A stretch of 64,000 bases of DNA from positions 1,657,726 through 1,721,725 of the forward strand of contig JADJWT010000001.1 of the NCBI GenBank assembly GCA_016716225.1, in the 5' to 3' direction. The DNA is from Ignavibacteriota bacterium. GTDB taxonomy: Bacteria > Bacteroidota > Ignavibacteria > Ignavibacteriales > Melioribacteraceae. Positions 1-64,000 of the stretch are shown one piece after another; positions within the stretch are counted from its first letter, which is position 1, and each line of letters opens with the position of its first letter. The position numbers and the translations under genes were made by a program. The notes beneath the pieces are model-generated. The model made no database searches. It was not told where the DNA came from and was given only the letters and a program-made list of their open reading frames with translations.

Positions 1-47
1 CTTTAGGCTACAATACTTATGAATATATAGCATAGGAGAATTAAAAA

Positions 48-734
48 ATGATTGATGGAATTTCAACAACAATTGCAACAACACCAGAGTATGCAACTGA
101 AAGTAAAAGCTCGTTAGATAAAGATGCATTTCTGCAATTAATGATCGCTCAGTTAAAAAATCAAGATCCGCTTGAACCGATGGATGGAACAGATTACTCG
201 GCACAGCTTGCTCAATTCAGTTCTTTGGAACAATTAAAAAATATCAATGATAGTTTAAATAATAGTATTGATGCAAATTATTTATTAACGCAATCTGTTA
301 ATAATACAATGACCGCAACACTAATTGGTAAAAATGCAAAAATTGCCGCAGATACAATTGCTTATGAAGGCCAAGAAAGTACATCTTTTGGATACGAACT
401 TCCGGCAAATGCAAGTGATTTGACAGTTGTTGTTAAAAATTCATCCGGAGTTGTTGTAAAAGAATTTAGTGATTTGGAAAAAACTGAAGGCATCTATAAA
501 CTTGATTGGGATTTTACCGATAATGAAGGTGATATAGTTCAAGAAGATGAATATACTTTTGAACTAAAAGCAAAAACTCTAAATGGTGAAGATATGACAG
601 TTGCCCAATATTTAATTGGAACAATTGAGGGAGTTAGATTCGGAAGTTCGGGTACATCAATATTGGTAAACGGCTTAGAGTATTTAGTATCAGATGTTTT
701 TGAAATTTTACAAAACGAACATAAGTCAAAATAA
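48..734 (+). CDS. flgD: flagellar hook capping/assembly protein FlgD
   Basis: Carries the canonical FlgD N-terminal signature DKDAFLQLMIAQLKNQDPLEPMD. An AGGAG RBS lies at 34-38, and the gene sits directly upstream of the hook gene. Confidence 0.9.
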   Translation: MIDGISTTIATTPEYATESKSSLDKDAFLQLMIAQLKNQDPLEPMDGTDYSAQLAQFSSLEQLKNINDSLNNSIDANYLLTQSVNNTMTATLIGKNAKIAADTIAYEGQESTSFGYELPANASDLTVVVKNSSGVVVKEFSDLEKTEGIYKLDWDFTDNEGDIVQEDEYTFELKAKTLNGEDMTVAQYLIGTIEGVRFGSSGTSILVNGLEYLVSDVFEILQNEHKSK

Positions 735-743
735 AGGTGAAAA

Positions 744-1118
744 ATGGCAAACATGATTAATGGAATAAATGTTCCTTTTGTTCCAATAGTTAAGCCAGAG
801 CATCCAGCAAATAATATTAAAGAAGGAAGTTCAAATTTTGACTCAATCTTTAAAACTGAACTTGAGAAATTAAAATTCTCAAATCATGCAACAAAAAGAA
901 TTGAATCAAGAGAACTGGAATTATCCAACGAAGATATTAACAAGCTGCAGAATGCCGTAATTAAAGCCGAAGCTAAAGGAGCAAAAGATTCACTAGTTAT
1001 GATGAACAATAAAGCGTTCATTGTAAATATTCCAAACAAAACAGTAATTACAGCTTTAAATGTTGAAAAAAGTACTGAAAATATTTTTACAAATATTGAC
1101 AGTGTAGTTTTTGCTTAA
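744..1118 (+). CDS. small flagellar operon protein of unknown function (family typically found between flgD and flgE)
   Basis: The position between flgD and flgE matches Firmicute/spirochaete fla operons. The segment KFSNHATKRIESRELELS...NKAFIVNIPNKTVITAL resembles that small family from memory. An AAGGTG RBS lies upstream. Confidence 0.55.
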   Translation: MANMINGINVPFVPIVKPEHPANNIKEGSSNFDSIFKTELEKLKFSNHATKRIESRELELSNEDINKLQNAVIKAEAKGAKDSLVMMNNKAFIVNIPNKTVITALNVEKSTENIFTNIDSVVFA

Positions 1119-1138
1119 AATTAATTAACTAAATAAAC

Positions 1139-1192
1139 GGGCGGGACCTTCAAAGGACGCCCAGATTCAACTGACCGACTGATGTTGAATCT
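1139..1192 (+). promoter_or_regulatory. structured GC-rich leader element upstream of flgE (two adjacent hairpins)
   Basis: Hairpin 1 pairs GGGCG (1139-1143) with CGCCC (1158-1162), with inner CCT/AGG pairing and GGA motifs. Hairpin 2 pairs AGATTCAAC (1163-1171) with GTTGAATCT (1184-1192) around a 12-nt loop. No T-tract follows, so it is not a classic terminator. Confidence 0.35.
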
Positions 1193-1219
1193 TACTTAAA
1201 AAAACCTTAGGAGGTTAAA

Positions 1220-2860
1220 ATGTCTCTTATTAATTCCCTATTTGCCGGAGTTTCCGGTATCAGAAATCATCAAGCAATGTTAGATGTTATTGGAAACAAC
1301 ATTGCAAACGTAAACTCAATTGGTTATAAAGGCAGTAGAGTTACTTTTAGTGATACTTTCAATCAATTTATTCGTTACGGAACTAACCCAACAGATACTG
1401 CCGGTGGTACAAATACTTTCCAAGTTGGATTAGGAATGAAACTAAATTCAGTAGATAGAAACTGGAACCAAGGTACATTTGAAAGAACCGGAATTACAAC
1501 TGATTTAGCTTTACAAGGCGATGGATTATTTGTTCTTAAGAAAAATGGTGAAACTTTTTACTCAAGAGCCGGTGCATTTATATTTGATGCGGACGGACAA
1601 TTAGTAAATCCACAAAACGGTGCAATTGTACAAGGTAAAGTTGCAACGGAAGACGGAACAGTTCCTCCCGGAAATAATTTAGAAAATATTGTAATAGATT
1701 CAAACTTAAGATTGCCTGCTGTTCCTACAACTGATATAGTTTGGGATGGAAATCTTGACAGTACTTCATCACTAACAAGATCAGAAGAATTCGTACAAAC
1801 CGGAAATTTACAGAATAATGTTGCTGTTGGAACCGAACAAGCAAGCGAAGCTGTAGTTTATGATGATTTTGGTAATGAATATTCTTTTACAACAAGTTAT
1901 GTTAAAACAGCAGATAATACTTATGATTTAACTTATGAATTATTGGATAGCGAAGGAAATCCGACTTCTCCGGCAGTTGGACCAGTAACAGTTGAAGTTG
2001 AATTTGATCCTGCTACTGGAACAATGACAACTTTTGATGGGGCGGCTCCAGTGGCATTTGATATTACTGAAACAAATTTGGGAATAAATTTTTCTTTTAA
2101 TCCAACCGGTGTTGAAGAGGGTGCAACTAAAACTTTAAGTTCCGTTGTTGATAGCAACAGAAAACCTACAATTGTTGCCGGTACGGTTTCTATTTTTGAT
2201 TCTTTAGGAAATGCTCATACGATGGAATTAAAATTTACAAAGATTGATGCAAACAACTGGAAATGGGTAACTGAAATGCCAGCAGCAAGCGGTACATTAG
2301 CTGGTGGCGAAGGAACTATTTCATTTAATTCAGATGGATCGATTGCTTCAATTGCACCAAATCCTCCGGTGTTAACTTTTTCACCAATTGGCGGTGCATC
2401 GCAGGAAAATATTGAATTGAATCTTGGTGAAGGTTTTGAAGGTATTACACAAATTTCCGGAAGTTCTGTGGTTTCAGCTGCTTCACAAAATGGTTCTGCA
2501 GCAGCTTCTTTAGCAAATATCAGTATTGATCAATACGGTTATATAGAAGGTGTATTTACAAACGGACAATCAAGAAAATTAGCTCAAATTTTGGTTTCAA
2601 CATTTCCGAATAGAAATGCTTTAACATCTGTTGGCGAAAATATGTATACAATATCTGCAAATGCCGGCGAGCCATATATCAGTGAACCCGGAGAAACAAG
2701 TAATACAACAATTCAATCCGGCGCTTTGGAGCAATCAAACGTAGATCTTTCGGAAGAATTTACAAGAATGATTGTTTCACAAAGAGGTTTCCAAGCGAAC
2801 TCAAGGGTAATAACTGTATCGGATACTTTACTTCAAGAAATTACAAATTTAGTTAGATAA
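1220..2860 (+). CDS. flgE: flagellar hook protein FlgE
   Basis: The N-terminus MSLINSLFAGVSGIRNHQAMLDVIGNNIANVNSIGYK and the C-terminus GALEQSNVDLSEEFTRMIVSQRGFQANSRVITVSDTLLQEI are rod/hook family signatures. At 546 aa the size is typical of a hook protein. A strong TAGGAGG RBS precedes it. Confidence 0.92.
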   Translation: MSLINSLFAGVSGIRNHQAMLDVIGNNIANVNSIGYKGSRVTFSDTFNQFIRYGTNPTDTAGGTNTFQVGLGMKLNSVDRNWNQGTFERTGITTDLALQGDGLFVLKKNGETFYSRAGAFIFDADGQLVNPQNGAIVQGKVATEDGTVPPGNNLENIVIDSNLRLPAVPTTDIVWDGNLDSTSSLTRSEEFVQTGNLQNNVAVGTEQASEAVVYDDFGNEYSFTTSYVKTADNTYDLTYELLDSEGNPTSPAVGPVTVEVEFDPATGTMTTFDGAAPVAFDITETNLGINFSFNPTGVEEGATKTLSSVVDSNRKPTIVAGTVSIFDSLGNAHTMELKFTKIDANNWKWVTEMPAASGTLAGGEGTISFNSDGSIASIAPNPPVLTFSPIGGASQENIELNLGEGFEGITQISGSSVVSAASQNGSAAASLANISIDQYGYIEGVFTNGQSRKLAQILVSTFPNRNALTSVGENMYTISANAGEPYISEPGETSNTTIQSGALEQSNVDLSEEFTRMIVSQRGFQANSRVITVSDTLLQEITNLVR

Positions 2861-2873
2861 TATATTCAAAAAA

Positions 2874-2905
2874 TGGGGACCAGTAAAATGATCCCCAAAT
2901 TTCTT
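2874..2905 (+). terminator. candidate rho-independent terminator/attenuator after flgE
   Basis: The stem pairs TGGGGA (2874-2879) with TCCCCA (2892-2897) around a 12-nt loop, followed by AAATTTCTT. It lies 14 nt after the flgE stop. Confidence 0.5.
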
Positions 2906-3027
2906 CCCTTAATATTATAATTTAGTAAAGTTGATCAAATGGTCAATATTCTACAATTACAATAAATCATAATATTAAAAAACCCACTTTTTTCTATTTA
3001 ACTTAATTTTTTCTTCATTTTTGCTAA

Positions 3028-3052
3028 TGGCATACCAATTGAAATTATAAAT
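3028..3052 (+). promoter_or_regulatory. candidate -24/-12-type (sigma-54-like geometry) promoter upstream of fliL
   Basis: The sequence TGGCATACCAATTGAAATTATAAAT has GG and G spaced exactly as in the TGGCAC-N5-TTGCW consensus, but -12 reads GA rather than GC. It matches 18/25 positions with a second site at 12356-12380. Confidence 0.3.
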
Positions 3053-3069
3053 AAAAATTGGAGATAAGA

Positions 3070-3645
3070 ATGGCCGAAGAAGAAAAAAAAGAAGCTAAAA
3101 GCGAAAAACCAGCTAAAAAAGGTTTCAACTTTAAAGTTATTCTAATTGGACTCCCACTTTTTATTGTACAACTTGTTTTGGTTTACTTTATTACAGCAAA
3201 TTTTTTAGTGAAAAGTGCTCCAGCTGCAAATGAAAAACATGAAGGCGAAAATGTTGAACATGCGGAATCAGATGAAGCTGAGGAAGGTGAAGAATCAGAA
3301 GATTCCGAACATTCTGAAGAAGGTGATGAACATGGTAAAAGTGGAAATCAAATATTCAGTATTGAAGATTTAATAATTAATCCGGCTGGAACAAGCGGAC
3401 AAAGATTATTATTACTTTCTGTAGGATTTGGAGTTTCGAACGAAGAAAAAGCAACAATGCTTAAAGAAAATGAAGTTGTGATAAAAGATATGATTCTAAA
3501 TTCAATGTCGCAGAAATCATTATCAGATTTAAGCAGAGTTGAATTAAAAGATTCCTTAAAAATCGAAATTGCAAATCAAGTAAATAAATTGCTGCCAAAG
3601 GCAAAAATTAAAAATGTTTATTTCAGTAAATACGTATTAAATTAA
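3070..3645 (+). CDS. fliL: flagellar basal-body-associated protein FliL
   Basis: It has one N-terminal TM helix (VILIGLPLFIVQLVLVYFITANFLV). The C-terminal part FSIEDLIINPAGTSGQRLLLLSVGF...LKDSLKIEIANQVNKLL is typical of FliL. I prefer the ATG at 3070, preceded by GGAG, over the TTG at 3058. The gene precedes fliM. Confidence 0.8.
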   Translation: MAEEEKKEAKSEKPAKKGFNFKVILIGLPLFIVQLVLVYFITANFLVKSAPAANEKHEGENVEHAESDEAEEGEESEDSEHSEEGDEHGKSGNQIFSIEDLIINPAGTSGQRLLLLSVGFGVSNEEKATMLKENEVVIKDMILNSMSQKSLSDLSRVELKDSLKIEIANQVNKLLPKAKIKNVYFSKYVLN

Positions 3646-3646
3646 A

Positions 3647-4633
3647 ATGGCAGAAGTATTATCCCAACAAGAAATTGATGCGCTGTTAAATAGCGCAGAT
3701 TCCGGTTCAACAAAAACCGAACTTGAAAATCTCAAAATAGAAAGAGAAGTTATTCCTTTTGATTTTAGATTGCCGAATCGTATTTCTAAAAATCAACTTA
3801 GAACAATTCATAATATAAATGAAAACTTTGCAGAAATGTTTAGTTCATTTTTAATGTCAAAACTTCAAACAATTGTAAATTGTAATGTAACTTCCGTAGA
3901 TCAAATCTATTATTCTGAATATGTTTTGTCAGTTTCAAATCCCGCTTGCTTATTTACTTTTGATATTAACCAGACAGATATAAAAGGAATTCTGGAATTT
4001 AGTTCAGAATTTGCTCTTACTTTAGTAGATAGATTATTAGGCGGAAATGGAAAGGGTTCAAAAAACTCTCAAGTAATTACTCCAATTGAACAAAAAGTTT
4101 TGGAAGTTGTTATAAACAAAATTCTTCATGATTTAGGAAAAGCTTGGCAGATAATTGGTGATTACACTTTTAAGATTGATAAGTTTGAGCCGGATATAGA
4201 TTTTGTTCAAATTACATCACAAAGTGAAAGTGTGCTTTTAATAACTTTTGAAGTTCATATCGGCGAACAAAGTTATATGATGAATTTATGTTTTGCAACA
4301 TATGCGTTTGACACAATTTTATCAAAACTTACAAATCAAAATTTATCTTCTATTAGACCAATAAAATATGCCGGAACAACAGCACAGAATATTTTAACTG
4401 AACATCTGAAAAAAACCGAATTAAATCTTGAAGTAGAATTTGGAAAATCATCTATTAAATTCAGTCAGTTATTAAAACTAAAAATTGGGGATGTTATTTT
4501 ATTGAATAATCAAGTTGGCGATGAAATAAAAATTAGTGTTGAAAAAAAGCATATGTTTTATGGTATTTCCGGAGTTGTAAACAATCACAAAGCAGTTAAG
4601 ATTACAAAAAAGGTAGATAAAAGGAAAAACTAA
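3647..4633 (+). CDS. fliM: flagellar motor switch protein FliM
   Basis: The N-terminus LSQQEIDALL is the CheY-P binding motif. The size is 328 aa, the central region contains LVDRLLGG, and the position is between fliL and fliN. Confidence 0.9.
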   Translation: MAEVLSQQEIDALLNSADSGSTKTELENLKIEREVIPFDFRLPNRISKNQLRTIHNINENFAEMFSSFLMSKLQTIVNCNVTSVDQIYYSEYVLSVSNPACLFTFDINQTDIKGILEFSSEFALTLVDRLLGGNGKGSKNSQVITPIEQKVLEVVINKILHDLGKAWQIIGDYTFKIDKFEPDIDFVQITSQSESVLLITFEVHIGEQSYMMNLCFATYAFDTILSKLTNQNLSSIRPIKYAGTTAQNILTEHLKKTELNLEVEFGKSSIKFSQLLKLKIGDVILLNNQVGDEIKISVEKKHMFYGISGVVNNHKAVKITKKVDKRKN

Positions 4634-4634
4634 A

Positions 4635-5093
4635 ATGGCAAAGAATTTAGAAAATAATTCAGACAAATCTTCAATGAATGTTGAATCCAAAGGTCATGTT
4701 GATATGAGTGAAGAAGAAGCCGAAGCTCAAATGCTTGCTGCATTGGAAGCTGCAAATTCAGAATCATCTGTAAATGCAAGCGTTGCTGATTTCCCGAAAT
4801 TTAATGAGTCGAAAAAACGTGGATTCTTTGAAGATGATAAATTAGAATTTCTTAAAGACCTTCAGCTAAATGTTTACATTGAACTCGGAAGAACCAAAAT
4901 GGAAATTAAAGATATTTTGGAATTAGAAAGAGGATATGTAATTGAATTAGAAAAACTTGCAAGCGAACCGGTTGATGTTTACGTGAATAACAAAAAAATT
5001 GCAGAAGGTGAAGTTGTTGTAATTGATAAACATTTTGGAATAAGAATTACAAATCTATTAGAAGCAAACGAAAGACTGCAAGGTGTTAAATAG
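4635..5093 (+). CDS. fliN: flagellar motor switch protein FliN
   Basis: The C-terminal SpoA-type domain is LQLNVYIELGRTKMEIKDILELERGYVIELEKLASEPVDVYVNNKKIAEGEVVVIDKHFGIRIT. Confidence 0.88.
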   Translation: MAKNLENNSDKSSMNVESKGHVDMSEEEAEAQMLAALEAANSESSVNASVADFPKFNESKKRGFFEDDKLEFLKDLQLNVYIELGRTKMEIKDILELERGYVIELEKLASEPVDVYVNNKKIAEGEVVVIDKHFGIRITNLLEANERLQGVK

Positions 5094-5437
5094 TGAAAGC
5101 ATGGGATATTATTCAAATTTTTTTAATTCTTGCTGTTATGGTAGGAATTATGTACGGACTCTTATTTTTAGTAAAAAAATATTTATATACATTTGATAAA
5201 AAAGGAAATAATTCAGCAAAAGTTAAAATCATATCAACACAAGCACTACTTCCTAAAAAATTTGTTTCAGTAATTGAATTTAACAGCAACATTTATTTGC
5301 TCGGAATTTCAGAACAATCTGTAAATCTTTTAGATAAATTTGATGAAAGTAATTTTATTCAAGAACCAATTGATAATTCTGCAAAACCCAAACAAAATTT
5401 TCTAAATCTGCTAAAAGCTAATATGGGTATAAAATGA
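5093..5437 (+). CDS. fliO: flagellar biosynthesis protein FliO/FliZ
   Basis: It has a single N-terminal TM helix and the motif KVKIISTQALLPKKFVSVIEFNSNIYLLGISEQSVNLL. The start is GTG, overlapping the fliN stop. The gene lies immediately before fliP. Confidence 0.65.
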   Translation: MKAWDIIQIFLILAVMVGIMYGLLFLVKKYLYTFDKKGNNSAKVKIISTQALLPKKFVSVIEFNSNIYLLGISEQSVNLLDKFDESNFIQEPIDNSAKPKQNFLNLLKANMGIK

Positions 5438-6195
5438 AAAAATATTTACTCATATTAATTTTCGTAATTTCAATTATCCCTTTTGAAAAGTACTTAATTG
5501 CGCAAAGTTCACAAACAATTCCAATTCCTAATATTGGAATTAATGTTGGTTCATCAGATAAGCCGGAAGATTTAGCAGTTACGTTACAATTATTATTATT
5601 GCTTACAATTTTATCTTTAGCTCCATCAATATTGATAATGACAACATCATTTTTAAGAATAATAATAGTTTTTAATTTCCTTAAAACAGCGTTGGGAACT
5701 CAGCAAATGCCGCCAAATCAGCTTTTAGCCGGTGTTGCATTGTTTATAACATTTTTTGTAATGACACCAACTTGGAATGAGTTTAATGAAAAAGCACTTC
5801 AACCTTATCTTGATAAAAAGATTACAATTCAAGAAGCTTATGATAAAGGGATTGAACCAATTAGTACTTTTATGTTAAGAAATACAAGACCGGAAGAATT
5901 AAAATTTTTTATTCAACTTGCAGATATGCCGCAACCAAAAAATCATAAAGATTTGCCGATACATGTTTTAATTCCAGCTTTTGTATTAAGTGAATTGCGC
6001 GCTGGATTTATTATTGGATTTTTTCTCTTCATTCCTTTTGTAATGGTTGATATGATTGTATCAAGCATTTTAATGTCAATGGGTATGATGATGCTTCCGC
6101 CGATGATGATTTCAATGCCATTTAAAATATTACTTTTTGTTTTAGTAGATGGTTGGAGTTTAATAATTGGATCAATAGTAAGAGGGATAAATTAA
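5434..6195 (+). CDS. fliP: flagellar type III export apparatus protein FliP
   Basis: Contains the motifs LTILSLAPSILIMTTSFLRIIIVFNFLKTALGTQQMPPNQLL and FVLSELRAGFIIGF, which are characteristic of FliP. Confidence 0.93.
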   Translation: MKKYLLILIFVISIIPFEKYLIAQSSQTIPIPNIGINVGSSDKPEDLAVTLQLLLLLTILSLAPSILIMTTSFLRIIIVFNFLKTALGTQQMPPNQLLAGVALFITFFVMTPTWNEFNEKALQPYLDKKITIQEAYDKGIEPISTFMLRNTRPEELKFFIQLADMPQPKNHKDLPIHVLIPAFVLSELRAGFIIGFFLFIPFVMVDMIVSSILMSMGMMMLPPMMISMPFKILLFVLVDGWSLIIGSIVRGIN

Positions 6196-6464
6196 TGTCA
6201 ATAGATTTAGTAATAGAAATTCTAAGCGAAGCTTTTTTTGCGGTTTTATTAATTCTAATTCCAATTTTGGGTTCTGGATTAATAGTCGGAGTTATAATTT
6301 CTATTTTTCAAGCTGCAACTTCTATTCAAGAATCAACACTAACTTTTGTTCCGAAATTAATCATAACTGCAGTAACTATAATAATTGCTTTGCCATTTAT
6401 TACAGATAAAATGGTTTCATTCACTCACAAAATTTTTAGTCTAATTGAAACGGTTGTAAAATGA
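6195..6464 (+). CDS. fliQ: flagellar type III export apparatus protein FliQ
   Basis: MSIDLVIEILSEAFFAVLL...FQAATSIQESTLTFVPKLI matches FliQ. I prefer the ATG at 6195, which forms a TAATG overlap with the fliP stop and gives a typical 89-aa FliQ. The track ORF from 6153 overlaps fliP. Confidence 0.9.
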   Translation: MSIDLVIEILSEAFFAVLLILIPILGSGLIVGVIISIFQAATSIQESTLTFVPKLIITAVTIIIALPFITDKMVSFTHKIFSLIETVVK

Positions 6465-7237
6465 CGGGAATATTGATTGCAGATTTTCTAACCGGATTAA
6501 TGATATTTATTAGAATTGGGGTTATGTTTTCTTTTGCACCGTTATATAGCAATACTTCAATACCAACATTGCTGAGATTAGCATTAGCATTGGTTGTAAC
6601 GTATATTGTTTTCTTTAGTGTTGAAACTTATCCTTTTACCGAAAATGATCATTTCATATTTGTTATAATTTTTGCAATTAAAGAAGCGTTGGTTGGAATA
6701 ACAATGGCATTTGTAATTAGCATTATATTCCAAGGTATTTCTTTCGCTGGTTTATTAGTGGGAAGAGATATGGGTTTGGCAATGTCTTCAATGTTTGATC
6801 CCGTAACCGGAGATGATGGAAATATTATAGCAACTTTGCTTTCAATGGCAGCAGTTATTGTTTTTATTTTAATTAATGGCCACCAATTTATAATTGAATC
6901 TTTGGCTTATTCATTCAAAGTTATTCCACTTGGTGGGTTTAAAATTACTCAAAATGCTTTGGATTTAATTATTAAATACAGTGGGAGTATTTTTATTTTA
7001 TCAATAAAAATCTCTTCACCAATTCTTGTTGCATTTTTCTTAATTCATTTAGCAAGTGCAATAATTGCAAGAGTTAGTCCGTCTTTCCAAGTGTTTTTTG
7101 TTTTACTTCCTCTTAAAATTGGCTTAGGATTATTTTTAGTTGCTTTGGTAATGCCGCTCTATGTTTACCTTTTCAGAACTTTAATTTATGAATATGAAGA
7201 AAAACTATTTGAAATTGTTAAAGCAATAGGTAACTGA
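6461..7237 (+). CDS. fliR: flagellar type III export apparatus protein FliR
   Basis: A polytopic 258-aa membrane protein whose start forms an ATGA overlap with fliQ. It follows the conserved fliPQR order. Confidence 0.88.
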   Translation: MTGILIADFLTGLMIFIRIGVMFSFAPLYSNTSIPTLLRLALALVVTYIVFFSVETYPFTENDHFIFVIIFAIKEALVGITMAFVISIIFQGISFAGLLVGRDMGLAMSSMFDPVTGDDGNIIATLLSMAAVIVFILINGHQFIIESLAYSFKVIPLGGFKITQNALDLIIKYSGSIFILSIKISSPILVAFFLIHLASAIIARVSPSFQVFFVLLPLKIGLGLFLVALVMPLYVYLFRTLIYEYEEKLFEIVKAIGN

Positions 7238-7238
7238 G

Positions 7239-8324
7239 ATGGCAGAATTAGACGGACAAGAAAAGACCGAGCAAGCGACTAGTAAACGTCAGCTTGATAC
7301 CAGAGAAAAAGGTCAAGCTCCTAAAAGTCAAGAATTAAATTCACTAGCGGTTTTTACTACTGGATTATTTGTTCTGTTTTTAACTAAAGATTATTTAGGC
7401 GGAAAATTATGGGATATAAGCGTTTATATTTTTTCATCGCTAGATACTCTTGAAATTAGTGCAGATATTCTTAGTATGTACATGATAAAAGGTGCATTGT
7501 TTTTTATTCTTTCTATGTTCCCGGTTTTTATTGGAATTATATTAGTTTCTTTAGCAGTCGGCTATGGTCAAGTGGGATTTAAAATTACACCTAAAGCACT
7601 TGAACCAAAATTCTCCAAACTTGATCCCATTAAAGGATTTAAGAATAGTTTTTTAACAACAAGACCTTTAGTTGAAACAATAAAATCAATTGTAAAACTA
7701 AGTGCAATAGGAATTTTCTCATATATCTTTTTGGAAGATATGATTCTAAATTCTATTGGATTAGTAAATTTCACAATACAAGAAATAGTTAATTACACAA
7801 TAGAAAATTCAATTGATTTTTTATGGAGAGTATCGCTTGTTTATATAGTTATAGCTTTTTCAGATTTTGCTTATCAAAAATTTAAACACAAAAAAGATTT
7901 GATGATGACAAAGCAAGAAGTAAAAGAAGAGCGCAAACAAACAGAAGGCGATCCACAAATTAAATCTCAAATAAGAAGTAAACAAATTGAAATGGCACGA
8001 AAAAGAATGTTGGATGACGTTCCGAAAGCAGATGTTGTAATTACTAACCCAACTCACTTTGCTGTTGCTCTAAAATATGATATTGGAAAAAGTACAGCTC
8101 CAAAAGTAATTGCAAAAGGTCAAGATTTATTAGCACAAAAAATTAAAGAAATAGCTAAACAGCACAATATTCCTTTACATGAAGATGTTCAATTGGCAAG
8201 AGCACTTTACAAGGCATGTGAAATTGGTCAAGAAATTCCGGAAACATTATTTAAAGCTGTCGCTCAAATTTTAGCTTATATATTTAAACTTAAAAATGAG
8301 AAAAAAAGAAAAAGCATAATATAG
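7239..8324 (+). CDS. flhB: flagellar export switch protein FlhB
   Basis: The N-terminus reads DGQEKTEQATSKRQLDTREKGQAPKS. The autocleavage motif NPTH is present in VITNPTHFAVALKY. Confidence 0.92.
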   Translation: MAELDGQEKTEQATSKRQLDTREKGQAPKSQELNSLAVFTTGLFVLFLTKDYLGGKLWDISVYIFSSLDTLEISADILSMYMIKGALFFILSMFPVFIGIILVSLAVGYGQVGFKITPKALEPKFSKLDPIKGFKNSFLTTRPLVETIKSIVKLSAIGIFSYIFLEDMILNSIGLVNFTIQEIVNYTIENSIDFLWRVSLVYIVIAFSDFAYQKFKHKKDLMMTKQEVKEERKQTEGDPQIKSQIRSKQIEMARKRMLDDVPKADVVITNPTHFAVALKYDIGKSTAPKVIAKGQDLLAQKIKEIAKQHNIPLHEDVQLARALYKACEIGQEIPETLFKAVAQILAYIFKLKNEKKRKSII

Positions 8325-8325
8325 T

Positions 8326-10365
8326 ATGAGTAAAATTTTAAAAAATACCGATATTATTTTTGCATTTGGAATAATCTTTATTCTTGGATTAATGGTAATT
8401 CCATTACCGGCATTTCTACTGGACTTTTTCTTAGCATTAAACATTTCATTTGCAATTTTAATTTTAATTGCATCTTTATATATAAACACACCACTGGAAA
8501 TTTCTTCATTTCCCGGATTACTTTTAGTCTTAACAATATTTAGACTTTCATTAAATATTAGCTCAACAAGATTAATTCTAATTGATGGATATGCTGGTGA
8601 GGTAATTGAAACATTTGGAAATTTCGTTGTTGGTGGAAGTTACATTGTTGGATTTATAGTATTCTTAATTTTAATAATTATTCAATTTATGGTAATTGTA
8701 AAGGGTTCCGGAAGAATTTCGGAAGTTGCAGCAAGATTTACTTTGGATGCAATGCCCGGAAAACAAATGGCTATTGATGCGGATTTGAATAGCGGAATTA
8801 TTACCGAAGTAGAAGCAAGATCAAGAAGAAATGACATTGCTCGCGAAGCTGAGTTTTTCGGATCGATGGATGGTGCCTCAAAATTTGTAAAAGGCGATGC
8901 TATTGCAGGATTGATAATTAATGCTATAAATATTGTGGGAGGAATTCTAATTGGTGTATTACAAAAAGGATTAAACGTAGTTGACGCTTTACAAACTTAC
9001 ACAATTTTAACAATTGGTGATGGATTAGTTTCTCAAGTTCCGGCATTGTTAATTGCTACCGCTGCGGGAATGGTTGTAACAAAAAATTCTGGAGGCAAAT
9101 CTTTAGATAGTCAAATGAAAGCACAATTACTTTCAAACCCAAGAGTTTTAGGAACAGTTGCTGGTTCAATTATTCTATTTGCATTAATACCCGGAATGCC
9201 CACAATTCCGTTTTTGATGTTAGGTGGTGGATTAGCAACCACAACATTTTTTGTTAATAAAAATAAGAAAACGGCACAATTATCAGAAAGTAAAGAAGTT
9301 GAAACAGCAAAAGAAGAAAAAGAAGAAAAAGTTGAAGGCTATCTACAAGTTGATCCGGTTGAAGTTGAAATAGGTTATGGACTTATCGCACTTGTAGATG
9401 ATAGTCAAGGCGGAAATTTGTTTCAAAAAATTTCTTCTACAAGAAAATTTGTTGCACTTGAATACGGCGTATTGGTGCCGCCGGTTAGAGTTAGAGATAA
9501 TTTACAACTTAAGCCAAATGAATATATAATAAAAATTAAAGGAAATATTGTTGCACATTATGAAATTTACTCTGATAGATTTTTAGCAATGAATTCCGGA
9601 AATATAACAGAAAAATTAAGCGGTATTCCAACTAAAGATCCTGCTTTTGGTCTTGATGGATTTTGGGTTTCAGATCAAGAAAAGGATAAAGCTGAATTAG
9701 TTGGCTACACAGTTGTTGATGCAGTTTCTGTTTTATCAACACATTTACAAGAAACAATTAAGAAAAATTTTGATAAAATTTTAACACGTCAATCTGTTAA
9801 ACAATTATTGGAAAATCTAAAGCAAGAATATCCGGCAGTTATTGAAGATATAAATCCGGAATCTTTACCAATCGGCACAATTCAAAAAGTATTGCAAAGT
9901 TTATTGAAAGAATTAATACCTATAAAAGACTTAGTTCAGATTTTAGAATCATTAATTGATTATTCAAAAGTTACAAAAAATATTGAAGTACTTACAGAAT
10001 ACGTAAGACATTCGCTTGGTGATACGATTGCAACTTTATATAAAGATCAACACAATATTATTCATTCAGCGGCAATTGGAGAAGGTTTGGAAGAATATAT
10101 TACAAATTCTTTATCTAAACAAGGCGATGCAACTCATACTTTAGGATTAACACCGGATATGTTAAATGCATTAAATAATTCAATAAATAATTTAGTAGGT
10201 AAATTTAGAAAACTTGGTTATCTGCCGATATTTATTACATCGGCAACAATTAGACCGTATTTATTTAGATTAATAAATTCATCTTTCCCGGATGTTGTAA
10301 TTTTATCTTTTACAGAATTGCCGGCAAATATTGAAATTGAATTTATTGGAAAACTTGAGGTTTAA
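8326..10365 (+). CDS. flhA: flagellar export gate protein FlhA
   Basis: 679 aa in length, with the motifs ARFTLDAMPGKQMAIDADLNSG and GSMDGASKFVKGDAIAG. Confidence 0.95.
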   Translation: MSKILKNTDIIFAFGIIFILGLMVIPLPAFLLDFFLALNISFAILILIASLYINTPLEISSFPGLLLVLTIFRLSLNISSTRLILIDGYAGEVIETFGNFVVGGSYIVGFIVFLILIIIQFMVIVKGSGRISEVAARFTLDAMPGKQMAIDADLNSGIITEVEARSRRNDIAREAEFFGSMDGASKFVKGDAIAGLIINAINIVGGILIGVLQKGLNVVDALQTYTILTIGDGLVSQVPALLIATAAGMVVTKNSGGKSLDSQMKAQLLSNPRVLGTVAGSIILFALIPGMPTIPFLMLGGGLATTTFFVNKNKKTAQLSESKEVETAKEEKEEKVEGYLQVDPVEVEIGYGLIALVDDSQGGNLFQKISSTRKFVALEYGVLVPPVRVRDNLQLKPNEYIIKIKGNIVAHYEIYSDRFLAMNSGNITEKLSGIPTKDPAFGLDGFWVSDQEKDKAELVGYTVVDAVSVLSTHLQETIKKNFDKILTRQSVKQLLENLKQEYPAVIEDINPESLPIGTIQKVLQSLLKELIPIKDLVQILESLIDYSKVTKNIEVLTEYVRHSLGDTIATLYKDQHNIIHSAAIGEGLEEYITNSLSKQGDATHTLGLTPDMLNALNNSINNLVGKFRKLGYLPIFITSATIRPYLFRLINSSFPDVVILSFTELPANIEIEFIGKLEV

Positions 10366-10366
10366 A

Positions 10367-11470
10367 ATGCAGATAAAAAAATTTATTGGAACAACTTTAA
10401 AAGATGCAATTGCCCAAATGAAAGGTGACTTTGGCGATGAAGCTATTGTACTTGGCACAAAAGTGATTGAAGATTATTCTAAAGGTGTTGAACAAAAACT
10501 TTTTGAAATTACCGCAAGTTTAGATGAAGATGATAATCACAAAGAAATAAAAGTTGAAATTCCGAAAGTAAAAAGTTTTGATTCTGAAATGAAAAAACTT
10601 ACTGAAAAGATTTATGGAGTTTCAAATAGTCAATCTTATTCAAATTCAAAAATTTCTCAACCACAAAGAAAAACAGTTGATTTAGATAAAATTCAATTTC
10701 AGTCTATTAAAAAAATACTAAGCGAAAAAGATGTTTCCGAAAAAAATATAAATAAAATTCTAAAATTAATTACTCAGTACGAAGCTTTATTTAATGATGA
10801 AAACAAAGATGAATATATTATTTCAACTTTGGCTTCTTTAATTCCAACAAGTGATTTTGAGTTAAATAAAGACGGCGGTCAAAAAGTAATTTCTATTGTT
10901 GGTCCAACCGGCGTTGGAAAAACCACATGCATCGCAAAACTTGCTGTAATTTCCAAAATACTTCACAATTTAAATATTGGATTAATATCAATTGATACTT
11001 ACAGATTAGGGGCTTTAGATCAATTAAAAATATTTTCTGAAATTTCTAATATTGATTTTTTGGTTGCGTATGAACCAAAAGATATTCCAAAGTTTATGAA
11101 AAAGTTTAAAGATAAAGATATTGTATTTATCGATACTGTTGGACGAAGTCAGAATAATGCAAAATTACTTAATTCAATAAATCAATTTTTAAAAACGGTT
11201 AAAATAGATGAAACTTATTTGGTTCTAAACAGCACAAGCGATTATAAAATTATGTTGGATGTTGCAAAAAAATTCAAAGTGTTGAATTATAATGGATTAA
11301 TATTTTCAAAATTGGATGAAGCCGTAACTTTCGGAAATCTGCTGAATCTTGTTGAGGAAATAAAAGTTCCAATAAAATATTTAACAAACGGACAAGTAAT
11401 CCCAGATGATATAATTGCGGCAGATAATGAATTTATTGCAAATATGATTTATACGGGAAAAATAAATTAA
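10367..11470 (+). CDS. flhF: flagellar biosynthesis GTPase FlhF (SRP-type)
   Basis: Contains the P-loop GPTGVGKTT, DTYRLGA, and DTVGRS. I prefer the ATG at 10367, 1 nt after the flhA stop. The track ORF from 10331 overlaps flhA. Confidence 0.88.
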   Translation: MQIKKFIGTTLKDAIAQMKGDFGDEAIVLGTKVIEDYSKGVEQKLFEITASLDEDDNHKEIKVEIPKVKSFDSEMKKLTEKIYGVSNSQSYSNSKISQPQRKTVDLDKIQFQSIKKILSEKDVSEKNINKILKLITQYEALFNDENKDEYIISTLASLIPTSDFELNKDGGQKVISIVGPTGVGKTTCIAKLAVISKILHNLNIGLISIDTYRLGALDQLKIFSEISNIDFLVAYEPKDIPKFMKKFKDKDIVFIDTVGRSQNNAKLLNSINQFLKTVKIDETYLVLNSTSDYKIMLDVAKKFKVLNYNGLIFSKLDEAVTFGNLLNLVEEIKVPIKYLTNGQVIPDDIIAADNEFIANMIYTGKIN

Positions 11471-12285
11471 TGCTTGGACAAGCCAAAAGATTGTATGAGT
11501 TGAGCAATTTATTTCATGCGAAAAATGAAGTAAAAGAATCGACAAAGATAATATCGTTTACCTCCGGCAAAGGCGGAACGGGGAAATCCTTTATTTGCAG
11601 CAATTTGTCATTTCAACTTTCTGAAGAAGGAAAAAAAGTATTGCTTGTTGATCTTGATATTAATTTATCAAATATTGGAGCAATTTTTAATGTACATTCA
11701 AAAAAGAATTTATATCATTATCTAAATTATGATTACGATTTAGATGAAATAATTTTTAATTATTCTGAAAATTTGGATATCATTTTGGGTGAATCCGGAA
11801 GAATTGATCATCCGGAATTTACAGAGGAAAAAATCAATTTATTTTTAAGCGAGTTGAAAATTATTTCTGCAAAATATGATTATGTACTTTTTGATACTTC
11901 TGCTGGAATTAATAAATCAACACTTCAAATTCTTCAAAATTCTAATGAAATTATTATTGTAACTTCATCGGAACCAACTTCGGTAATGGATGGTTACGTA
12001 ATTGTAAAAATGATGAAAAGTTTAGGATTTGAATCCGAGATAAATATTGTTGTAAATAAAACTTTTGAAAAACATGAAGGAATAATTGCATTCGAAAATC
12101 TTCAAAAAGCAGTTGACCATTTCCTAAAAAGTAAAATAAAATACTTAGGCGAAGTTTCATTTTCCAAAGAAGTAATTCAATCTATTAAAGATCAAATTCC
12201 ATTGTGCAAATCGAAAAAAACTTCCGAAATTTCAAATCAACTTCAAGAAATTTCCTCAAAAATTAAAATACAAACAATTGGTTAA
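11470..12285 (+). CDS. flhG: MinD/ParA-type ATPase FlhG (FleN/YlxH)
   Basis: It has the deviant Walker A SGKGGTGKS. It follows flhF with a TAATG overlap. Confidence 0.85.
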   Translation: MLGQAKRLYELSNLFHAKNEVKESTKIISFTSGKGGTGKSFICSNLSFQLSEEGKKVLLVDLDINLSNIGAIFNVHSKKNLYHYLNYDYDLDEIIFNYSENLDIILGESGRIDHPEFTEEKINLFLSELKIISAKYDYVLFDTSAGINKSTLQILQNSNEIIIVTSSEPTSVMDGYVIVKMMKSLGFESEINIVVNKTFEKHEGIIAFENLQKAVDHFLKSKIKYLGEVSFSKEVIQSIKDQIPLCKSKKTSEISNQLQEISSKIKIQTIG

Positions 12286-12355
12286 TAATAACCAATTCGA
12301 CATTCCAAAAAATTAGAAAACAATCCAAAATCAAATTAAAACAGCAAAATAATGT

Positions 12356-12380
12356 TGGTATATTCTTTGAAATTATAAGA
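12356..12380 (+). promoter_or_regulatory. candidate -24/-12-type promoter upstream of the small ORF and fliA
   Basis: TGGTATATTCTTTGAAATTATAAGA has the same spacing as the fliL-upstream site and shares its TTGAAATTATAA block. It ends 15 nt before the ATG at 12396. Confidence 0.3.
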
Positions 12381-12395
12381 ACCGGAGGACATAAA

Positions 12396-12605
12396 ATGAA
12401 CAAAATAATATTAAATATCGGACTGCTATTATTTTTCATCTCGATAATAATATTTAGCCAGCAAGGCATGTTAGTTGAGGATATTTTAGTAAGATCATTC
12501 ATCATATTTTTTGTTGCAACTTTACTATTAACCATTCTTGCCCTCACATTTATAAAAGCCATAAACAAAGCATCAATTGATAAACAAAAAAATTTCTTAA
12601 GCTAA
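12396..12605 (+). CDS. small hydrophobic (2-TM) hypothetical protein
   Basis: A GGAGG RBS lies 7 nt upstream, the gene is co-directional with the operon, and two hydrophobic helices are evident. The competing minus-strand ORF 12263-12568 has no such support. Confidence 0.4.
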   Translation: MNKIILNIGLLLFFISIIIFSQQGMLVEDILVRSFIIFFVATLLLTILALTFIKAINKASIDKQKNFLS

Positions 12606-12624
12606 ACTTTAGGGATACAGTAAT

Positions 12625-13257
12625 ATGGATAATAGTACACTTTGGGCAGAATATAAAACAGAACCATCAAGTGTAGTTAAAAAACAGATAATGGTTAATT
12701 ATACCAATCTAGTTCATTATGTAATCCATAATTCAAAATTTATGAATCTTAATGTTGTTGAAGAAAAGGATTACTTCCAGTTTGGAATTGAAGGATTAAG
12801 CGAAGCAATTGACAGATTCGATCCGGATTTTGGAACCAAATTTGAAACTTATGCAATTCAAAGAATCAGAGGAAAAATTATTGATGAATTGAGAAAACTT
12901 CAAATTAAGCCACGTGCAAATTATCAAAATCAAGATTCCAACAAAGTGATTTATAAAAATGTTTCAATTGACCAGCCTTATGATAACGATGACGGATTTA
13001 CACTTTCGGAAATTATTCCTTCTGAATATGAAACTCCGGATGATGAATTTAATTCCAATGAACAAAAAGAATTGTTAGTTACAGCAATAAAAAATTTATC
13101 AGAAAGAGACCGTTTGATTATTACACTTTATTATTATGAACACATGAATTACAAAGAAATATCGCAAGCATTAGATATTACAGTTTCAAGAGTTTCGCAG
13201 CTACACAGTAAAATTATGAAAGATTTGAAAAAGCAAATTGAACATCAATATGACTAA
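12625..13257 (+). CDS. fliA: flagellar sigma factor FliA (sigma-28/SigD)
   Basis: Region 2 reads FGIEGLSEAIDRFDPDFGTKFETYAIQRIRGKIIDELR. Region 4 reads ERDRLIITLYYYEHMNYKEISQALDITVSRVSQLHSKIMKDLK. Confidence 0.9.
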   Translation: MDNSTLWAEYKTEPSSVVKKQIMVNYTNLVHYVIHNSKFMNLNVVEEKDYFQFGIEGLSEAIDRFDPDFGTKFETYAIQRIRGKIIDELRKLQIKPRANYQNQDSNKVIYKNVSIDQPYDNDDGFTLSEIIPSEYETPDDEFNSNEQKELLVTAIKNLSERDRLIITLYYYEHMNYKEISQALDITVSRVSQLHSKIMKDLKKQIEHQYD

Positions 13258-14131
13258 TTCAGCAACTGAAAATATTGAAGGAAAACAAGAAAGAGTTTAT
13301 AGAATTCTTTCAACTGTTTACAATGTACCGAGCATTCCGCAAGTAATAATGGAAGTTTCTTCAATTATTGATGATCCCAAAACCAGTGCAAATATTCTTG
13401 GAAGAATGATAAGTCATGATCAAGGTTTAGTTACAAAAATTTTAACTGTTGCAAATTCACCATTGCACGGAATACCGAGAAGAGTTTCAACCATTGATTT
13501 TGCAATTGTTGTATTAGGATTTAACCAAGTTAAAAATATAGTATTAGCTTTATCAATGATGGATTCATTAAAAATTACCGGCGATTCTAAGTTTGATCAA
13601 AAGCAATACTGGCTTCACTCAATTTTAACAGCGGCAGCATCTAAAAAAATTGCTGATGATTTGGGATATCAAGCAAGCGGTGAAGTTTTTACAGCTGGAC
13701 TTTTACATGATTTAGGAATTGCTATAATAAACAAATTTTTTACAAAAGAATTCAAAGAAATTTTAGAATCAGTAAAAAAACAAAATTTAACATACTTAGA
13801 AGCTGAAGAACTGCATTTAGGAATCACTCATCAAGAAATAGGAAGATATTTAGTTGATAGATGGAATTTACCGGTAGCAATTGCAGATGTAATTAATTTT
13901 CATCATAAACCATCTTTAGCTGAAAATAACAAGGAGCTTACCGCACTTGTGCATCTTGCTGATTATATGACTAAACAATTAATGATCGGGGATTTTAGTT
14001 GGGATAACACAGCAACATTAGATCCGGCAATAATAGAAATTTTAAGATTAGGAGATTCTGAATATTTAGAGAATTTCATTTTCAGCTATAAAGAATTATT
14101 TCAAGATCAAATCGACTCAATAAATTTATAA
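13250..14131 (+). CDS. HDOD domain-containing signalling protein (paralogue 1)
   Basis: Contains DQGLVTKILTVANSPLHG...STIDFAIVVLGFNQVKN and GLLHDLG...THQEIG, the HDOD/HD-like pattern. I prefer the ATG at 13250 over the TTG at 13238. Confidence 0.8.
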   Translation: MTNSATENIEGKQERVYRILSTVYNVPSIPQVIMEVSSIIDDPKTSANILGRMISHDQGLVTKILTVANSPLHGIPRRVSTIDFAIVVLGFNQVKNIVLALSMMDSLKITGDSKFDQKQYWLHSILTAAASKKIADDLGYQASGEVFTAGLLHDLGIAIINKFFTKEFKEILESVKKQNLTYLEAEELHLGITHQEIGRYLVDRWNLPVAIADVINFHHKPSLAENNKELTALVHLADYMTKQLMIGDFSWDNTATLDPAIIEILRLGDSEYLENFIFSYKELFQDQIDSINL

Positions 14132-14153
14132 CAAACAAAACAGGTGACTAAAA

Positions 14154-15032
14154 ATGGAAGAACAAGTAAAACAAGACAGAAGGAGAAAATCAGAATTAGC
14201 ATTATCTAATGTCTATAATCTGCCCGCAATGTCTGCAACAATGTTAGAAGTTTCAAAACTTCTTGATGATCCGACAACCAATACTGCAGCGCTTAGCAGA
14301 ATGATTGGAAAAGATCAAGGATTATCTACAAAAATTTTATCAATTGCTAATTCACCACTTTACGGATTAACAAGAAAAGTTTCAACAATTGATTTTGCGA
14401 TATTAATAATTGGCTATCAAGATATTAAAAATATTGTTGTTGCATTAACAATGGTTGATTCATTCAAAAACAAATCAGATAAATATCTTGATCAAAAAGA
14501 ATTTTGGGTTCACTCAATGCTTGCAGGAACTGCATGCAAAAGAGTTGCTGAAGATTTGGGATTCAGAATTGGAAGCGAAGCTTTCGTTGCTGGTTTGCTT
14601 CATGATTTAGGTGTTCCGGTTATGCATAAATTTTTTAGAAATGAATTTGAAGCAATTTCTGAAGATATAAAAAATTTAAGTACACCATTGTTAGAAACTG
14701 AAAGAAAATATTTGGGATTGGATCATCAAGAAATTGGAAATTTCCTTGCCAACAAATGGCACTTGCCAGAACATTTATCGAACTGTATTCTTAATCATCA
14801 TCAGCCAAGTTTAGCTGCTGAAAATGATGTGTTAATTTCTATAGTTCATCTTGTTGATTACATGACACAAAAATTAGAAATCGGTACTTTCTATTTAGAT
14901 AAAGGAATCGAACTTGATAAATCAGTATTGGGAACATTGGGAATTTCATCGGATGAAGAATTAAATTCATTTATTGAAAGCTACCGTGAATTATTTACTA
15001 ATGAAGTTAACTCAGATTTATTTATAAAATGA
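14154..15032 (+). CDS. HDOD domain-containing signalling protein (paralogue 2)
   Basis: It is collinear with, and clearly similar to, the preceding ORF: DQGLSTKILSIANSPLYG...STIDFAILIIGYQDIKN and GLLHDLG...DHQEIG. Confidence 0.8.
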   Translation: MEEQVKQDRRRKSELALSNVYNLPAMSATMLEVSKLLDDPTTNTAALSRMIGKDQGLSTKILSIANSPLYGLTRKVSTIDFAILIIGYQDIKNIVVALTMVDSFKNKSDKYLDQKEFWVHSMLAGTACKRVAEDLGFRIGSEAFVAGLLHDLGVPVMHKFFRNEFEAISEDIKNLSTPLLETERKYLGLDHQEIGNFLANKWHLPEHLSNCILNHHQPSLAAENDVLISIVHLVDYMTQKLEIGTFYLDKGIELDKSVLGTLGISSDEELNSFIESYRELFTNEVNSDLFIK

Positions 15033-16324
15033 TCTTACACAAACAAAATACTTTAAAGGTTGAACCATTCTTTAAATCGTTAGGTGAAATATCACTTTAC
15101 AACGAAGAAAAATATCAACCGGAGTTGGTTTCTAATGAATTGAAACAGTTGGAAAAGTATTCTTACTTTATTCAAAATTTAATGGCTTTTGAAAAAGAAA
15201 TCAAAAATGATTTTAATGTAAAAGTACTAATGGAAAAATTTCTTATTTACCTAAAAGGAATTATTCCAGTTAAAACAGTTTCACTTTTATTTTATAATGA
15301 GTTTACGAGAAAGCTTGTTCCGGTTGATGAAGATGAGAATGCAAGTATTGTTAAAAATATGAATCATTTTAATCAACAAGGAATTTTCAATTCAATTTAT
15401 TCTGATAAAAAAATAATGACAGTTCCGGAACTTGAAAGTTATAATGTAAATGGTGCAAAATTATTTTATTTAATTTTTCCGGTTTACGATGAAAAGAAAA
15501 ATTATGGAATTCTTTCAATCCTAACATCAATGAATGAAAAAAACATTAGTGAATTGGAAAAGAAAAACATAAATATGTTTCTGAATTTACTTCTCGGAAA
15601 ACTTGAAAAAATTAAACTCAGTGAAAAGTTAAATGAAACTTATGAAGAGCTTCAAACTTATCAAGCAAAATTATCAAATGATTTCAGGCTATCCGCCATT
15701 GGAGAATTGACAGAAGGAATTGTTGAAGATATTGTAACACCTTTACAAGTAATTACAAGCAATGTTGATATTCTAAAAACTGAATTTAAAAACAGTGCTG
15801 AATTAAACCAGATTAAATCTCAAATAAAAAAAATAAATGTTGTAATTGGCAGACTTGTAAAATTTGCCGATGTTAGTCAAAAAGACGTTAAAATTAAACC
15901 ATGCAATCTCAATGAAATAATTAAAGAATATTTTTATTTAATTAAATCAACTTTAGAGAATGCAAACTTTGAATGTATTCTTGATTTTGAAGAAGATTTA
16001 CCTTCCATACTTAGTCACCCTAATTACATATATCAGTTGTTGACAAATGTTTTCACCGTCATCAAAAGTTATAAAACAAGAAAAGGCGGAATCATTCTTC
16101 AAACAAGATACAAATCAGATAATATAATTTTAAGAGTAATTACAACTAGCGGTATATCCGATAAAGATATTTCCAATAAAGAAGATGTTCAGAAAAATTT
16201 ATCATTAAATATTATTAAGAATTTAATGAAAAAACATGAAGGTAATTTAGAATTTGATTCATTTGAAAATAGCGGTGCGGCTTTGGTATTAAAATTTCCA
16301 CTAAAAAGAAAAATTAGAAAATGA
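15029..16324 (+). CDS. degenerate sensor histidine-kinase-like protein (probable pseudokinase)
   Basis: A coiled-coil plus DHp-like segment reads LSAIGELTEGIVEDIVTPLQVI. A C-terminal HATPase_c-like segment reads ...LLTNVFTVIKSY...ILRVITTSGIS...GNLEFDSFENSGAALVLKFPL. The conserved H, N-box Asn and G1/G2 glycines appear substituted. Confidence 0.65.
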   Translation: MILHKQNTLKVEPFFKSLGEISLYNEEKYQPELVSNELKQLEKYSYFIQNLMAFEKEIKNDFNVKVLMEKFLIYLKGIIPVKTVSLLFYNEFTRKLVPVDEDENASIVKNMNHFNQQGIFNSIYSDKKIMTVPELESYNVNGAKLFYLIFPVYDEKKNYGILSILTSMNEKNISELEKKNINMFLNLLLGKLEKIKLSEKLNETYEELQTYQAKLSNDFRLSAIGELTEGIVEDIVTPLQVITSNVDILKTEFKNSAELNQIKSQIKKINVVIGRLVKFADVSQKDVKIKPCNLNEIIKEYFYLIKSTLENANFECILDFEEDLPSILSHPNYIYQLLTNVFTVIKSYKTRKGGIILQTRYKSDNIILRVITTSGISDKDISNKEDVQKNLSLNIIKNLMKKHEGNLEFDSFENSGAALVLKFPLKRKIRK

Positions 16325-16785
16325 AAAAATTGATTTTAATAATATTTGTTTTAATGAATCTGAATTTGCAATTATTTGCACAAGATGCACCGAAAGTTAA
16401 TTCAAGTAATAAAATAAGCGAGTTAAATTCTCTTAATCAACCAATAATTTCATACAGTACAGAAAAACTTTTAACAAACAGTATTATAATTATTGAATTT
16501 TTGCTTTTAGTTATGATTTTATTTTATTGGAAAAAATCACGTAACAATTCCAGAAATAATTATAATAAAAATTTTAAGAAAAATATTGAAGCACTCAGAA
16601 ATGAAAAACTAACTTTTACAAAAAATAAAATTGAAAGAAAAAAAATAAAATTATTTGCAAAAGTTATTAAGGGAGTTGAATTAGATTCTGCAATAGTAAA
16701 CAAGAAAGCACGTGAATTAAATATTGGTAAAGGTGAAATATTATTGGCGGCAAGAATTCATAAATTATCTCAGCAAATAGGATGA
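16321..16785 (+). CDS. hypothetical membrane-anchored protein
   Basis: It has a signal-like N-terminus, one internal TM helix (IIIIEFLLLVMILFYW) and a Lys/Asn-rich tail. ATGA overlaps at both ends suggest translational coupling within the operon. Confidence 0.5.
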   Translation: MKKLILIIFVLMNLNLQLFAQDAPKVNSSNKISELNSLNQPIISYSTEKLLTNSIIIIEFLLLVMILFYWKKSRNNSRNNYNKNFKKNIEALRNEKLTFTKNKIERKKIKLFAKVIKGVELDSAIVNKKARELNIGKGEILLAARIHKLSQQIG

Positions 16786-17924
16786 AAAATACAATTAAAA
16801 ATATGATTGATTTTGAATTACTAACAAGAGTTAGAAATTCTGTAAACGCTGATTTATTTTTACCAGAAAAAAATAATTTAGTAAGTATAATTCCATTAGA
16901 ATTTTTTAGTCACTCTTTAAAAGTTTTAATTGATGGAAAAATATTTATTGCAGAAATTGATGAAAAGATTCCGTTAAAAGCTGAATTAATTGCTTTTGTT
17001 GTTGAAAAAAATCCAATTACGCTTTCATTAAATCTCACTCATTTATTAACAAAAAATAAAAACATACTTTTCGAACAAATAAGTGAAATATTTAAAATAA
17101 CCAATACAGAAAGGTTCAAAGAGCTAATCTCAAAAATTATTTTAGAAGAAAAGCCGTTAATAAAATCAAAGTATCTTCAATTAGAAAAAATCACTCAAAG
17201 AATTAAGGTTAAAGATTTAGAATTGACTCTTCTCATTAATTTAGTTTGGAAATATTCTGAAAAAGAAATTCCCCAAATTTTAGATCTGTATGAAAACTTA
17301 TTTGCAATATCTTTTTCAACAGTATGCAAATATTTATTCAATTCGATAAAAAATTTATTGCTGAATCAAGAAGACATTTATTTGTTAAATGAAGTTAACT
17401 CTAAATTAATTTATGATACGAAAAGAGAAAACACTTCGGCACTTCAAAATAAGTCAGAAATATTACTTAATCTTATAAAATATTTTAATGATTCGAATTA
17501 TATATCAACGGATATCGATGAATTTATAAAATTTAGCTCAATTTATATTTTGCAGAAATCAGTATTTAAGGATTACGATTTCTATCCGGATTTTGTTGTT
17601 ATAAAAAGAGGAAGCGGACTATCATTTATAAAATATAACATAAAGAAACTTTATTTATCAAACGGGTTACCTTCTTACAAATTAGAATTTGAACATGGTG
17701 AAATTCCGGCAAAGGTTAAAGGATTTTTAAGAAATAATTTTCTTGTTGGCAGTATTGATATTGAAAAATATGATAGCAATATATTGCAAAAAGAAATTAA
17801 TGATTTGAAAAATGGAATTAACGAAAAATGGCAAATAAAAACTGAACTAAATATTAATGAAGATCAAATTTATTTTGCTGAAAATAACTTTCATAAAAAT
17901 GGAATAAATAAACTTGTATCGTAA
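16782..17924 (+). CDS. hypothetical protein (380 aa) embedded in the flagellar operon
   Basis: A long ORF that is co-directional and start-overlaps the upstream gene. I recognise no motif in it. Confidence 0.55.
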   Translation: MKNTIKNMIDFELLTRVRNSVNADLFLPEKNNLVSIIPLEFFSHSLKVLIDGKIFIAEIDEKIPLKAELIAFVVEKNPITLSLNLTHLLTKNKNILFEQISEIFKITNTERFKELISKIILEEKPLIKSKYLQLEKITQRIKVKDLELTLLINLVWKYSEKEIPQILDLYENLFAISFSTVCKYLFNSIKNLLLNQEDIYLLNEVNSKLIYDTKRENTSALQNKSEILLNLIKYFNDSNYISTDIDEFIKFSSIYILQKSVFKDYDFYPDFVVIKRGSGLSFIKYNIKKLYLSNGLPSYKLEFEHGEIPAKVKGFLRNNFLVGSIDIEKYDSNILQKEINDLKNGINEKWQIKTELNINEDQIYFAENNFHKNGINKLVS

Positions 17925-17932
17925 TTATTGTT

Positions 17933-18106
17933 ATGCTAAATCTAATTATTGAAATTGCTAAAAAAATAAAATTGATAAAAAGTGAAAATATGATTTTGCA
18001 AAATTCGATTTCTAAAGTTGCAAAAGAAGATAAAACAATAAAAATAATTGCAAAAGAATTTTCGGAATTTTTAATAAGAATACAAAATAACTTGGAAAGA
18101 AAATGA
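17933..18106 (+). CDS. small hypothetical protein (57 aa) not in the supplied ORF track
   Basis: My manual translation gives MLNLIIEIAKKIKLIKSENMILQNSISKVAKEDKTIKIIAKEFSEFLIRIQNNLERK with no internal stops. Its TGA overlaps the flgF ATG (ATGA at 18103-18106). It fills an otherwise empty 178-nt gap in a tightly packed operon. Confidence 0.4.
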   Translation: MLNLIIEIAKKIKLIKSENMILQNSISKVAKEDKTIKIIAKEFSEFLIRIQNNLERK

Positions 18107-18810
18107 TAAAAGGTTTATACAATGCATCGAAAAGTATGAATGACAAAATTCATAACATACAAATTGTTGCAAATAATCTTGCCAACCTAAGTACAAATGG
18201 GTTTAAAAGAGAAATACCTTTTGCAGAATATATGGAAAGAGCCGAAAATCAAGGTGTGAAACAAGTTACGGATTTTTCGGAAGGTGAATTTATTGAAACA
18301 GACAATCCGCTTGATTTTGCAATTTCAGGCAAAGCATTTTTTGCAATCAACACAGAAAAAGGAATTGAGCTTACAAAAAATGGGCAGTTCATAATTGATG
18401 ATGAAGGATATTTATCTACAAAAGATGGTAATAGAGTCTTAGGTGAAAAGGGAAATATCAATCTTGATGAACTAATGCTAAAATCAAAAGGTGAAGTAAC
18501 AGTTACTGATGACGGTCAAATTAAAGTTGGAAAATATTTTGTTGATTATTTAAGAGTTGTAAATGTTGAACAACCAGAAATGTTGGAAAGATCAGATAAC
18601 CAAAAATTTTATTACTCAGAACAAGAATTCAATAATGTTGATCGAAGTCAGTTTAAAATTCATCAAGGATTTATTGAAGGCTCAAATACTAATCCTATAT
18701 TGGAAATGCAAGCAATGATACAATTACAAAAAGATTTTGAAGCATCACAAAAAATGATTACTTCATTGGATGGAATGTTAAGTCAAAGTAAAGAAATTGG
18801 AAAAACATAA
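18103..18810 (+). CDS. flgF: flagellar basal-body rod protein FlgF
   Basis: The N-terminus MIKGLYNASKSMNDKIHNIQIVANNLANLSTNGFKRE is a rod family signature, and the C-terminus contains GFIEGSNTNPILEMQAMIQLQKDFEA. The gene precedes flgG. Confidence 0.85.
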   Translation: MIKGLYNASKSMNDKIHNIQIVANNLANLSTNGFKREIPFAEYMERAENQGVKQVTDFSEGEFIETDNPLDFAISGKAFFAINTEKGIELTKNGQFIIDDEGYLSTKDGNRVLGEKGNINLDELMLKSKGEVTVTDDGQIKVGKYFVDYLRVVNVEQPEMLERSDNQKFYYSEQEFNNVDRSQFKIHQGFIEGSNTNPILEMQAMIQLQKDFEASQKMITSLDGMLSQSKEIGKT

Positions 18811-18823
18811 GAGGAAAAAATAA

Positions 18824-19621
18824 ATGCCAACAAGAGCTTTAAGAAGCGCGGCTTCCGGAATGTATGCGCAAGAAATTAATATTCAAGTTATATCCAACAA
18901 TATTGCTAACATGAATACAACAAGTTTTAAGAAAAATAGAGCTGAGTTTAAAGATTTGATTTATCAAGAAATTTCTGCGAATCCTCAAAACACTGTAATT
19001 CCAGGTTCGATTGAAAATACAAATACAAAAATACAAGTCGGAAGCGGTGTTAAGCCTTCTTCAACACAAAAAGTTTTTGTACAAGGTGATTTGCAGCAAA
19101 CTGGCCAGCAGCTTGATGTTGGAATTAATGGTGATGGTTTTTTCCAAGTTAGAAAAAGTGACGGTACATTTTCTTATACAAGAGACGGTTCATTTAAAAT
19201 TTCAGCAGAAGGTTCAATAGTAACATCTGATGGTTACGTTTTAGAGCCAGGATTTGCAATTCATGAAGATGTAAGAAGTTTAAGTATTTCAAGAGACGGA
19301 GTAATTACATCAACCGAAGTTGGTGGTGACATAGTTGAATTGGGTACAATTGAACTTGCAAAATTTGTAAACCCCGGGGGTTTACATGCAATCGGCGATA
19401 ACTTATATGATGAAACCGAAGCTTCCGGTTCACCTATTCTTGGACAAGCTGGACAAGAAGGATTTGGTGAATTGAATCAAGGATTTTTAGAATCTTCTAA
19501 TGTTGATATTGTTGAAGAAATGATTTCAATGATATCAGCACAAAGATCATATGAAATCAATTCTAAAACTGTTAAAACTGTTGAAGAAATGATGTCAATA
19601 GCAAATAACTTAAAAAGATAA
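18824..19621 (+). CDS. flgG: flagellar distal rod protein FlgG
   Basis: Contains ALRSAASGMYAQEINIQVISNNIANMNTTSFKK and GFLESSNVDIVEEMISMISAQRSYEINSKTVKTVEEM. Confidence 0.93.
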   Translation: MPTRALRSAASGMYAQEINIQVISNNIANMNTTSFKKNRAEFKDLIYQEISANPQNTVIPGSIENTNTKIQVGSGVKPSSTQKVFVQGDLQQTGQQLDVGINGDGFFQVRKSDGTFSYTRDGSFKISAEGSIVTSDGYVLEPGFAIHEDVRSLSISRDGVITSTEVGGDIVELGTIELAKFVNPGGLHAIGDNLYDETEASGSPILGQAGQEGFGELNQGFLESSNVDIVEEMISMISAQRSYEINSKTVKTVEEMMSIANNLKR

Positions 19622-19622
19622 A

Positions 19623-20261
19623 ATGATTTTAGCATTTAAAATATTGTTAACTACAATTCTTTTTTTTAATAACGCTGATGTTATTGAAAAGTATTTGAAA
19701 AAACATCTTACTAATGTTAAAAAGTATGAATATAAAATTCCCAATCATACAATGGATGAAATTATACCGGATGAAAGTCGTGAATTTAGACTTGAAAAAA
19801 ATTACGCATATATTCCAGTAAATATTTTTAACGGAAAGGGAGAAAAAAAACAAGGGATTGTAACAATAAAAATTAAATTATTTCAAGATGTACTTGTAAC
19901 TTCAAGATATATTAATAAAAATGAAGAATTAAGTTTAAACGATTTTAAAATTGAAGAAAAAGAGGTTTCAACATTAAGAGCTGAACCGATTTTAGATTTT
20001 AAAAACATAAATAAATACAGAGCAAGAATAAATATTTCTTCAGAATCTATAATAGAAAAAAATATGATTGAAATTATTCCAGATATAAAAAGCGGTGATA
20101 ATGTTAATGCAATTTACAATAAAGGAATAATTCAGATAAGTTTTAATGCTACTGCAAGATCCGAAGGAATTATTGGCGAAATAATAAAAATAAAAACTGA
20201 CGATAAAAAAATATTCAAAGCAGAAATTTTAAATAATAATACTGTAAAAATAATTGAGTAA
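19623..20261 (+). CDS. flgA: flagellar P-ring assembly chaperone FlgA
   Basis: The C-terminal pattern is KSGDNVNAIYNKGIIQISFNATARSEGIIGEIIKIKTDDKKIFKAEI. It has a signal-like N-terminus and sits before flgH/flgI. Confidence 0.72.
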   Translation: MILAFKILLTTILFFNNADVIEKYLKKHLTNVKKYEYKIPNHTMDEIIPDESREFRLEKNYAYIPVNIFNGKGEKKQGIVTIKIKLFQDVLVTSRYINKNEELSLNDFKIEEKEVSTLRAEPILDFKNINKYRARINISSESIIEKNMIEIIPDIKSGDNVNAIYNKGIIQISFNATARSEGIIGEIIKIKTDDKKIFKAEILNNNTVKIIE

Positions 20262-20264
20262 AAA

Positions 20265-20834
20265 ATGAAAAAGTTATTTGCATTGTTTTTAGTTATTCCA
20301 ATTTTGATAAATGCACAGAATATGAGTCAAAATGGATTTAGATCTTTATTTTCAGATTACAAAGCTGCAAGTCTTGGTGATGCAATTACAATAATTGTTG
20401 TTGAATCTTCTGAAGCATCAAATGAGGCAGAAAAATCAACCGGTAGGGAAAGTGATATTGGATTAGGCTTAGATGGGGGATTAGATGCAACAGCATTGCC
20501 TAGTGTTGATTTAGATTTAGGTTCCCGAAACGATTTTAAAGGAAGTGGTTCCGCAAAATCTTCCGGAATGGTAAGAACAAAACTAAGTGCAATGATTGAT
20601 TCGGTTTTATCAAACGGACTTCTGCGAATTAAAGGCAGTAGAAAAATTGTTATAAATGATGAAGAACAAATGATTACAATAAGAGGAATTGTAAGAACCT
20701 CAGACATTCAGACAGACAACACAGTTTATTCGTATAATATTTCTGATGCTGAAATTATTTTCCAGAGTGAAGGTCAAATTAAAAATATGCAAGACCCGGG
20801 CTGGATAACAAAACTTTTCCATTGGTTATTCTAG
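20265..20834 (+). CDS. flgH: flagellar L-ring protein FlgH
   Basis: Contains a signal peptide, SLFSDYKAASLGDAITIIVVESSEAS, FKGSGSAKSSG, and LRIKGSRKIVINDEEQMITIRGIVRTSDI. Confidence 0.88.
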   Translation: MKKLFALFLVIPILINAQNMSQNGFRSLFSDYKAASLGDAITIIVVESSEASNEAEKSTGRESDIGLGLDGGLDATALPSVDLDLGSRNDFKGSGSAKSSGMVRTKLSAMIDSVLSNGLLRIKGSRKIVINDEEQMITIRGIVRTSDIQTDNTVYSYNISDAEIIFQSEGQIKNMQDPGWITKLFHWLF

Positions 20835-20843
20835 AGGGAAACT

Positions 20844-21938
20844 ATGAAAATTTATAAATCAATTTTAGTAATTATTTTTTTTACAAATATTATTCATGCA
20901 CAAAGAATAAAAGATATTGCATATTTCAAAGGAATTAATTCTGAGCAATTAATTGGTTACGGTTTAGTTGTAGGTTTAAGTGGAACGGGTGATAGTTATC
21001 GATCAACATTTACGGTACAATCTGTAACAAGTATGTTAAAAAGATTTGGAATAACAGTTCCGGATGCAAATTTAAGAACGCGAAATGTTGCAGCAGTTAT
21101 GGTAACGGCAAAAGTTATTAATCTTGCAAAACAAGGAAGTGAATTTGATGTTTCGGTCTCATCAATGGGTGATGCAAAAAGTTTAATGGGTGGAACTCTT
21201 TTAATGACACCACTTTCCAAAAGCGATGGTAATGTTTATGCAATGTGTCAAGGGGCAATATCCATTGGCGGATATGATATAAATACAAGCAGCGGTGGAA
21301 GAGTTGCCAAAAATCATGCTTTAAGCGGCAGAATTCCAAATGGAGGAGTATTAGAAAAAGCAATTCTTGAAGAGGGTTTTATTCCAACCGAACTTAGTGT
21401 TGTTTTAAAAGAACCAGATTTTACAACTTCAAAAACAATTGCTGATTCTATCAATGCAGTTTTTGGTTCAACAGTTGCTTCAACAATTGATGCGGCAGAA
21501 GTATCTTTGGCAATTCCAGCTGGAGAAAATAATATAACCGATTTTTTATCAAGAATAGAATTAATAAATGTACAGAAAGATGTAATTGCTAAAGTAGTAT
21601 TGAATGAAAGAACCGGTACAGTTGTTTCTGGAACGAATGTAAGAATATCACCGGTTTCAATTTCTCATGGAAGTTTAAATATTACAATTAAATCATTTCC
21701 ATTAATTTCACAGCCGTCACCTTTTTCACAAGGTAACACAGTACTGTTTAACAATCAAGTTCCGGATGTGAAAGAAAATGAAAATGAAACAAGTACATAT
21801 ACAATAAACGGAGCATCAAATGCACAAGAAGTTGCAACAGCTCTAAATTCATTAAAGGTTTCCCCCAGAGATATAATTGCAATTTTCCAAGCACTAAAGG
21901 AAGCTGGTGCACTAACTGCTGAATTGGTAATAATGTAA
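20844..21938 (+). CDS. flgI: flagellar P-ring protein FlgI
   Basis: Contains RIKDIAYFKGINSEQLIGYGLVVGLSGTGDS, MLKRFGITVP, and VAAVMVTAKV. Confidence 0.93.
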   Translation: MKIYKSILVIIFFTNIIHAQRIKDIAYFKGINSEQLIGYGLVVGLSGTGDSYRSTFTVQSVTSMLKRFGITVPDANLRTRNVAAVMVTAKVINLAKQGSEFDVSVSSMGDAKSLMGGTLLMTPLSKSDGNVYAMCQGAISIGGYDINTSSGGRVAKNHALSGRIPNGGVLEKAILEEGFIPTELSVVLKEPDFTTSKTIADSINAVFGSTVASTIDAAEVSLAIPAGENNITDFLSRIELINVQKDVIAKVVLNERTGTVVSGTNVRISPVSISHGSLNITIKSFPLISQPSPFSQGNTVLFNNQVPDVKENENETSTYTINGASNAQEVATALNSLKVSPRDIIAIFQALKEAGALTAELVIM

Positions 21939-21939
21939 A

Positions 21940-22749
21940 ATGAATTCTTTAGAATTGAAAATAACGAAACCGGAATCTCATATTAAGCAAGGGAAAATTG
22001 CAGGTGATAGGTATTCTAAAGAAGAGAAAACCAAATTAGCTCAAGCTTCAAAAGATTTTGAAAGTATGCTAACAGCAATGATGTTAAAAAGCATGACAAA
22101 AACTACTGATGGATTATTTGGCAATGAGAATTACGGCGGTGATGTTTTAGATGTATTGTTTGAAACTGAAATTGCAAAACATATTTCTAATTCAAAAGGG
22201 ATGGGAATAGCAGATAAAATTTTTAATTCTATGACTGGCGACAATATTAAAGATTACAACAAAAAAAATGTAAAAAATAATAAAATAAACGAAGTTGATG
22301 AAAATGTTACTAAAGCAATAAAAGATATTGAAAATACTAAGCCAAGCAATAATGCACTAAAAAGAATAGAGAAATTTGAACCAATAATTAATGAAGCATC
22401 ACATAAATATGATGTTGACAAAAAATTAATTAAATCGATAATACTTACAGAATCTGCCGGAATTGTTAATGCGAAATCTAAAGCGAATGCAAAAGGTTTA
22501 ATGCAGTTGATGGATTCAACAGCTTCGGATATGGGAGTTATTAATCCGTTTGATCCGAAAGACAATATTAATGGTGGTGTTAAATATATATCAAAATTGT
22601 TAAAACAATTTGATGGAAATACAAATTTGGCGCTTGCGGCATACAATGCCGGACCGGGAAATGTAAATAAATATGATGGTATTCCTCCATTTAAAGAAAC
22701 TCAAAATTATATAGCAAGAGTAAATAATTACTTAAATATTTTGGAATGA
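21940..22749 (+). CDS. flgJ: FlgJ-like rod-binding protein fused to an SLT (GH23) lytic transglycosylase domain
   Basis: The N-terminal rod-binding pattern is ASKDFESMLTAMMLKSMTKT...LFETEIAKHIS. The C-terminal SLT pattern is LTESAGIVNAKSKANAKGLMQLMDSTA...LAAYNAGPGNV. Confidence 0.8.
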   Translation: MNSLELKITKPESHIKQGKIAGDRYSKEEKTKLAQASKDFESMLTAMMLKSMTKTTDGLFGNENYGGDVLDVLFETEIAKHISNSKGMGIADKIFNSMTGDNIKDYNKKNVKNNKINEVDENVTKAIKDIENTKPSNNALKRIEKFEPIINEASHKYDVDKKLIKSIILTESAGIVNAKSKANAKGLMQLMDSTASDMGVINPFDPKDNINGGVKYISKLLKQFDGNTNLALAAYNAGPGNVNKYDGIPPFKETQNYIARVNNYLNILE

Positions 22750-23207
22750 AAATGAATATTGAAAAATTGATAACAGTTTTAGAAAAGCAGAACATAAATC
22801 TCGAGAAATTATTGCAGTCTGCATTGGAAAAACAAATTGCACTTGTAAATTGCAGTAATAACAGTATAAAAGAATCTGTTTCAAAAGAAGAAAAAATACT
22901 TTTATCAATTCAAATTACAGAAGAAAATAGATTAAAGCTGATGGAAGAATTATTCAATGAACTGAAAATTCAAAATACTCGATATAAACTTGAAATACTT
23001 TTGGAAAATATAAAGAGTAAAGTGGATGATAAAATTTATAAAATTATTAAAACTCTTGAATTGAGTATAAAAAAAACTATTAAAGAAATTCAAAAAGTAA
23101 ACCAACAAAATTTAACACTTATTCAGCAATCAAGAAGTTTAATTAGTGAAACAATTACAGCTGTACTAAATTCGAAGAATAGAGCTATTGTAGATAGGAA
23201 AGGATGA
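22746..23207 (+). CDS. flgN: FlgN-like flagellar export chaperone
   Basis: A 153-aa helical protein immediately upstream of flgK/flgL. The N-terminal pattern LEKQNINLEKLLQSALEKQIALVN is FlgN-like. Confidence 0.55.
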   Translation: MKMNIEKLITVLEKQNINLEKLLQSALEKQIALVNCSNNSIKESVSKEEKILLSIQITEENRLKLMEELFNELKIQNTRYKLEILLENIKSKVDDKIYKIIKTLELSIKKTIKEIQKVNQQNLTLIQQSRSLISETITAVLNSKNRAIVDRKG

Positions 23208-23208
23208 A

Positions 23209-24567
23209 ATGGCACTAAATAGTATTTTCGGGATTGCAAAATCCAGTTTGTTTGCACATCAGCAAGCATTATCTGTAACATCAACAAATCTGGCGAACGC
23301 AAATAATCCGGCTTACAGCAGACAAGTTGTAATGTTTGGAGCAACTCCACCAGACCACAGAGCTGTATTTTCATTTGGTACCGGTGTTGCAGTTGATGAA
23401 GTTCTAAGGATTAGAAATCAAGTTACAGATACTCAAATTAGAGCAAACAATCAAAATTATTATGATGCTAATAAAAGATCATCAATGCTTAAGCAAGTTG
23501 AAAGTATGTTTTCCGAACCATCTGAATATGGTTTATCAAATTTAATAAATTCATTTTTTAACTCTTGGGATGAACTTGCTGTTGACCCATTGTCCTCTGC
23601 ATTAAGAACAAATATTGTTCAATCTGCTCAAACGCTTTCGGAAAAAATAGAAAGTATTCACAAAGGAATTAGTCAAACCAAAATTGATGTTAAAAACGAA
23701 GCTGGTGCAATGGTTGATACAATTAATGGAATAGTGGAACAAATTCATATTACAAATAAACAAATTTATGAAGCTTCAGTTGTTGATCATTACGCAAATG
23801 ATTTAATAGATAAACGTGAATCATTAATTGATGAATTAAGCCAGTATGCAAGTATAAATGTTTACTATGATAAAAATAATGTTGCAAATGTTTCAATTGG
23901 CGGAATGTTTGCTGTAGATGGATTGCATCATGTAACTTTTGATCTAGTTCAAGATGGTGAAACAATTTCTTTAATGAATGAAGAAAAATCTGCTTCTGCC
24001 ACTTTGCAAGGCGGTGAGTTAAATGGGTTACTAAAAATATTTAATGATGAGCTCCCGGATCAACTTGAAAAATTAAATATTCTATCAACAACGTTAATGG
24101 ATAATGTTAACAGTATTCATGAACAAGGACATACACTTACAAATCCTTCTAAAACCGGAATTAAATTCTTCTCACATTTGGAAAACGGGGTTCTTTATAT
24201 AAATGAAGAGATTTTGAAAGACGGCAATAATATTGCTGCAAGCAGCGATGGAACAAGCGGCGATAACAAAATTGCTTTGTTGATGGCTGAACTGCAAAAC
24301 TCTGAAGTTCTTGATGGAAATACACTTTCAGTAATGTACTCAGAGTTAATAAGCGGAATTGCAAATGAAATAAATCTGCAAGAGCAAAATGCCGAATCTT
24401 ATTCTTTGGTTTTAAATCAGCTTCAAAATCAAAAAGCGGAATATTCCGGTGTTTCAACTGATGAAGAAATGGTAAATGTTATGCAATATCAAAGATCTTA
24501 TGATGCCGCGGCAAAATTAATAAACGTTGCAGATGAATTATTAGAAACTTTAATTAACTTGGTATAA
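23209..24567 (+). CDS. flgK: hook-associated protein 1 FlgK
   Basis: The N-terminus reads IAKSSLFAHQQALSVTSTNLANANNPAYSRQ. The C-terminus reads SGVSTDEEMVNVMQYQRSYDAAAKLINVADELLETLINL. Confidence 0.88.
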   Translation: MALNSIFGIAKSSLFAHQQALSVTSTNLANANNPAYSRQVVMFGATPPDHRAVFSFGTGVAVDEVLRIRNQVTDTQIRANNQNYYDANKRSSMLKQVESMFSEPSEYGLSNLINSFFNSWDELAVDPLSSALRTNIVQSAQTLSEKIESIHKGISQTKIDVKNEAGAMVDTINGIVEQIHITNKQIYEASVVDHYANDLIDKRESLIDELSQYASINVYYDKNNVANVSIGGMFAVDGLHHVTFDLVQDGETISLMNEEKSASATLQGGELNGLLKIFNDELPDQLEKLNILSTTLMDNVNSIHEQGHTLTNPSKTGIKFFSHLENGVLYINEEILKDGNNIAASSDGTSGDNKIALLMAELQNSEVLDGNTLSVMYSELISGIANEINLQEQNAESYSLVLNQLQNQKAEYSGVSTDEEMVNVMQYQRSYDAAAKLINVADELLETLINLV

Positions 24568-24569
24568 TT

Positions 24570-25817
24570 ATGAGAGTTCCGGATACTTTACTTCAAACAA
24601 ATTTTATGAAAAATGTAAGCAAGAATAAAAGTACACTTGCAGAAATTCAGTATCAGCTAACAACACAAAGTAAAATTAATAAACCTTCAGATAATCCACT
24701 CAGCAACTCAAGAATTATGAGAATTCAAAATCAGTTAAGTAATATTGAAACTTACAAAAGTAATATAAATTATGGCCTATCAATGGTTGATGATGCAATA
24801 TTATCTATGGAAAATATGCAGACAACAGTTCAAAATACAATGATTGAACTAACAAAATTAAATTCTGCAATTGTTACTGATGAACTTGATTCATTTGCGA
24901 CCGGCATTGATTCGGCTATTGAAATATTAGTCGATTTGGCAAACAGTGAATTTAATGGTCAATATAATTTCAGCGGAACAGAGAATAGCTCAAAACCATT
25001 TTACTATGATAAGGCAAATAATATTGTTACAAATAATAGTCATATTGGCGGAGATAGAGTTGTAAAAATAGCTTCTAGTATAACACAAAAATTTAATATT
25101 TCTGGAAAGGATTTATTTTTAAGCGTTGTTAAACAAAATGGAAACCTAAATTCATCTGCCGGAGTTGGTGTTGACCAAACAACATCAAATAAAATTTATG
25201 ATTCAGAAGGCAATGAATATACTTTAAATTTAACTTACACATCAACTTCTGCTAACACCTATGATTTGAATTATAATATTGTTGATCAAGATTCAAATGT
25301 AATTTCAAGTGATACGGTTTCTGATATAACTTTTAATTCCGCAACCGGAGAATTTGAATCAATTAGCGGTGATACTTTCGGAGAAGTTAAAATACAGAAT
25401 ACTGCTAATAAAATTGATATTGTTTTAGATTTAGATTCATTGACTGAAAAAAATTCTGTTACGGAACTAAATAATTCACTAAATCAAAAAGCAGATATTT
25501 TCAATACATTAATATCAATAAAACAAAAATTGTTATCCGGTGAAAAACCAACTGCCGAACAGCAACAATTAGTTGAAGATTTTAATCAACATTTATTAAA
25601 TAAACTTTCCGAAGCCGGAGGTATTTCTAATAAATTATCAGACACTCAAGAAATTTTATTGAACAAAGAGATTGAACTCACAGAATTATTATCTATAGAA
25701 AAAGATGTTGATGTTGCAAGAGCTTTACTTGATTTGGAAAATTCCCAATACGCATTAGATGTGAGCTATAAAATATCTTCGATGATATTACCTAAATCAT
25801 TACTGGATTATATGTAA
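24570..25817 (+). CDS. flgL: hook-associated protein 3 FlgL
   Basis: It has a flagellin-like N-terminus (LAEIQYQLTTQSKINKPSDNPL) and directly follows flgK. Confidence 0.8.
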   Translation: MRVPDTLLQTNFMKNVSKNKSTLAEIQYQLTTQSKINKPSDNPLSNSRIMRIQNQLSNIETYKSNINYGLSMVDDAILSMENMQTTVQNTMIELTKLNSAIVTDELDSFATGIDSAIEILVDLANSEFNGQYNFSGTENSSKPFYYDKANNIVTNNSHIGGDRVVKIASSITQKFNISGKDLFLSVVKQNGNLNSSAGVGVDQTTSNKIYDSEGNEYTLNLTYTSTSANTYDLNYNIVDQDSNVISSDTVSDITFNSATGEFESISGDTFGEVKIQNTANKIDIVLDLDSLTEKNSVTELNNSLNQKADIFNTLISIKQKLLSGEKPTAEQQQLVEDFNQHLLNKLSEAGGISNKLSDTQEILLNKEIELTELLSIEKDVDVARALLDLENSQYALDVSYKISSMILPKSLLDYM

Positions 25818-26596
25818 TGCTCAAAAAAAGCGGAAGTCTTTACGGGTTAATATTAGGATTTATTTCAATTTTTGGTGCTTTTTTGCTGGAAGGCGGATCC
25901 TTCAATGCACTTTTTCTATTGCCGGCGATGCTTATTGTTTTTGGCGGAACTTTTTCTGCTACAATTATTGGTGTTGGAGTAGAAAAATTTAAAAAAATAT
26001 TTATGTTAATTAAATTGGCTTATTTTCCACCAAAGTATGATATTAAACAATTAATTGATGGATTTGTAAACGTTGCAGTAAAAAGTCGCCAAGAAGGAAT
26101 TCTTTCGATTCAAAGCCAATTAAGCAAATTATTGTATCCTTTCCCCAAAAAAATGATGCACTTTGTAATGGATGGTACAGATCTTGAACAATTAGAATTA
26201 ATTGCCTACGGTGAAATAAGAGCAATGGCAAATAGACATAACCAGAATATTTCAATGTTCAGCAAAATGGGAGGTTACGCACCTACGATGGGAATTATTG
26301 GAACAGTTATGGGTTTAATAATGACTCTAGCCAATGCCGGAAAGGATCCAAATACTTTAATTCATAATATTGCAACCGCTTTTATTGCAACATTGTGGGG
26401 AATTCTTAGCGCAAATTTAATTTGGTTACCAATAGCAGATAAACTAAAACAATGTCACTTAGACGAAAAACATATGATGGAACTTTCATTAGAAGGAGTG
26501 ATGGCTATACACAGTGGGGAAATCCCATCGATAGTAAAGTCACGGCTAATGAGCTTCTTACCTCAAAAAGAACAAGGATCAATAGGCGTAAGATAG
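25817..26596 (+). CDS. motA: flagellar stator protein MotA, set 1 (short Firmicute/spirochaete-like type)
   Basis: 259 aa. Contains MotA/TolQ/ExbB channel motifs (GGYAPTMGIIGTVMGLI, FIATLWGILSANLIWLPIADKL). The C-terminus EGVMAIHSGEIPSIVKSRLMSFL resembles Bacillus MotA. Confidence 0.88.
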   Translation: MLKKSGSLYGLILGFISIFGAFLLEGGSFNALFLLPAMLIVFGGTFSATIIGVGVEKFKKIFMLIKLAYFPPKYDIKQLIDGFVNVAVKSRQEGILSIQSQLSKLLYPFPKKMMHFVMDGTDLEQLELIAYGEIRAMANRHNQNISMFSKMGGYAPTMGIIGTVMGLIMTLANAGKDPNTLIHNIATAFIATLWGILSANLIWLPIADKLKQCHLDEKHMMELSLEGVMAIHSGEIPSIVKSRLMSFLPQKEQGSIGVR

Positions 26597-27267
26597 AAGA
26601 TGATTCTTCGGAATTATTTGAAGAAGCAAATCCGGAACGATATCTATTAACTTATGCTGACTTAATTACTTTGCTGCTTGGGCTTTTTATAATTCTCTAT
26701 GCAATTTCAAATGTTGATGTTTCAAAGTATGAGAAAATGATGGAGAATATGGGCAGTTATTTTGGCAATGAATATTTTGCTGATCCTGAATTTAAATCTG
26801 ATTATCTTGATTTGAGTGACGGTAAAGAAAATTTAAAAACATCAATACAAAATTTTATTGATGAATATGAGTATTCAAATAATATCAAAATTGTTGAAAA
26901 CGAAAGAGGAATTGTAATTAGTATTTTGGATAATATTTTATTTGAATCCGGACGAGCTGAACTATCTGATGCATCTAAACCAATTTTAAATAAGATGGCT
27001 CAATTATTAAAAACTTTACCTAATGATATTAGGATAGAAGGTCACACTGATAATATTCCAATAGAGACAAATGAATTTCCGTCAAACTGGCATTTATCAA
27101 TGGAAAGAGCAACCAATACAGCCTATTACTTAATGCATGAACAAGGTTTGATCCAAGAAAGAGTTTCCGTAGTTGGAAATTCAGAATTTAAACCGGTAGC
27201 TGAAAATGATACTCCGGAAAATAGAGCGTTAAACAGAAGAGTAGATATAGTAATTTTAAACAAATAA
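26452..27267 (+). CDS. motB: flagellar stator protein MotB, set 1 (OmpA-like peptidoglycan-binding)
   Basis: The plug/TM region YLLTYADLITLLLGLFIILYAI contains the conserved Asp. The OmpA-like C-terminus reads IRIEGHTDNIP...SNWHLSMERATNTAYYL...NRALNRRVDIVIL. The only in-frame ATG lies 145 nt inside motA, so the start is uncertain (see findings). Confidence 0.82.
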   Translation: MSLRRKTYDGTFIRRSDGYTQWGNPIDSKVTANELLTSKRTRINRRKIEDDSSELFEEANPERYLLTYADLITLLLGLFIILYAISNVDVSKYEKMMENMGSYFGNEYFADPEFKSDYLDLSDGKENLKTSIQNFIDEYEYSNNIKIVENERGIVISILDNILFESGRAELSDASKPILNKMAQLLKTLPNDIRIEGHTDNIPIETNEFPSNWHLSMERATNTAYYLMHEQGLIQERVSVVGNSEFKPVAENDTPENRALNRRVDIVILNK

Positions 27268-27277
27268 GAGAAAAATT

Positions 27278-27661
27278 ATGAAGATTCAAAACAAACAATT
27301 TGGCGAAATTGAGTATAGCGAAGATTCAATACTAAAATTCAAAGAAGGAATTATTGGATTTGAAGAATTGAACAATTTTATTTTAATTAATGAAAAGGAC
27401 AGCTTTTTTTCTTGGCTTACTTCAGTAGATCAGCCGGAAATTATTTTTCCATTATTTCCAATAGAATTGCTACAAGAAGAACTAAAGAAAGAAAACAATT
27501 TTGAATCTTTTGGAATTGTGAAATTAGATAAAGAACCGGAAAAAATAACAATAAACTTAAAAGCACCAGTCTTTATTGATCAAAACGAAAAAATTGGATT
27601 TCAAAAAATATCCGAAAGTGAAGAATTGCCATTGGACTATCCACTTTTTGTTAATAATTGA
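27278..27661 (+). CDS. fliW: flagellar assembly factor FliW
   Basis: FGEIEYSEDSILKFKEGIIGFEELNNFILI is the classic FliW N-terminus. The gene lies adjacent to csrA. Confidence 0.88.
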   Translation: MKIQNKQFGEIEYSEDSILKFKEGIIGFEELNNFILINEKDSFFSWLTSVDQPEIIFPLFPIELLQEELKKENNFESFGIVKLDKEPEKITINLKAPVFIDQNEKIGFQKISESEELPLDYPLFVNN

Positions 27662-27671
27662 GAATTTTAAA

Positions 27672-27926
27672 ATGTTAATACTAACGAGAAAAGAAAATCA
27701 AAAAATTAGAATTGGGAATAATATTATTCTAAATATCGTTTCAATTTCCGATAATCATGTTAAAATTGGAATTGAAGCAGAAAAGGACATAGCAATTTTT
27801 AGAGAAGAAGTTTATCAGCAGATTATTGAGAATAATAAAAATTCTACAACAAAATTAAAAAATGAATTGCCGGAAAATTTAAAATTATTAAAGATTAACA
27901 AAATCAAAAAAGATGATAAAAAATAA
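27672..27926 (+). CDS. csrA: carbon storage/translational regulator CsrA
   Basis: Contains MLILTRKENQKIRIGNNIILNIVSISDNHVKIGIEAEKDIAIFREEVY. I prefer the ATG at 27672. The track ORF start at 27576 would overlap fliW. Confidence 0.9.
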   Translation: MLILTRKENQKIRIGNNIILNIVSISDNHVKIGIEAEKDIAIFREEVYQQIIENNKNSTTKLKNELPENLKLLKINKIKKDDKK

Positions 27927-28617
27927 TGTTAAGGTATTAATAATTGACGACAATTTTTCGATACTACAATATCTAAAAACATTGTTGGAAAGATACGGGT
28001 TTACAGTTAAAACAAGTTCAAACGGATATGAAGGTTTGCAAGATTCCGCTGAATTTAAACCCGATATTATATTTTTAGATTTAATGATGCCAAACATTGA
28101 CGGCATTAAAATGTTGCAGCTAAAAAAAGTTTTAAATGATATTAAAGAAATTCCGGTTATAGTTATTAGTGCAAATGCCGGAAGAAATAATGTAATTGCA
28201 GCAATTGAAGCAGGTGCAGACAGAGTTTTAGCAAAACCTATAAATATAAAACAGCTTAAAGCGGTTGTAAATGAATTGCTGAACAAAGAATGTTTTGAAA
28301 TAGAAAACGAGTTTGAAAATATTCCGTTACAAAAAGTTGAAAATGAATTTGATTTACTCGAAAAATTTGTTGAATGTAAAATAAGTATAAATGAAGCTAT
28401 TGAAAGAAGAGAATCAAAAAACTTAAAGGAATTAATAAACTTTCTTTATAGTATTGTTGAAAAAGGAAAAAGTACAATTACAAAAAATTTACTAAATGAT
28501 TTGTTGAATAAAGAATTTTTGAAACCATCTGATTGGATGTTTGCAGAACTGATAATTAAGCAAATTGAGCATGAACTCAATAAAAGTAATAAACAAAATT
28601 TAATAACAAAAATTTGA
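27913..28617 (+). CDS. response regulator (CheY-like receiver) with uncharacterised helical C-terminal domain
   Basis: The receiver signature residues appear intact: IIDDN, FLDLMMP, VISAN and LAKP. I did not recognise the ~110-aa C-terminal extension. Confidence 0.8.
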   Translation: MIKNNVKVLIIDDNFSILQYLKTLLERYGFTVKTSSNGYEGLQDSAEFKPDIIFLDLMMPNIDGIKMLQLKKVLNDIKEIPVIVISANAGRNNVIAAIEAGADRVLAKPINIKQLKAVVNELLNKECFEIENEFENIPLQKVENEFDLLEKFVECKISINEAIERRESKNLKELINFLYSIVEKGKSTITKNLLNDLLNKEFLKPSDWMFAELIIKQIEHELNKSNKQNLITKI

Positions 28618-28624
28618 TAAAATT

Positions 28625-29482
28625 ATGTTTATAATTATTGGAGCTATAGTAGTATTAGCCAGCTTAATTGTTGGTTTCTCAATGGCTGGTGGTCAGCTTT
28701 TGGTTTTATTACAGCCTTCCGAATTTGTAACAATAGGCGGTGCAGCAATTGGAAGCTTATTAATTTCTGCTTCATTGGATGATATTAAAAATATAGTTGG
28801 TGCAATTCCCAAAGCAATTAGTCATAAACATCACACAAAATCAGAAAATTTATCTCTCTTAAAAGCACTTTATGATTTATTTTTATTGGCACAAAGAGAC
28901 GGATTATTAGCAATTGAAAAACATATTGAAAACCCAAATGATAGTGATGTATTCAAATCTGATCCAAAATTATTGAAAAATAAAACTGCTATAACATTTC
29001 TTTGCGATACATTAAAAGTTATGCTTTCGGGCGGAGTTCCTCCTCATGAAGTTGAAGCATTAATGGATATAGAAATTAAAACTTACAAAACAGAAACACA
29101 TCCAACTTATGCATTATTAAGTAAACTTGGTGATGCTTTTCCGGCATTAGGAATTGTTGCGGCAGTTCTTGGAATAATTGTAACCATGGGAAGTATCAAT
29201 GCCGGCGCTGAAGCTGTTGGTCACCACGTTGCTGCTGCTTTAGTTGGAACTTTTTTAGGTGTATTATTATCTTATGGTTTTGTTGGCCCTTTGGCTACTA
29301 ATATTGAACACATGATTGAAGGCGAAGTAAGATATTTGGAAACAATAAAGGAATGTGTAATAGCGTATGCAAAAGGAAATCCTCCGATAGTTGCAGTTGA
29401 AGTTGGACGAAGAACAATAAATTCACACACAAGACCATCATTTTCAGAGTTAGAAAATTATTTAAGAGGAAAATCTGAATAA
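28625..29482 (+). CDS. motA: flagellar stator protein MotA, set 2 (proteobacterial-like type)
   Basis: 285 aa. The N-terminus MFIIIGAIVVLASLIVGFSMAGGQLLVLLQPSEFVTIGGAAIGSLLIS is collinear with enterobacterial MotA. Also contains ALGIVAAVLGIIVTMG. Confidence 0.9.
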   Translation: MFIIIGAIVVLASLIVGFSMAGGQLLVLLQPSEFVTIGGAAIGSLLISASLDDIKNIVGAIPKAISHKHHTKSENLSLLKALYDLFLLAQRDGLLAIEKHIENPNDSDVFKSDPKLLKNKTAITFLCDTLKVMLSGGVPPHEVEALMDIEIKTYKTETHPTYALLSKLGDAFPALGIVAAVLGIIVTMGSINAGAEAVGHHVAAALVGTFLGVLLSYGFVGPLATNIEHMIEGEVRYLETIKECVIAYAKGNPPIVAVEVGRRTINSHTRPSFSELENYLRGKSE

Positions 29483-30249
29483 TGGCTGATCAAGGTAATG
29501 ATAAACCCATTATTGTTAAGAAAATTATTGCAGGCGGACATGGACATCATGGCGGCGCATGGAAAGTAGCTTATGCAGATTTTGTGACGGCGATGATGGC
29601 TTTGTTTATCGTTCTTTGGATTCTTGGTCAAGACCAAGCTGTAAAAGAAAATATTGCAGGTTATTTTAATGATCCTAGCGGATTTGGAGTTGGGAACGGA
29701 CCAAGTGCAATTGAAGGAAAGGGTAAACAAAAAATGATCCCTTCTCCTTTAACTGATTTGCAAAAAAAAGAAATGGAAAAAGAGCGACTTGAATCAATGG
29801 GTGAGGAGTTATTAGATAATCTCAAGAATCAAGACTTTAAAGAATTAATTGATCAAATTGATATTGAAGTTACTGACGAAGGTTTGCGAATAGAAATTAT
29901 GGAATCCAGTAATGATGCTTTTTTCGAGGTTGGAACTTCAACATTGAGCGAAAGAGCAAAATCGATTCTTTCAATTATTGGAAAACAGATGACTCAAGTT
30001 AATAATAAAGTTGTTGTTGAAGGACACACAGATTCAAGACCATTTTCAAACGGGCTTGCTGGGTATTCAAATTATGAGCTTAGTGCCGATAGAGCAAATT
30101 CCGCAAGACGTGCATTGATTGGAAGTGGATTAAAATCAGATCAAATTGATGAAATTAGAGGTTATGCAGATAATAGATTAAGAAATTTAGAAGATCCGAA
30201 TGATGTTGTAAATCGTAGAATAAGTATAATTGTAAAATACTCTCAATAA
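29482..30249 (+). CDS. motB: flagellar stator protein MotB, set 2 (OmpA-like)
   Basis: HGGAWKVAYADFVTAMMALFIVLWIL compares with E. coli MotB [24 protein letters not shown]. Also contains EGHTDSRPF...YSNYELSADRANSARRAL...NRRISIIV. Confidence 0.9.
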   Translation: MADQGNDKPIIVKKIIAGGHGHHGGAWKVAYADFVTAMMALFIVLWILGQDQAVKENIAGYFNDPSGFGVGNGPSAIEGKGKQKMIPSPLTDLQKKEMEKERLESMGEELLDNLKNQDFKELIDQIDIEVTDEGLRIEIMESSNDAFFEVGTSTLSERAKSILSIIGKQMTQVNNKVVVEGHTDSRPFSNGLAGYSNYELSADRANSARRALIGSGLKSDQIDEIRGYADNRLRNLEDPNDVVNRRISIIVKYSQ

Positions 30250-30375
30250 TCCATTCCCGACTTTTGCAAACCAGAATTTATAAAAGAAAAATTCTTTACT
30301 TTTTTTCTAACTTGTTGATATTTATTTTTATTTCAATAATTATTTGTAACAAAATTCTTAGAATAAAATAAAAGT

Positions 30376-31032
30376 TTGATGAATGAAACAAATAAAATAT
30401 TAATTGTTGAAGATGAAGAAGATTCACGATTTATTTATGAAAGACTTCTTACCAAAAACGGTTATACAATAAAAAGTGTTAATAATGGTGAAGAAGCTCT
30501 TGAAGTAATAAACCATTTCAAACCCGCAATTATTTTAGCTGATTGGACAATGCCTAAATTAAACGGAATAGAACTTTGCAATATTGTAAAAAGTAAAGAA
30601 GAATATAAATTAATTTATTTCATATTGCTTACGGCAAGAACTTCACTTAAAGACCGAGTTGAAGGTTTAGATACCGGTGCCGATGATTATTTAGTGAAAC
30701 CGATTGACAATCAAGAATTGGTTGCAAGAATTAGATCAGGAATTAGAATACATAATTTGCAAAATGAATTAAAAAATACCGAACATCAAAAAGCTGTAAT
30801 TGAATTAGCTTGCACAATTGGACATAGAATTAATAATCCTTTAAGCAGCCTTAAAATGTCGGTTGATTCCCTAAAAGATGAAATAGATTCAAAAAAAGAA
30901 AATGTAAGCGATGATTTTTTTGTAATTGATGAATCGCTGAAAAGAATTCAAGAATTTGTTAAGGCACTTCAAAATTTACAAAGCGCAGAAATTACTGACT
31001 ATGCATTAGATAATAAAATGCTGAAAATTTAA
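30376..31032 (+). CDS. response regulator: receiver domain fused to a DHp/HisKA-like helix, no ATPase domain
   Basis: Receiver residues are VEDEED, LADWTMP, LLTART and LVKP. The C-terminal H-box-like segment is ELACTIGHRINNPLSSLKMSVDSL. The protein ends at 218 aa without HATPase_c. Confidence 0.8.
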   Translation: MMNETNKILIVEDEEDSRFIYERLLTKNGYTIKSVNNGEEALEVINHFKPAIILADWTMPKLNGIELCNIVKSKEEYKLIYFILLTARTSLKDRVEGLDTGADDYLVKPIDNQELVARIRSGIRIHNLQNELKNTEHQKAVIELACTIGHRINNPLSSLKMSVDSLKDEIDSKKENVSDDFFVIDESLKRIQEFVKALQNLQSAEITDYALDNKMLKI

Positions 31033-31071
31033 TAGGAAAAATTTTTACCATTCCTTAAAGAAAACTTCAGT

Positions 31072-31098
31072 TAAACTCTTAATTTCATGTACCGATAA
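31072..31098 (+). promoter_or_regulatory. candidate FliA (sigma-28) dependent promoter
   Basis: TAAA (31072-31075), N15, then ACCGATAA (31091-31098), against the consensus TAAA-N15-GCCGATAA. It ends 16 nt upstream of the ATG at 31115. Confidence 0.6.
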
Positions 31099-31114
31099 TG
31101 AAATTAGGAGAACA

Positions 31115-31765
31115 ATGTTAGAAAAAATATCAAATATTAATCCGCAAGATAAATTTAAAAGTGGTACAAAAGTACTTCCAACAAATCCGTATATAATTCA
31201 TGCAAATGATTATAATCTGAAAAAAAAAGATTCGGCATTGTTTTCACCTCTCGCAAAATTGATGTCTAAAATAAATTGGCACATTCTTAATCTTGAATAT
31301 CCATCGGATGATGAAATGCTTTTCCATTTTCTTGTAGATGATATTGAATTTTTTACAATAATAAATTTCAATGAACTTTATACAAATTCACATCATGAAT
31401 TTTCTATCATTAAATCCGGATTTTACAAAAATTCAAAAGTAAATTTCGAAGCTTCTATTGAAGTTCAAAAAGATGAAATTGCAATTCTCGAATTTCCCGA
31501 TAGAATAGAAATCTCTCATTTGAAAAGATTTTTTAACAGAATGGAAATAAATGAATTCAATATTGCAATAAATCAAAAATTCTATGATGAAATTACTTTA
31601 GGAATTGAAAACGGAATTTATAGTGAGCTAAATTATATACTGAAAGTTATTTATACATTTATTACAACTAAGCATCCGGATAAAATAAAAAACCATTTTA
31701 TTCTAAAAAGCCAACCAAATATTCCGATTATTATTCAACAAATTGACATTATTAATACAGATTGA
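31115..31765 (+). CDS. hypothetical protein (216 aa)
   Basis: The ORF has an AGGAG RBS at 31106-31110 and is preceded by the sigma-28-like promoter. I recognise no motif in it. Confidence 0.55.
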   Translation: MLEKISNINPQDKFKSGTKVLPTNPYIIHANDYNLKKKDSALFSPLAKLMSKINWHILNLEYPSDDEMLFHFLVDDIEFFTIINFNELYTNSHHEFSIIKSGFYKNSKVNFEASIEVQKDEIAILEFPDRIEISHLKRFFNRMEINEFNIAINQKFYDEITLGIENGIYSELNYILKVIYTFITTKHPDKIKNHFILKSQPNIPIIIQQIDIINTD

Positions 31766-31772
31766 ATAAAAT

Positions 31773-33626
31773 TTGAAAAATACTCTTAATTACTCTTATT
31801 TCGATTTAGATATAATAAGTAAATTTGAATCCTTTGAAGAATTTCCCAATACTAAACCGGTAATTTTAGCTGGCAGTAACGGATTGATTCTTTTTGCCAA
31901 TAACTCCGCCCGAATCAAACACAAATTCAAAGAAGGAAAAAATTTATTTGAATTTAAATCTGAGCCGGATTTAGAATCACTTTTTACCAATCTTACAAAA
32001 AGTAGAATCACAAGTTTTTCAACAGATTTTGTGATTAAAGATGATAATAATTATTACAGCGGATATTTATTAAATCTTGAAAAAGTTATAATTAAGAATG
32101 AAGATGTTTTTATAATTTACATCGAATCTCAAGATAACAGAACTCGAATTACAAAAAAAATTAACTCTTATAATCAAGCACTTGAATCAGTAAACGTAGG
32201 AGTTTTACTTGCTGATAAAAATGCAAATATAAATTATTTATCAACATCTTTTGAAGAATTCCTACATAAAAATATTGAAGAAGTTTATAGCAAAAATTTA
32301 GCAGAAGTTTTCAAAAAACATTTATCCACTCAAGAATTGATTGATCTACAATTCTCAATTGACCATCATCAGAATTGGGTGAAAGTAATTTCGGATATTT
32401 CAAATGATGGTGATATTTTATATAAAGAAATTAGACTAAATACCGTTCAAGATAATATTGATAAATCGATAAGTTATATTGTTACTGCAAATGATATTAC
32501 CGAACATATTAAACAAGCGAGATTATTAAAAATATCCGAACAAAAACAGAAATCAATTATTAACAATATCTCTGATCCAATTTTAATTTTAAGAAAAGAA
32601 AAAAATTATCTTCTATTCGAAAACGCAAATAATAGTTTTTATTCAAATATTCTTTTATCAAAAAATGAGATAAAGCCGGAATCAAAAGTTGAAGAAATAT
32701 TATCAAGAGAATTGTATAATTCAATAAATATTTCGATAACAAATTTGAATAATACCAATCGTGTTCACTCTCAATTTCATTTTACTTCATTGAACAATAA
32801 AAGATATTTAGGAAAAATAACTTTTACGGATGATAATTCTGATCACATCAAACTTTATATTATAAGCATGACTGACATTACTGAACAGCTTGAAATTGAA
32901 CGAAAACTTAGAGAGGCTTATAAAAAAGAAATCAGTTTGAATAAATTAAAATCTACATTTCTTGCAAATATGTCGCATGAAATTAGAACTCCATTAAATG
33001 CTATTGTAGGATATTCTGATTTACTTGAAGATGATGTAAAAGCCAAAAATTTTGAATCTTCAACACAAATGACAACATATTTAAAAGAAGGTGTTAATCG
33101 TTTGCTAAAATTGGTTGATAATATAGTTGAAGTTTCACTTTTAGAATCGGGAAATGAAGAAATTGAACTAACTAAAATTGATCTTAATTCAGTAATTAAT
33201 TTAAATCAAGATTATTGGAAAGAACAAGCGAAAATTAAATCAATTAATTTTAAGTTTGAACTTACACCAGTTGAAATAAAAATTTATGCCAATGAAGAAA
33301 AACTTAACAGAGCAATAAATGAAATTGTTGACAATGCAATTAAATACAGTAATGAGAATGGAGAGATTATTATCTCAACTTTAAATGAAGAATCTAGCGG
33401 AATAATTATTGTAAAAGATTTTGGAATTGGAATTGATAAAAATAATCTGGAAAAAATATTGCAAATTTTTGAGCAAGGTGAAGACGTTGGATATACCAGA
33501 AAATATGAAGGTGCGGGTTTAGGCCTTTCACTTGCAAACAAATTAATATCATATATGAAAGGTGAATTAAAAATTATAAGTGAATTAAAAAAAGGAACTT
33601 CAGTACAACTTATTCTGCCAAAGTAA
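31773..33626 (+). CDS. PAS-domain sensor histidine kinase
   Basis: The H-box is STFLANMSHEIRTPLNAIVGYSDLL. The N-box is INEIVDNAIKYS, G1 is VKDFGIGI, and G2 is GAGLGLSLANKL. The start is TTG. Confidence 0.88.
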   Translation: MKNTLNYSYFDLDIISKFESFEEFPNTKPVILAGSNGLILFANNSARIKHKFKEGKNLFEFKSEPDLESLFTNLTKSRITSFSTDFVIKDDNNYYSGYLLNLEKVIIKNEDVFIIYIESQDNRTRITKKINSYNQALESVNVGVLLADKNANINYLSTSFEEFLHKNIEEVYSKNLAEVFKKHLSTQELIDLQFSIDHHQNWVKVISDISNDGDILYKEIRLNTVQDNIDKSISYIVTANDITEHIKQARLLKISEQKQKSIINNISDPILILRKEKNYLLFENANNSFYSNILLSKNEIKPESKVEEILSRELYNSINISITNLNNTNRVHSQFHFTSLNNKRYLGKITFTDDNSDHIKLYIISMTDITEQLEIERKLREAYKKEISLNKLKSTFLANMSHEIRTPLNAIVGYSDLLEDDVKAKNFESSTQMTTYLKEGVNRLLKLVDNIVEVSLLESGNEEIELTKIDLNSVINLNQDYWKEQAKIKSINFKFELTPVEIKIYANEEKLNRAINEIVDNAIKYSNENGEIIISTLNEESSGIIIVKDFGIGIDKNNLEKILQIFEQGEDVGYTRKYEGAGLGLSLANKLISYMKGELKIISELKKGTSVQLILPK

Positions 33627-33833
33627 AATGTAAATTTCCTCACAAGAAATTCTAATTTATAAATTTCTACATCATTTAAATATTTAGAAATTATAATTTT
33701 ATAAGACTTTCAAATTCAAAAATTTATTTAAAACCCTAACAATACTTATTAATTATTAAGTTGATTTCGTACATAATAAAGAATTATGTTTAGAAATCTA
33801 AAATCATTACGCTAACAAAAATCCAAATAATGT

Positions 33834-34667
33834 ATGAAGAAAATTGTTTTTCTTTGGATTCTTTCATTTATAATTACTGTATCAACTGCAGTTTACCAAA
33901 GAATGACTGGTCCTACATATCCAATCTCCGGAAAAACTAATTTAAACAATAGTGTTGTAAATTTTAAATTTGCAAGATCACACGGTGGTTTAACTGATCA
34001 CGAAGTAAAAATCTTAGTAAATAATAAAAATATATACGGAAATTTATTTTACAAAAGGTATAAAACTTCGGATGAATGGATTGAAATTCCGATGAAAAAT
34101 ATTAATGGTGAATTAATTGGAAAATTACCACATCAACCACCAGCTGGGAAATTGCAATATTTTGTTGAATTAAATTCACAAAATGATTTTATAAAAATTC
34201 CAAATGATCATCCTGTAATTATCAGATTTAAAGGGGATGTCCCAAATTATATTTTAATTCCTCACATAATTGCAATGTTTATGGGAATGCTGTTTTCGAC
34301 AAGAACCGGATTAGAATATTTTAATAATGGAAAAAATATCAGAAAACTTACAATTTGGACTTTAACGTTTCTAATTATTGGCGGATTTATTCTTGGTCCA
34401 ATTATGCAGAAATTTGCTTTCGGCGAATACTGGACGGGCTTTCCGTTTGGTATAGATTTAACGGATAACAAAACTTTAATTACAATTTTGGGATGGTTAT
34501 TTGCATTTTTTATGTATAAGAAAAGTAAAAATCCTAAACTTTGGGCAGCATTTGCATCAATTTTATTAATTATTGTATATTTAATTCCGCATAGTGTTCT
34601 TGGCTCAGAATTAGACTACAACAAGCTTGATGCTCAGAAAAAATCATTAGAAAAAACAATTGATTAA
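33834..34667 (+). CDS. hypothetical integral membrane protein
   Basis: It has an N-terminal TM helix, a soluble ~120-aa segment and then 4-5 TM helices. I recognise no family. Confidence 0.55.
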   Translation: MKKIVFLWILSFIITVSTAVYQRMTGPTYPISGKTNLNNSVVNFKFARSHGGLTDHEVKILVNNKNIYGNLFYKRYKTSDEWIEIPMKNINGELIGKLPHQPPAGKLQYFVELNSQNDFIKIPNDHPVIIRFKGDVPNYILIPHIIAMFMGMLFSTRTGLEYFNNGKNIRKLTIWTLTFLIIGGFILGPIMQKFAFGEYWTGFPFGIDLTDNKTLITILGWLFAFFMYKKSKNPKLWAAFASILLIIVYLIPHSVLGSELDYNKLDAQKKSLEKTID

Positions 34668-34676
34668 AGGGGTAAT

Positions 34677-37484
34677 ATGAAAAAATTATTATTTGTTTCA
34701 TTAATTCTTTTTGCAATTAATATTTTAATTGCACAGCAAAATGAACAGACTTTTATTTCTCTAAGAAATACCGGAGTTGAAAAATTCCAGCAAAAATTTC
34801 CAGAGTATGATGGAAGAGGAACAATAATTTTAGTTTTAGATACCGGCGTTGATATGGGGGTTGATGGTTTAACAACAACCTCAACTGGCGAAATAAAAGT
34901 AATTGATGTTCAAGATTTTACGGGGCAAGGAGATATTCCATTTTTTGAAGCCGAAATTGATGAAGAAAATGATGTGGAATATTTTGTGAATGAAACTAAA
35001 GGTTATAAAATTTCCGGAGCAAATAAATTACAATTTAAAGCAACAGATGATAAATATTTTATCGGTGTAATTGATGAAACACTTTGGAAAAATTCCGGTT
35101 CCGGAGTTGATGATGTAAATGGAAATAAAAAAACAGACGATAAATTTTATTTTGTGACATTTCAAACTCTAGAAAATTCGGAAAAATTTTGGGTCGTGTT
35201 TTTAGATCTAAATAATAATGGAAAACTTGATGATGAGAAACCTTTAAGAAATTATAAAGAAAAATTTGATTCATTTACTTTCCCCATAGAGAATAGTCTG
35301 CCCGGTTTTACTCTCGGCTTAAATATTCTTCCGGAAAACAAAATTGTAAGTTTTTATTTTGATGATGGTTCTCATGGAACTCACTGCGCTGGTATTGCTG
35401 CCGGAAATAAAATTGGTAACAATGAATTATATGGAATTGCACCCGGCGCAAAAGTTATGGGATTAAAACTTGGGAACAATAATTTTGCTGGCGGTGCAAC
35501 GGTTACAGAAAGTATGAAAAAAGCTTATTTGTATGCCGATAAAATTTCTAAAGAAAGAAAAGAACCTTGCATTATTAATATGAGTTTTGGAATTGGCTCT
35601 GAGATAGAACAGCATGCTGATATTGAAAAATTTTTAGATGAACTGGTTAAGAATAATCCATATTTATATATATCAACTTCAAACAGTAATGAAGGTCCGG
35701 GACTCTCAACAACCGGTTTACCTTCTTCTCTAAATTCTATTTTTTCAACTGGAGCGGTTTTGGCTCAAGAAGTTGGAAATGATTTATACGGTACCACTTT
35801 GGATAAAGATATAATTTTACATTTTAGTTCTCGCGGCGGAGAAGTTAGTAAACCGGATGTTGTTGCACCGGGAGCTTGTGTTTCTACTGTTCCAAATTTT
35901 AGCGGTGGCGACAGATTTTGGGGAACTTCAATGGCATCTCCATATTCAGCTGGAGTTATGTCGGTATTGCTTGGAGCTGCAAATGTTGAATATCCGGATG
36001 TTAAAATTCCTTCTCGATTTTTATATAAAGTTCTAAAAGAAAGTGCAACAAAAATGGAAGGATATGATTTTATTGATCAAGGTAACGGACTTATAAATAT
36101 TGAAGCTGCATATAATCTGCTTAAAAAATATATTGATAACGATGAAATCAAAAACTTTGAGACGTATACTACAAAGGCATTTGCTCCTAATATGCCGAAT
36201 TATTCCGCACAAAATTTATACATTAGAGATGCATCATTCTTAAATGGAAACGAAAAATTTACATTTAGAATTACAAGAGATAATACAATTGATTCTGAGA
36301 AATTTTACAGAATGTTCAATTTAAAAAGTAGTGTGGATTGGTTAAAACCGGTTCAGAAAAAAGTGCATATTAGAAATGATCAAACAACAATTGTAAATGC
36401 AACAATAAATCCGGAAATTCTAAAAACTCCCGGTTTGTATAATGCCAAAATACTTGCATCACGAGCTGATAATTTAGCTAATCCGGAATTTGAATTAATG
36501 GCAACTTTTATTGTGCCATATGAATTTAATTCATCAAATAAATATGGTTTAACTTTTTCAAATGAAAAATTAATGCCCGGATTGCACAAAAGATATTTTT
36601 TAAAAATTCCAGTTGGAACTTCAAATCTTAAAATAAATATTAATGCCGAAGGTAAAAATTATTCTTCATTAAGATATTATCTGCATGATCCCGATGGACG
36701 AGAAAAATATTTTGGAATGTTTGATTCGGAAGAAAATGTTAATATCTCAAACCAAATTGATGATTTAACTCCAGGAATTTATGAGCTTGTAATACTTGGA
36801 CAATTTACGTCTTTGAAAGAATCGACATATAATCTTAATCTTGAAATTGATGGTACAAATATTATTGAAAATTCAATTGCAGAAAAAAAATCTGTAACCA
36901 TTGTAAATTATTTTGGCGAAGAAAAAACTTTAAAAGTAAAAGGAAATTTACAGGGCTATAAGAAAAATTATAAAGTAAAAATAAGTGGTAATAATGTTCA
37001 TAAAATTCCATTTGAATTGAAAAATGGTGAAAGTAAAAAAGAATTTGAAATTAGTTTAAGCAAAGAAGATTTTAATAAAGTTACTGATTTTGCTTTAATG
37101 ATTTATGATGAAAGCGGCAAAGCTGTTGATGTTAACGGTCTATCATATTTTTCCGGTCAATCTTCAGTATCAAAGAAAACTAATGAAAATGAAAAAATTG
37201 AAAAATATGAATTTGTATTAATTCCAGCTTTTGCTAATGCTGATGCGGAGTTAGAAGCGAATATTTGTGAAAAAACTTACTTTGCAGAAAATGAAAAAAT
37301 TTCTATGAAAGATCAAAATATTACGTTATTTCCGTTTAATGAAATTAAACTTTCTGTAAATTTTGATGAGCCAAAAATATCCAAACCAGCTGAAACAAAA
37401 TATTTTGTTGAATTGATTTTTAATTCGACAAATACAAATGAAGTTGAATTCAAAAAAGTTATTACAATAAATTCTAAGGAATAA
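34677..37484 (+). CDS. secreted S8 subtilase, tripeptidyl-peptidase II-like
   Basis: It has a signal peptide. The catalytic triad contexts are VLDTGVD, HGTHCAGIAAG and GTSMASPYSAGV. The post-Asp segment DTGVDMGVDGLTTTSTGEIKVIDVQDFTGQGD resembles TPPII. Confidence 0.85.
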   Translation: MKKLLFVSLILFAINILIAQQNEQTFISLRNTGVEKFQQKFPEYDGRGTIILVLDTGVDMGVDGLTTTSTGEIKVIDVQDFTGQGDIPFFEAEIDEENDVEYFVNETKGYKISGANKLQFKATDDKYFIGVIDETLWKNSGSGVDDVNGNKKTDDKFYFVTFQTLENSEKFWVVFLDLNNNGKLDDEKPLRNYKEKFDSFTFPIENSLPGFTLGLNILPENKIVSFYFDDGSHGTHCAGIAAGNKIGNNELYGIAPGAKVMGLKLGNNNFAGGATVTESMKKAYLYADKISKERKEPCIINMSFGIGSEIEQHADIEKFLDELVKNNPYLYISTSNSNEGPGLSTTGLPSSLNSIFSTGAVLAQEVGNDLYGTTLDKDIILHFSSRGGEVSKPDVVAPGACVSTVPNFSGGDRFWGTSMASPYSAGVMSVLLGAANVEYPDVKIPSRFLYKVLKESATKMEGYDFIDQGNGLINIEAAYNLLKKYIDNDEIKNFETYTTKAFAPNMPNYSAQNLYIRDASFLNGNEKFTFRITRDNTIDSEKFYRMFNLKSSVDWLKPVQKKVHIRNDQTTIVNATINPEILKTPGLYNAKILASRADNLANPEFELMATFIVPYEFNSSNKYGLTFSNEKLMPGLHKRYFLKIPVGTSNLKININAEGKNYSSLRYYLHDPDGREKYFGMFDSEENVNISNQIDDLTPGIYELVILGQFTSLKESTYNLNLEIDGTNIIENSIAEKKSVTIVNYFGEEKTLKVKGNLQGYKKNYKVKISGNNVHKIPFELKNGESKKEFEISLSKEDFNKVTDFALMIYDESGKAVDVNGLSYFSGQSSVSKKTNENEKIEKYEFVLIPAFANADAELEANICEKTYFAENEKISMKDQNITLFPFNEIKLSVNFDEPKISKPAETKYFVELIFNSTNTNEVEFKKVITINSKE

Positions 37485-37489
37485 ACTTT

Positions 37490-39487
37490 ATGAGTGGATT
37501 AAAATCAAGCGAAAAACCAATTGGTTTACCGGTAAATGCATACACTGAATTAAAACCAGGTGAAGAATATATTCCGGTAATGTCTCCACAATCAAAAATT
37601 ATTGAAGTTACTCCATATTCTGTAATTACCGGTTTAATAATGGCTGTTTTGTTTTCGGCAGCTGCTGCATATTTGGGTTTAAAAGTGGGACAAGTTTTTG
37701 AAGCCGCAATTCCAATTGCAATTTTAGCTGTAGGATTTTCTAATATTTTTAAAAAGAAAGATTCAATGGGCCAAAATGTAATAATTCAATCAATCGGCTC
37801 AACATCTGGAGCAGTAGTTGCCGGAGCAATATTCACACTACCGGGAATTTATATTTTAAATTTGGAAGCATCTTTTTTTCAAATGTTTATGGCTTCTTTA
37901 TTTGGCGCATTTTTAGGAATTTTATTTCTCATTCCATTTAGAAAATACTTCGTTTCAGAAATGCATGGAAAGCTTCCATTCCCAGAAGGCACTGCAACTA
38001 CAGAAGTTTTAGTTGCCGGAGAAAAAGGTGGAACACAAGCAATTGTATTAATTAGTGCCGGATTGATCGGAGGTATTTATGATTTTTTAATTTCAACTTT
38101 CGGAACTTGGGCGGAAATATTTACTTCAAGAGTTGTGGGGATTGGGCAAACTATTGCTGATAATTTCAAATTAGTTTTTAGATTAAATGTAAGTGCTGCA
38201 GTTGTTGGATTAGGTTATGTAATTGGTTTAAAATATTCTCTTATAATTGTTGCTGGTTCATTTGTTTCATGGTTTGTGTTAATTCCAATTATAAATTATT
38301 TGGGAGAATTTATTACTTCACCAATTGGAGCAAATGTTCAACTTTTAATTAAGGATATGTCTGCCGAACAAATTTTTACAAATTATGTTCGTCATATTGG
38401 TATTGGAGCAATTGCAATGGCTGGATTTATTGGAATTGTTCGTTCATCTAAAGTAATTAGCTCAGCAATTTCTTTAGCTGTAAAAGAAATATTCGGAGGA
38501 AAGAATAATCAAGATTCATCCATTAGAACTCAACGAGATCTTTCAATGAAAATTATTGTTGGAGGAATTATTCTTACAGCAATTGTTCTTTTTGTTTTCT
38601 TTTTGTATGGCGTTGTTTTTAATCTTGTACATGCTTTAGCCGGATTATTAATTGTAATGATTATGTCATTTTTATTTACAACAGTTGCAGCTAATGCAAT
38701 AGCAATTACCGGAAATAATCCGGTTTCTGGAATGACTTTGATGACATTAGTTTTATCATCAATAATACTAGTTGCAGTTGGCTTATCTGGTGCATCTGGA
38801 ATGGTTTCAGCATTGATAATTGGCGGAGTTGTTTGCACAGCTCTTTCTGTTGCTGGTTCATTTGTAACTGATTTGAAAATTGGTTACTGGCTAGGTTCAT
38901 CTCCAAACAAACAAGAAGGATGGAAATTTGTTGGAACAATAGTTTCTGCCGCAACAGTAGTTTGGATTATTTCTTTGTTAGATAGAATTTACGGATTTGC
39001 CGGTGGCGGTTTGCCAGCTCCGCAAGCTAATGCTATGGCGGCAGTAATTCAACCGTTAATGTCAAACCAGCCAGCTCCTTGGATGTTATACATTGCCGGC
39101 GCTTTCGTTTCTTTAATTCTTGTAATGATAAATGTTCCAGCTTTAGCTTTTGCACTTGGAATGTATTTGCCTCAAGAAATTAATACTCCATTATTAATTG
39201 GTGGTTTAATTGCTCATTTTGTATCAACAAGAAGTAAAGATGAAAATTTAAATAATGCAAGAAGAGAAAGAGGAACATTAATTGCTTCTGGATTCATTGC
39301 TGGAGGAGCTTTAATGGGTGTTGTAAGTGTAATAATTAAAGCTGTATTAAAAGAAAATAATTTACCAGATTGGTTTATGCATGAATGGGCAGAATCAAAT
39401 ACGGCTGTGGTTCTTGCGTTTATCATGTTCAGTTTATTATGTGTTTATATGATTTGGGATTCATTACGTGCAAAAAAAGAAGAATAA
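37490..39487 (+). CDS. OPT-family oligopeptide transporter
   Basis: A 665-aa polytopic membrane protein with the motif KLPFPEGTATTEVLVAG, typical of the OPT superfamily. Confidence 0.82.
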   Translation: MSGLKSSEKPIGLPVNAYTELKPGEEYIPVMSPQSKIIEVTPYSVITGLIMAVLFSAAAAYLGLKVGQVFEAAIPIAILAVGFSNIFKKKDSMGQNVIIQSIGSTSGAVVAGAIFTLPGIYILNLEASFFQMFMASLFGAFLGILFLIPFRKYFVSEMHGKLPFPEGTATTEVLVAGEKGGTQAIVLISAGLIGGIYDFLISTFGTWAEIFTSRVVGIGQTIADNFKLVFRLNVSAAVVGLGYVIGLKYSLIIVAGSFVSWFVLIPIINYLGEFITSPIGANVQLLIKDMSAEQIFTNYVRHIGIGAIAMAGFIGIVRSSKVISSAISLAVKEIFGGKNNQDSSIRTQRDLSMKIIVGGIILTAIVLFVFFLYGVVFNLVHALAGLLIVMIMSFLFTTVAANAIAITGNNPVSGMTLMTLVLSSIILVAVGLSGASGMVSALIIGGVVCTALSVAGSFVTDLKIGYWLGSSPNKQEGWKFVGTIVSAATVVWIISLLDRIYGFAGGGLPAPQANAMAAVIQPLMSNQPAPWMLYIAGAFVSLILVMINVPALAFALGMYLPQEINTPLLIGGLIAHFVSTRSKDENLNNARRERGTLIASGFIAGGALMGVVSVIIKAVLKENNLPDWFMHEWAESNTAVVLAFIMFSLLCVYMIWDSLRAKKEE

Positions 39488-39506
39488 ACAATTTTACAAT
39501 TTATAT

Positions 39507-39540
39507 AAAACCCAATTCTGTTGAGTTGGGTTTTTATTTT
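39507..39540 (+). terminator. rho-independent terminator
   Basis: The stem pairs AAAACCCAA (39507-39515) with TTGGGTTTT (39526-39534), followed by a T-rich tail TTTTTATTTT. Confidence 0.7.
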
Positions 39541-39552
39541 GAGAAAATTATT

Positions 39553-40689
39553 ATGACAGAATTTGAAGAAACTAGAAAATATTTTCCCTATATAAAAAAT
39601 GGGTTAACCTATTTTAATCATGCTGCGGTTGGACCAATTTCATCACTTGTAAAAGAAAAATTAGATGAATATTTAATTCAGCGATCTGAGACTATTGTTG
39701 AAAATTATTTTGAAACAATTCCACAAGTTCAATCTGCAAAAGAGAAAATATCAAGATTGCTTAATGTTGATGTGAACTTTCTAGGTTGGAGTGACAGTGT
39801 TTCTAATGCTATGAATATTGTTGCACAAGGGTTGGATTGGAAATCCGGCGATCAAATAATTTTAAATGATATAGAATTCCCGGCAAATGTTTATCCATTT
39901 TTGAATCTTAAAAATATTGGAGTAGAAATTCTTTTTGCGAAATCTGAAAATTGGATTGTTGATTTACCTCAAATAGAAAATTTAGTTTCTTCTAAAACAA
40001 AACTTATTTCAATAAGTATGGTTCAATTTCTTTCGGGTTACAAAGCAGATATTAAAGCAATCGGTGAATTTTGTAATAAGAAAAATATAATATTCTGTGT
40101 TGATGGAATTCAAGCTGCTGGAAATACTAAAATTGATTTGCAAAATGTTAATGTTGATTTTTTTGCCGGAGGAACACAAAAATGGTTAATGGGATTGCAA
40201 GGATTATCATACTTTTATATTTCACCAAAATTATTTGATAAAATTTCTCCCCAATATATTGGCTGGACTTCAGTAAAAAACGCATGGCATTTTTTGGATT
40301 ACAATCTTGAATTACTTGATAATGCCGAACGTTTTCAAAACGGAACAAATTCTAGAATTTCAATGATTGCAATTGATGAATCACTAAGTTTGTTTGAAAA
40401 AATTGGTTATGTGGAAATTGAAAAACAAATTTTAGATAATTCGATTTATTTCATTCAGCAACTTTCTGAAAAGGGTTTTGATACAATTTTAAGCAATATC
40501 GATAAGAAAAATATTGCCGGAATAGTTTCGATTAAACATGAAAAAGCAGAATACATTTTAAAAATTCTTAAAGAAAGAAAAATTGCATGTTCATTGCGTG
40601 AAGGTTTAATAAGATTCTCTCCTCATTTTTATAATACACAAGATGAAATAAATTTTGTAGTAAATGAATTATCAAAAATAAATTTCTAA
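39553..40689 (+). CDS. class V aminotransferase-fold PLP-dependent enzyme (cysteine desulfurase/selenocysteine lyase-like)
   Basis: Contains YFNHAAVGP and the PLP-lysine context GGTQKWLMG. I prefer the ATG at 39553, after the terminator. The track ORF start at 39385 overlaps the OPT gene and the terminator. Confidence 0.78.
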   Translation: MTEFEETRKYFPYIKNGLTYFNHAAVGPISSLVKEKLDEYLIQRSETIVENYFETIPQVQSAKEKISRLLNVDVNFLGWSDSVSNAMNIVAQGLDWKSGDQIILNDIEFPANVYPFLNLKNIGVEILFAKSENWIVDLPQIENLVSSKTKLISISMVQFLSGYKADIKAIGEFCNKKNIIFCVDGIQAAGNTKIDLQNVNVDFFAGGTQKWLMGLQGLSYFYISPKLFDKISPQYIGWTSVKNAWHFLDYNLELLDNAERFQNGTNSRISMIAIDESLSLFEKIGYVEIEKQILDNSIYFIQQLSEKGFDTILSNIDKKNIAGIVSIKHEKAEYILKILKERKIACSLREGLIRFSPHFYNTQDEINFVVNELSKINF

Positions 40690-40794
40690 TTTTAATTTAA
40701 TATTTTTTATTTAATTAAAAGTTATTTCAATTACATTTTCTACACAAATGCAATAAATTAGGATATATAAGTGTTATTATAAGGAGTTAATCAA

Positions 40795-41412
40795 ATGAAA
40801 AAAATAATTATAATCATCACATTAACAATTCTGATTTTTCAAAATAGTCTTTCCCAGCTTGATACTAATTCTGCAAGTAATTCAATTTGGGGAGGATTTT
40901 TCAATCTGGGAATGCAAACTTCTTCAGTTAAAAAAAATGTTTCGATTGAGCAAGGATTTTCAAATAATTTTTATGGTTTTTCATTGGGTCTGGGAATTTT
41001 CCAAAATATATTTCTTGCGGGAATTAATTTTAGCGGCGATCTTCCTAAAGATAAAAAACCATTTATAAATAATACAACTCAAGGTGAAAAAGAATCTCAA
41101 GTTCAACTAACACAATTATCATTTTATGGTGGAATAATTTCTCCTAAATTAACATTTACAGAACAAAGCAAAATATTTTTTACAGGATTTTTCACTTTGG
41201 GAAATATGTGGGCATTTGGTGAAGAGCGTTATATAAACGGCTGTATAGATTGCGATGAAGAAGAATTAAATGTAAACGGAGGAATTTATTTAGATCCGGA
41301 AATTTATTTTGTCTATGATTTTGTTGGATTAGGATTTGGTTATAAATATTTTATTACCGGAGATTATGAAAATAAATTCAGAATTAATCTCTCGTTATTT
41401 TTATACGAATAA
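40795..41412 (+). CDS. hypothetical secreted/outer-membrane protein
   Basis: It has a signal peptide (MKKIIIIITLTILIFQNSLSQ) and is Gly/aromatic-rich with an alternating pattern. The C-terminus ends in aromatic residues (LSLFLYE). Confidence 0.5.
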   Translation: MKKIIIIITLTILIFQNSLSQLDTNSASNSIWGGFFNLGMQTSSVKKNVSIEQGFSNNFYGFSLGLGIFQNIFLAGINFSGDLPKDKKPFINNTTQGEKESQVQLTQLSFYGGIISPKLTFTEQSKIFFTGFFTLGNMWAFGEERYINGCIDCDEEELNVNGGIYLDPEIYFVYDFVGLGFGYKYFITGDYENKFRINLSLFLYE

Positions 41413-41413
41413 A

Positions 41414-41445
41414 AATGCTGCACATTAAATGCAGCATTATTTAGA
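41414..41445. terminator. bidirectional terminator hairpin between convergent genes
   Basis: The stem pairs AATGCTGCA (41414-41422) with TGCAGCATT (41430-41438). A-rich sequence lies 5' and T-rich sequence 3'. Confidence 0.6.
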
Positions 41446-41472
41446 ATATATTTTTTAAATATGCAATTAATT

Positions 41473-41688
41473 TTATTTATCGGAATTATAGCTTAGTTCA
41501 ATTTTAATGTGGAAATCTGCGCCGCTAAATAAAGTATATTTTACTTCATCAATTGTACATTTGTAATCTTCGCCAATCAAATTTGAAACTGAAGTTGAGA
41601 TTACTTTTTCTAATTCGCCAACACTTAAATTCTTTAATTTATTTTTTAACAATTTGTCTACATCAATTGGAATTTTTTCTTCTGACAT
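41473..41688 (-). CDS. small hypothetical protein (71 aa)
   Basis: A GGGAG RBS lies upstream on the minus strand. It sits downstream of, and co-directional with, the phosphomannomutase gene. Confidence 0.45.
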   Translation of the reverse strand: MSEEKIPIDVDKLLKNKLKNLSVGELEKVISTSVSNLIGEDYKCTIDEVKYTLFSGADFHIKIELSYNSDK

Positions 41689-41747
41689 TTTTGACTCCCA
41701 AACTTTTTAATTAAGACGTTTTCATAATTGAATTAGTTCAATAAAAA

Positions 41748-43100
41748 TTAGCTTCTAATAAAATCCAAAATTTCTTTAGTTTTTTCTTCCATTAATTTTA
41801 TATCATTTCGTGATTCTACATTTAATCTCAACAATGGTTCAGTGTTACTCATTCTTACATTAAATCTCCAAGTTGGATATTCAATGCTGATTCCATCAAC
41901 TTCATCCAATTTTCCATCAGAATACTTAGATTTTAATTGTAATAATTTATCTTTCGGATTTTCGACTTTTGAATTTATTTCTCCCGAACATGGAAAATTT
42001 TCAATCATTTCACCAACTAGTTGGGATAGTGTTTTGTTTTCTACACTTAACAATTCTAAAATTAGTAGAAACGGAATTAATCCGCTATCCGAATAATAAT
42101 TATCTCTAAAATAATGATGTGCCGACATTTCACCGCCGTAAATTGCATTTACTTCACGCATTTTTTGTTTAATAAATGCATGCCCGCTTACCGATTCAAC
42201 CGCAATTCCATTTGCATTTTTTACTTCTTCAAGAGTATTCCAAATTAATCTAGGATCATGAACAATTTTTTCACCCGGAAATTTTTTAAGTAATGATTTT
42301 GCCAATAATCCAACAATATAATATCCTTCAATAAAATTTCCTTTTTCATCGAAGAAGAAACATCTGTCATAATCTCCATCCCAAGCAACGCCTAAATCTG
42401 CATTGGATTTTTTCATTGCATCAATTGTTGAAAATCTATTTTCCGGTAATAACGGATTTGGAACACCGTTCGGAAAAGTTGAATCGGGATTGTGATGAAC
42501 TTTTATCATTTCAATCGGTAAATATTTTTCTAAAGAATCTAGAGCCGGACCAACACAGCCGTTACCGGCATTAACTACGATTTTATATTTGTTGATTTTT
42601 TCAGCATCATAAAACTTTGATAAACTTTTAGTGAAGTCTTCCATAATATCAAGAGTTTCAATTTTACCTTTTTCTGTAGCAATTTCGCCTAAATCATTAT
42701 TCAAAATCATTTGTTCAATTTCATTCAATCCGGAATCATATCCCATAGGTTTTGAACCATGTTTTACAAATTTCAATCCGTTATATTCCGGTGGATTGTG
42801 GCTTGCAGTAATCATAACTCCGCCGTCTGCATTTAGATAAGGAGTTCCAAAATAAATCATTTCGGTTCCGCAAAGTTCTAAATCAATTACATTACAGCCG
42901 GCATCCGATAATCCTTGAGCAAGCGCTTTAGAAATTTCCGGTGAAGATTCTCTAACATCTCTTCCAATCAAAACTTTTTTTGCATTTTGATGTTTTACAA
43001 AAGCTCTTCCAACTTTGTAAGCTAAATCTGCATTTAATTCTGAAGGAACTTTTCCTCTAATATCGTAAGCTTTAAATCCCGGAATTTGAGACATTTTCAC
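41748..43100 (-). CDS. phosphomannomutase/phosphoglucomutase
   Basis: The active-site serine loop is ITASHNPPEYNGLKF and the metal-binding loop is GVAWDGDYDRC. The N-terminus contains FKAYDIRG. The start may be the ATG at 43094 rather than the GTG at 43100. Confidence 0.9.
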   Translation of the reverse strand: MKMSQIPGFKAYDIRGKVPSELNADLAYKVGRAFVKHQNAKKVLIGRDVRESSPEISKALAQGLSDAGCNVIDLELCGTEMIYFGTPYLNADGGVMITASHNPPEYNGLKFVKHGSKPMGYDSGLNEIEQMILNNDLGEIATEKGKIETLDIMEDFTKSLSKFYDAEKINKYKIVVNAGNGCVGPALDSLEKYLPIEMIKVHHNPDSTFPNGVPNPLLPENRFSTIDAMKKSNADLGVAWDGDYDRCFFFDEKGNFIEGYYIVGLLAKSLLKKFPGEKIVHDPRLIWNTLEEVKNANGIAVESVSGHAFIKQKMREVNAIYGGEMSAHHYFRDNYYSDSGLIPFLLILELLSVENKTLSQLVGEMIENFPCSGEINSKVENPKDKLLQLKSKYSDGKLDEVDGISIEYPTWRFNVRMSNTEPLLRLNVESRNDIKLMEEKTKEILDFIRS

Positions 43101-43215
43101 CTCAATTTTTATAATGAATTACAATTGCCTTAAAAATACAAAAACATAATTTATTTAGGATAAATTTTTACATAGAAAAATCGATTTTTCAAGTCTAAAT
43201 TTCGAATGTATTTAA

Positions 43216-43521
43216 GGAAAATTTAAAATCAAAAACTCCAAAATAGCAAAGTGCGGTAATTTAAACTGTTCAGTTTTTTTCCCAATTCAGCAAAATCAAA
43301 TTTATTCCGAACAAGAACATTTATGTGATTTTTGCAAATCCGAATCAACTCATTCGCATTTGGTTCAATGCGAAAATTGTCAATCAATAATTAATTTTAT
43401 TCCTTTAATGAAACACGAATCTGCAATTGTATTTTATGTTAAAAAATGTTCAAATTGTTACGGTACAATTAAAGATGAAAAAAAACTAATTCCAAACTAT
43501 TTTCCCGAATCATTTATTTAA
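43216..43521 (+). CDS. possible Cys-rich double zinc-ribbon protein lacking a canonical start codon (possibly a pseudogene)
   Basis: My manual translation of the open frame gives ...KCGNLNCSVFFPIQQNQIYSEQEHLCDFCKSESTHSHLVQCENCQSIINFIPLMKHESAIVFYVKKCSNCYGTIKDEKKLIPNYFPESFI*. It contains four Cys pairs. The only in-frame ATG is at 43408, after three of those pairs. Confidence 0.3.
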   Translation, partial: GKFKIKNSKIAKCGNLNCSVFFPIQQNQIYSEQEHLCDFCKSESTHSHLVQCENCQSIINFIPLMKHESAIVFYVKKCSNCYGTIKDEKKLIPNYFPESFI

Positions 43522-43690
43522 TTATTTAAAATCTGCAATTTTTCAAAACCAACCAAATCTATAAATTAATTTATTATCAAATAAAAATATGAACTTTTCA
43601 TTTATAGCAACTATTATTTTATACTATCAAATTTGTAAAATGAATTGCGAATTTTTAAGTTTACACAATGTTTACAAATCAAAAAGGAGA

Positions 43691-45820
43691 ATGATGAAAA
43701 TCTATTATTCAAGAATTTTTTCGGCAATTTTAATTTTAATATTTTTTACTCAATTGAATTTGGCACAGCAAAAAGATGAGCCGGTTGCAGAATCTGATAT
43801 TTTTGATACCGGGAAAATGTGGACTTTTGATTATCCGCCAATTCAATATATTAGCGAAACTTATGGTTTTACTCCGACTGACGAATGGTTTGAAGATGTA
43901 AGATTATCTGCATTAAGAATTCCCGGATGCACAGCTTCTTTCGTTTCTGAAGATGGATTAATAATGACAAATAATCACTGCTCAACTTGGCACAGAGATG
44001 CCGTTGAAAAAGAAGGAGAAGATTTAGAAAAAACCGGTTTTTATGCAGAAAATTTAGAAGCTGAAAGAAAAGTTCCAAATATGTATGCTGAACAATTAGC
44101 ATTTATGGTAGATATCACTGATGCAATTAATGAAGCAATTGAAATGGGTTCAACCGATGAAGAAAAAATTAAAAACAAAGAAAATAAATCAAAAGAATTA
44201 GTTGATTATTACAACAAAGAAACCGGATTGGATTGCCAATTAGTTTCGCTGTTTAACGGCGGAAAACATTCAATTTATGGATATAAAAGATTTAATGATA
44301 TTAGATTAGTTTTTATTCCCGAAGAATCTATTGCATCTTTCGGCGGAGATTTGGATAATTTTACTTATCCGCGTTATGATTTGGATTGTACATTTTTCAG
44401 AGTTTATGATGAATCCGGAAAACCAGTAACATCAAATAATTTCTTCAAGTTTAGCAAAAACGGAGTTCAGAAAGATCAAGTAATTTTTTCCGTCGGAAAT
44501 CCGGGTACAACAAACAGATTAAAAACTGTTTCGCAAATTGAATATAACAGAGATATTACTTACAGAAATAGAGCATTTCAGTTTGATACTTATTACAATT
44601 TGTTGGAAGATTTAAAATATCAATATCCCGATAGAGCAGATGAATTCGAAGATGTTAGAAGACGCATTGGAAATGCACAAAAAGTTTTTCATTATACACA
44701 AGTTGGTTTATTGGACCCTTACATAATTGCAAGAAAGCGAGATTTTGAAAATAAAATTAGAACTGAAGTTGAAGCTAATGATGATTTAAGAGCAAAATAT
44801 AGTCACATTTGGGATGCAATAAATAAATTGCGCGAGGAAATGAAACCGGTTGAAAGTCAACTTTCTGCATACAGACAAACAAGATTTATGGGTTCTCAAT
44901 ATTTTGATATTGCAAAAAATATTATTGAATTTGCAGAACAAATGAATTTGCCGGAAACCGAAAGAAATCCAAAATATACAAAAAATCTTGACTCAGTTAA
45001 AAATTCACTTTATCCCGACTCATTTGATTCAATTTTAGAAAATGTAAAATTGGAAGTTCAGCTTGATTACATAAGAATGAATTTAGGCAACGATAATAAT
45101 TTTGTACAAAAACTTTGCGGAAGTTACCAAGGAAGCGAAGCAGTTGAATATTTGCTAAGTAAATCAGCACTTGGAAATAAAGAAAACGCAATGAAATTTC
45201 TTGAAAATTCTGCAAGTGATATTCTCAACTCAAATGATCCATTAATTTATTTTGTAAAAAACACTAAAGATAAAATTGATGAACTTACTAAAAAGTCAAA
45301 AGAAATTATAGATACTGAAAGTATTTTAGAAAATATGTTGGGAAAAGTGTTATATGAAATTTACGGAACCGAAATTCCACCGGATGCAAATTTTACATTA
45401 AGATTAAGTGACGGTGTTTTAGAAAGTTTTGATTATAATGGAACAAAAGCTATTGAAAAAACAACTTTTTATGGAATGTATGATAGATATTTCGGAAGCG
45501 AGAAAACTTATCCTTGGAATTTACCGGCAAGATGGATTGAACCTCCGGCAGATTTTGATTTATCAACAACTTTTAATTTTATTTCCACAAATGATATTGT
45601 TGGCGGAAGTTCAGGAAGCGCTGTAATTAATAAAGATGCTGAAATAGTTGGTCTTGCTTTTGATGGAAACGTTGCTAGCATTATTGGCAATTTTATTTAT
45701 TTACCGGAAGATAATAGAATGGTTTCAGTTGCTTCACAAGCAATTATTGAAGTTTTAGATAAAGTTTATAAAGCCGATAGAATTGTTGAGGAAATAAAAA
45801 CCGGAAAAATTGCTGATTAA
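43691..45820 (+). CDS. S46 family dipeptidyl-peptidase (DPP7/DPP11-like), paralogue 1
   Basis: It has a signal peptide after the ATG at 43691, with an AAGGAGA RBS. Contains GKMWTFDYPP, GCTASFVSEDGLIMTNNHC and the catalytic-Ser context NDIVGGSSGSAVIN. Confidence 0.87.
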   Translation: MMKIYYSRIFSAILILIFFTQLNLAQQKDEPVAESDIFDTGKMWTFDYPPIQYISETYGFTPTDEWFEDVRLSALRIPGCTASFVSEDGLIMTNNHCSTWHRDAVEKEGEDLEKTGFYAENLEAERKVPNMYAEQLAFMVDITDAINEAIEMGSTDEEKIKNKENKSKELVDYYNKETGLDCQLVSLFNGGKHSIYGYKRFNDIRLVFIPEESIASFGGDLDNFTYPRYDLDCTFFRVYDESGKPVTSNNFFKFSKNGVQKDQVIFSVGNPGTTNRLKTVSQIEYNRDITYRNRAFQFDTYYNLLEDLKYQYPDRADEFEDVRRRIGNAQKVFHYTQVGLLDPYIIARKRDFENKIRTEVEANDDLRAKYSHIWDAINKLREEMKPVESQLSAYRQTRFMGSQYFDIAKNIIEFAEQMNLPETERNPKYTKNLDSVKNSLYPDSFDSILENVKLEVQLDYIRMNLGNDNNFVQKLCGSYQGSEAVEYLLSKSALGNKENAMKFLENSASDILNSNDPLIYFVKNTKDKIDELTKKSKEIIDTESILENMLGKVLYEIYGTEIPPDANFTLRLSDGVLESFDYNGTKAIEKTTFYGMYDRYFGSEKTYPWNLPARWIEPPADFDLSTTFNFISTNDIVGGSSGSAVINKDAEIVGLAFDGNVASIIGNFIYLPEDNRMVSVASQAIIEVLDKVYKADRIVEEIKTGKIAD

Positions 45821-45827
45821 ATTTTGT

Positions 45828-45856
45828 GCTTCAGTAGTTTTAATAATTACTGAAGC
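45828..45856. terminator. bidirectional terminator hairpin between convergent genes
   Basis: The stem pairs GCTTCAGTA (45828-45836) with TACTGAAGC (45848-45856) around an AT-rich loop. Confidence 0.6.
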
Positions 45857-45865
45857 AATTTACAT

Positions 45866-47263
45866 TTAAAAATATCTTACTAATAAATCAATAATTTTTT
45901 TCTTGAAATTTGTATAAGGCGGATAAATAATTTTTAATAAATTTATTTTACCGCCTTTTATATATGATCTTTCATTTGAAAAGGTTTTAAATCCAGCAAA
46001 ACCGTGAGACCTTCCCATTCCACTGTTTTTTACTCCGCCAAATGGTAAATAATTATGACTGAATTGGACAACCAAATCATTAATTCCAACTCCACCGGAT
46101 TCTGTTTGCGATGTAATTATATCTATAACTTTTTTATTTTTACAAAAAATATAAATCGTTAATGGGAAATTGCGGAATTTAATCCATTCAATTGCTTCAT
46201 CAATTTTTTCAAATTCTATAATTGGTAAAAGCGGACCAAAAATTTCTTCATCTGAAATTTTGCAATTTTTGCAATTTGTTAATATTAAAGTTGGCTCAAT
46301 AAATTTATTTTCCAAATCATGTTTTCCGCCATAAATTATTTCGCTTCCATTTGCTAAAGCATTTTCAATCATTCCGGTCAATTTGTTGTGATGTTTTTCT
46401 GAAATAATTCTTGCATAATCTCCATTTTCTTCAATTTTATTTTCAGAACTTTTATAAAATTTCTTAATTGCTTCAATAAGAAAATTTGAAAATTGTGAAG
46501 AAATATTTTTGTTGACTAAAAGATAATCGGGAGCAATGCAAGTTTGACCTTTATTTAAAAATTTTCCCCAAACAATTTTTTCTGCTGAAGATTTTAAATC
46601 GGCAGTTTCATCAATAATTACAGGCGATTTTCCACCAAGTTCCAAAGTTACACTTGTTAATTTTTCTGCTGCAGATTTTGCAATAATTTTTCCAACTTCG
46701 GTACTTCCGGTAAAAAATATATGATCAAAATTCAGTTCCAATAATTCGGAAGAAATATTTCTGTTTCCTCTAATTACTGCAATTTCATTTTTAGGAAATA
46801 ATTCAGAAATCATCTCTTCAATTAATTTCCCGGTATTTTCAGAAAATTCACTTGGTTTAATAATTACAACATTCCCAGCAGCAATTGCAGAAATCAATGG
46901 ACCAATTGTTAGCAAAAATGGATAATTCCACGGAGAAATTATTAAAACATTTCCTTTGGCTTCATATTTAATAAATACTTTATGAGTTAATAAAGTTAGC
47001 GTCCTTCTTACGCTTTTCGGTTTTATCCAACTTGATAAATTACGTTTCGCATGCTTTAACTCGGAAAGAACGGGATAGATTTCTGTTAAATCAGTTTCTA
47101 TAAAAGATTTTTTAAAATCTTTGTGAAGTGATGTTTTAACCTTATCTCTATTGGCTAAAATCCACTTCTCAATTTTATTTAATTTTCCAATTCTCTCTTT
47201 TGCAGAAGAATTTTTTAGATTTAATTTATTTTCGAATTGAAGTTGAAATATTTCCTTTCCCAT
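45866..47263 (-). CDS. NAD(P)+-dependent aldehyde dehydrogenase (class 3-like)
   Basis: Contains ELGGKSP, the catalytic Cys context GQTCIAPDY, and EIFGPLLPI. Length is 465 aa. Confidence 0.9.
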   Translation of the reverse strand: MGKEIFQLQFENKLNLKNSSAKERIGKLNKIEKWILANRDKVKTSLHKDFKKSFIETDLTEIYPVLSELKHAKRNLSSWIKPKSVRRTLTLLTHKVFIKYEAKGNVLIISPWNYPFLLTIGPLISAIAAGNVVIIKPSEFSENTGKLIEEMISELFPKNEIAVIRGNRNISSELLELNFDHIFFTGSTEVGKIIAKSAAEKLTSVTLELGGKSPVIIDETADLKSSAEKIVWGKFLNKGQTCIAPDYLLVNKNISSQFSNFLIEAIKKFYKSSENKIEENGDYARIISEKHHNKLTGMIENALANGSEIIYGGKHDLENKFIEPTLILTNCKNCKISDEEIFGPLLPIIEFEKIDEAIEWIKFRNFPLTIYIFCKNKKVIDIITSQTESGGVGINDLVVQFSHNYLPFGGVKNSGMGRSHGFAGFKTFSNERSYIKGGKINLLKIIYPPYTNFKKKIIDLLVRYF

Positions 47264-47391
47264 TTATCGCTAAAAGTTATTGGATAAAATTCGTAATTAA
47301 CACAAGTAAAATAAAACTTATTTCTACAAATTGATTGAATTAATATTTGTAAATTTTGAGCATAAAAATATTTCCAAAAAATGGGGAAGTG

Positions 47392-49515
47392 ATGATTCAA
47401 AGAAAATTAAACATCGGCCTTTTTGCAATACTATTTATTTCAAAAATCATTTTTGCACAATCAAATTTTTATGAACCAATTGATATAAATAATGTGAAAT
47501 GGTCGATAAATGATTTTGGTAAAATGTGGACATTTGATAAAGTTCCAGTAGATAAGTTTGAAGCGAAGTATGGATTTAAGCCTTCAGACGAATGGTTGAG
47601 CGATGTGCAAAAATCTGCGTTGCAATTTGATGGCGGATGTTCTGCAGCTTTTGTTTCTCAAGATGGATTGATTATGACAAATCACCATTGTGGAAGAGAT
47701 GAATTAAACACAGTACAAAAAGAAGGCGAGAATTTATTAAAAGATGGATTTTATGCTGATGAATTGGAAGAGGAAAGAAAAATAGAAGGACTTTTTGTCG
47801 ATCAATTAATTCTTATTGAAGATGTAACAAATGAAATTAAAGATTTTATGAATTCCGGCAAAACTGATCAAGAAAAAATAATTCTGCGTGATAAAATGAA
47901 AGATTCACTTACTAATAAGTTTAACAGTGAAACTGGATTGAATTGCAGAATTGTTACACTTTACAACGGCGGAAAATATTCACTTTATGGATATAAAAGA
48001 TATAATGATATTCGCTTGGTGATGGCACCGGATTTTCAAATTGCTGCAACCGGCTGGGATTGGGATAATTTTACTTATCCAAGATATGAATTGGATTTTA
48101 TGTTTTACAGAGCATATGAAAATGGAAAGCCGATTAAAACCGAAAATTATTTTAAGTGGAGTAAAAATGGCGCTGAGGAAAACGAACTAATTTTTGTTGT
48201 TGGTCGCCCTGGAAAAACGGATAGACTACTTTCATTTGCTGAATTGGAATTCCTTCGCGATTTTACTTACAAGCAAAGTTTAATAGGATTTAATGAAATT
48301 TATAATGTTTACTTTGACTTGTATTCTAAATATCCAGAACGAGATGATTTGTTAAATCGTGTTATGGGTTATGGGAATGCTCGTAAATCCTATGCCGGAA
48401 GAATAAGCGGATTGAAGAATGAATTTATTATGAAGAAAAAACTAGATTTTGAAAAAGAGTTAATTGAAAAAGTAAAAACTGATTCAATATTAAATGAAAA
48501 ATATGGGAATATTTGGAATTCGTTAAAAATTGTTTTAGATGAATTAAAAAATTATTCAGCAAAAAATACCGCAATTAGATTTAATAGAATTATACGACCG
48601 GTTTATTTTACAATTGCAGAAAATTTAGTTGAACTTGCCAGTCAAAAAAAATTAAAAAACGATAAAAGATTAGAAAAATTTAAAGATGAAAATTTAGCTG
48701 AAACAATAAATAAGATCTATCCTGATTCTATAAATATTGAGCTTGAGACCAACTTTTTAATTGCACATAAAAGTTTTATTGAAAAAATAATTGGTAAGGA
48801 AAGTGAATATTATAAAATACTTTATAAAAATTTAGAAATAAAGGAGTTAATAAAATCATCTCAAATATCAAATAAAGAAGAGTTTAATAATTATACAAAA
48901 TTATCAAGTGAAGAAATTTTAAGTATTTCTGATCCATTTATAAAATATGTAATTGAATTAAAAAAATTGGAAGAAGATATATTTCCTAAAATCAAAGAAT
49001 TGAATAATACACGACAAGTCTTAAATCAATCATTGGGAGAAGTTATATCTATTATTTTTGGTGATAAAATTCCTCCGGATGCAACTTCTACTTTGCGAAT
49101 TTCAGACGGCGTATTAAAAGGTTATGAATATAACGGAACGATTGCTCCGGGAAAAACAACATACTACGGTTTGTGGGATCGATATGAATCATTTAATAAA
49201 AAAACATATCCTTGGGGATTGCATGAAAGATGGAAAAATATTCCCGAAGATTTGGATCTTTCTACCTCAATTGGATTTGCATCAACAAATGATATTGTTG
49301 GTGGAAATTCCGGAAGCTCTTTAATAAATAAAAATCAAGAAGTTGTTGGCTTAGCACATGATGGAAATATTGAAAGTCTTGCCGGAGACGTAATATTTTT
49401 GGAAGAAAATAACAGAACAGTTGCAACAGATTCCAAAGGATTGATTGAAGCTTTAAAATACGTTTACAGAACAGATAATCTGGTTGAAGAATTGATAAAT
49501 GGAAAGTTGGAATAA
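47392..49515 (+). CDS. S46 family dipeptidyl-peptidase (DPP7/DPP11-like), paralogue 2
   Basis: It is collinear with 43691-45820: GKMWTFDKVP, GCSAAFVSQDGLIMTNHHC and NDIVGGNSGSSLIN. A signal peptide follows the ATG at 47392. Confidence 0.87.
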   Translation: MIQRKLNIGLFAILFISKIIFAQSNFYEPIDINNVKWSINDFGKMWTFDKVPVDKFEAKYGFKPSDEWLSDVQKSALQFDGGCSAAFVSQDGLIMTNHHCGRDELNTVQKEGENLLKDGFYADELEEERKIEGLFVDQLILIEDVTNEIKDFMNSGKTDQEKIILRDKMKDSLTNKFNSETGLNCRIVTLYNGGKYSLYGYKRYNDIRLVMAPDFQIAATGWDWDNFTYPRYELDFMFYRAYENGKPIKTENYFKWSKNGAEENELIFVVGRPGKTDRLLSFAELEFLRDFTYKQSLIGFNEIYNVYFDLYSKYPERDDLLNRVMGYGNARKSYAGRISGLKNEFIMKKKLDFEKELIEKVKTDSILNEKYGNIWNSLKIVLDELKNYSAKNTAIRFNRIIRPVYFTIAENLVELASQKKLKNDKRLEKFKDENLAETINKIYPDSINIELETNFLIAHKSFIEKIIGKESEYYKILYKNLEIKELIKSSQISNKEEFNNYTKLSSEEILSISDPFIKYVIELKKLEEDIFPKIKELNNTRQVLNQSLGEVISIIFGDKIPPDATSTLRISDGVLKGYEYNGTIAPGKTTYYGLWDRYESFNKKTYPWGLHERWKNIPEDLDLSTSIGFASTNDIVGGNSGSSLINKNQEVVGLAHDGNIESLAGDVIFLEENNRTVATDSKGLIEALKYVYRTDNLVEELINGKLE

Positions 49516-49790
49516 TTTGGCTTGAAGATAATAACTAATTTTTGACTTAAAATATTTATTCAAATTATACTATATATCTCTTTATAATATTTATAACAAA
49601 ATATTAAAATACTTGATTTTTAAAATTTCGTAATCTATTTTATACACATAAAGCAATAAGCCTAAACCTTGTGAGAAACATTATGAATTTTAAATTCTAA
49701 GTTTTCTCCATTTTACATTTCCAGCGCTTCCCCAAGGATTCTACTTACAGTTTATTTGATTTTATTTTAATCAATCATAGGCTAGAGTAA

Positions 49791-52169
49791 ATGATTGGGC
49801 GATTAATAAATCATTATAGAATTATTGAAAAACTCGGCAGTGGCGGAATGGGTGTTGTTTATAAAGCCTTCGACGAAAAGCTTAACCGTTTTGTTGCACT
49901 TAAATTTTTGCCTTCCAATTGTTATATTGACGATGTTTATAGATTTAGTATTATTAGTGAAGCTAGAACTTCAGCTACTTTAGAACATCCAAATATTTGC
50001 AATATTCATGAAGTTGTTGAGACAGATGATAATCAAGTTTTTATAGTAATGGCATATTATGAAGGAGAAACTCTTAAACAAAAAATTGAAAATAAATCAT
50101 TAGAGCATGATCAAATTGTAAATATAATTTTTCAAATATTAAATGGTTTACAAGCATCTCATGAAAAAGGAATTATTCATAGAGATATAAAACCAGCAAA
50201 TATTTTTATTACAAACAAAAATGAAGTTAAAATTTTAGATTTTGGATTAGCTAAAAATTTCGAAGATATTAATTTAACTTCGACCGAATCAACTTCCGGA
50301 ACTTTTGCTTACATGTCACCTGAGCAAATCAAAGGTGAAAATTTAGATCATAGAACAGACATTTGGTCATTTGGTGTTTTACTATATGAACTAATAAGTA
50401 ATAAAAAGCCATTTAATGATAAATATGAACAATCAACATTATTTTCAATTTTAAATGATGAGCCTAATCTAACCGAAATAAACAAAAATAAAAAAGATAA
50501 GTTACTTGAAGAAATAATTATAAAATGCTTAGACAAAAATAAGGAATTAAGATTTCAGTCTGTTGACGAAATAATAAAATTGCTGAAAATTAAATATTCC
50601 GTAGCTACTAAAAGTAAGATATTTAAATTTTCAAAATTACTTATTGCGACTGCATTTTTGTTAATAATTTCAATCATTTATTTTTTCGCAAGTATTAAAA
50701 AAAATTATTTTAATGGCGAAAAAAATTATAAACAAATAGCAATTTTATTTAAAAATTCAGAATCCAGTAAAAATTTTTCCGAAACATCTCTACTGCTTCA
50801 ATCATTACTATCACAAAATTTAATTAACTATGAAAATATTAAAATTATTGATCCAATAAGTATGAATGGATTAATAGAAAATCTGAAAATAGTTGGTGAT
50901 ATAAGATCAGCAGTAAATATGAACAGAATATTGGGAGAAATGTCAATAGATTATTATTTGGTAGGAACAATAATCTCCCAAACGAAAAAAAATTTACAAA
51001 CATATTTAATTAAAACAGATACAAAAGAAATAATTTTTTCAAAAAATAATTATTTTGAAACGGAAAGCGAATTACCAGAAATAGCAAACAAAATTTCCAA
51101 TGTTATTTTGGATTATTTCCAAATTCAAAAAATTGATTTGAGGCATGACAAAGATTTACAGCCTTTCATTCAAGGTACAAATAATCTTTCCGCATTAAAA
51201 TCATTTCTAATTGCAAGTGAATTTAATTACAAGCTTGATAAGGTAAATGAAGAAAAATATTTAAAAAGTGCCATTAGTTTAGACTCAACTTTTATTTCCC
51301 CAAGAATATGGTTAATTCCAACACTTATTTATAGAGGAGAAATTAAAGAAGCCATTGAACAGTTTAGAATGGTTAAAAACTTAGAACAAAAAGCTAATAG
51401 AAATGAACAGATTATGATAAAATGGGCTGAAGCCTATGTTAATAAAGATATAGAAAATCAAATTAAATATTTAAAACTTGCTTTAGAGTATATGCCAAGG
51501 AATAATATAATTATGTACAATCTTGCTTATTTATATTGTACTCTTACAAATTATAATGAATCAATTTATTTCTTAGAACAAATAATGGAAATGAAATGGA
51601 ATTTTCCCGAAGTGTATACGTTGTTAGGATTCTGTTATACAAAATTAAAAATGTATTCTCAAGCAATTAAAACTTTGGAAAATTCTTTTAATATAAAACC
51701 AGTAAATAATGATATTTATTTACTTCTTAAAATAGCATACAATAAACAAAAAAATCTGAACCGATCGAATTACTATGATTCGCTTTATTTTGAAAATATT
51801 AAAAAAGAAGGTGTTCCATTAATATATTCAATTGAAAATTCCGCAAATTATGATCTAGAGTTTGGCGAGACAAATAATGCAATTAATTCGTTTAAAACAA
51901 TTTTAGATATTGAACCTAATAATTTAGAAATACGAGAAAGAATTGCTGATTTATATCTTGAAAAATTGGATACTAATTTATCTATAATCGAATATTTCAA
52001 AATTCTTCAACTAAATAAGGGAAAATTATCCGTATATCTAAAATTGGGTAAAATTTTTGATAAAAGAAAAGATACACTTAAAGCTCTACAGTATTATAAA
52101 GAATATATAAAAGTTGACTCAACAAAAAATAAGGATTCAATAAGTAATAGAATCCGTCAATTAAAATAA
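49791..52169 (+). CDS. Hanks-type Ser/Thr protein kinase with a TM helix and C-terminal TPR-repeat region
   Basis: The kinase motifs are GSGGMGVVYKA, VALKFL, HRDIKPANIF, DFGLAK and YMSPEQ. The TM helix is LLIATAFLLIISIIYFFA, followed by TPR-like repeats. Confidence 0.88.
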   Translation: MIGRLINHYRIIEKLGSGGMGVVYKAFDEKLNRFVALKFLPSNCYIDDVYRFSIISEARTSATLEHPNICNIHEVVETDDNQVFIVMAYYEGETLKQKIENKSLEHDQIVNIIFQILNGLQASHEKGIIHRDIKPANIFITNKNEVKILDFGLAKNFEDINLTSTESTSGTFAYMSPEQIKGENLDHRTDIWSFGVLLYELISNKKPFNDKYEQSTLFSILNDEPNLTEINKNKKDKLLEEIIIKCLDKNKELRFQSVDEIIKLLKIKYSVATKSKIFKFSKLLIATAFLLIISIIYFFASIKKNYFNGEKNYKQIAILFKNSESSKNFSETSLLLQSLLSQNLINYENIKIIDPISMNGLIENLKIVGDIRSAVNMNRILGEMSIDYYLVGTIISQTKKNLQTYLIKTDTKEIIFSKNNYFETESELPEIANKISNVILDYFQIQKIDLRHDKDLQPFIQGTNNLSALKSFLIASEFNYKLDKVNEEKYLKSAISLDSTFISPRIWLIPTLIYRGEIKEAIEQFRMVKNLEQKANRNEQIMIKWAEAYVNKDIENQIKYLKLALEYMPRNNIIMYNLAYLYCTLTNYNESIYFLEQIMEMKWNFPEVYTLLGFCYTKLKMYSQAIKTLENSFNIKPVNNDIYLLLKIAYNKQKNLNRSNYYDSLYFENIKKEGVPLIYSIENSANYDLEFGETNNAINSFKTILDIEPNNLEIRERIADLYLEKLDTNLSIIEYFKILQLNKGKLSVYLKLGKIFDKRKDTLKALQYYKEYIKVDSTKNKDSISNRIRQLK

Positions 52170-52187
52170 TGTTTAAGGAGGAAACCC

Positions 52188-52490
52188 ATGATCGATCTAG
52201 AAAAAATTAAAGCAATCTATAATCAAGCTTTAACTGATGAAATATTTTTTAATGATTTTCTTCAAAATCCGGAAAATTTCAAATCAAATTTTAACTTAAC
52301 AGATTCTGAGATTGTAGAAATTAATACTATTCTAAACAAAACTGTTTCAAATAAAGAAATGATTGGTAAATTTTATGCAACTTTTAAAAATTATTCAACA
52401 ACTTTGGGAGCAATATCAATAAAACCACCAATACCATGGTGGCCAACTTTTCCTATTCCTCCTATTGAGGATACCGATTCACCAAGATAA
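52188..52490 (+). CDS. candidate RiPP precursor peptide (NHLP/Nif11-like leader, Pro/Trp-rich C-terminal core)
   Basis: A strong AAGGAGG RBS lies at 52175-52181. The leader-like segment is IYNQALTDEIFFNDFLQNPENFKSNFNLTDSEIVEIN, and a Gly-Ala pair sits at residues 74-75. The tail is ISIKPPIPWWPTFPIPPIEDTDSPR. Confidence 0.5.
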   Translation: MIDLEKIKAIYNQALTDEIFFNDFLQNPENFKSNFNLTDSEIVEINTILNKTVSNKEMIGKFYATFKNYSTTLGAISIKPPIPWWPTFPIPPIEDTDSPR

Positions 52491-52519
52491 TTATATGTTT
52501 TACAAAAAGAATTCTGAAA

Positions 52520-53467
52520 ATGTATTTAATGGACTTTAAAAGTCGCTTTGATGAATTAGTTAAATTTTGGCCGGAATTAATAAAGGCTGATTTAAATAAT
52601 TATATGAAAGAAAAAAATTATCTTCATGACAATAATTATGAAAAATGTAATTATGGTTATCCTCTTTGGAGTGAAATTTTAATTTCACTGGATGAACATT
52701 TATCAAATAATTCAAAAATTAGTTCACATCAAAATATTTTCTTGCAAGATATTATATGGGCTCAGTTTTGTTTAATACTAGCTTTTAGAATAAAGGATGA
52801 TTTGTATGACGGTGAAATAAAAAGTAACACACTTTTAGCTTCCTCAGATTTACTCCAAATAGAATCAATAAAAACTTATAAAAAGTATTTTAAAAGTTCA
52901 GATTCGTTTTGGACCTCATTCCATGATTCAATTAGTTTAACAATACTTGCGGCAATTAAAGTAGATGAAATGCAGCAAAATATTAGAACTGATCCTGATG
53001 AATTATTAAACACCTATTATAATGTTATATCATTATTCAATATTGGAATATCAGCAGTCTGCAAAAAATACCGAAAAGAAAATATCTTAAAAGACATTTT
53101 AAATTTTTCAACTAACTTAACTCTAGCAGCACAAATTTTAGATGATTTAGAAGATATTGAAGAAGATTTTTCAAGAAAAAGATTCAACTATGTTATCTTG
53201 AAATTATTAAATACTTCTCCACAGATTATTATAGATGAAAATTTTGTGGATGAAGAATTGATTTCAAAAATTATATTAAAAGAAGGATTAAATAACATTT
53301 TTGACAATGTTTTTGAACTTATTCAAATAAGTAAAACAATTTTAAATTCTTTAAAATTTGAGATTTTTTTTAGTTTAATTATTAATCATGAAGAATATGT
53401 AAAATTATTTAAAGAGAAATATCATAAAGATAGGATCAACATTATCTTCAATGAATTAAAGATTTAA
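52520..53467 (+). CDS. isoprenoid-synthase-fold protein with two Asp-rich motifs (polyprenyl synthase/ComQ-like)
   Basis: Contains DDLYD (52796-52810) and LAAQILDDLEDIEED (DDLED at 53141-53155), about 115 residues apart. The second context resembles the FQxxDDxxD motif of trans-prenyl synthases. The protein appears all-helical. Confidence 0.5.
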   Translation: MYLMDFKSRFDELVKFWPELIKADLNNYMKEKNYLHDNNYEKCNYGYPLWSEILISLDEHLSNNSKISSHQNIFLQDIIWAQFCLILAFRIKDDLYDGEIKSNTLLASSDLLQIESIKTYKKYFKSSDSFWTSFHDSISLTILAAIKVDEMQQNIRTDPDELLNTYYNVISLFNIGISAVCKKYRKENILKDILNFSTNLTLAAQILDDLEDIEEDFSRKRFNYVILKLLNTSPQIIIDENFVDEELISKIILKEGLNNIFDNVFELIQISKTILNSLKFEIFFSLIINHEEYVKLFKEKYHKDRINIIFNELKI

Positions 53468-53503
53468 ATAGTTTTTAAAATAATATTACTTTAGCAAAAT
53501 AAA

Positions 53504-55000
53504 TTGAAAAAATTAGAATATCTTTTTGAGCTTGCAGAAATACTAAATAACCAAAACAATTTTGATGAAATGCTTCGTATTGTATCATCAAAAACATCAG
53601 CAATATTCAATTCTGATATTACTTCAATTTTAATGATTAATCCAAGTTCACAAGAAACGTATAAAACAGTCTATAAAAAAGAAATTAAAATTAAAAACGA
53701 ACAATATTCTATTCTACAATCAATAATAATCGGATGGGTAATTATTAATAAAAAACCAATTCTTGTTTCAGATATTAAAACTGATGTTCGGTTCAAAGAA
53801 AATTTGTTTAATTCATTTCCAATTAAATCAATAATTTGCTCACCACTAAATAATAATGATACAAAAATTGGGTATATAATTTTAATGAATAAGAATGACA
53901 AGGATTCGTTTGAAGAAAATGATTTAATGTATTTACAAAAAATTGCAATTATTTCTGCCCCGTTTATTAATAATGCTCAAAAAATTCAAGAATTTTTCAA
54001 TCTACCAGTAACACAAAATATTCTTGTAAACAAATATAAAAGTGTAGGATTATTGGGTAAAAGCAATTCATTTATTGAATTATTACAAGGTATTGAAGCT
54101 GCATCAAAATGCGATGTAAGAGTTGTAATTGAAGGAGAAACCGGAACTGGGAAAGAATTAATAGTAAGGGCAATTCATAATTTTAGTAACAGATCCGGAT
54201 TCCCTTTTATTGCGATTGATTGTGGGGCAATATCTAATAATTTAATAGAAAGTGAATTATTTGGTCATGTTAAGGGTGCATTTACTGGTGCAAATCAAGA
54301 TCATACAGGCCTAATAGTTCAAGCAAATAAAGGCACTTTATTTCTTGATGAAATCTGTAATCTTTCTTATGAAATGCAGGCAAAATTATTAAGGGTTTTA
54401 CAAGAAGGTGAAGTTCGTCCGGTGGGAAGTATAAAAGTAATAAAAGTTGATGTAAGATTTATTGCAGCAACAAGCGTTCCTTTACACACTTTGGTAGTAA
54501 ATAAGCAATTTCGTGAGGATTTATTTTTTAGACTCATGGTTTATCCAATAAAGGTCCCTTCATTAAATGAAAGAAAAACAGATATTCCAATTATCGCTAA
54601 TTTCTTTTTACTAAAATTTTCGAAAGAACAAAATAAGAAAGCGGAATTTTTTCACAAAAAAATTCTTGATTATATTAAGAATAAAAATTGGAGCGGAAAT
54701 ATAAGAGAATTAGAAAATTTTGTTGAACATATTGTAACAATCGTTCCTTTTAATATCGAAGTAATTGAAATAGAATACCTTTCTCCAAAAATACAGGAAG
54801 ATATTCGTACATATACTGAATCTACTAATAACAGAAAAATAATTTCATTAACTGTAGAATTAGAAAATTACGAAAAAAAAATAATCAAAAAGTCCCTCGA
54901 AGAAAATGAATGGAATCAATCACAAACAGCTAGATCACTTGATATTCCTGAACAAACACTGCGATACAAAATGCGAAAATTGAATATAGAAAAACTATAG
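53504..55000 (+). CDS. sigma-54-dependent transcriptional activator (GAF-like sensor, AAA+ domain, Fis-type HTH)
   Basis: Walker A is GETGTGKE and the GAFTGA loop is present (KGAFTGA). Also contains ESELFGH, and the C-terminal HTH is NQSQTARSLDIPEQTLRYKMRKLNI. The start is TTG. Confidence 0.9.
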   Translation: MKKLEYLFELAEILNNQNNFDEMLRIVSSKTSAIFNSDITSILMINPSSQETYKTVYKKEIKIKNEQYSILQSIIIGWVIINKKPILVSDIKTDVRFKENLFNSFPIKSIICSPLNNNDTKIGYIILMNKNDKDSFEENDLMYLQKIAIISAPFINNAQKIQEFFNLPVTQNILVNKYKSVGLLGKSNSFIELLQGIEAASKCDVRVVIEGETGTGKELIVRAIHNFSNRSGFPFIAIDCGAISNNLIESELFGHVKGAFTGANQDHTGLIVQANKGTLFLDEICNLSYEMQAKLLRVLQEGEVRPVGSIKVIKVDVRFIAATSVPLHTLVVNKQFREDLFFRLMVYPIKVPSLNERKTDIPIIANFFLLKFSKEQNKKAEFFHKKILDYIKNKNWSGNIRELENFVEHIVTIVPFNIEVIEIEYLSPKIQEDIRTYTESTNNRKIISLTVELENYEKKIIKKSLEENEWNQSQTARSLDIPEQTLRYKMRKLNIEKL

Positions 55001-55016
55001 AAATTTTATTATTTAA

Positions 55017-55044
55017 TGCTCGCATAAAAATGCGAGCAATTTTC
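55017..55044 (+). terminator. rho-independent terminator
   Basis: The stem pairs TGCTCGCA (55017-55024) with TGCGAGCA (55031-55038) around the loop TAAAAA, followed by ATTTT. Confidence 0.6.
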
Positions 55045-55278
55045 CGACAATTATTTTTTAAACATTAAAAGATTCTTCAAATTCACAATTTAACAAATAA
55101 CACACATCTTTATCCTCGCAAACTTCTGCTAAAAAATATATCCACTCCTAAATAACATTAAAATTCTTAAAAGGTAACTCATTTAATTACAATAGATTAT
55201 GGAGATTAACATACCAGATTTATTATGGTACGTTTTTAGACTTTTATTATTTATCAAACAAAAAACTTGGAGATAATA

Positions 55279-55758
55279 ATGAAAACATCAATTAAAAAAA
55301 TTGCATTTCTGGTTGTAACTTTCTTATTGGTAACTAAAATATTTTCATCTGGGCAAGTCAAAACAGACTCACTTGTAAGGTACAAGACTATTGAAAAAAA
55401 TCTATTAGTTGGACTAAAATCAGATAATCAAGGGCTTCAGTTTAGTTGTGCCTATTATTTGGGTGAAATCAAATCAAAGAAAGCAGTTATTCCATTAATG
55501 AAAATTCTACATTCATCAAAAGTTGATGGAATGAGAATAATTGCCGCATTATCACTTTACAAAATAAACTCTGAACAAGGAATGTTTGCAGTAAAACAAG
55601 CTGCTAAATTTGATAATTGTGAAAGAGTTCAACGAATGTGCAGAAATTTTTATTTCAAACATTTATTAGATGAAAAAGGTGTTGTTGAAGTTGAAGAAAT
55701 TCAAATTGCAGAAATGAAAGCCCTTAAAGATTACAAATTAGCAGATTTTGAAAAGTAA
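55279..55758 (+). CDS. secreted HEAT-like repeat protein
   Basis: A signal peptide follows the ATG at 55279, which has a GGAG RBS. The repeats LQFSCAYYLGEIKSKKAVIPLMKIL and MRIIAALSLYKINSEQGMFAV resemble PBS-lyase HEAT-like repeats. Confidence 0.55.
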   Translation: MKTSIKKIAFLVVTFLLVTKIFSSGQVKTDSLVRYKTIEKNLLVGLKSDNQGLQFSCAYYLGEIKSKKAVIPLMKILHSSKVDGMRIIAALSLYKINSEQGMFAVKQAAKFDNCERVQRMCRNFYFKHLLDEKGVVEVEEIQIAEMKALKDYKLADFEK

Positions 55759-56027
55759 ATAGAAAAATAAAACAGCTTCTCTCAGTATTTGGGAGAAGTT
55801 GCAATTAATATATTGATGAAAAAATAAGTGAAAAATTTAATTAAAAGATTTAGCTCAAATTTTAATATGGGTTTAATAAACGATTTCATCAAAGAATGCT
55901 GTAAATGAAATTAAATTATGGTTTTAGTATAACTTCAATAAAGATCAAAACAAAATTTTAAAATATGCAGAAGAAGTATATGAAATAAAATGCAGTAGCA
56001 AAGAAGCATTCTCAGAAAGGTGATAAT

Positions 56028-57242
56028 ATGAAAATATTATATTTTCTACTTTTGATCAACTTTCAAATTTTTATTTCAGTCCATTATTCAAGAAGCAACA
56101 TTAATAATTCTACTATAAATTCTATAAAATTGTATGACTATTTAATTATTGCTGACGATAAATTTTTTTACGACATAAACAGATTTGCAGATTGGAAAAC
56201 AAGAAAGGGAATTACAACTAAAGTTGTAAAACTCAGTTCTATTGGAAAAGAATGGAAAGAAATAAAAAATTTTGTGAAACATGAATACGAAAAAAATAAT
56301 ATTAAATTTATTTTGCTTGTTGGAGATGTTGAAAATATTCCTTTAGTTTATCCACATACAAATTACTCAAGCGATATTAGATATGGAGACTTGGATGGAA
56401 ATGTTTTCAACATAGAAGTACCTGTCGGTAGAATAATTCCAAGCAAAAAAATTTTGTGTTATCAAATATTTGAAGATGTAAACTACGCTATTGATAAATT
56501 AATAAATTATGAAATACAATTACCAGCAGATGATATAATAAACAATGTACTTCTAATTTCTCACCAAAATAAAATTTATAATTCATGTTCAAATTCAATT
56601 TTTAATAAGGAATATATAAATCAGCCTAAATTTATTAAAGTATTTGGCGCAGAATCTGGGTGCAATGAAGATATTAATACTTTCTTAAGTTCTGGTGTAA
56701 ATATAGTTAATTATCGCGGTCATGCTGGCGCAACTGGATGGGATTCATGGAGCAATATCGGAGAAAGCTTTTCTGGATCAGAACTTAACAAAATAAGCTA
56801 TCAACCATGGAATCCAATTGTTTTTTCAATAGCTTGTTTTACTGCAGATCTTGAAATGGAAGATTTAACGATTGCCGAAGAATTTGTTATGAATAAGTAT
56901 GGAGCAGTTGCATTTCTTGGGGCTACGGGTGCTACAGAAAATACTATGAATAATATATTCAATAAAAAGTTGTTTAGCTCAATATGTAACCAAAATATTT
57001 TTTTACTCGGAAATATTATAAAAAATTCAATGAATGATTATTCGTTGGAAAGTTGTTTCGACAGATATAAATATTTACTTATTGGAGATCCAACTTTAGA
57101 AATTTGGACAAACAAATCACAGAAATTTACAAATGTGAAACTTATTGATAATAAAAATAATGTAATTATAAAAACAAGTATTGATAGTTGTAAAGTTTGT
57201 GTTTCAAGCACAATGTCTGGAAGGAATTTTACAAAGTTATAA
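56028..57242 (+). CDS. peptidase C25 (gingipain-like) catalytic-domain fragment with N-terminal signal sequence
   Basis: Contains FILLVGDVENIP, the His context NYRGHAGATGW and the Cys context VFSIACFTADL. The ORF ends abruptly and overlaps the next ORF in another frame. Confidence 0.7.
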   Translation: MKILYFLLLINFQIFISVHYSRSNINNSTINSIKLYDYLIIADDKFFYDINRFADWKTRKGITTKVVKLSSIGKEWKEIKNFVKHEYEKNNIKFILLVGDVENIPLVYPHTNYSSDIRYGDLDGNVFNIEVPVGRIIPSKKILCYQIFEDVNYAIDKLINYEIQLPADDIINNVLLISHQNKIYNSCSNSIFNKEYINQPKFIKVFGAESGCNEDINTFLSSGVNIVNYRGHAGATGWDSWSNIGESFSGSELNKISYQPWNPIVFSIACFTADLEMEDLTIAEEFVMNKYGAVAFLGATGATENTMNNIFNKKLFSSICNQNIFLLGNIIKNSMNDYSLESCFDRYKYLLIGDPTLEIWTNKSQKFTNVKLIDNKNNVIIKTSIDSCKVCVSSTMSGRNFTKL

Positions 57243-57904
57243 CTGGTAATCCTCCATTCGAAATTAATACATCAGTAAGACCATTATATATTACTCTTAC
57301 AAAGCATAATTATGTTCCATTTACTTTAATAACTGGTGGAAAAATCATATCTAATGAAAATTGGATTGGGAATTTAATGATTCAAGGAGATTTGATAATA
57401 TCTAAAAATACTAAAATAAATATAAGTAATGGATCACCAGTTATTGAAGGCTCATTAACTATTGAGGATGGGGTAAAATTAAATTTCGATAAGGATTTAC
57501 AATTAATAGTGAAAGGAAATCTAATTGCTTCCGGAATTAATTCAAATGTAATATCATTTAAAAGTATTAATGAAAAAAATAAATGGGGAGGTATCGTATT
57601 TGATCCTCTTGCAAACGGAATATTAGAAAATTGTGAAATTCAAAACGCAATAACTGGAATAAATTGTAAAAAAACTCTGCCCAAAATATGTAATAATAGT
57701 TTATATAAAAATAATACAGCAATTAATGTTTTTGATATAAACAATTTGGATAATTCAATCAGTTGCAACAATATTTTTGCAAATAAACAAAAAGGAATTT
57801 ATGTAAATAACTCTTTTATAAAAATTGAAAGAAATAACATTTATGAAAATGATGTTGGTATTGATTGTTTTCACTCAAATGTTTTTTATATAAAAATTTA
57901 TTAA
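57197..57904 (+). CDS. right-handed beta-helix repeat fragment (probable continuation of the C25 gene in a shifted frame)
   Basis: It has neither a signal peptide nor an RBS. It begins with PLYITLTKHNYVPF and continues with repeated N-x-I/N-x-G-I-x-C beta-helix-like units. It overlaps both neighbours. Confidence 0.5.
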   Translation: MCFKHNVWKEFYKVITGNPPFEINTSVRPLYITLTKHNYVPFTLITGGKIISNENWIGNLMIQGDLIISKNTKINISNGSPVIEGSLTIEDGVKLNFDKDLQLIVKGNLIASGINSNVISFKSINEKNKWGGIVFDPLANGILENCEIQNAITGINCKKTLPKICNNSLYKNNTAINVFDINNLDNSISCNNIFANKQKGIYVNNSFIKIERNNIYENDVGIDCFHSNVFYIKIY

Positions 57905-59115
57905 AGAAAAATTCAACTTACGGTTTGAAGAGTTCATATTATAGCAGTATTTATATGCTTAGTAGTAATTTTTTATCTAGTTATTCTAAAACGGGTGAAA
58001 ACATTTTCATTAATAATAACTGTGAAATTATGTCTGAATACTATTGTAATTTATACTTCGGAACGATGAAATATGTTGGGCTAAATACGTTTTCAAATGA
58101 GATTAATAATTGTGAAATAAATGCAAATTATAATTGTTTTATAAAAGCAGAATTGAACAATTGGGGAACGAATCCTAAATTTAACATCTTCAATTCCTAT
58201 TTTGATAATCTTCCTATTTGGGATGGTTTTTCAAATAATCAAAATATTACAACCAATGATGAGAATAATTTCAATTTAATATGTAACAAAAACTCAAATC
58301 TTGAAAAAGCACTAAAATATCAACAAGATGGATTTTACAACGATGCTATTTTGTTATATCAGAATTATATTAAAAAAAATATAACCAGCCCACTAGCAGC
58401 AAATGTATTAACTAGAATAAAAGATTGTTTTACACTTTCAGATAAATCTGGATTTGGAGAATTATTAAAAGAAATAACTGAATTGAATTCAGAAGAAAAT
58501 ATTGATCTTGATATAGTTTGTACTGAATTGCAAAATCAGTGCTCACTAATCGAGAAAAATTATAATAAAGTAATTCGAAATATTGAATATCTAATTGAAA
58601 AATATGATTCAAATTTAATAGTGAAAAAATATTCATTATTTAATTTAGCTCTCATCTATTTTGTTTCTTTAGGTGATACTTCTAGAGCAAAAGAAACTCT
58701 TAGACTATTAGAATTAATATTTCCATTAGATGAATTGGTGCTAGATTTAAAATATTTATTTGGCAATACTGAAATTGTAAACCTGAAAAATGACTCTTTT
58801 CTTAACAGTTATAAAGATTCAGCAGTTAATAACCTAAACTATTGTTTATATCAAAACTATCCCAATCCATTTAATCCAAAAACAAGAATAAAATATTCTA
58901 TTCACAATAGATATAATAAATTTTATACAAGTAATGTTAATCTAAAAATATACGATGTAATTGGTCGCGAAATAATCGAGTTGGTAAATGAAAAACAAAA
59001 AGGGGGAATTTATGAAATTGAATTTGATGCAACAAAATTCTCAAGTGGTGTTTACATAATAAAACTATCCATCGATGACTTTATTGATACAAAAAAAGCC
59101 ATATTACTTAAATAA
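57865..59115 (+). CDS. C-terminal fragment with TPR-like region and T9SS C-terminal sorting domain
   Basis: The C-terminus LYQNYPNPFNPKTRIKYSI...VNLKIYDVIGREI...GIYEIEFDATKFSSGVYIIKL is the typical Por/T9SS secretion-tail pattern. There is no signal peptide. Confidence 0.6.
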   Translation: MFSLKCFLYKNLLKKNSTYGLKSSYYSSIYMLSSNFLSSYSKTGENIFINNNCEIMSEYYCNLYFGTMKYVGLNTFSNEINNCEINANYNCFIKAELNNWGTNPKFNIFNSYFDNLPIWDGFSNNQNITTNDENNFNLICNKNSNLEKALKYQQDGFYNDAILLYQNYIKKNITSPLAANVLTRIKDCFTLSDKSGFGELLKEITELNSEENIDLDIVCTELQNQCSLIEKNYNKVIRNIEYLIEKYDSNLIVKKYSLFNLALIYFVSLGDTSRAKETLRLLELIFPLDELVLDLKYLFGNTEIVNLKNDSFLNSYKDSAVNNLNYCLYQNYPNPFNPKTRIKYSIHNRYNKFYTSNVNLKIYDVIGREIIELVNEKQKGGIYEIEFDATKFSSGVYIIKLSIDDFIDTKKAILLK

Positions 59116-59139
59116 TTATTTTATATGGAACGAATTGAT

Positions 59140-61158
59140 TTAATCAATTCCAAACAATCTTAATCCATTTACCGTAATAAAAGTTGCAAAATATGCAAAA
59201 CCGGAAAAAATTAATATTTGAAATAACGGTATTCGCCAATGTCCGCTTTCCTTTTTTGCAACGGCTATTGTTGATAAACACTGCATTGCAAATACAAAAA
59301 ATATTATTAAACCGAGTGCGGTTGATGGTGTAAAAAGATTTTTATCGGTTCCATTAATTTTAGCGTGTCTCATTGCATTTAAAATTGAATCTCTTAAAGT
59401 TTCTTCATCACCGGAAACTCTGAAAATTAATGCCAAAGAGCTCACAAAAACTTCTCTCGCAACAAATGCAGAAATTAATGAAACTCCAATTCTCCAATCC
59501 ATACCTATTGGAATCATAACAGGTTCTATAATTTTTCCGATTTGTGCGGCATAAGATGTTGAAATTCTTTCCATTTGAATTGCATCAACAATTTCTGTTT
59601 CCGTTAAATTATTTGTGTCAATTTGTGGATTTGTATTCGGGAAATACGTTAAAACCCAAAGAACTATAGAAAAAACAATAATTACCGGTCCGGCTTCCTT
59701 TAAATACTGTCTTGTACTTGATAATGTATTTAGTACAACGGATTTCAGTTTGGGAATTTTATAAGATGGCAATTCCAAAATGAATGATGAATTATCTTCT
59801 TCGCGAATAATGGTTCTACTAAATTTGTTAATAATTCCCGCAATAACTACGGAACTGATAATACTGAATAAATAAATAAATGAAAAAATAAATCCGCCAA
59901 TTAAAAAATTTTCTTTAGGAATTAAAAATGCAATCAGTAAAGCATAAACAGGTAGACGTGCACTGCAACTCATTAATGGAATTATGAAAATTGTTAGTAG
60001 TCTTTCTTTTCTATTTGAAATAGTTCTTGCTGCAAGCATTGCCGGTATAGCACACGCAAATCCTGAAAGCATTGGCACAAATGATCTTCCGTTCAATCCA
60101 ATTTTTGAAAGAGGTTTATCAATTAACATTGCACCACGGGCTAAATATCCAGTATCTTCAAGAAATCCAAGAATAATAAACAAAATTACAATTTGAGGAA
60201 CAAAAATAATTACAGCACCAACGCTGCTGATAATACCGTCTGCAATTAAATCTCCGTACCAATTATTGCCTAAATAATTTGAAGCAGTATTTGCCATAAC
60301 TGCAAAAAATTCATCTATCAATTCCATTAAAGGAAGCGCAAGCCAGAATATTGATGTAAATATTGTTCCGGTTATTAAAAGAAAAAATATTATTCCCCAA
60401 AATTTGTGCAATAAAATTCTATCAAGTTTTAAAGTAAAACTATCCGGCTTATTTATAAAATTTTGCGATAATTTATTTAACTGTTCATTAGCATTTTTAA
60501 GATTTTTTTCAGCTGCGATTTCAGAAACTACTTCATTTTCAATTTGTTCAATTTCTTTGTAGAATCTAATAATTCTTTCGGCATGTGCACTTGGAATTAG
60601 TTTTGTTAAATTATTTTTAGTGTTATCTGAAATTGATAAAATTTGTCTAATTGTTACTGCTAAATTTTCAACTCCTTTTCCGGTTCTTCCATCAATTTTT
60701 ACAACTTTGCACCCAATTTTTTCTTCTAATTTTGTTGGAGAAATTGTAAAACCTTTTTTATGTAAAATATCCGTCATTGTTAATGCGATTATTACATTAA
60801 AGTTTGATTCCAAAAGCTGCTTAACTAATAATAAATGACGTGAAACTTGACTAGAATCAACCGTAACAATTACAATATTTGGAACTCCAAATTTTGGATG
60901 TTCGTACAAGGAATTTACGGTAATTTCTTCATCTGGAGAATTTGGAATTAGGCTGATAATTCCCGGAGAATCTAACAAATTAGCATCAATTTCAAACTTG
61001 GATAAAAATTCGGTTGAATTATACTCAATTGTTGAGCCAGGATAATTAACTGTTTTGAAATTTTTTCCGCTCAAAAAATTAAACAAAGTTGTTTTCCCGG
61101 AATTCGGGGGGCCAACTAAAGTAATTAAATTTTTGTTTTCAGTTAAGATTTCTTTCAT
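59140..61158 (-). CDS. feoB: ferrous iron transporter FeoB
   Basis: The N-terminal G-domain contains LVGPPNSGKTTLFN and DSPG, followed by a polytopic membrane domain. Length is 672 aa. Confidence 0.93.
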   Translation of the reverse strand: MKEILTENKNLITLVGPPNSGKTTLFNFLSGKNFKTVNYPGSTIEYNSTEFLSKFEIDANLLDSPGIISLIPNSPDEEITVNSLYEHPKFGVPNIVIVTVDSSQVSRHLLLVKQLLESNFNVIIALTMTDILHKKGFTISPTKLEEKIGCKVVKIDGRTGKGVENLAVTIRQILSISDNTKNNLTKLIPSAHAERIIRFYKEIEQIENEVVSEIAAEKNLKNANEQLNKLSQNFINKPDSFTLKLDRILLHKFWGIIFFLLITGTIFTSIFWLALPLMELIDEFFAVMANTASNYLGNNWYGDLIADGIISSVGAVIIFVPQIVILFIILGFLEDTGYLARGAMLIDKPLSKIGLNGRSFVPMLSGFACAIPAMLAARTISNRKERLLTIFIIPLMSCSARLPVYALLIAFLIPKENFLIGGFIFSFIYLFSIISSVVIAGIINKFSRTIIREEDNSSFILELPSYKIPKLKSVVLNTLSSTRQYLKEAGPVIIVFSIVLWVLTYFPNTNPQIDTNNLTETEIVDAIQMERISTSYAAQIGKIIEPVMIPIGMDWRIGVSLISAFVAREVFVSSLALIFRVSGDEETLRDSILNAMRHAKINGTDKNLFTPSTALGLIIFFVFAMQCLSTIAVAKKESGHWRIPLFQILIFSGFAYFATFITVNGLRLFGID

Positions 61159-61376
61159 GATAAAATGATAGATTCCGCTTCATGTTTTCTTATTGCAATC
61201 ATTGTTCCGCGAAGTGAAAATGCAAGGGGATCATTAAAAATTGAGGAACTTAATAATTCTATTTCTTGTCCAGGTGTAAATCCAATTTCTATTATTCTTC
61301 TAAAGGACGGATGATTTTCATCAATGTAATTTATAATTGCTTTTTCGCCAAATTTTAATTTTGCAGCAGTTTTCAT
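61155..61376 (-). CDS. feoA: ferrous iron transport protein FeoA
   Basis: A 73-aa SH3-like protein (GFTPGQEIELL...GTMIAIRKHEAESI) that overlaps the feoB start. Confidence 0.85.
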   Translation of the reverse strand: MKTAAKLKFGEKAIINYIDENHPSFRRIIEIGFTPGQEIELLSSSIFNDPLAFSLRGTMIAIRKHEAESIILS

Positions 61377-61542
61377 TAATCGTAATTGTTAAACAACAAA
61401 TATTATTTAGATTGAATCTACATAAACATAATCAAATAATTTTTACGGAGCAAGTTTGAATAAATTATTCACCCAAATGCTTTATATACTAAATTAAGAG
61501 TTGACTATCTTTTTAATAATTATTAAGTTAACTTATAAATAA

Positions 61543-62898
61543 ATGGTGGTGAAAATGAGAAAACCAAAGTTGTTCTGCATTTTACATTTTTGCTTTTCTG
61601 TTATAATTTATTCTCAAACAAGTACAAAACACGGTGAATTAAAATATGAAGATTTTAAAACGCCGGAGTTCTGCGGAGCTGCTTGTCATTCTGATTTTTA
61701 TCAGCAATGGAAACAATCAATGATGTCAAAATCGTATACGCATCATTGGGATGAGATTGAATATTTTAAACTTGCTGTTCCTCATGCTGAGAAAGATGAA
61801 AAAGTTGCAGAAGTAAAAGATGGATGTAACGGATGCCATGCACCAATTTCATATGTTGCTGGAGATACGCCTCCGCCAAAACCGGAATTTAATTCAAGAG
61901 CCAACGAAGGAGTCTCTTGCGAAGTTTGTCATAGTATTTCCGGATTTGAAGGGGACACTCCTTATAATTTTAATTATATAATGAAACCCGGAAAAACAAA
62001 ATTTAGCGGTAGAGGAAATGGAATACAATCTCCGGCACATGAAATTTCGGTTACAGATTTGCATCGTTCCGGTGATTTTTGCGGCATTTGTCATAATGAA
62101 AAAAGCCCCTATGGAATTTGGGTTAAATCAACACACTTGGAATGGAAAGAAGGACCTTATTCAAAAGAGGGAGTTCAATGTCAAGATTGTCATATGCCAA
62201 AAGGAGAATCAATAATTGGAGCAATGGGAAATAAATATCCAGACTCTCGCCAACATTTATTTCATGGGGCTCACGATCCGGGAAAAGTAAAAGGAACAAT
62301 TGAGTTGAGAATTCATCCGGATATTGAAGAAGCTGAACCCGGTGAAACTGTAAAATTTACAGTTGTTTTGTTTAATCAAAAAACCGGACATAAATTCCCA
62401 ACCGGTTCTGTTGAAGATAGAATTGTTTGGCTTCAAGTTGAGGCATTTGACGAAACCGGAAAAACATATCATATACCTGTTGATAAAAAAGGTTTTGATG
62501 GAGAAGAATATACAATTTCATCCGATGTAAATGCTTATCAAGATATGGGAATTGCGCTTGCAAACCCTAATTTTGAAGGGGTTAAACGCGATGATATACA
62601 AATTGGAAATAGAATTTTTAGAATGCCGTATTTCGATCCTCAAAATAGAATGACGATTCAGCAATGGAATACAGCATCTCTTGGAGTTGATTACAGAATT
62701 GGTCCACGAGAAACAAAAATCGAAACTTTTACATTTAACATTCCGGATAATATTTCTGAAGGCAAATTAAAAATTAACGCAAAATTGTATTATCAAAAAT
62801 TAATTTCTTCCGTTGGTAAATTACTTAATGTTCCCTCTGAAGAATACGAACCGTTATTAGTAAATGAGCATTTTACAACTATAAATATTATTGATTAA
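61543..62898 (+). CDS. secreted multihaem c-type cytochrome
   Basis: It has a signal peptide. There are four CxxCH motifs (CNGCH, CEVCH, CGICH, CQDCH) plus one CxxxCH (CGAACH). The start may be the ATG at 61555. Confidence 0.85.
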   Translation: MVVKMRKPKLFCILHFCFSVIIYSQTSTKHGELKYEDFKTPEFCGAACHSDFYQQWKQSMMSKSYTHHWDEIEYFKLAVPHAEKDEKVAEVKDGCNGCHAPISYVAGDTPPPKPEFNSRANEGVSCEVCHSISGFEGDTPYNFNYIMKPGKTKFSGRGNGIQSPAHEISVTDLHRSGDFCGICHNEKSPYGIWVKSTHLEWKEGPYSKEGVQCQDCHMPKGESIIGAMGNKYPDSRQHLFHGAHDPGKVKGTIELRIHPDIEEAEPGETVKFTVVLFNQKTGHKFPTGSVEDRIVWLQVEAFDETGKTYHIPVDKKGFDGEEYTISSDVNAYQDMGIALANPNFEGVKRDDIQIGNRIFRMPYFDPQNRMTIQQWNTASLGVDYRIGPRETKIETFTFNIPDNISEGKLKINAKLYYQKLISSVGKLLNVPSEEYEPLLVNEHFTTINIID

Positions 62899-62910
62899 GG
62901 AGTTTATAAA

Positions 62911-64000
62911 ATGTACACATTTAAAAAAGTTTTGATGGTAATATTTTTTATTACAATTTCTGCAATAGAAATTTTTGCAATTCCAGCTTTTGCAAGAAAA
63001 TATAAATTAAGCTGCCAAACATGCCACTCTCCAATGCCAAGTTTAAAACCATACGGTGATGATTTTGCCGGAAACGGATTCAGATTTCCGGAAATGCAAT
63101 CAACAAGATATTTTGTTGAGACCGGTGATGATGAACTTTCGCTTATAAGAGATTTTCCAATTGCAGTTAGATTGGATCTTCATATGAGTCTAAAAACCGA
63201 TGAGCAAAATCGTGGATTGGATTTGCAGTCGCCATATTTAGTTAAACTTTTATCCGGCGGAGAATTATCAAGTAAGTTATCATATTATTTTTATTTCTAT
63301 ATGAACGAACGTGGTAAAGTTGTTGGAGTTGAAGATGCTTATTTAATGTTTAATAATTTGCTTGATCAAGATTTTGATATTTATTTTGGACAATTTCAAA
63401 TTTCAGATCCACTCTTTAAAAGAGAGTTAAGACTAACTTTGGAAGACTATCAAGTTTACAAAATGCATGTTGAAAACGGTTCAACAAATTTAGCTTATGA
63501 TAGAGGAATTATGTTAACATACGGACTTGAATCCGGAACAGATATTATTTTTGAAATATTAAATGGTAACGGAATAGATGAGGCTGATGCAATTAAAAAC
63601 TTTGATAAAGATAAATATAAAAATTATTTTCTAAGAGTTTCTCAAGATGTTGGCGAATATTTGAGAATTGGAGGATTTGGATATTTAGCAAAAGAGGAAT
63701 TAGATAATATTTCTGAAATAAATGATAATGTAACAATGTTTGGTCCCGATTTAACTTTGGGAAATGATAAAATTGAATTTAATCTTCAATATATGTGGAG
63801 AAAAGATTCTAAAGCAATTCATACTTTTATAAATGAAAATGTAAAAACTCATGGCGGTTTGGCAGAAATAATTTATAAACCAAAAGGCGATGAAAGTAAA
63901 TGGTATGCAGTTGGTTTATTTAATTTTATAAATTCTGATTTGGATTATTTGGATTACAAAACTTTAGCGTTGCATGCTGGATATTTATATAGAAGAAATA
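62911..64000 (+). CDS. partial ORF (runs off the window): signal peptide, single CxxCH haem motif and a long beta-rich outer-membrane-like region
   Basis: It is absent from the track because there is no stop within the window. My manual translation from the ATG at 62911 (AAGGAG RBS) is open to 64000: MYTFKKVLMVIFFITISAIEIFAIPAFARKYKLSCQTCHSPMPSLKPYGDDFAGNGF... Confidence 0.6.
   Translation, partial: MYTFKKVLMVIFFITISAIEIFAIPAFARKYKLSCQTCHSPMPSLKPYGDDFAGNGFRFPEMQSTRYFVETGDDELSLIRDFPIAVRLDLHMSLKTDEQNRGLDLQSPYLVKLLSGGELSSKLSYYFYFYMNERGKVVGVEDAYLMFNNLLDQDFDIYFGQFQISDPLFKRELRLTLEDYQVYKMHVENGSTNLAYDRGIMLTYGLESGTDIIFEILNGNGIDEADAIKNFDKDKYKNYFLRVSQDVGEYLRIGGFGYLAKEELDNISEINDNVTMFGPDLTLGNDKIEFNLQYMWRKDSKAIHTFINENVKTHGGLAEIIYKPKGDESKWYAVGLFNFINSDLDYLDYKTLALHAGYLYRRN

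Follow-up and report, generated by a model that had tools for sequence, protein, structure and literature searches.

The locus considered here raises the question of whether a small gene with a proline- and tryptophan-rich tail, together with the adjoining gene for an enzyme bearing aspartate-rich motifs, serves to produce a prenylated ribosomal peptide, and what such a peptide would be for. It is located in an Ignavibacteriota bacterium, within a 64,000-nucleotide stretch of contig JADJWT010000001.1 that was analysed as a whole and is referred to below as the window. To our knowledge, the prenylation of peptide tryptophan by enzymes of the isoprenoid synthase fold is confined to a handful of systems (ComQ, PalQ, and ChrPC), and the two of these to which a sensor kinase is linked, ComQ and PalQ, come from Firmicutes. 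The locus is a three-gene cassette encoding a receptor-type kinase, a precursor peptide, and a prenyltransferase-like enzyme, and the three genes, separated by gaps of 18 and 29 nt, are probably co-transcribed. A Trp-prenylated peptide is probably the product of the cassette; this assignment of the biosynthetic part, precursor plus putative Trp prenyltransferase, is of moderate confidence, while the receptor role of the kinase is graded separately and lower.

The precursor gene (52188..52490, forward strand) encodes 100 amino acids, comprising a predicted NHLP-clan leader at approximately residues 1-50 and a Pro/Trp-rich core or tail at residues 76-100. It is preceded by a Shine-Dalgarno sequence, AAGGAGG (52175..52181, forward strand), which can be read directly from the DNA 6 nt before the ATG and is the sole copy of this heptamer on either strand of the window. 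The tail, ISIKPPIPWWPTFPIPPIEDTDSPR, contains eight prolines and follows a G74-A75 pair, and the codons of W84-W85 occupy 52437..52442 on the forward strand. The initial annotation had placed each of these elements, including the strong ribosome binding site, exactly where they are found. A word-indexed homologue search with the precursor returned only itself; a small ORF with the same type of leader and a Trp-bearing, usually Pro-rich tail nevertheless lies ahead of the enzyme homologue wherever a related locus includes upstream DNA, and the pairing of the two genes is therefore not due to chance. Close precursor pairs give dN/dS values of 0.26-0.38, calculated from few substitutions.

In the alignment of 17 precursors, a single position is invariant, the Trp column corresponding to W84, which fits the earlier suggestion of a possibly Trp-modified peptide and makes W84 the predicted prenyl acceptor. 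Across 27 precursors, the Trp content is 5.9% in the last 25 residues and 1.0% in the leaders, an approximately sixfold enrichment, and Pro is enriched about 3.6-fold in the tails. The tail Trp residues are mostly internal, located 2 to 17 residues from the C-terminus.

The leader was originally described as NHLP/Nif11-like. The NHLP-clan family NF038399 matches 10 of the 17 precursors (best E=3.8e-9), PF14407 matches six, and TIGR03793 matches two, whereas the Nif11 model TIGR03798 has no match among the precursors; the copy in the window itself reaches 18.7 bits against NF038399 (E=0.0013), below the cut-off of 40. Judged by these profiles across the family, the leader is probably a member of the NHLP clan, matching its Os1348/Frankia_peptide branch rather than the canonical TIGR03793. 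Comparison of the precursor family with the PalX family by hhalign gave 78.5% probability (E=1.7e-5) over only 34 columns, in the N-terminal helices. The Gly-Ala pair had been taken for a leader cleavage site, but double-glycine-type cleavage was rejected: the alignment of 17 precursors has no conserved GG or GA column, G74-A75 included; in the six ORFs scanned beside the cassette, Pfam detects neither a C39 peptidase nor an ABC transporter domain; and the loci compared share no additional conserved gene.

The second gene of the pair (52520..53467, forward strand) begins 29 nt past the precursor stop and encodes the 315-aa enzyme noted at the outset, which is assigned here as a PalQ-like, all-alpha (trans-IDS-like) putative peptide tryptophan prenyltransferase. 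A word-indexed search yielded only three homologues, so that an exhaustive profile search was needed to reveal the family, which comprises 583 representative clusters (223 at E<=1e-30); the best 150 are single-domain proteins of 193-381 aa. The AlphaFold2 model (pLDDT 80, pTM 0.80) supports the isoprenoid-synthase alpha-helical fold that had been suggested, since all 50 PDB matches listed by Foldseek are trans-isoprenyl diphosphate synthases, mostly with TM scores of 0.6-0.7 and 29 of them at E<=0.001. The first Asp-rich motif, D93-D94-L-Y-D97, is present as annotated at 52796..52810 (forward strand) and is the predicted Mg2+ and diphosphate site. The second, Q205-I-L-D208-D209-L-E-D212-I-E-E-D216 (53132..53167, forward strand), is predicted to hold a Gln-Asp dyad that binds indole and a further metal/diphosphate site. 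Its presence had been recognised correctly but its start had not: AAQILDDLEDIEED spans 53126-53167, and the position 53141 given previously is the start of DDLED. Among 111 family members, D93, D97, D208, D209, D212, and D216 are invariant, and D94 and Q205 are conserved in at least 90%.

Such features are also shared by the IspA/IspB/GGPPS type of polyprenyl diphosphate synthase (PF00348), which has the same fold, two DDxxD motifs, and a Gln before the second motif. The 315-aa protein could accordingly be imagined as a housekeeping synthase standing next to a chance ORF, a possibility that the initial annotation had itself named as damaging to its proposal. Against this, the window enzyme has no Pfam match, including none to PF00348 at E<=1, and its score against FPPsyn (NF045485) is 15.5 bits, compared with a cut-off of 275, and covers residues 175-216 only. 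A sequence search of the PDB returned only marginal synthase matches confined to the second motif, and family members show only sub-threshold matches to SQS_PSY, polyprenyl_synt, and Terpene_synth_C (best E=1.1e-4). The family does not conserve GKT and RRG, the basic motifs with which the synthases bind substrate, at the aligned positions, and the neighbouring genes are those for a peptide and a kinase, not for isoprenoid metabolism, an association that is kept across several phyla. A housekeeping role is thus scarcely credible, and the enzymes form a family without a Pfam or curated NCBIfam assignment.

Better guidance to the function of this family is provided by PalQ, the closest characterised relative found, whose sequence was located for the comparison through PalX. 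The family profile matches PalQ with 97.5% probability in hhalign (E=7.9e-12, 204 columns) and with 56.5 bits in hmmsearch (E=2.3e-14) over the full length, whereas, with the database size kept equal, the best solved synthase reaches 24.8 bits across 75 residues. Residues D89, D93, Q197, D200, D201, and D204 of PalQ align with D93, D97, Q205, D208, D209, and D212, and all PalQ functional residues correspond to positions that are invariant or at least 90% conserved (n=111). The family and PalQ thus share both Asp-rich motifs, and also a Gln three residues ahead of the second one, at aligned positions, although this Gln is also present in canonical synthases (FQIxDD) and consequently does not discriminate between the enzyme types. 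Between the window enzyme and PalQ, BLASTP gives no alignment (about 17% identity, homology at the profile level only), and membership in the PalQ/ComQ/ChrPC-P class accordingly applies at the superfamily or sister-family level only. It has been reported that a D200A/D204A double mutant of PalQ stayed active (PMC10853753), so that the PalQ data leave the strict conservation of the second motif in the present family unexplained.

PalQ prenylates a Trp of the NHLP-type precursor PalX in Paenibacillus alvei, as published in 2023 (Miyata, Ito, Fujinami; PMC10853753); the combination of an NHLP leader with a Trp prenyltransferase of the isoprenoid synthase fold, which the initial annotation did not know to be described, thus has a precedent. 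The PalP-PalX-PalQ system resembles the present cassette in uniting a sensor kinase, an NHLP-type precursor with a conserved Trp in the core, and an all-alpha enzyme of this fold (PalQ has about 312 aa and likewise no Pfam match), homologous at the profile level over nearly its whole length. The differences are several. The enzymes described here form a separate family known so far only from metagenome-assembled genomes (MAGs) and metagenome contigs; the leader fits the Os1348/Frankia_peptide branch; the genes run in the order kinase, precursor, enzyme on one strand; and PalP is a histidine kinase, whereas the kinase here is of the Hanks Ser/Thr type and carries a TPR domain predicted to be periplasmic. 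Additionally, PalQ requires a C-terminal Trp (PMC10853753), while the Trp here is usually internal and in a Pro-rich context. An acceptor of this internal, Pro-flanked type would add to the enzymatic tools available for attaching lipids to peptides, among which PalQ is limited to terminal Trp.

An internal acceptor is also known from ComQXP, in which a small ribosomal peptide is prenylated, by an enzyme with the isoprenoid synthase fold, on a Trp that is internal but close to the C-terminus (PMC5331326, PMC10853753); a membrane sensor kinase gene adjoins, and no dedicated exporter is encoded. The enzyme had been called ComQ-like, yet it is outside the ComQ family proper (IPR033965) as set apart by the published description of ComQ, because it has no match to PF00348, the model to which ComQ proteins belong, and keeps a full second Asp-rich motif, DDxxDxxxD, invariant throughout the family, which ComQ lacks (PMC10853753). 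Furthermore, ComX is without an NHLP-type leader, and ComP is a polytopic histidine kinase with the response regulator ComA, in contrast to a single-pass Ser/Thr kinase with no regulator conserved. The locus is therefore not a member of the ComQXPA type of quorum-sensing system, having neither a histidine kinase nor a conserved response regulator, although it may work in a similar manner.

A further comparison is offered by Ord1 of Streptomyces and the P domain of ChrPC, which share the all-alpha fold, a first Asp-rich motif that forms the single Mg2+ site, and a Gln/Asp dyad for indole (PMC12510300, PMC13290415). The dyad is required for indole prenylation in Ord1, where the equivalent mutants retain 4.2% activity (Q216A) or are inactive (D219A) (PMC12510300), and all characterised trans-IDS-like prenyltransferases are Trp-specific (PMC13290415). 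ChrPC differs in being fused to a cyclase domain, whereas the best 150 members of the enzyme family have a single domain, and Ord1 differs in its substrate. As Ord1 farnesylates free indole or Trp with the same dyad (PMC12510300), and as some family members match SQS_PSY and Terpene_synth_C weakly, the enzyme might act on a small molecule, either as a prenyltransferase for free tryptophan or indole or as a terpene synthase, with the small ORF encoding a regulatory or scaffold protein. This appears quite improbable, given that the small ORF is always present, carries an NHLP-clan RiPP leader in 10 of the 17 cases, and has as its sole invariant residue a Trp near the C-terminus; moreover, Ord1 is absent from the PDB matches of the family profile at E<=1, while the profile matches the peptide-modifying PalQ at 56 bits. 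Prenylation of the precursor peptide remains the preferred reading of the enzyme.

The third gene, at 49791..52169 on the forward strand, encodes a single-pass Hanks-type Ser/Thr kinase of 792 aa (Pfam Pkinase E=3.5e-57, plus TPR families), with a kinase domain at residues 1-270, a transmembrane helix at approximately 284-302, and about 480 residues predicted to be periplasmic, consisting of an unassigned region of about 200 residues and TPR repeats. The initial annotation, in which the cassette consisted of the precursor and the enzyme, did not include this gene. In all ten kinase homologues checked, one hydrophobic segment is present, with a K/R-rich N-terminal flank in most. A single-sequence AlphaFold2 model of the ectodomain has a pLDDT of 53.6, with the first 197 residues below 50. 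The kinase is found in 15 of the 15 loci of a first set that have enough flanking DNA (14 directly upstream and one, L009, downstream) and in all of the 11 metagenome loci whose upstream DNA exceeds about 700 bp, although the related loci were drawn from a four-sequence alignment and are biased towards the QILDDLE subfamily. Where the homologues lie upstream, they are full-length and on the same strand as the cassette. In several phyla the enzyme gene has both the small ORF and the kinase as conserved neighbours, and the taxon-labelled loci belong to Bacteroidota (including Ignavibacteria), Zixibacteria, KSB1, Lentisphaeria, and Acidobacteriota, all of them MAGs or metagenome contigs. The three-gene linkage is shown here, as are the fold, the homology, and the motif conservation, and its layout parallels those of ComQXP and PalPXQ.

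Three uses of the kinase can be envisaged. The first is as part of the modification machinery, phosphorylating the core in the manner of class III/IV lanthipeptide synthetases with the isoprenoid-fold protein as an accessory, which would be in keeping with partial LanL and LanKC matches to the kinase domain (E=1e-18 and 3e-10). These matches, however, span only the generic kinase domain and are far under the cut-offs; the cores, for example PPPPPWNPYR and GGWGRWPR, have no conserved Ser or Thr; Pfam detects no lyase or cyclase domain; and the transmembrane helix with a large non-cytoplasmic domain is typical of a sensor. This very improbable role was rejected on the grounds of the generic matches, the cores, and the sensor-like topology.

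The second is as a regulator of production or immunity in a system whose Trp-prenylated peptide is either a lipopeptide with antimicrobial or membrane activity or a modulator anchored in the membrane. Antimicrobial peptides become more active on membranes after enzymatic prenylation of Trp (PMC13290415), and NHLP-type precursors are known beside kinase-fusion regulators, with TIGR03903 (TOMM kinase/cyclase) and TIGR04510 (peptide-modification-system cyclase) partially matching the kinase. The comparison of the neighbourhoods of 17 loci, in which the cassette has no conserved exporter, protease, or response regulator, also suits this role. Conversely, the same comparison reveals no conserved immunity, transporter, or further tailoring gene, the cores are short, Pro-rich, and not amphipathic, and the strict one-to-one association of a single modifying enzyme with a peptide and a sensor kinase is how ComQXP and PalPXQ are arranged (PMC10853753). 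Overall, this use of the peptide is considered unlikely.

The third, which is preferred here, is as a receptor: with a kinase always beside the peptide gene and a relative of PalQ, the cassette looks like a lipid-peptide signalling system of uncultured bacteria. The proposal that the released peptide is the ligand sensed by the co-encoded kinase draws on linkage, topology, and analogy, and is tentative, with confidence that falls short of even.

What is inferred from these comparisons is the chemistry, with its acceptor residue and the length of the prenyl donor, as well as export of the peptide and the role of the kinase as its receptor; the steps would be connected as follows. The 100-aa product would be a ribosomal precursor whose N-terminal NHLP-clan leader docks on the 315-aa enzyme, and this soluble, all-alpha, trans-IDS-like protein, a distant relative of PalQ, would bind an allylic prenyl diphosphate, C5 to C15 in length by analogy, via Mg2+ at D93/D97. 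The invariant Trp (W84, possibly W85) would have its indole placed and activated by the Q205/D208 dyad and would then receive the prenyl group, probably at indole C3 with closure of a pyrroloindole ring. The lipidated, proline-rich peptide would then be trimmed and released, for which a protease is assumed because there is no conserved cleavage motif. In the last and most speculative step, the periplasmic TPR domain of the kinase would sense the peptide, giving a circuit like ComQXP/PalPXQ with a Ser/Thr kinase as the receptor.

Extended to the uncultured Gram-negative lineages concerned, namely Ignavibacteria and other Bacteroidota, Zixibacteria, KSB1, Lentisphaeria, and Acidobacteriota, this would amount to a ComQXP-like pheromone circuit in which a Trp-prenylated, Pro-rich peptide acts on a single-pass Hanks-type Ser/Thr kinase by way of its periplasmic TPR domain, a generalisation that is somewhat more doubtful than the receptor role itself. 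If true, it would place lipopeptide quorum sensing outside Firmicutes, with a eukaryote-like receptor kinase replacing the histidine kinase. The family already adds a sizeable group of enzymes from uncultured, mostly Gram-negative lineages, and its linkage to a kinase marks a candidate peptide signalling system in phyla in which none is known to have been characterised. Few ligands are known to us for bacterial Hanks-type receptor kinases, and the cassette is also a candidate source of one.

The surroundings of the cassette were surveyed as well. A defence-system reading was rejected, as PADLOC gave only generic kinase-domain matches (PD-T4-6, mad6) and none for the precursor or the enzyme. 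Rfam has no match in 49000-56000, sigma-54 promoter matches occur at chance level with none near the operon, and a scan for sigma-70 promoters and terminators was uninformative in the local DNA of 29% GC. A gene for a sigma-54-dependent activator with GAF, AAA+, and HTH domains (53504..55000, forward strand; Pfam Sigma54_activat E=2e-64, GAF, HTH_8) begins 36 nt downstream of the enzyme gene; it may be associated with the cassette yet is no conserved part of it, a related GAF protein being linked in only four of the 17 loci compared.

The 100-aa precursor ORF, read directly at 52188-52490, is preceded by AAGGAGG (a single copy in the window, 6 nt before the ATG) and ends in a 25-residue tail, ISIKPPIPWWPTFPIPPIEDTDSPR, which contains eight Pro, with G74-A75 just before it and the codons of the WW pair (W84-W85) at 52437-52442. 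The 315-aa enzyme ORF occupies 52520-53467, with a first Asp-rich motif, DDLYD, at 52796-52810 and a second, AAQILDDLEDIEED, at 53126-53167. These elements, all listed in the initial annotation, were all found in the sequence, the only amendment concerning the second motif, whose assigned start, 53141, is that of DDLED. Identical proteins are annotated in an Ignavibacteriae MAG as hypothetical, under IPM32_07310 and IPM32_07315. Overlooked at that stage was a third linked gene at 49791-52169 (+), ending 18 nt before the precursor and encoding a Hanks-type Ser/Thr kinase of 792 aa whose C-terminal part carries TPR repeats (Pfam).

The 315-aa protein has no Pfam match at E≤1, and its sole NCBIfam signal is FPP synthase over residues 175-216, at 15.5 bits against a cut-off of 275. 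A word-indexed search returned three homologues at about 30% identity, and an exhaustive profile search of 1.84 billion representatives recovered 583 clusters at E≤0.001, 223 of them at E≤1e-30; the sampled members were all unnamed or "hypothetical" and metagenome-derived, and the best 150 were single-domain proteins of 193-381 aa. Across 111 full-length members, D93, D97, D208, D209, D212, and D216 are invariant, and conservation is 90% or higher at D94, Q205, W50, P54, Q82, F130, Q152, A179, C181, N223, and A271; the spacing from R[IL]xDDxxD to QIxDDxxDxxED is 114-120 residues, exactly 115 in nearly all, among the members listed. The AF2 model is all-helical (pLDDT 80, pTM 0.80) and its top PDB matches are all trans-isoprenyl diphosphate synthases (TM 0.6-0.7), whereas sequence matches of the family to SQS_PSY, polyprenyl_synt, and Terpene_synth_C are only sub-threshold; the enzyme is therefore a member of the isoprenoid-synthase superfamily outside all its defined families. 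The alternative of a housekeeping synthase is contradicted by this lack of synthase-family membership. The enzyme also falls outside the ComQ family, since its second motif is intact and PF00348 gives no match.

In Paenibacillus alvei, a cluster combines the histidine kinase PalP, the NHLP-type precursor PalX, and PalQ, an enzyme of the isoprenoid-synthase superfamily that prenylates the indole C3 of a PalX Trp to form a pyrroloindole; the NHLP domain enhances this reaction (PMC10853753). The earlier view that an NHLP leader beside a ComQ-like enzyme was an undescribed combination is thus out of date. The PalQ sequence, recovered from the locus to which a PalX search led, has 312 aa and likewise lacks a Pfam match. 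The family profile aligned with PalQ at 97.5% probability in hhalign (E=7.9e-12, 204 columns) and scored 56.5 bits over nearly its full length in hmmsearch, against 24.8 bits over 75 residues for the best solved synthase at equal database size. In the hhalign alignment, D93, D97, Q205, D208, D209, and D212 correspond to PalQ D89, D93, Q197, D200, D201, and D204, respectively, with the caveat for Q205 and Q197 that the Gln of FQIxDD is also present in canonical synthases. D89, D93, D200, D204, and Q197, which touches the indole NH, are functional residues of PalQ, although the D200A/D204A mutant retains activity, which qualifies the argument from the second motif (PMC10853753); at equivalent positions of Ord1, a crystallised relative, Q216A leaves 4.2% activity and D219A is inactive (PMC12510300). 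Pairwise BLASTP of the window enzyme against PalQ gave no alignment, so the kinship is remote, at sister-family level. Its fold, its motifs, the profile homology, and the linkage to a precursor qualify the cassette as a trans-IDS-like peptide prenyltransferase system, and a 2026 review describes the characterised trans-IDS-like prenyltransferases as all Trp-specific (PMC13290415).

A rival explanation takes the enzyme's substrate to be a small molecule. In every homologous locus with upstream DNA, a small same-strand ORF lies directly before the enzyme. The N-termini of these precursors follow the pattern xLxDVxxxAxxDxxFxxxLxxNPxxALxxxgxxLSxxDxxxL, and their tails carry Trp, mostly amid Pro (PPPPPWNPYR, PPPPPPWQPRFPLEDPSK, LPPPPAWSPDIPIK, KPYPWPPEP, NPPNPWQA, INPWGP, GGWGRWPR, GKGVWA, SAPPTW). 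When 17 precursors are aligned, a single column is invariant, the Trp matching W84. Among 27 non-redundant precursors, 24 have Trp within the last 25 residues, where Trp accounts for 5.9% and Pro for 16% of positions, against 1.0% and 4.4% in the leaders. NF038399 ("Os1348 family NHLP clan protein") matched 10 of the 17 precursors (best E=3.8e-9), PF14407 Frankia_peptide six, and TIGR03793 two, the NF038399 match of the window precursor being sub-threshold; profile-profile comparison with the PalX family gave 78.5% probability over 34 columns. Close precursor pairs have dN/dS of 0.26-0.38, calculated from few substitutions. The tail past the Trp is also constrained within the Ignavibacteriales lineage, since PWxPxFP[IL] and "ED" are common to the window core and that of L011, a related Ignavibacteriales locus.

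The Gly-Ala pair proposed as the cleavage site shows no conservation in the precursor alignment; neither a C39 peptidase nor an ABC exporter domain was detected in the six adjoining ORFs scanned, and the loci share no gene of either kind. The initial interpretation of RiPP prenylation is retained in part, with the leader (at family level), fold, and precursor linkage upheld and the Gly-Ala site, ComQ membership, and novelty abandoned. Among the related loci, a GC-rich precursor subgroup (L002 46-333, L005 1-189, L024 2117-2458) has tandem RW(P/I/V)G repeats, such as RWIGRWIAGWPGRWPPPPF, with three or four Trp rather than one, so that a peptide might be prenylated more than once. The precursor of L010, from an Ignavibacteriae MAG, is unusually long (142 aa; core GPCPWNDCPPGIIEKE).

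In L001, L006, L010-L012, L014, and L016-L020, the gene immediately upstream, in the same orientation, is a full-length kinase homologue (27-36% identity), and partial copies occur at contig ends in L007 and L008. Only in L009, a KSB1 MAG, is the kinase downstream of the precursor and enzyme (25-285, 376-1050, 2525-3112); L013 and L015, where upstream DNA is absent, lie outside this count. A second set of 20 metagenome loci included 11 whose upstream DNA exceeded about 700 bp, and each of these 11 has the kinase. Beyond kinase, precursor, and enzyme, no gene is conserved across the loci. Where a taxon label exists, the loci come from MAGs of Bacteroidota (including Ignavibacteria), Zixibacteria, KSB1, Lentisphaeria, and Acidobacteriota. 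Ten kinases were checked, and each has one hydrophobic stretch, at about residues 285-320 and in most cases following several Lys/Arg; we infer that the kinase domain is cytoplasmic and that the C-terminal domain, of about 480 residues, is periplasmic. A role of the kinase as modifier is contradicted by the cores, which lack a conserved Ser or Thr. The L010 kinase is split into two ORFs (5039-6055 and 6089-7432), which suggests a frameshift, stop codon, or sequencing error, and L018, a Bacteroidetes MAG, has, upstream of the cassette kinase and some 1.3 kb away from it, a second Ser/Thr kinase paralogue (898 aa, 628-3640) with a kinase domain 48% identical to that of the window kinase.

In the best-supported reading, the leader would dock the precursor onto the cytoplasmic enzyme, D93/D97 would bind Mg2+ and the prenyl diphosphate, Q205/D208 would position the indole, and the invariant Trp would be prenylated. 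The analysis demonstrates the fold, the homology, the conserved motifs, and the linkage of the genes; the chemistry, the length of the donor, the regiochemistry, and the processing and export of the peptide are extrapolated from PalQ and ComQ. The cassette resembles both PalPXQ and ComQXP, whose three-gene linkage and kinase topology it mirrors, and because of this strict linkage and topology the lipidated peptide is tentatively proposed as a possible ligand of the periplasmic TPR domain. The farthest-reaching reading, quorum sensing by a prenylated peptide through a Hanks-type receptor kinase, is less likely than not; alternatively, the lipopeptide may have another role and the kinase be a regulator only. 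The new features are a large family, from uncultured and mostly Gram-negative phyla, to which neither Pfam nor curated NCBIfam assigns a model, the internal position of the Trp among prolines, and a universal partner that is a Ser/Thr receptor kinase, unlike the histidine kinase of PalPXQ.

Several neighbouring genes were also recorded. A GAF/AAA+/HTH sigma-54-dependent activator (53504-55000, +) begins 36 nt downstream of the enzyme gene; relatives containing a GAF domain, such as those at L010 3707-5011, L014 2-616, and L018 10806-11375, occur at differing positions in 4 of 17 loci, and no sigma-54 promoter consensus is present near the operon. A C25 (gingipain-family) peptidase (56028-57242, +; Pfam E=1.8e-48) precedes a pair of ORFs that overlap, 57197-57904 and 57865-59115 (region 56028-59115, +), and that may be one gene interrupted by a frameshift or by faulty assembly; L014 and L018 also have a homologue of the second ORF close to their cassettes. 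Secreted paralogues of 720-740 aa, encoded at 43589-45820 and 47356-49515 (both +), flank an opposite-strand aldehyde-dehydrogenase-like gene (45866-47263) and share, by eye, a G(C)(S/T)A(S/A)FVS.DGLIMTN(N/H)HC motif resembling S46-type dipeptidyl peptidase; at other loci they are not conserved beside the cassette. The Bacteroidota contigs L001 (4552-6822) and L006 (4278-6434) carry, downstream of the cassette, a signalling module of an anti-sigma-factor-type kinase (HATPase_c_2), a STAS anti-anti-sigma protein, and an ECF-type sigma-70 factor, not conserved at other loci. The window is very AT-rich (28.9% GC), and the still lower GC of the cassette region (21-26% across 50000-54000) could hint at horizontal acquisition.
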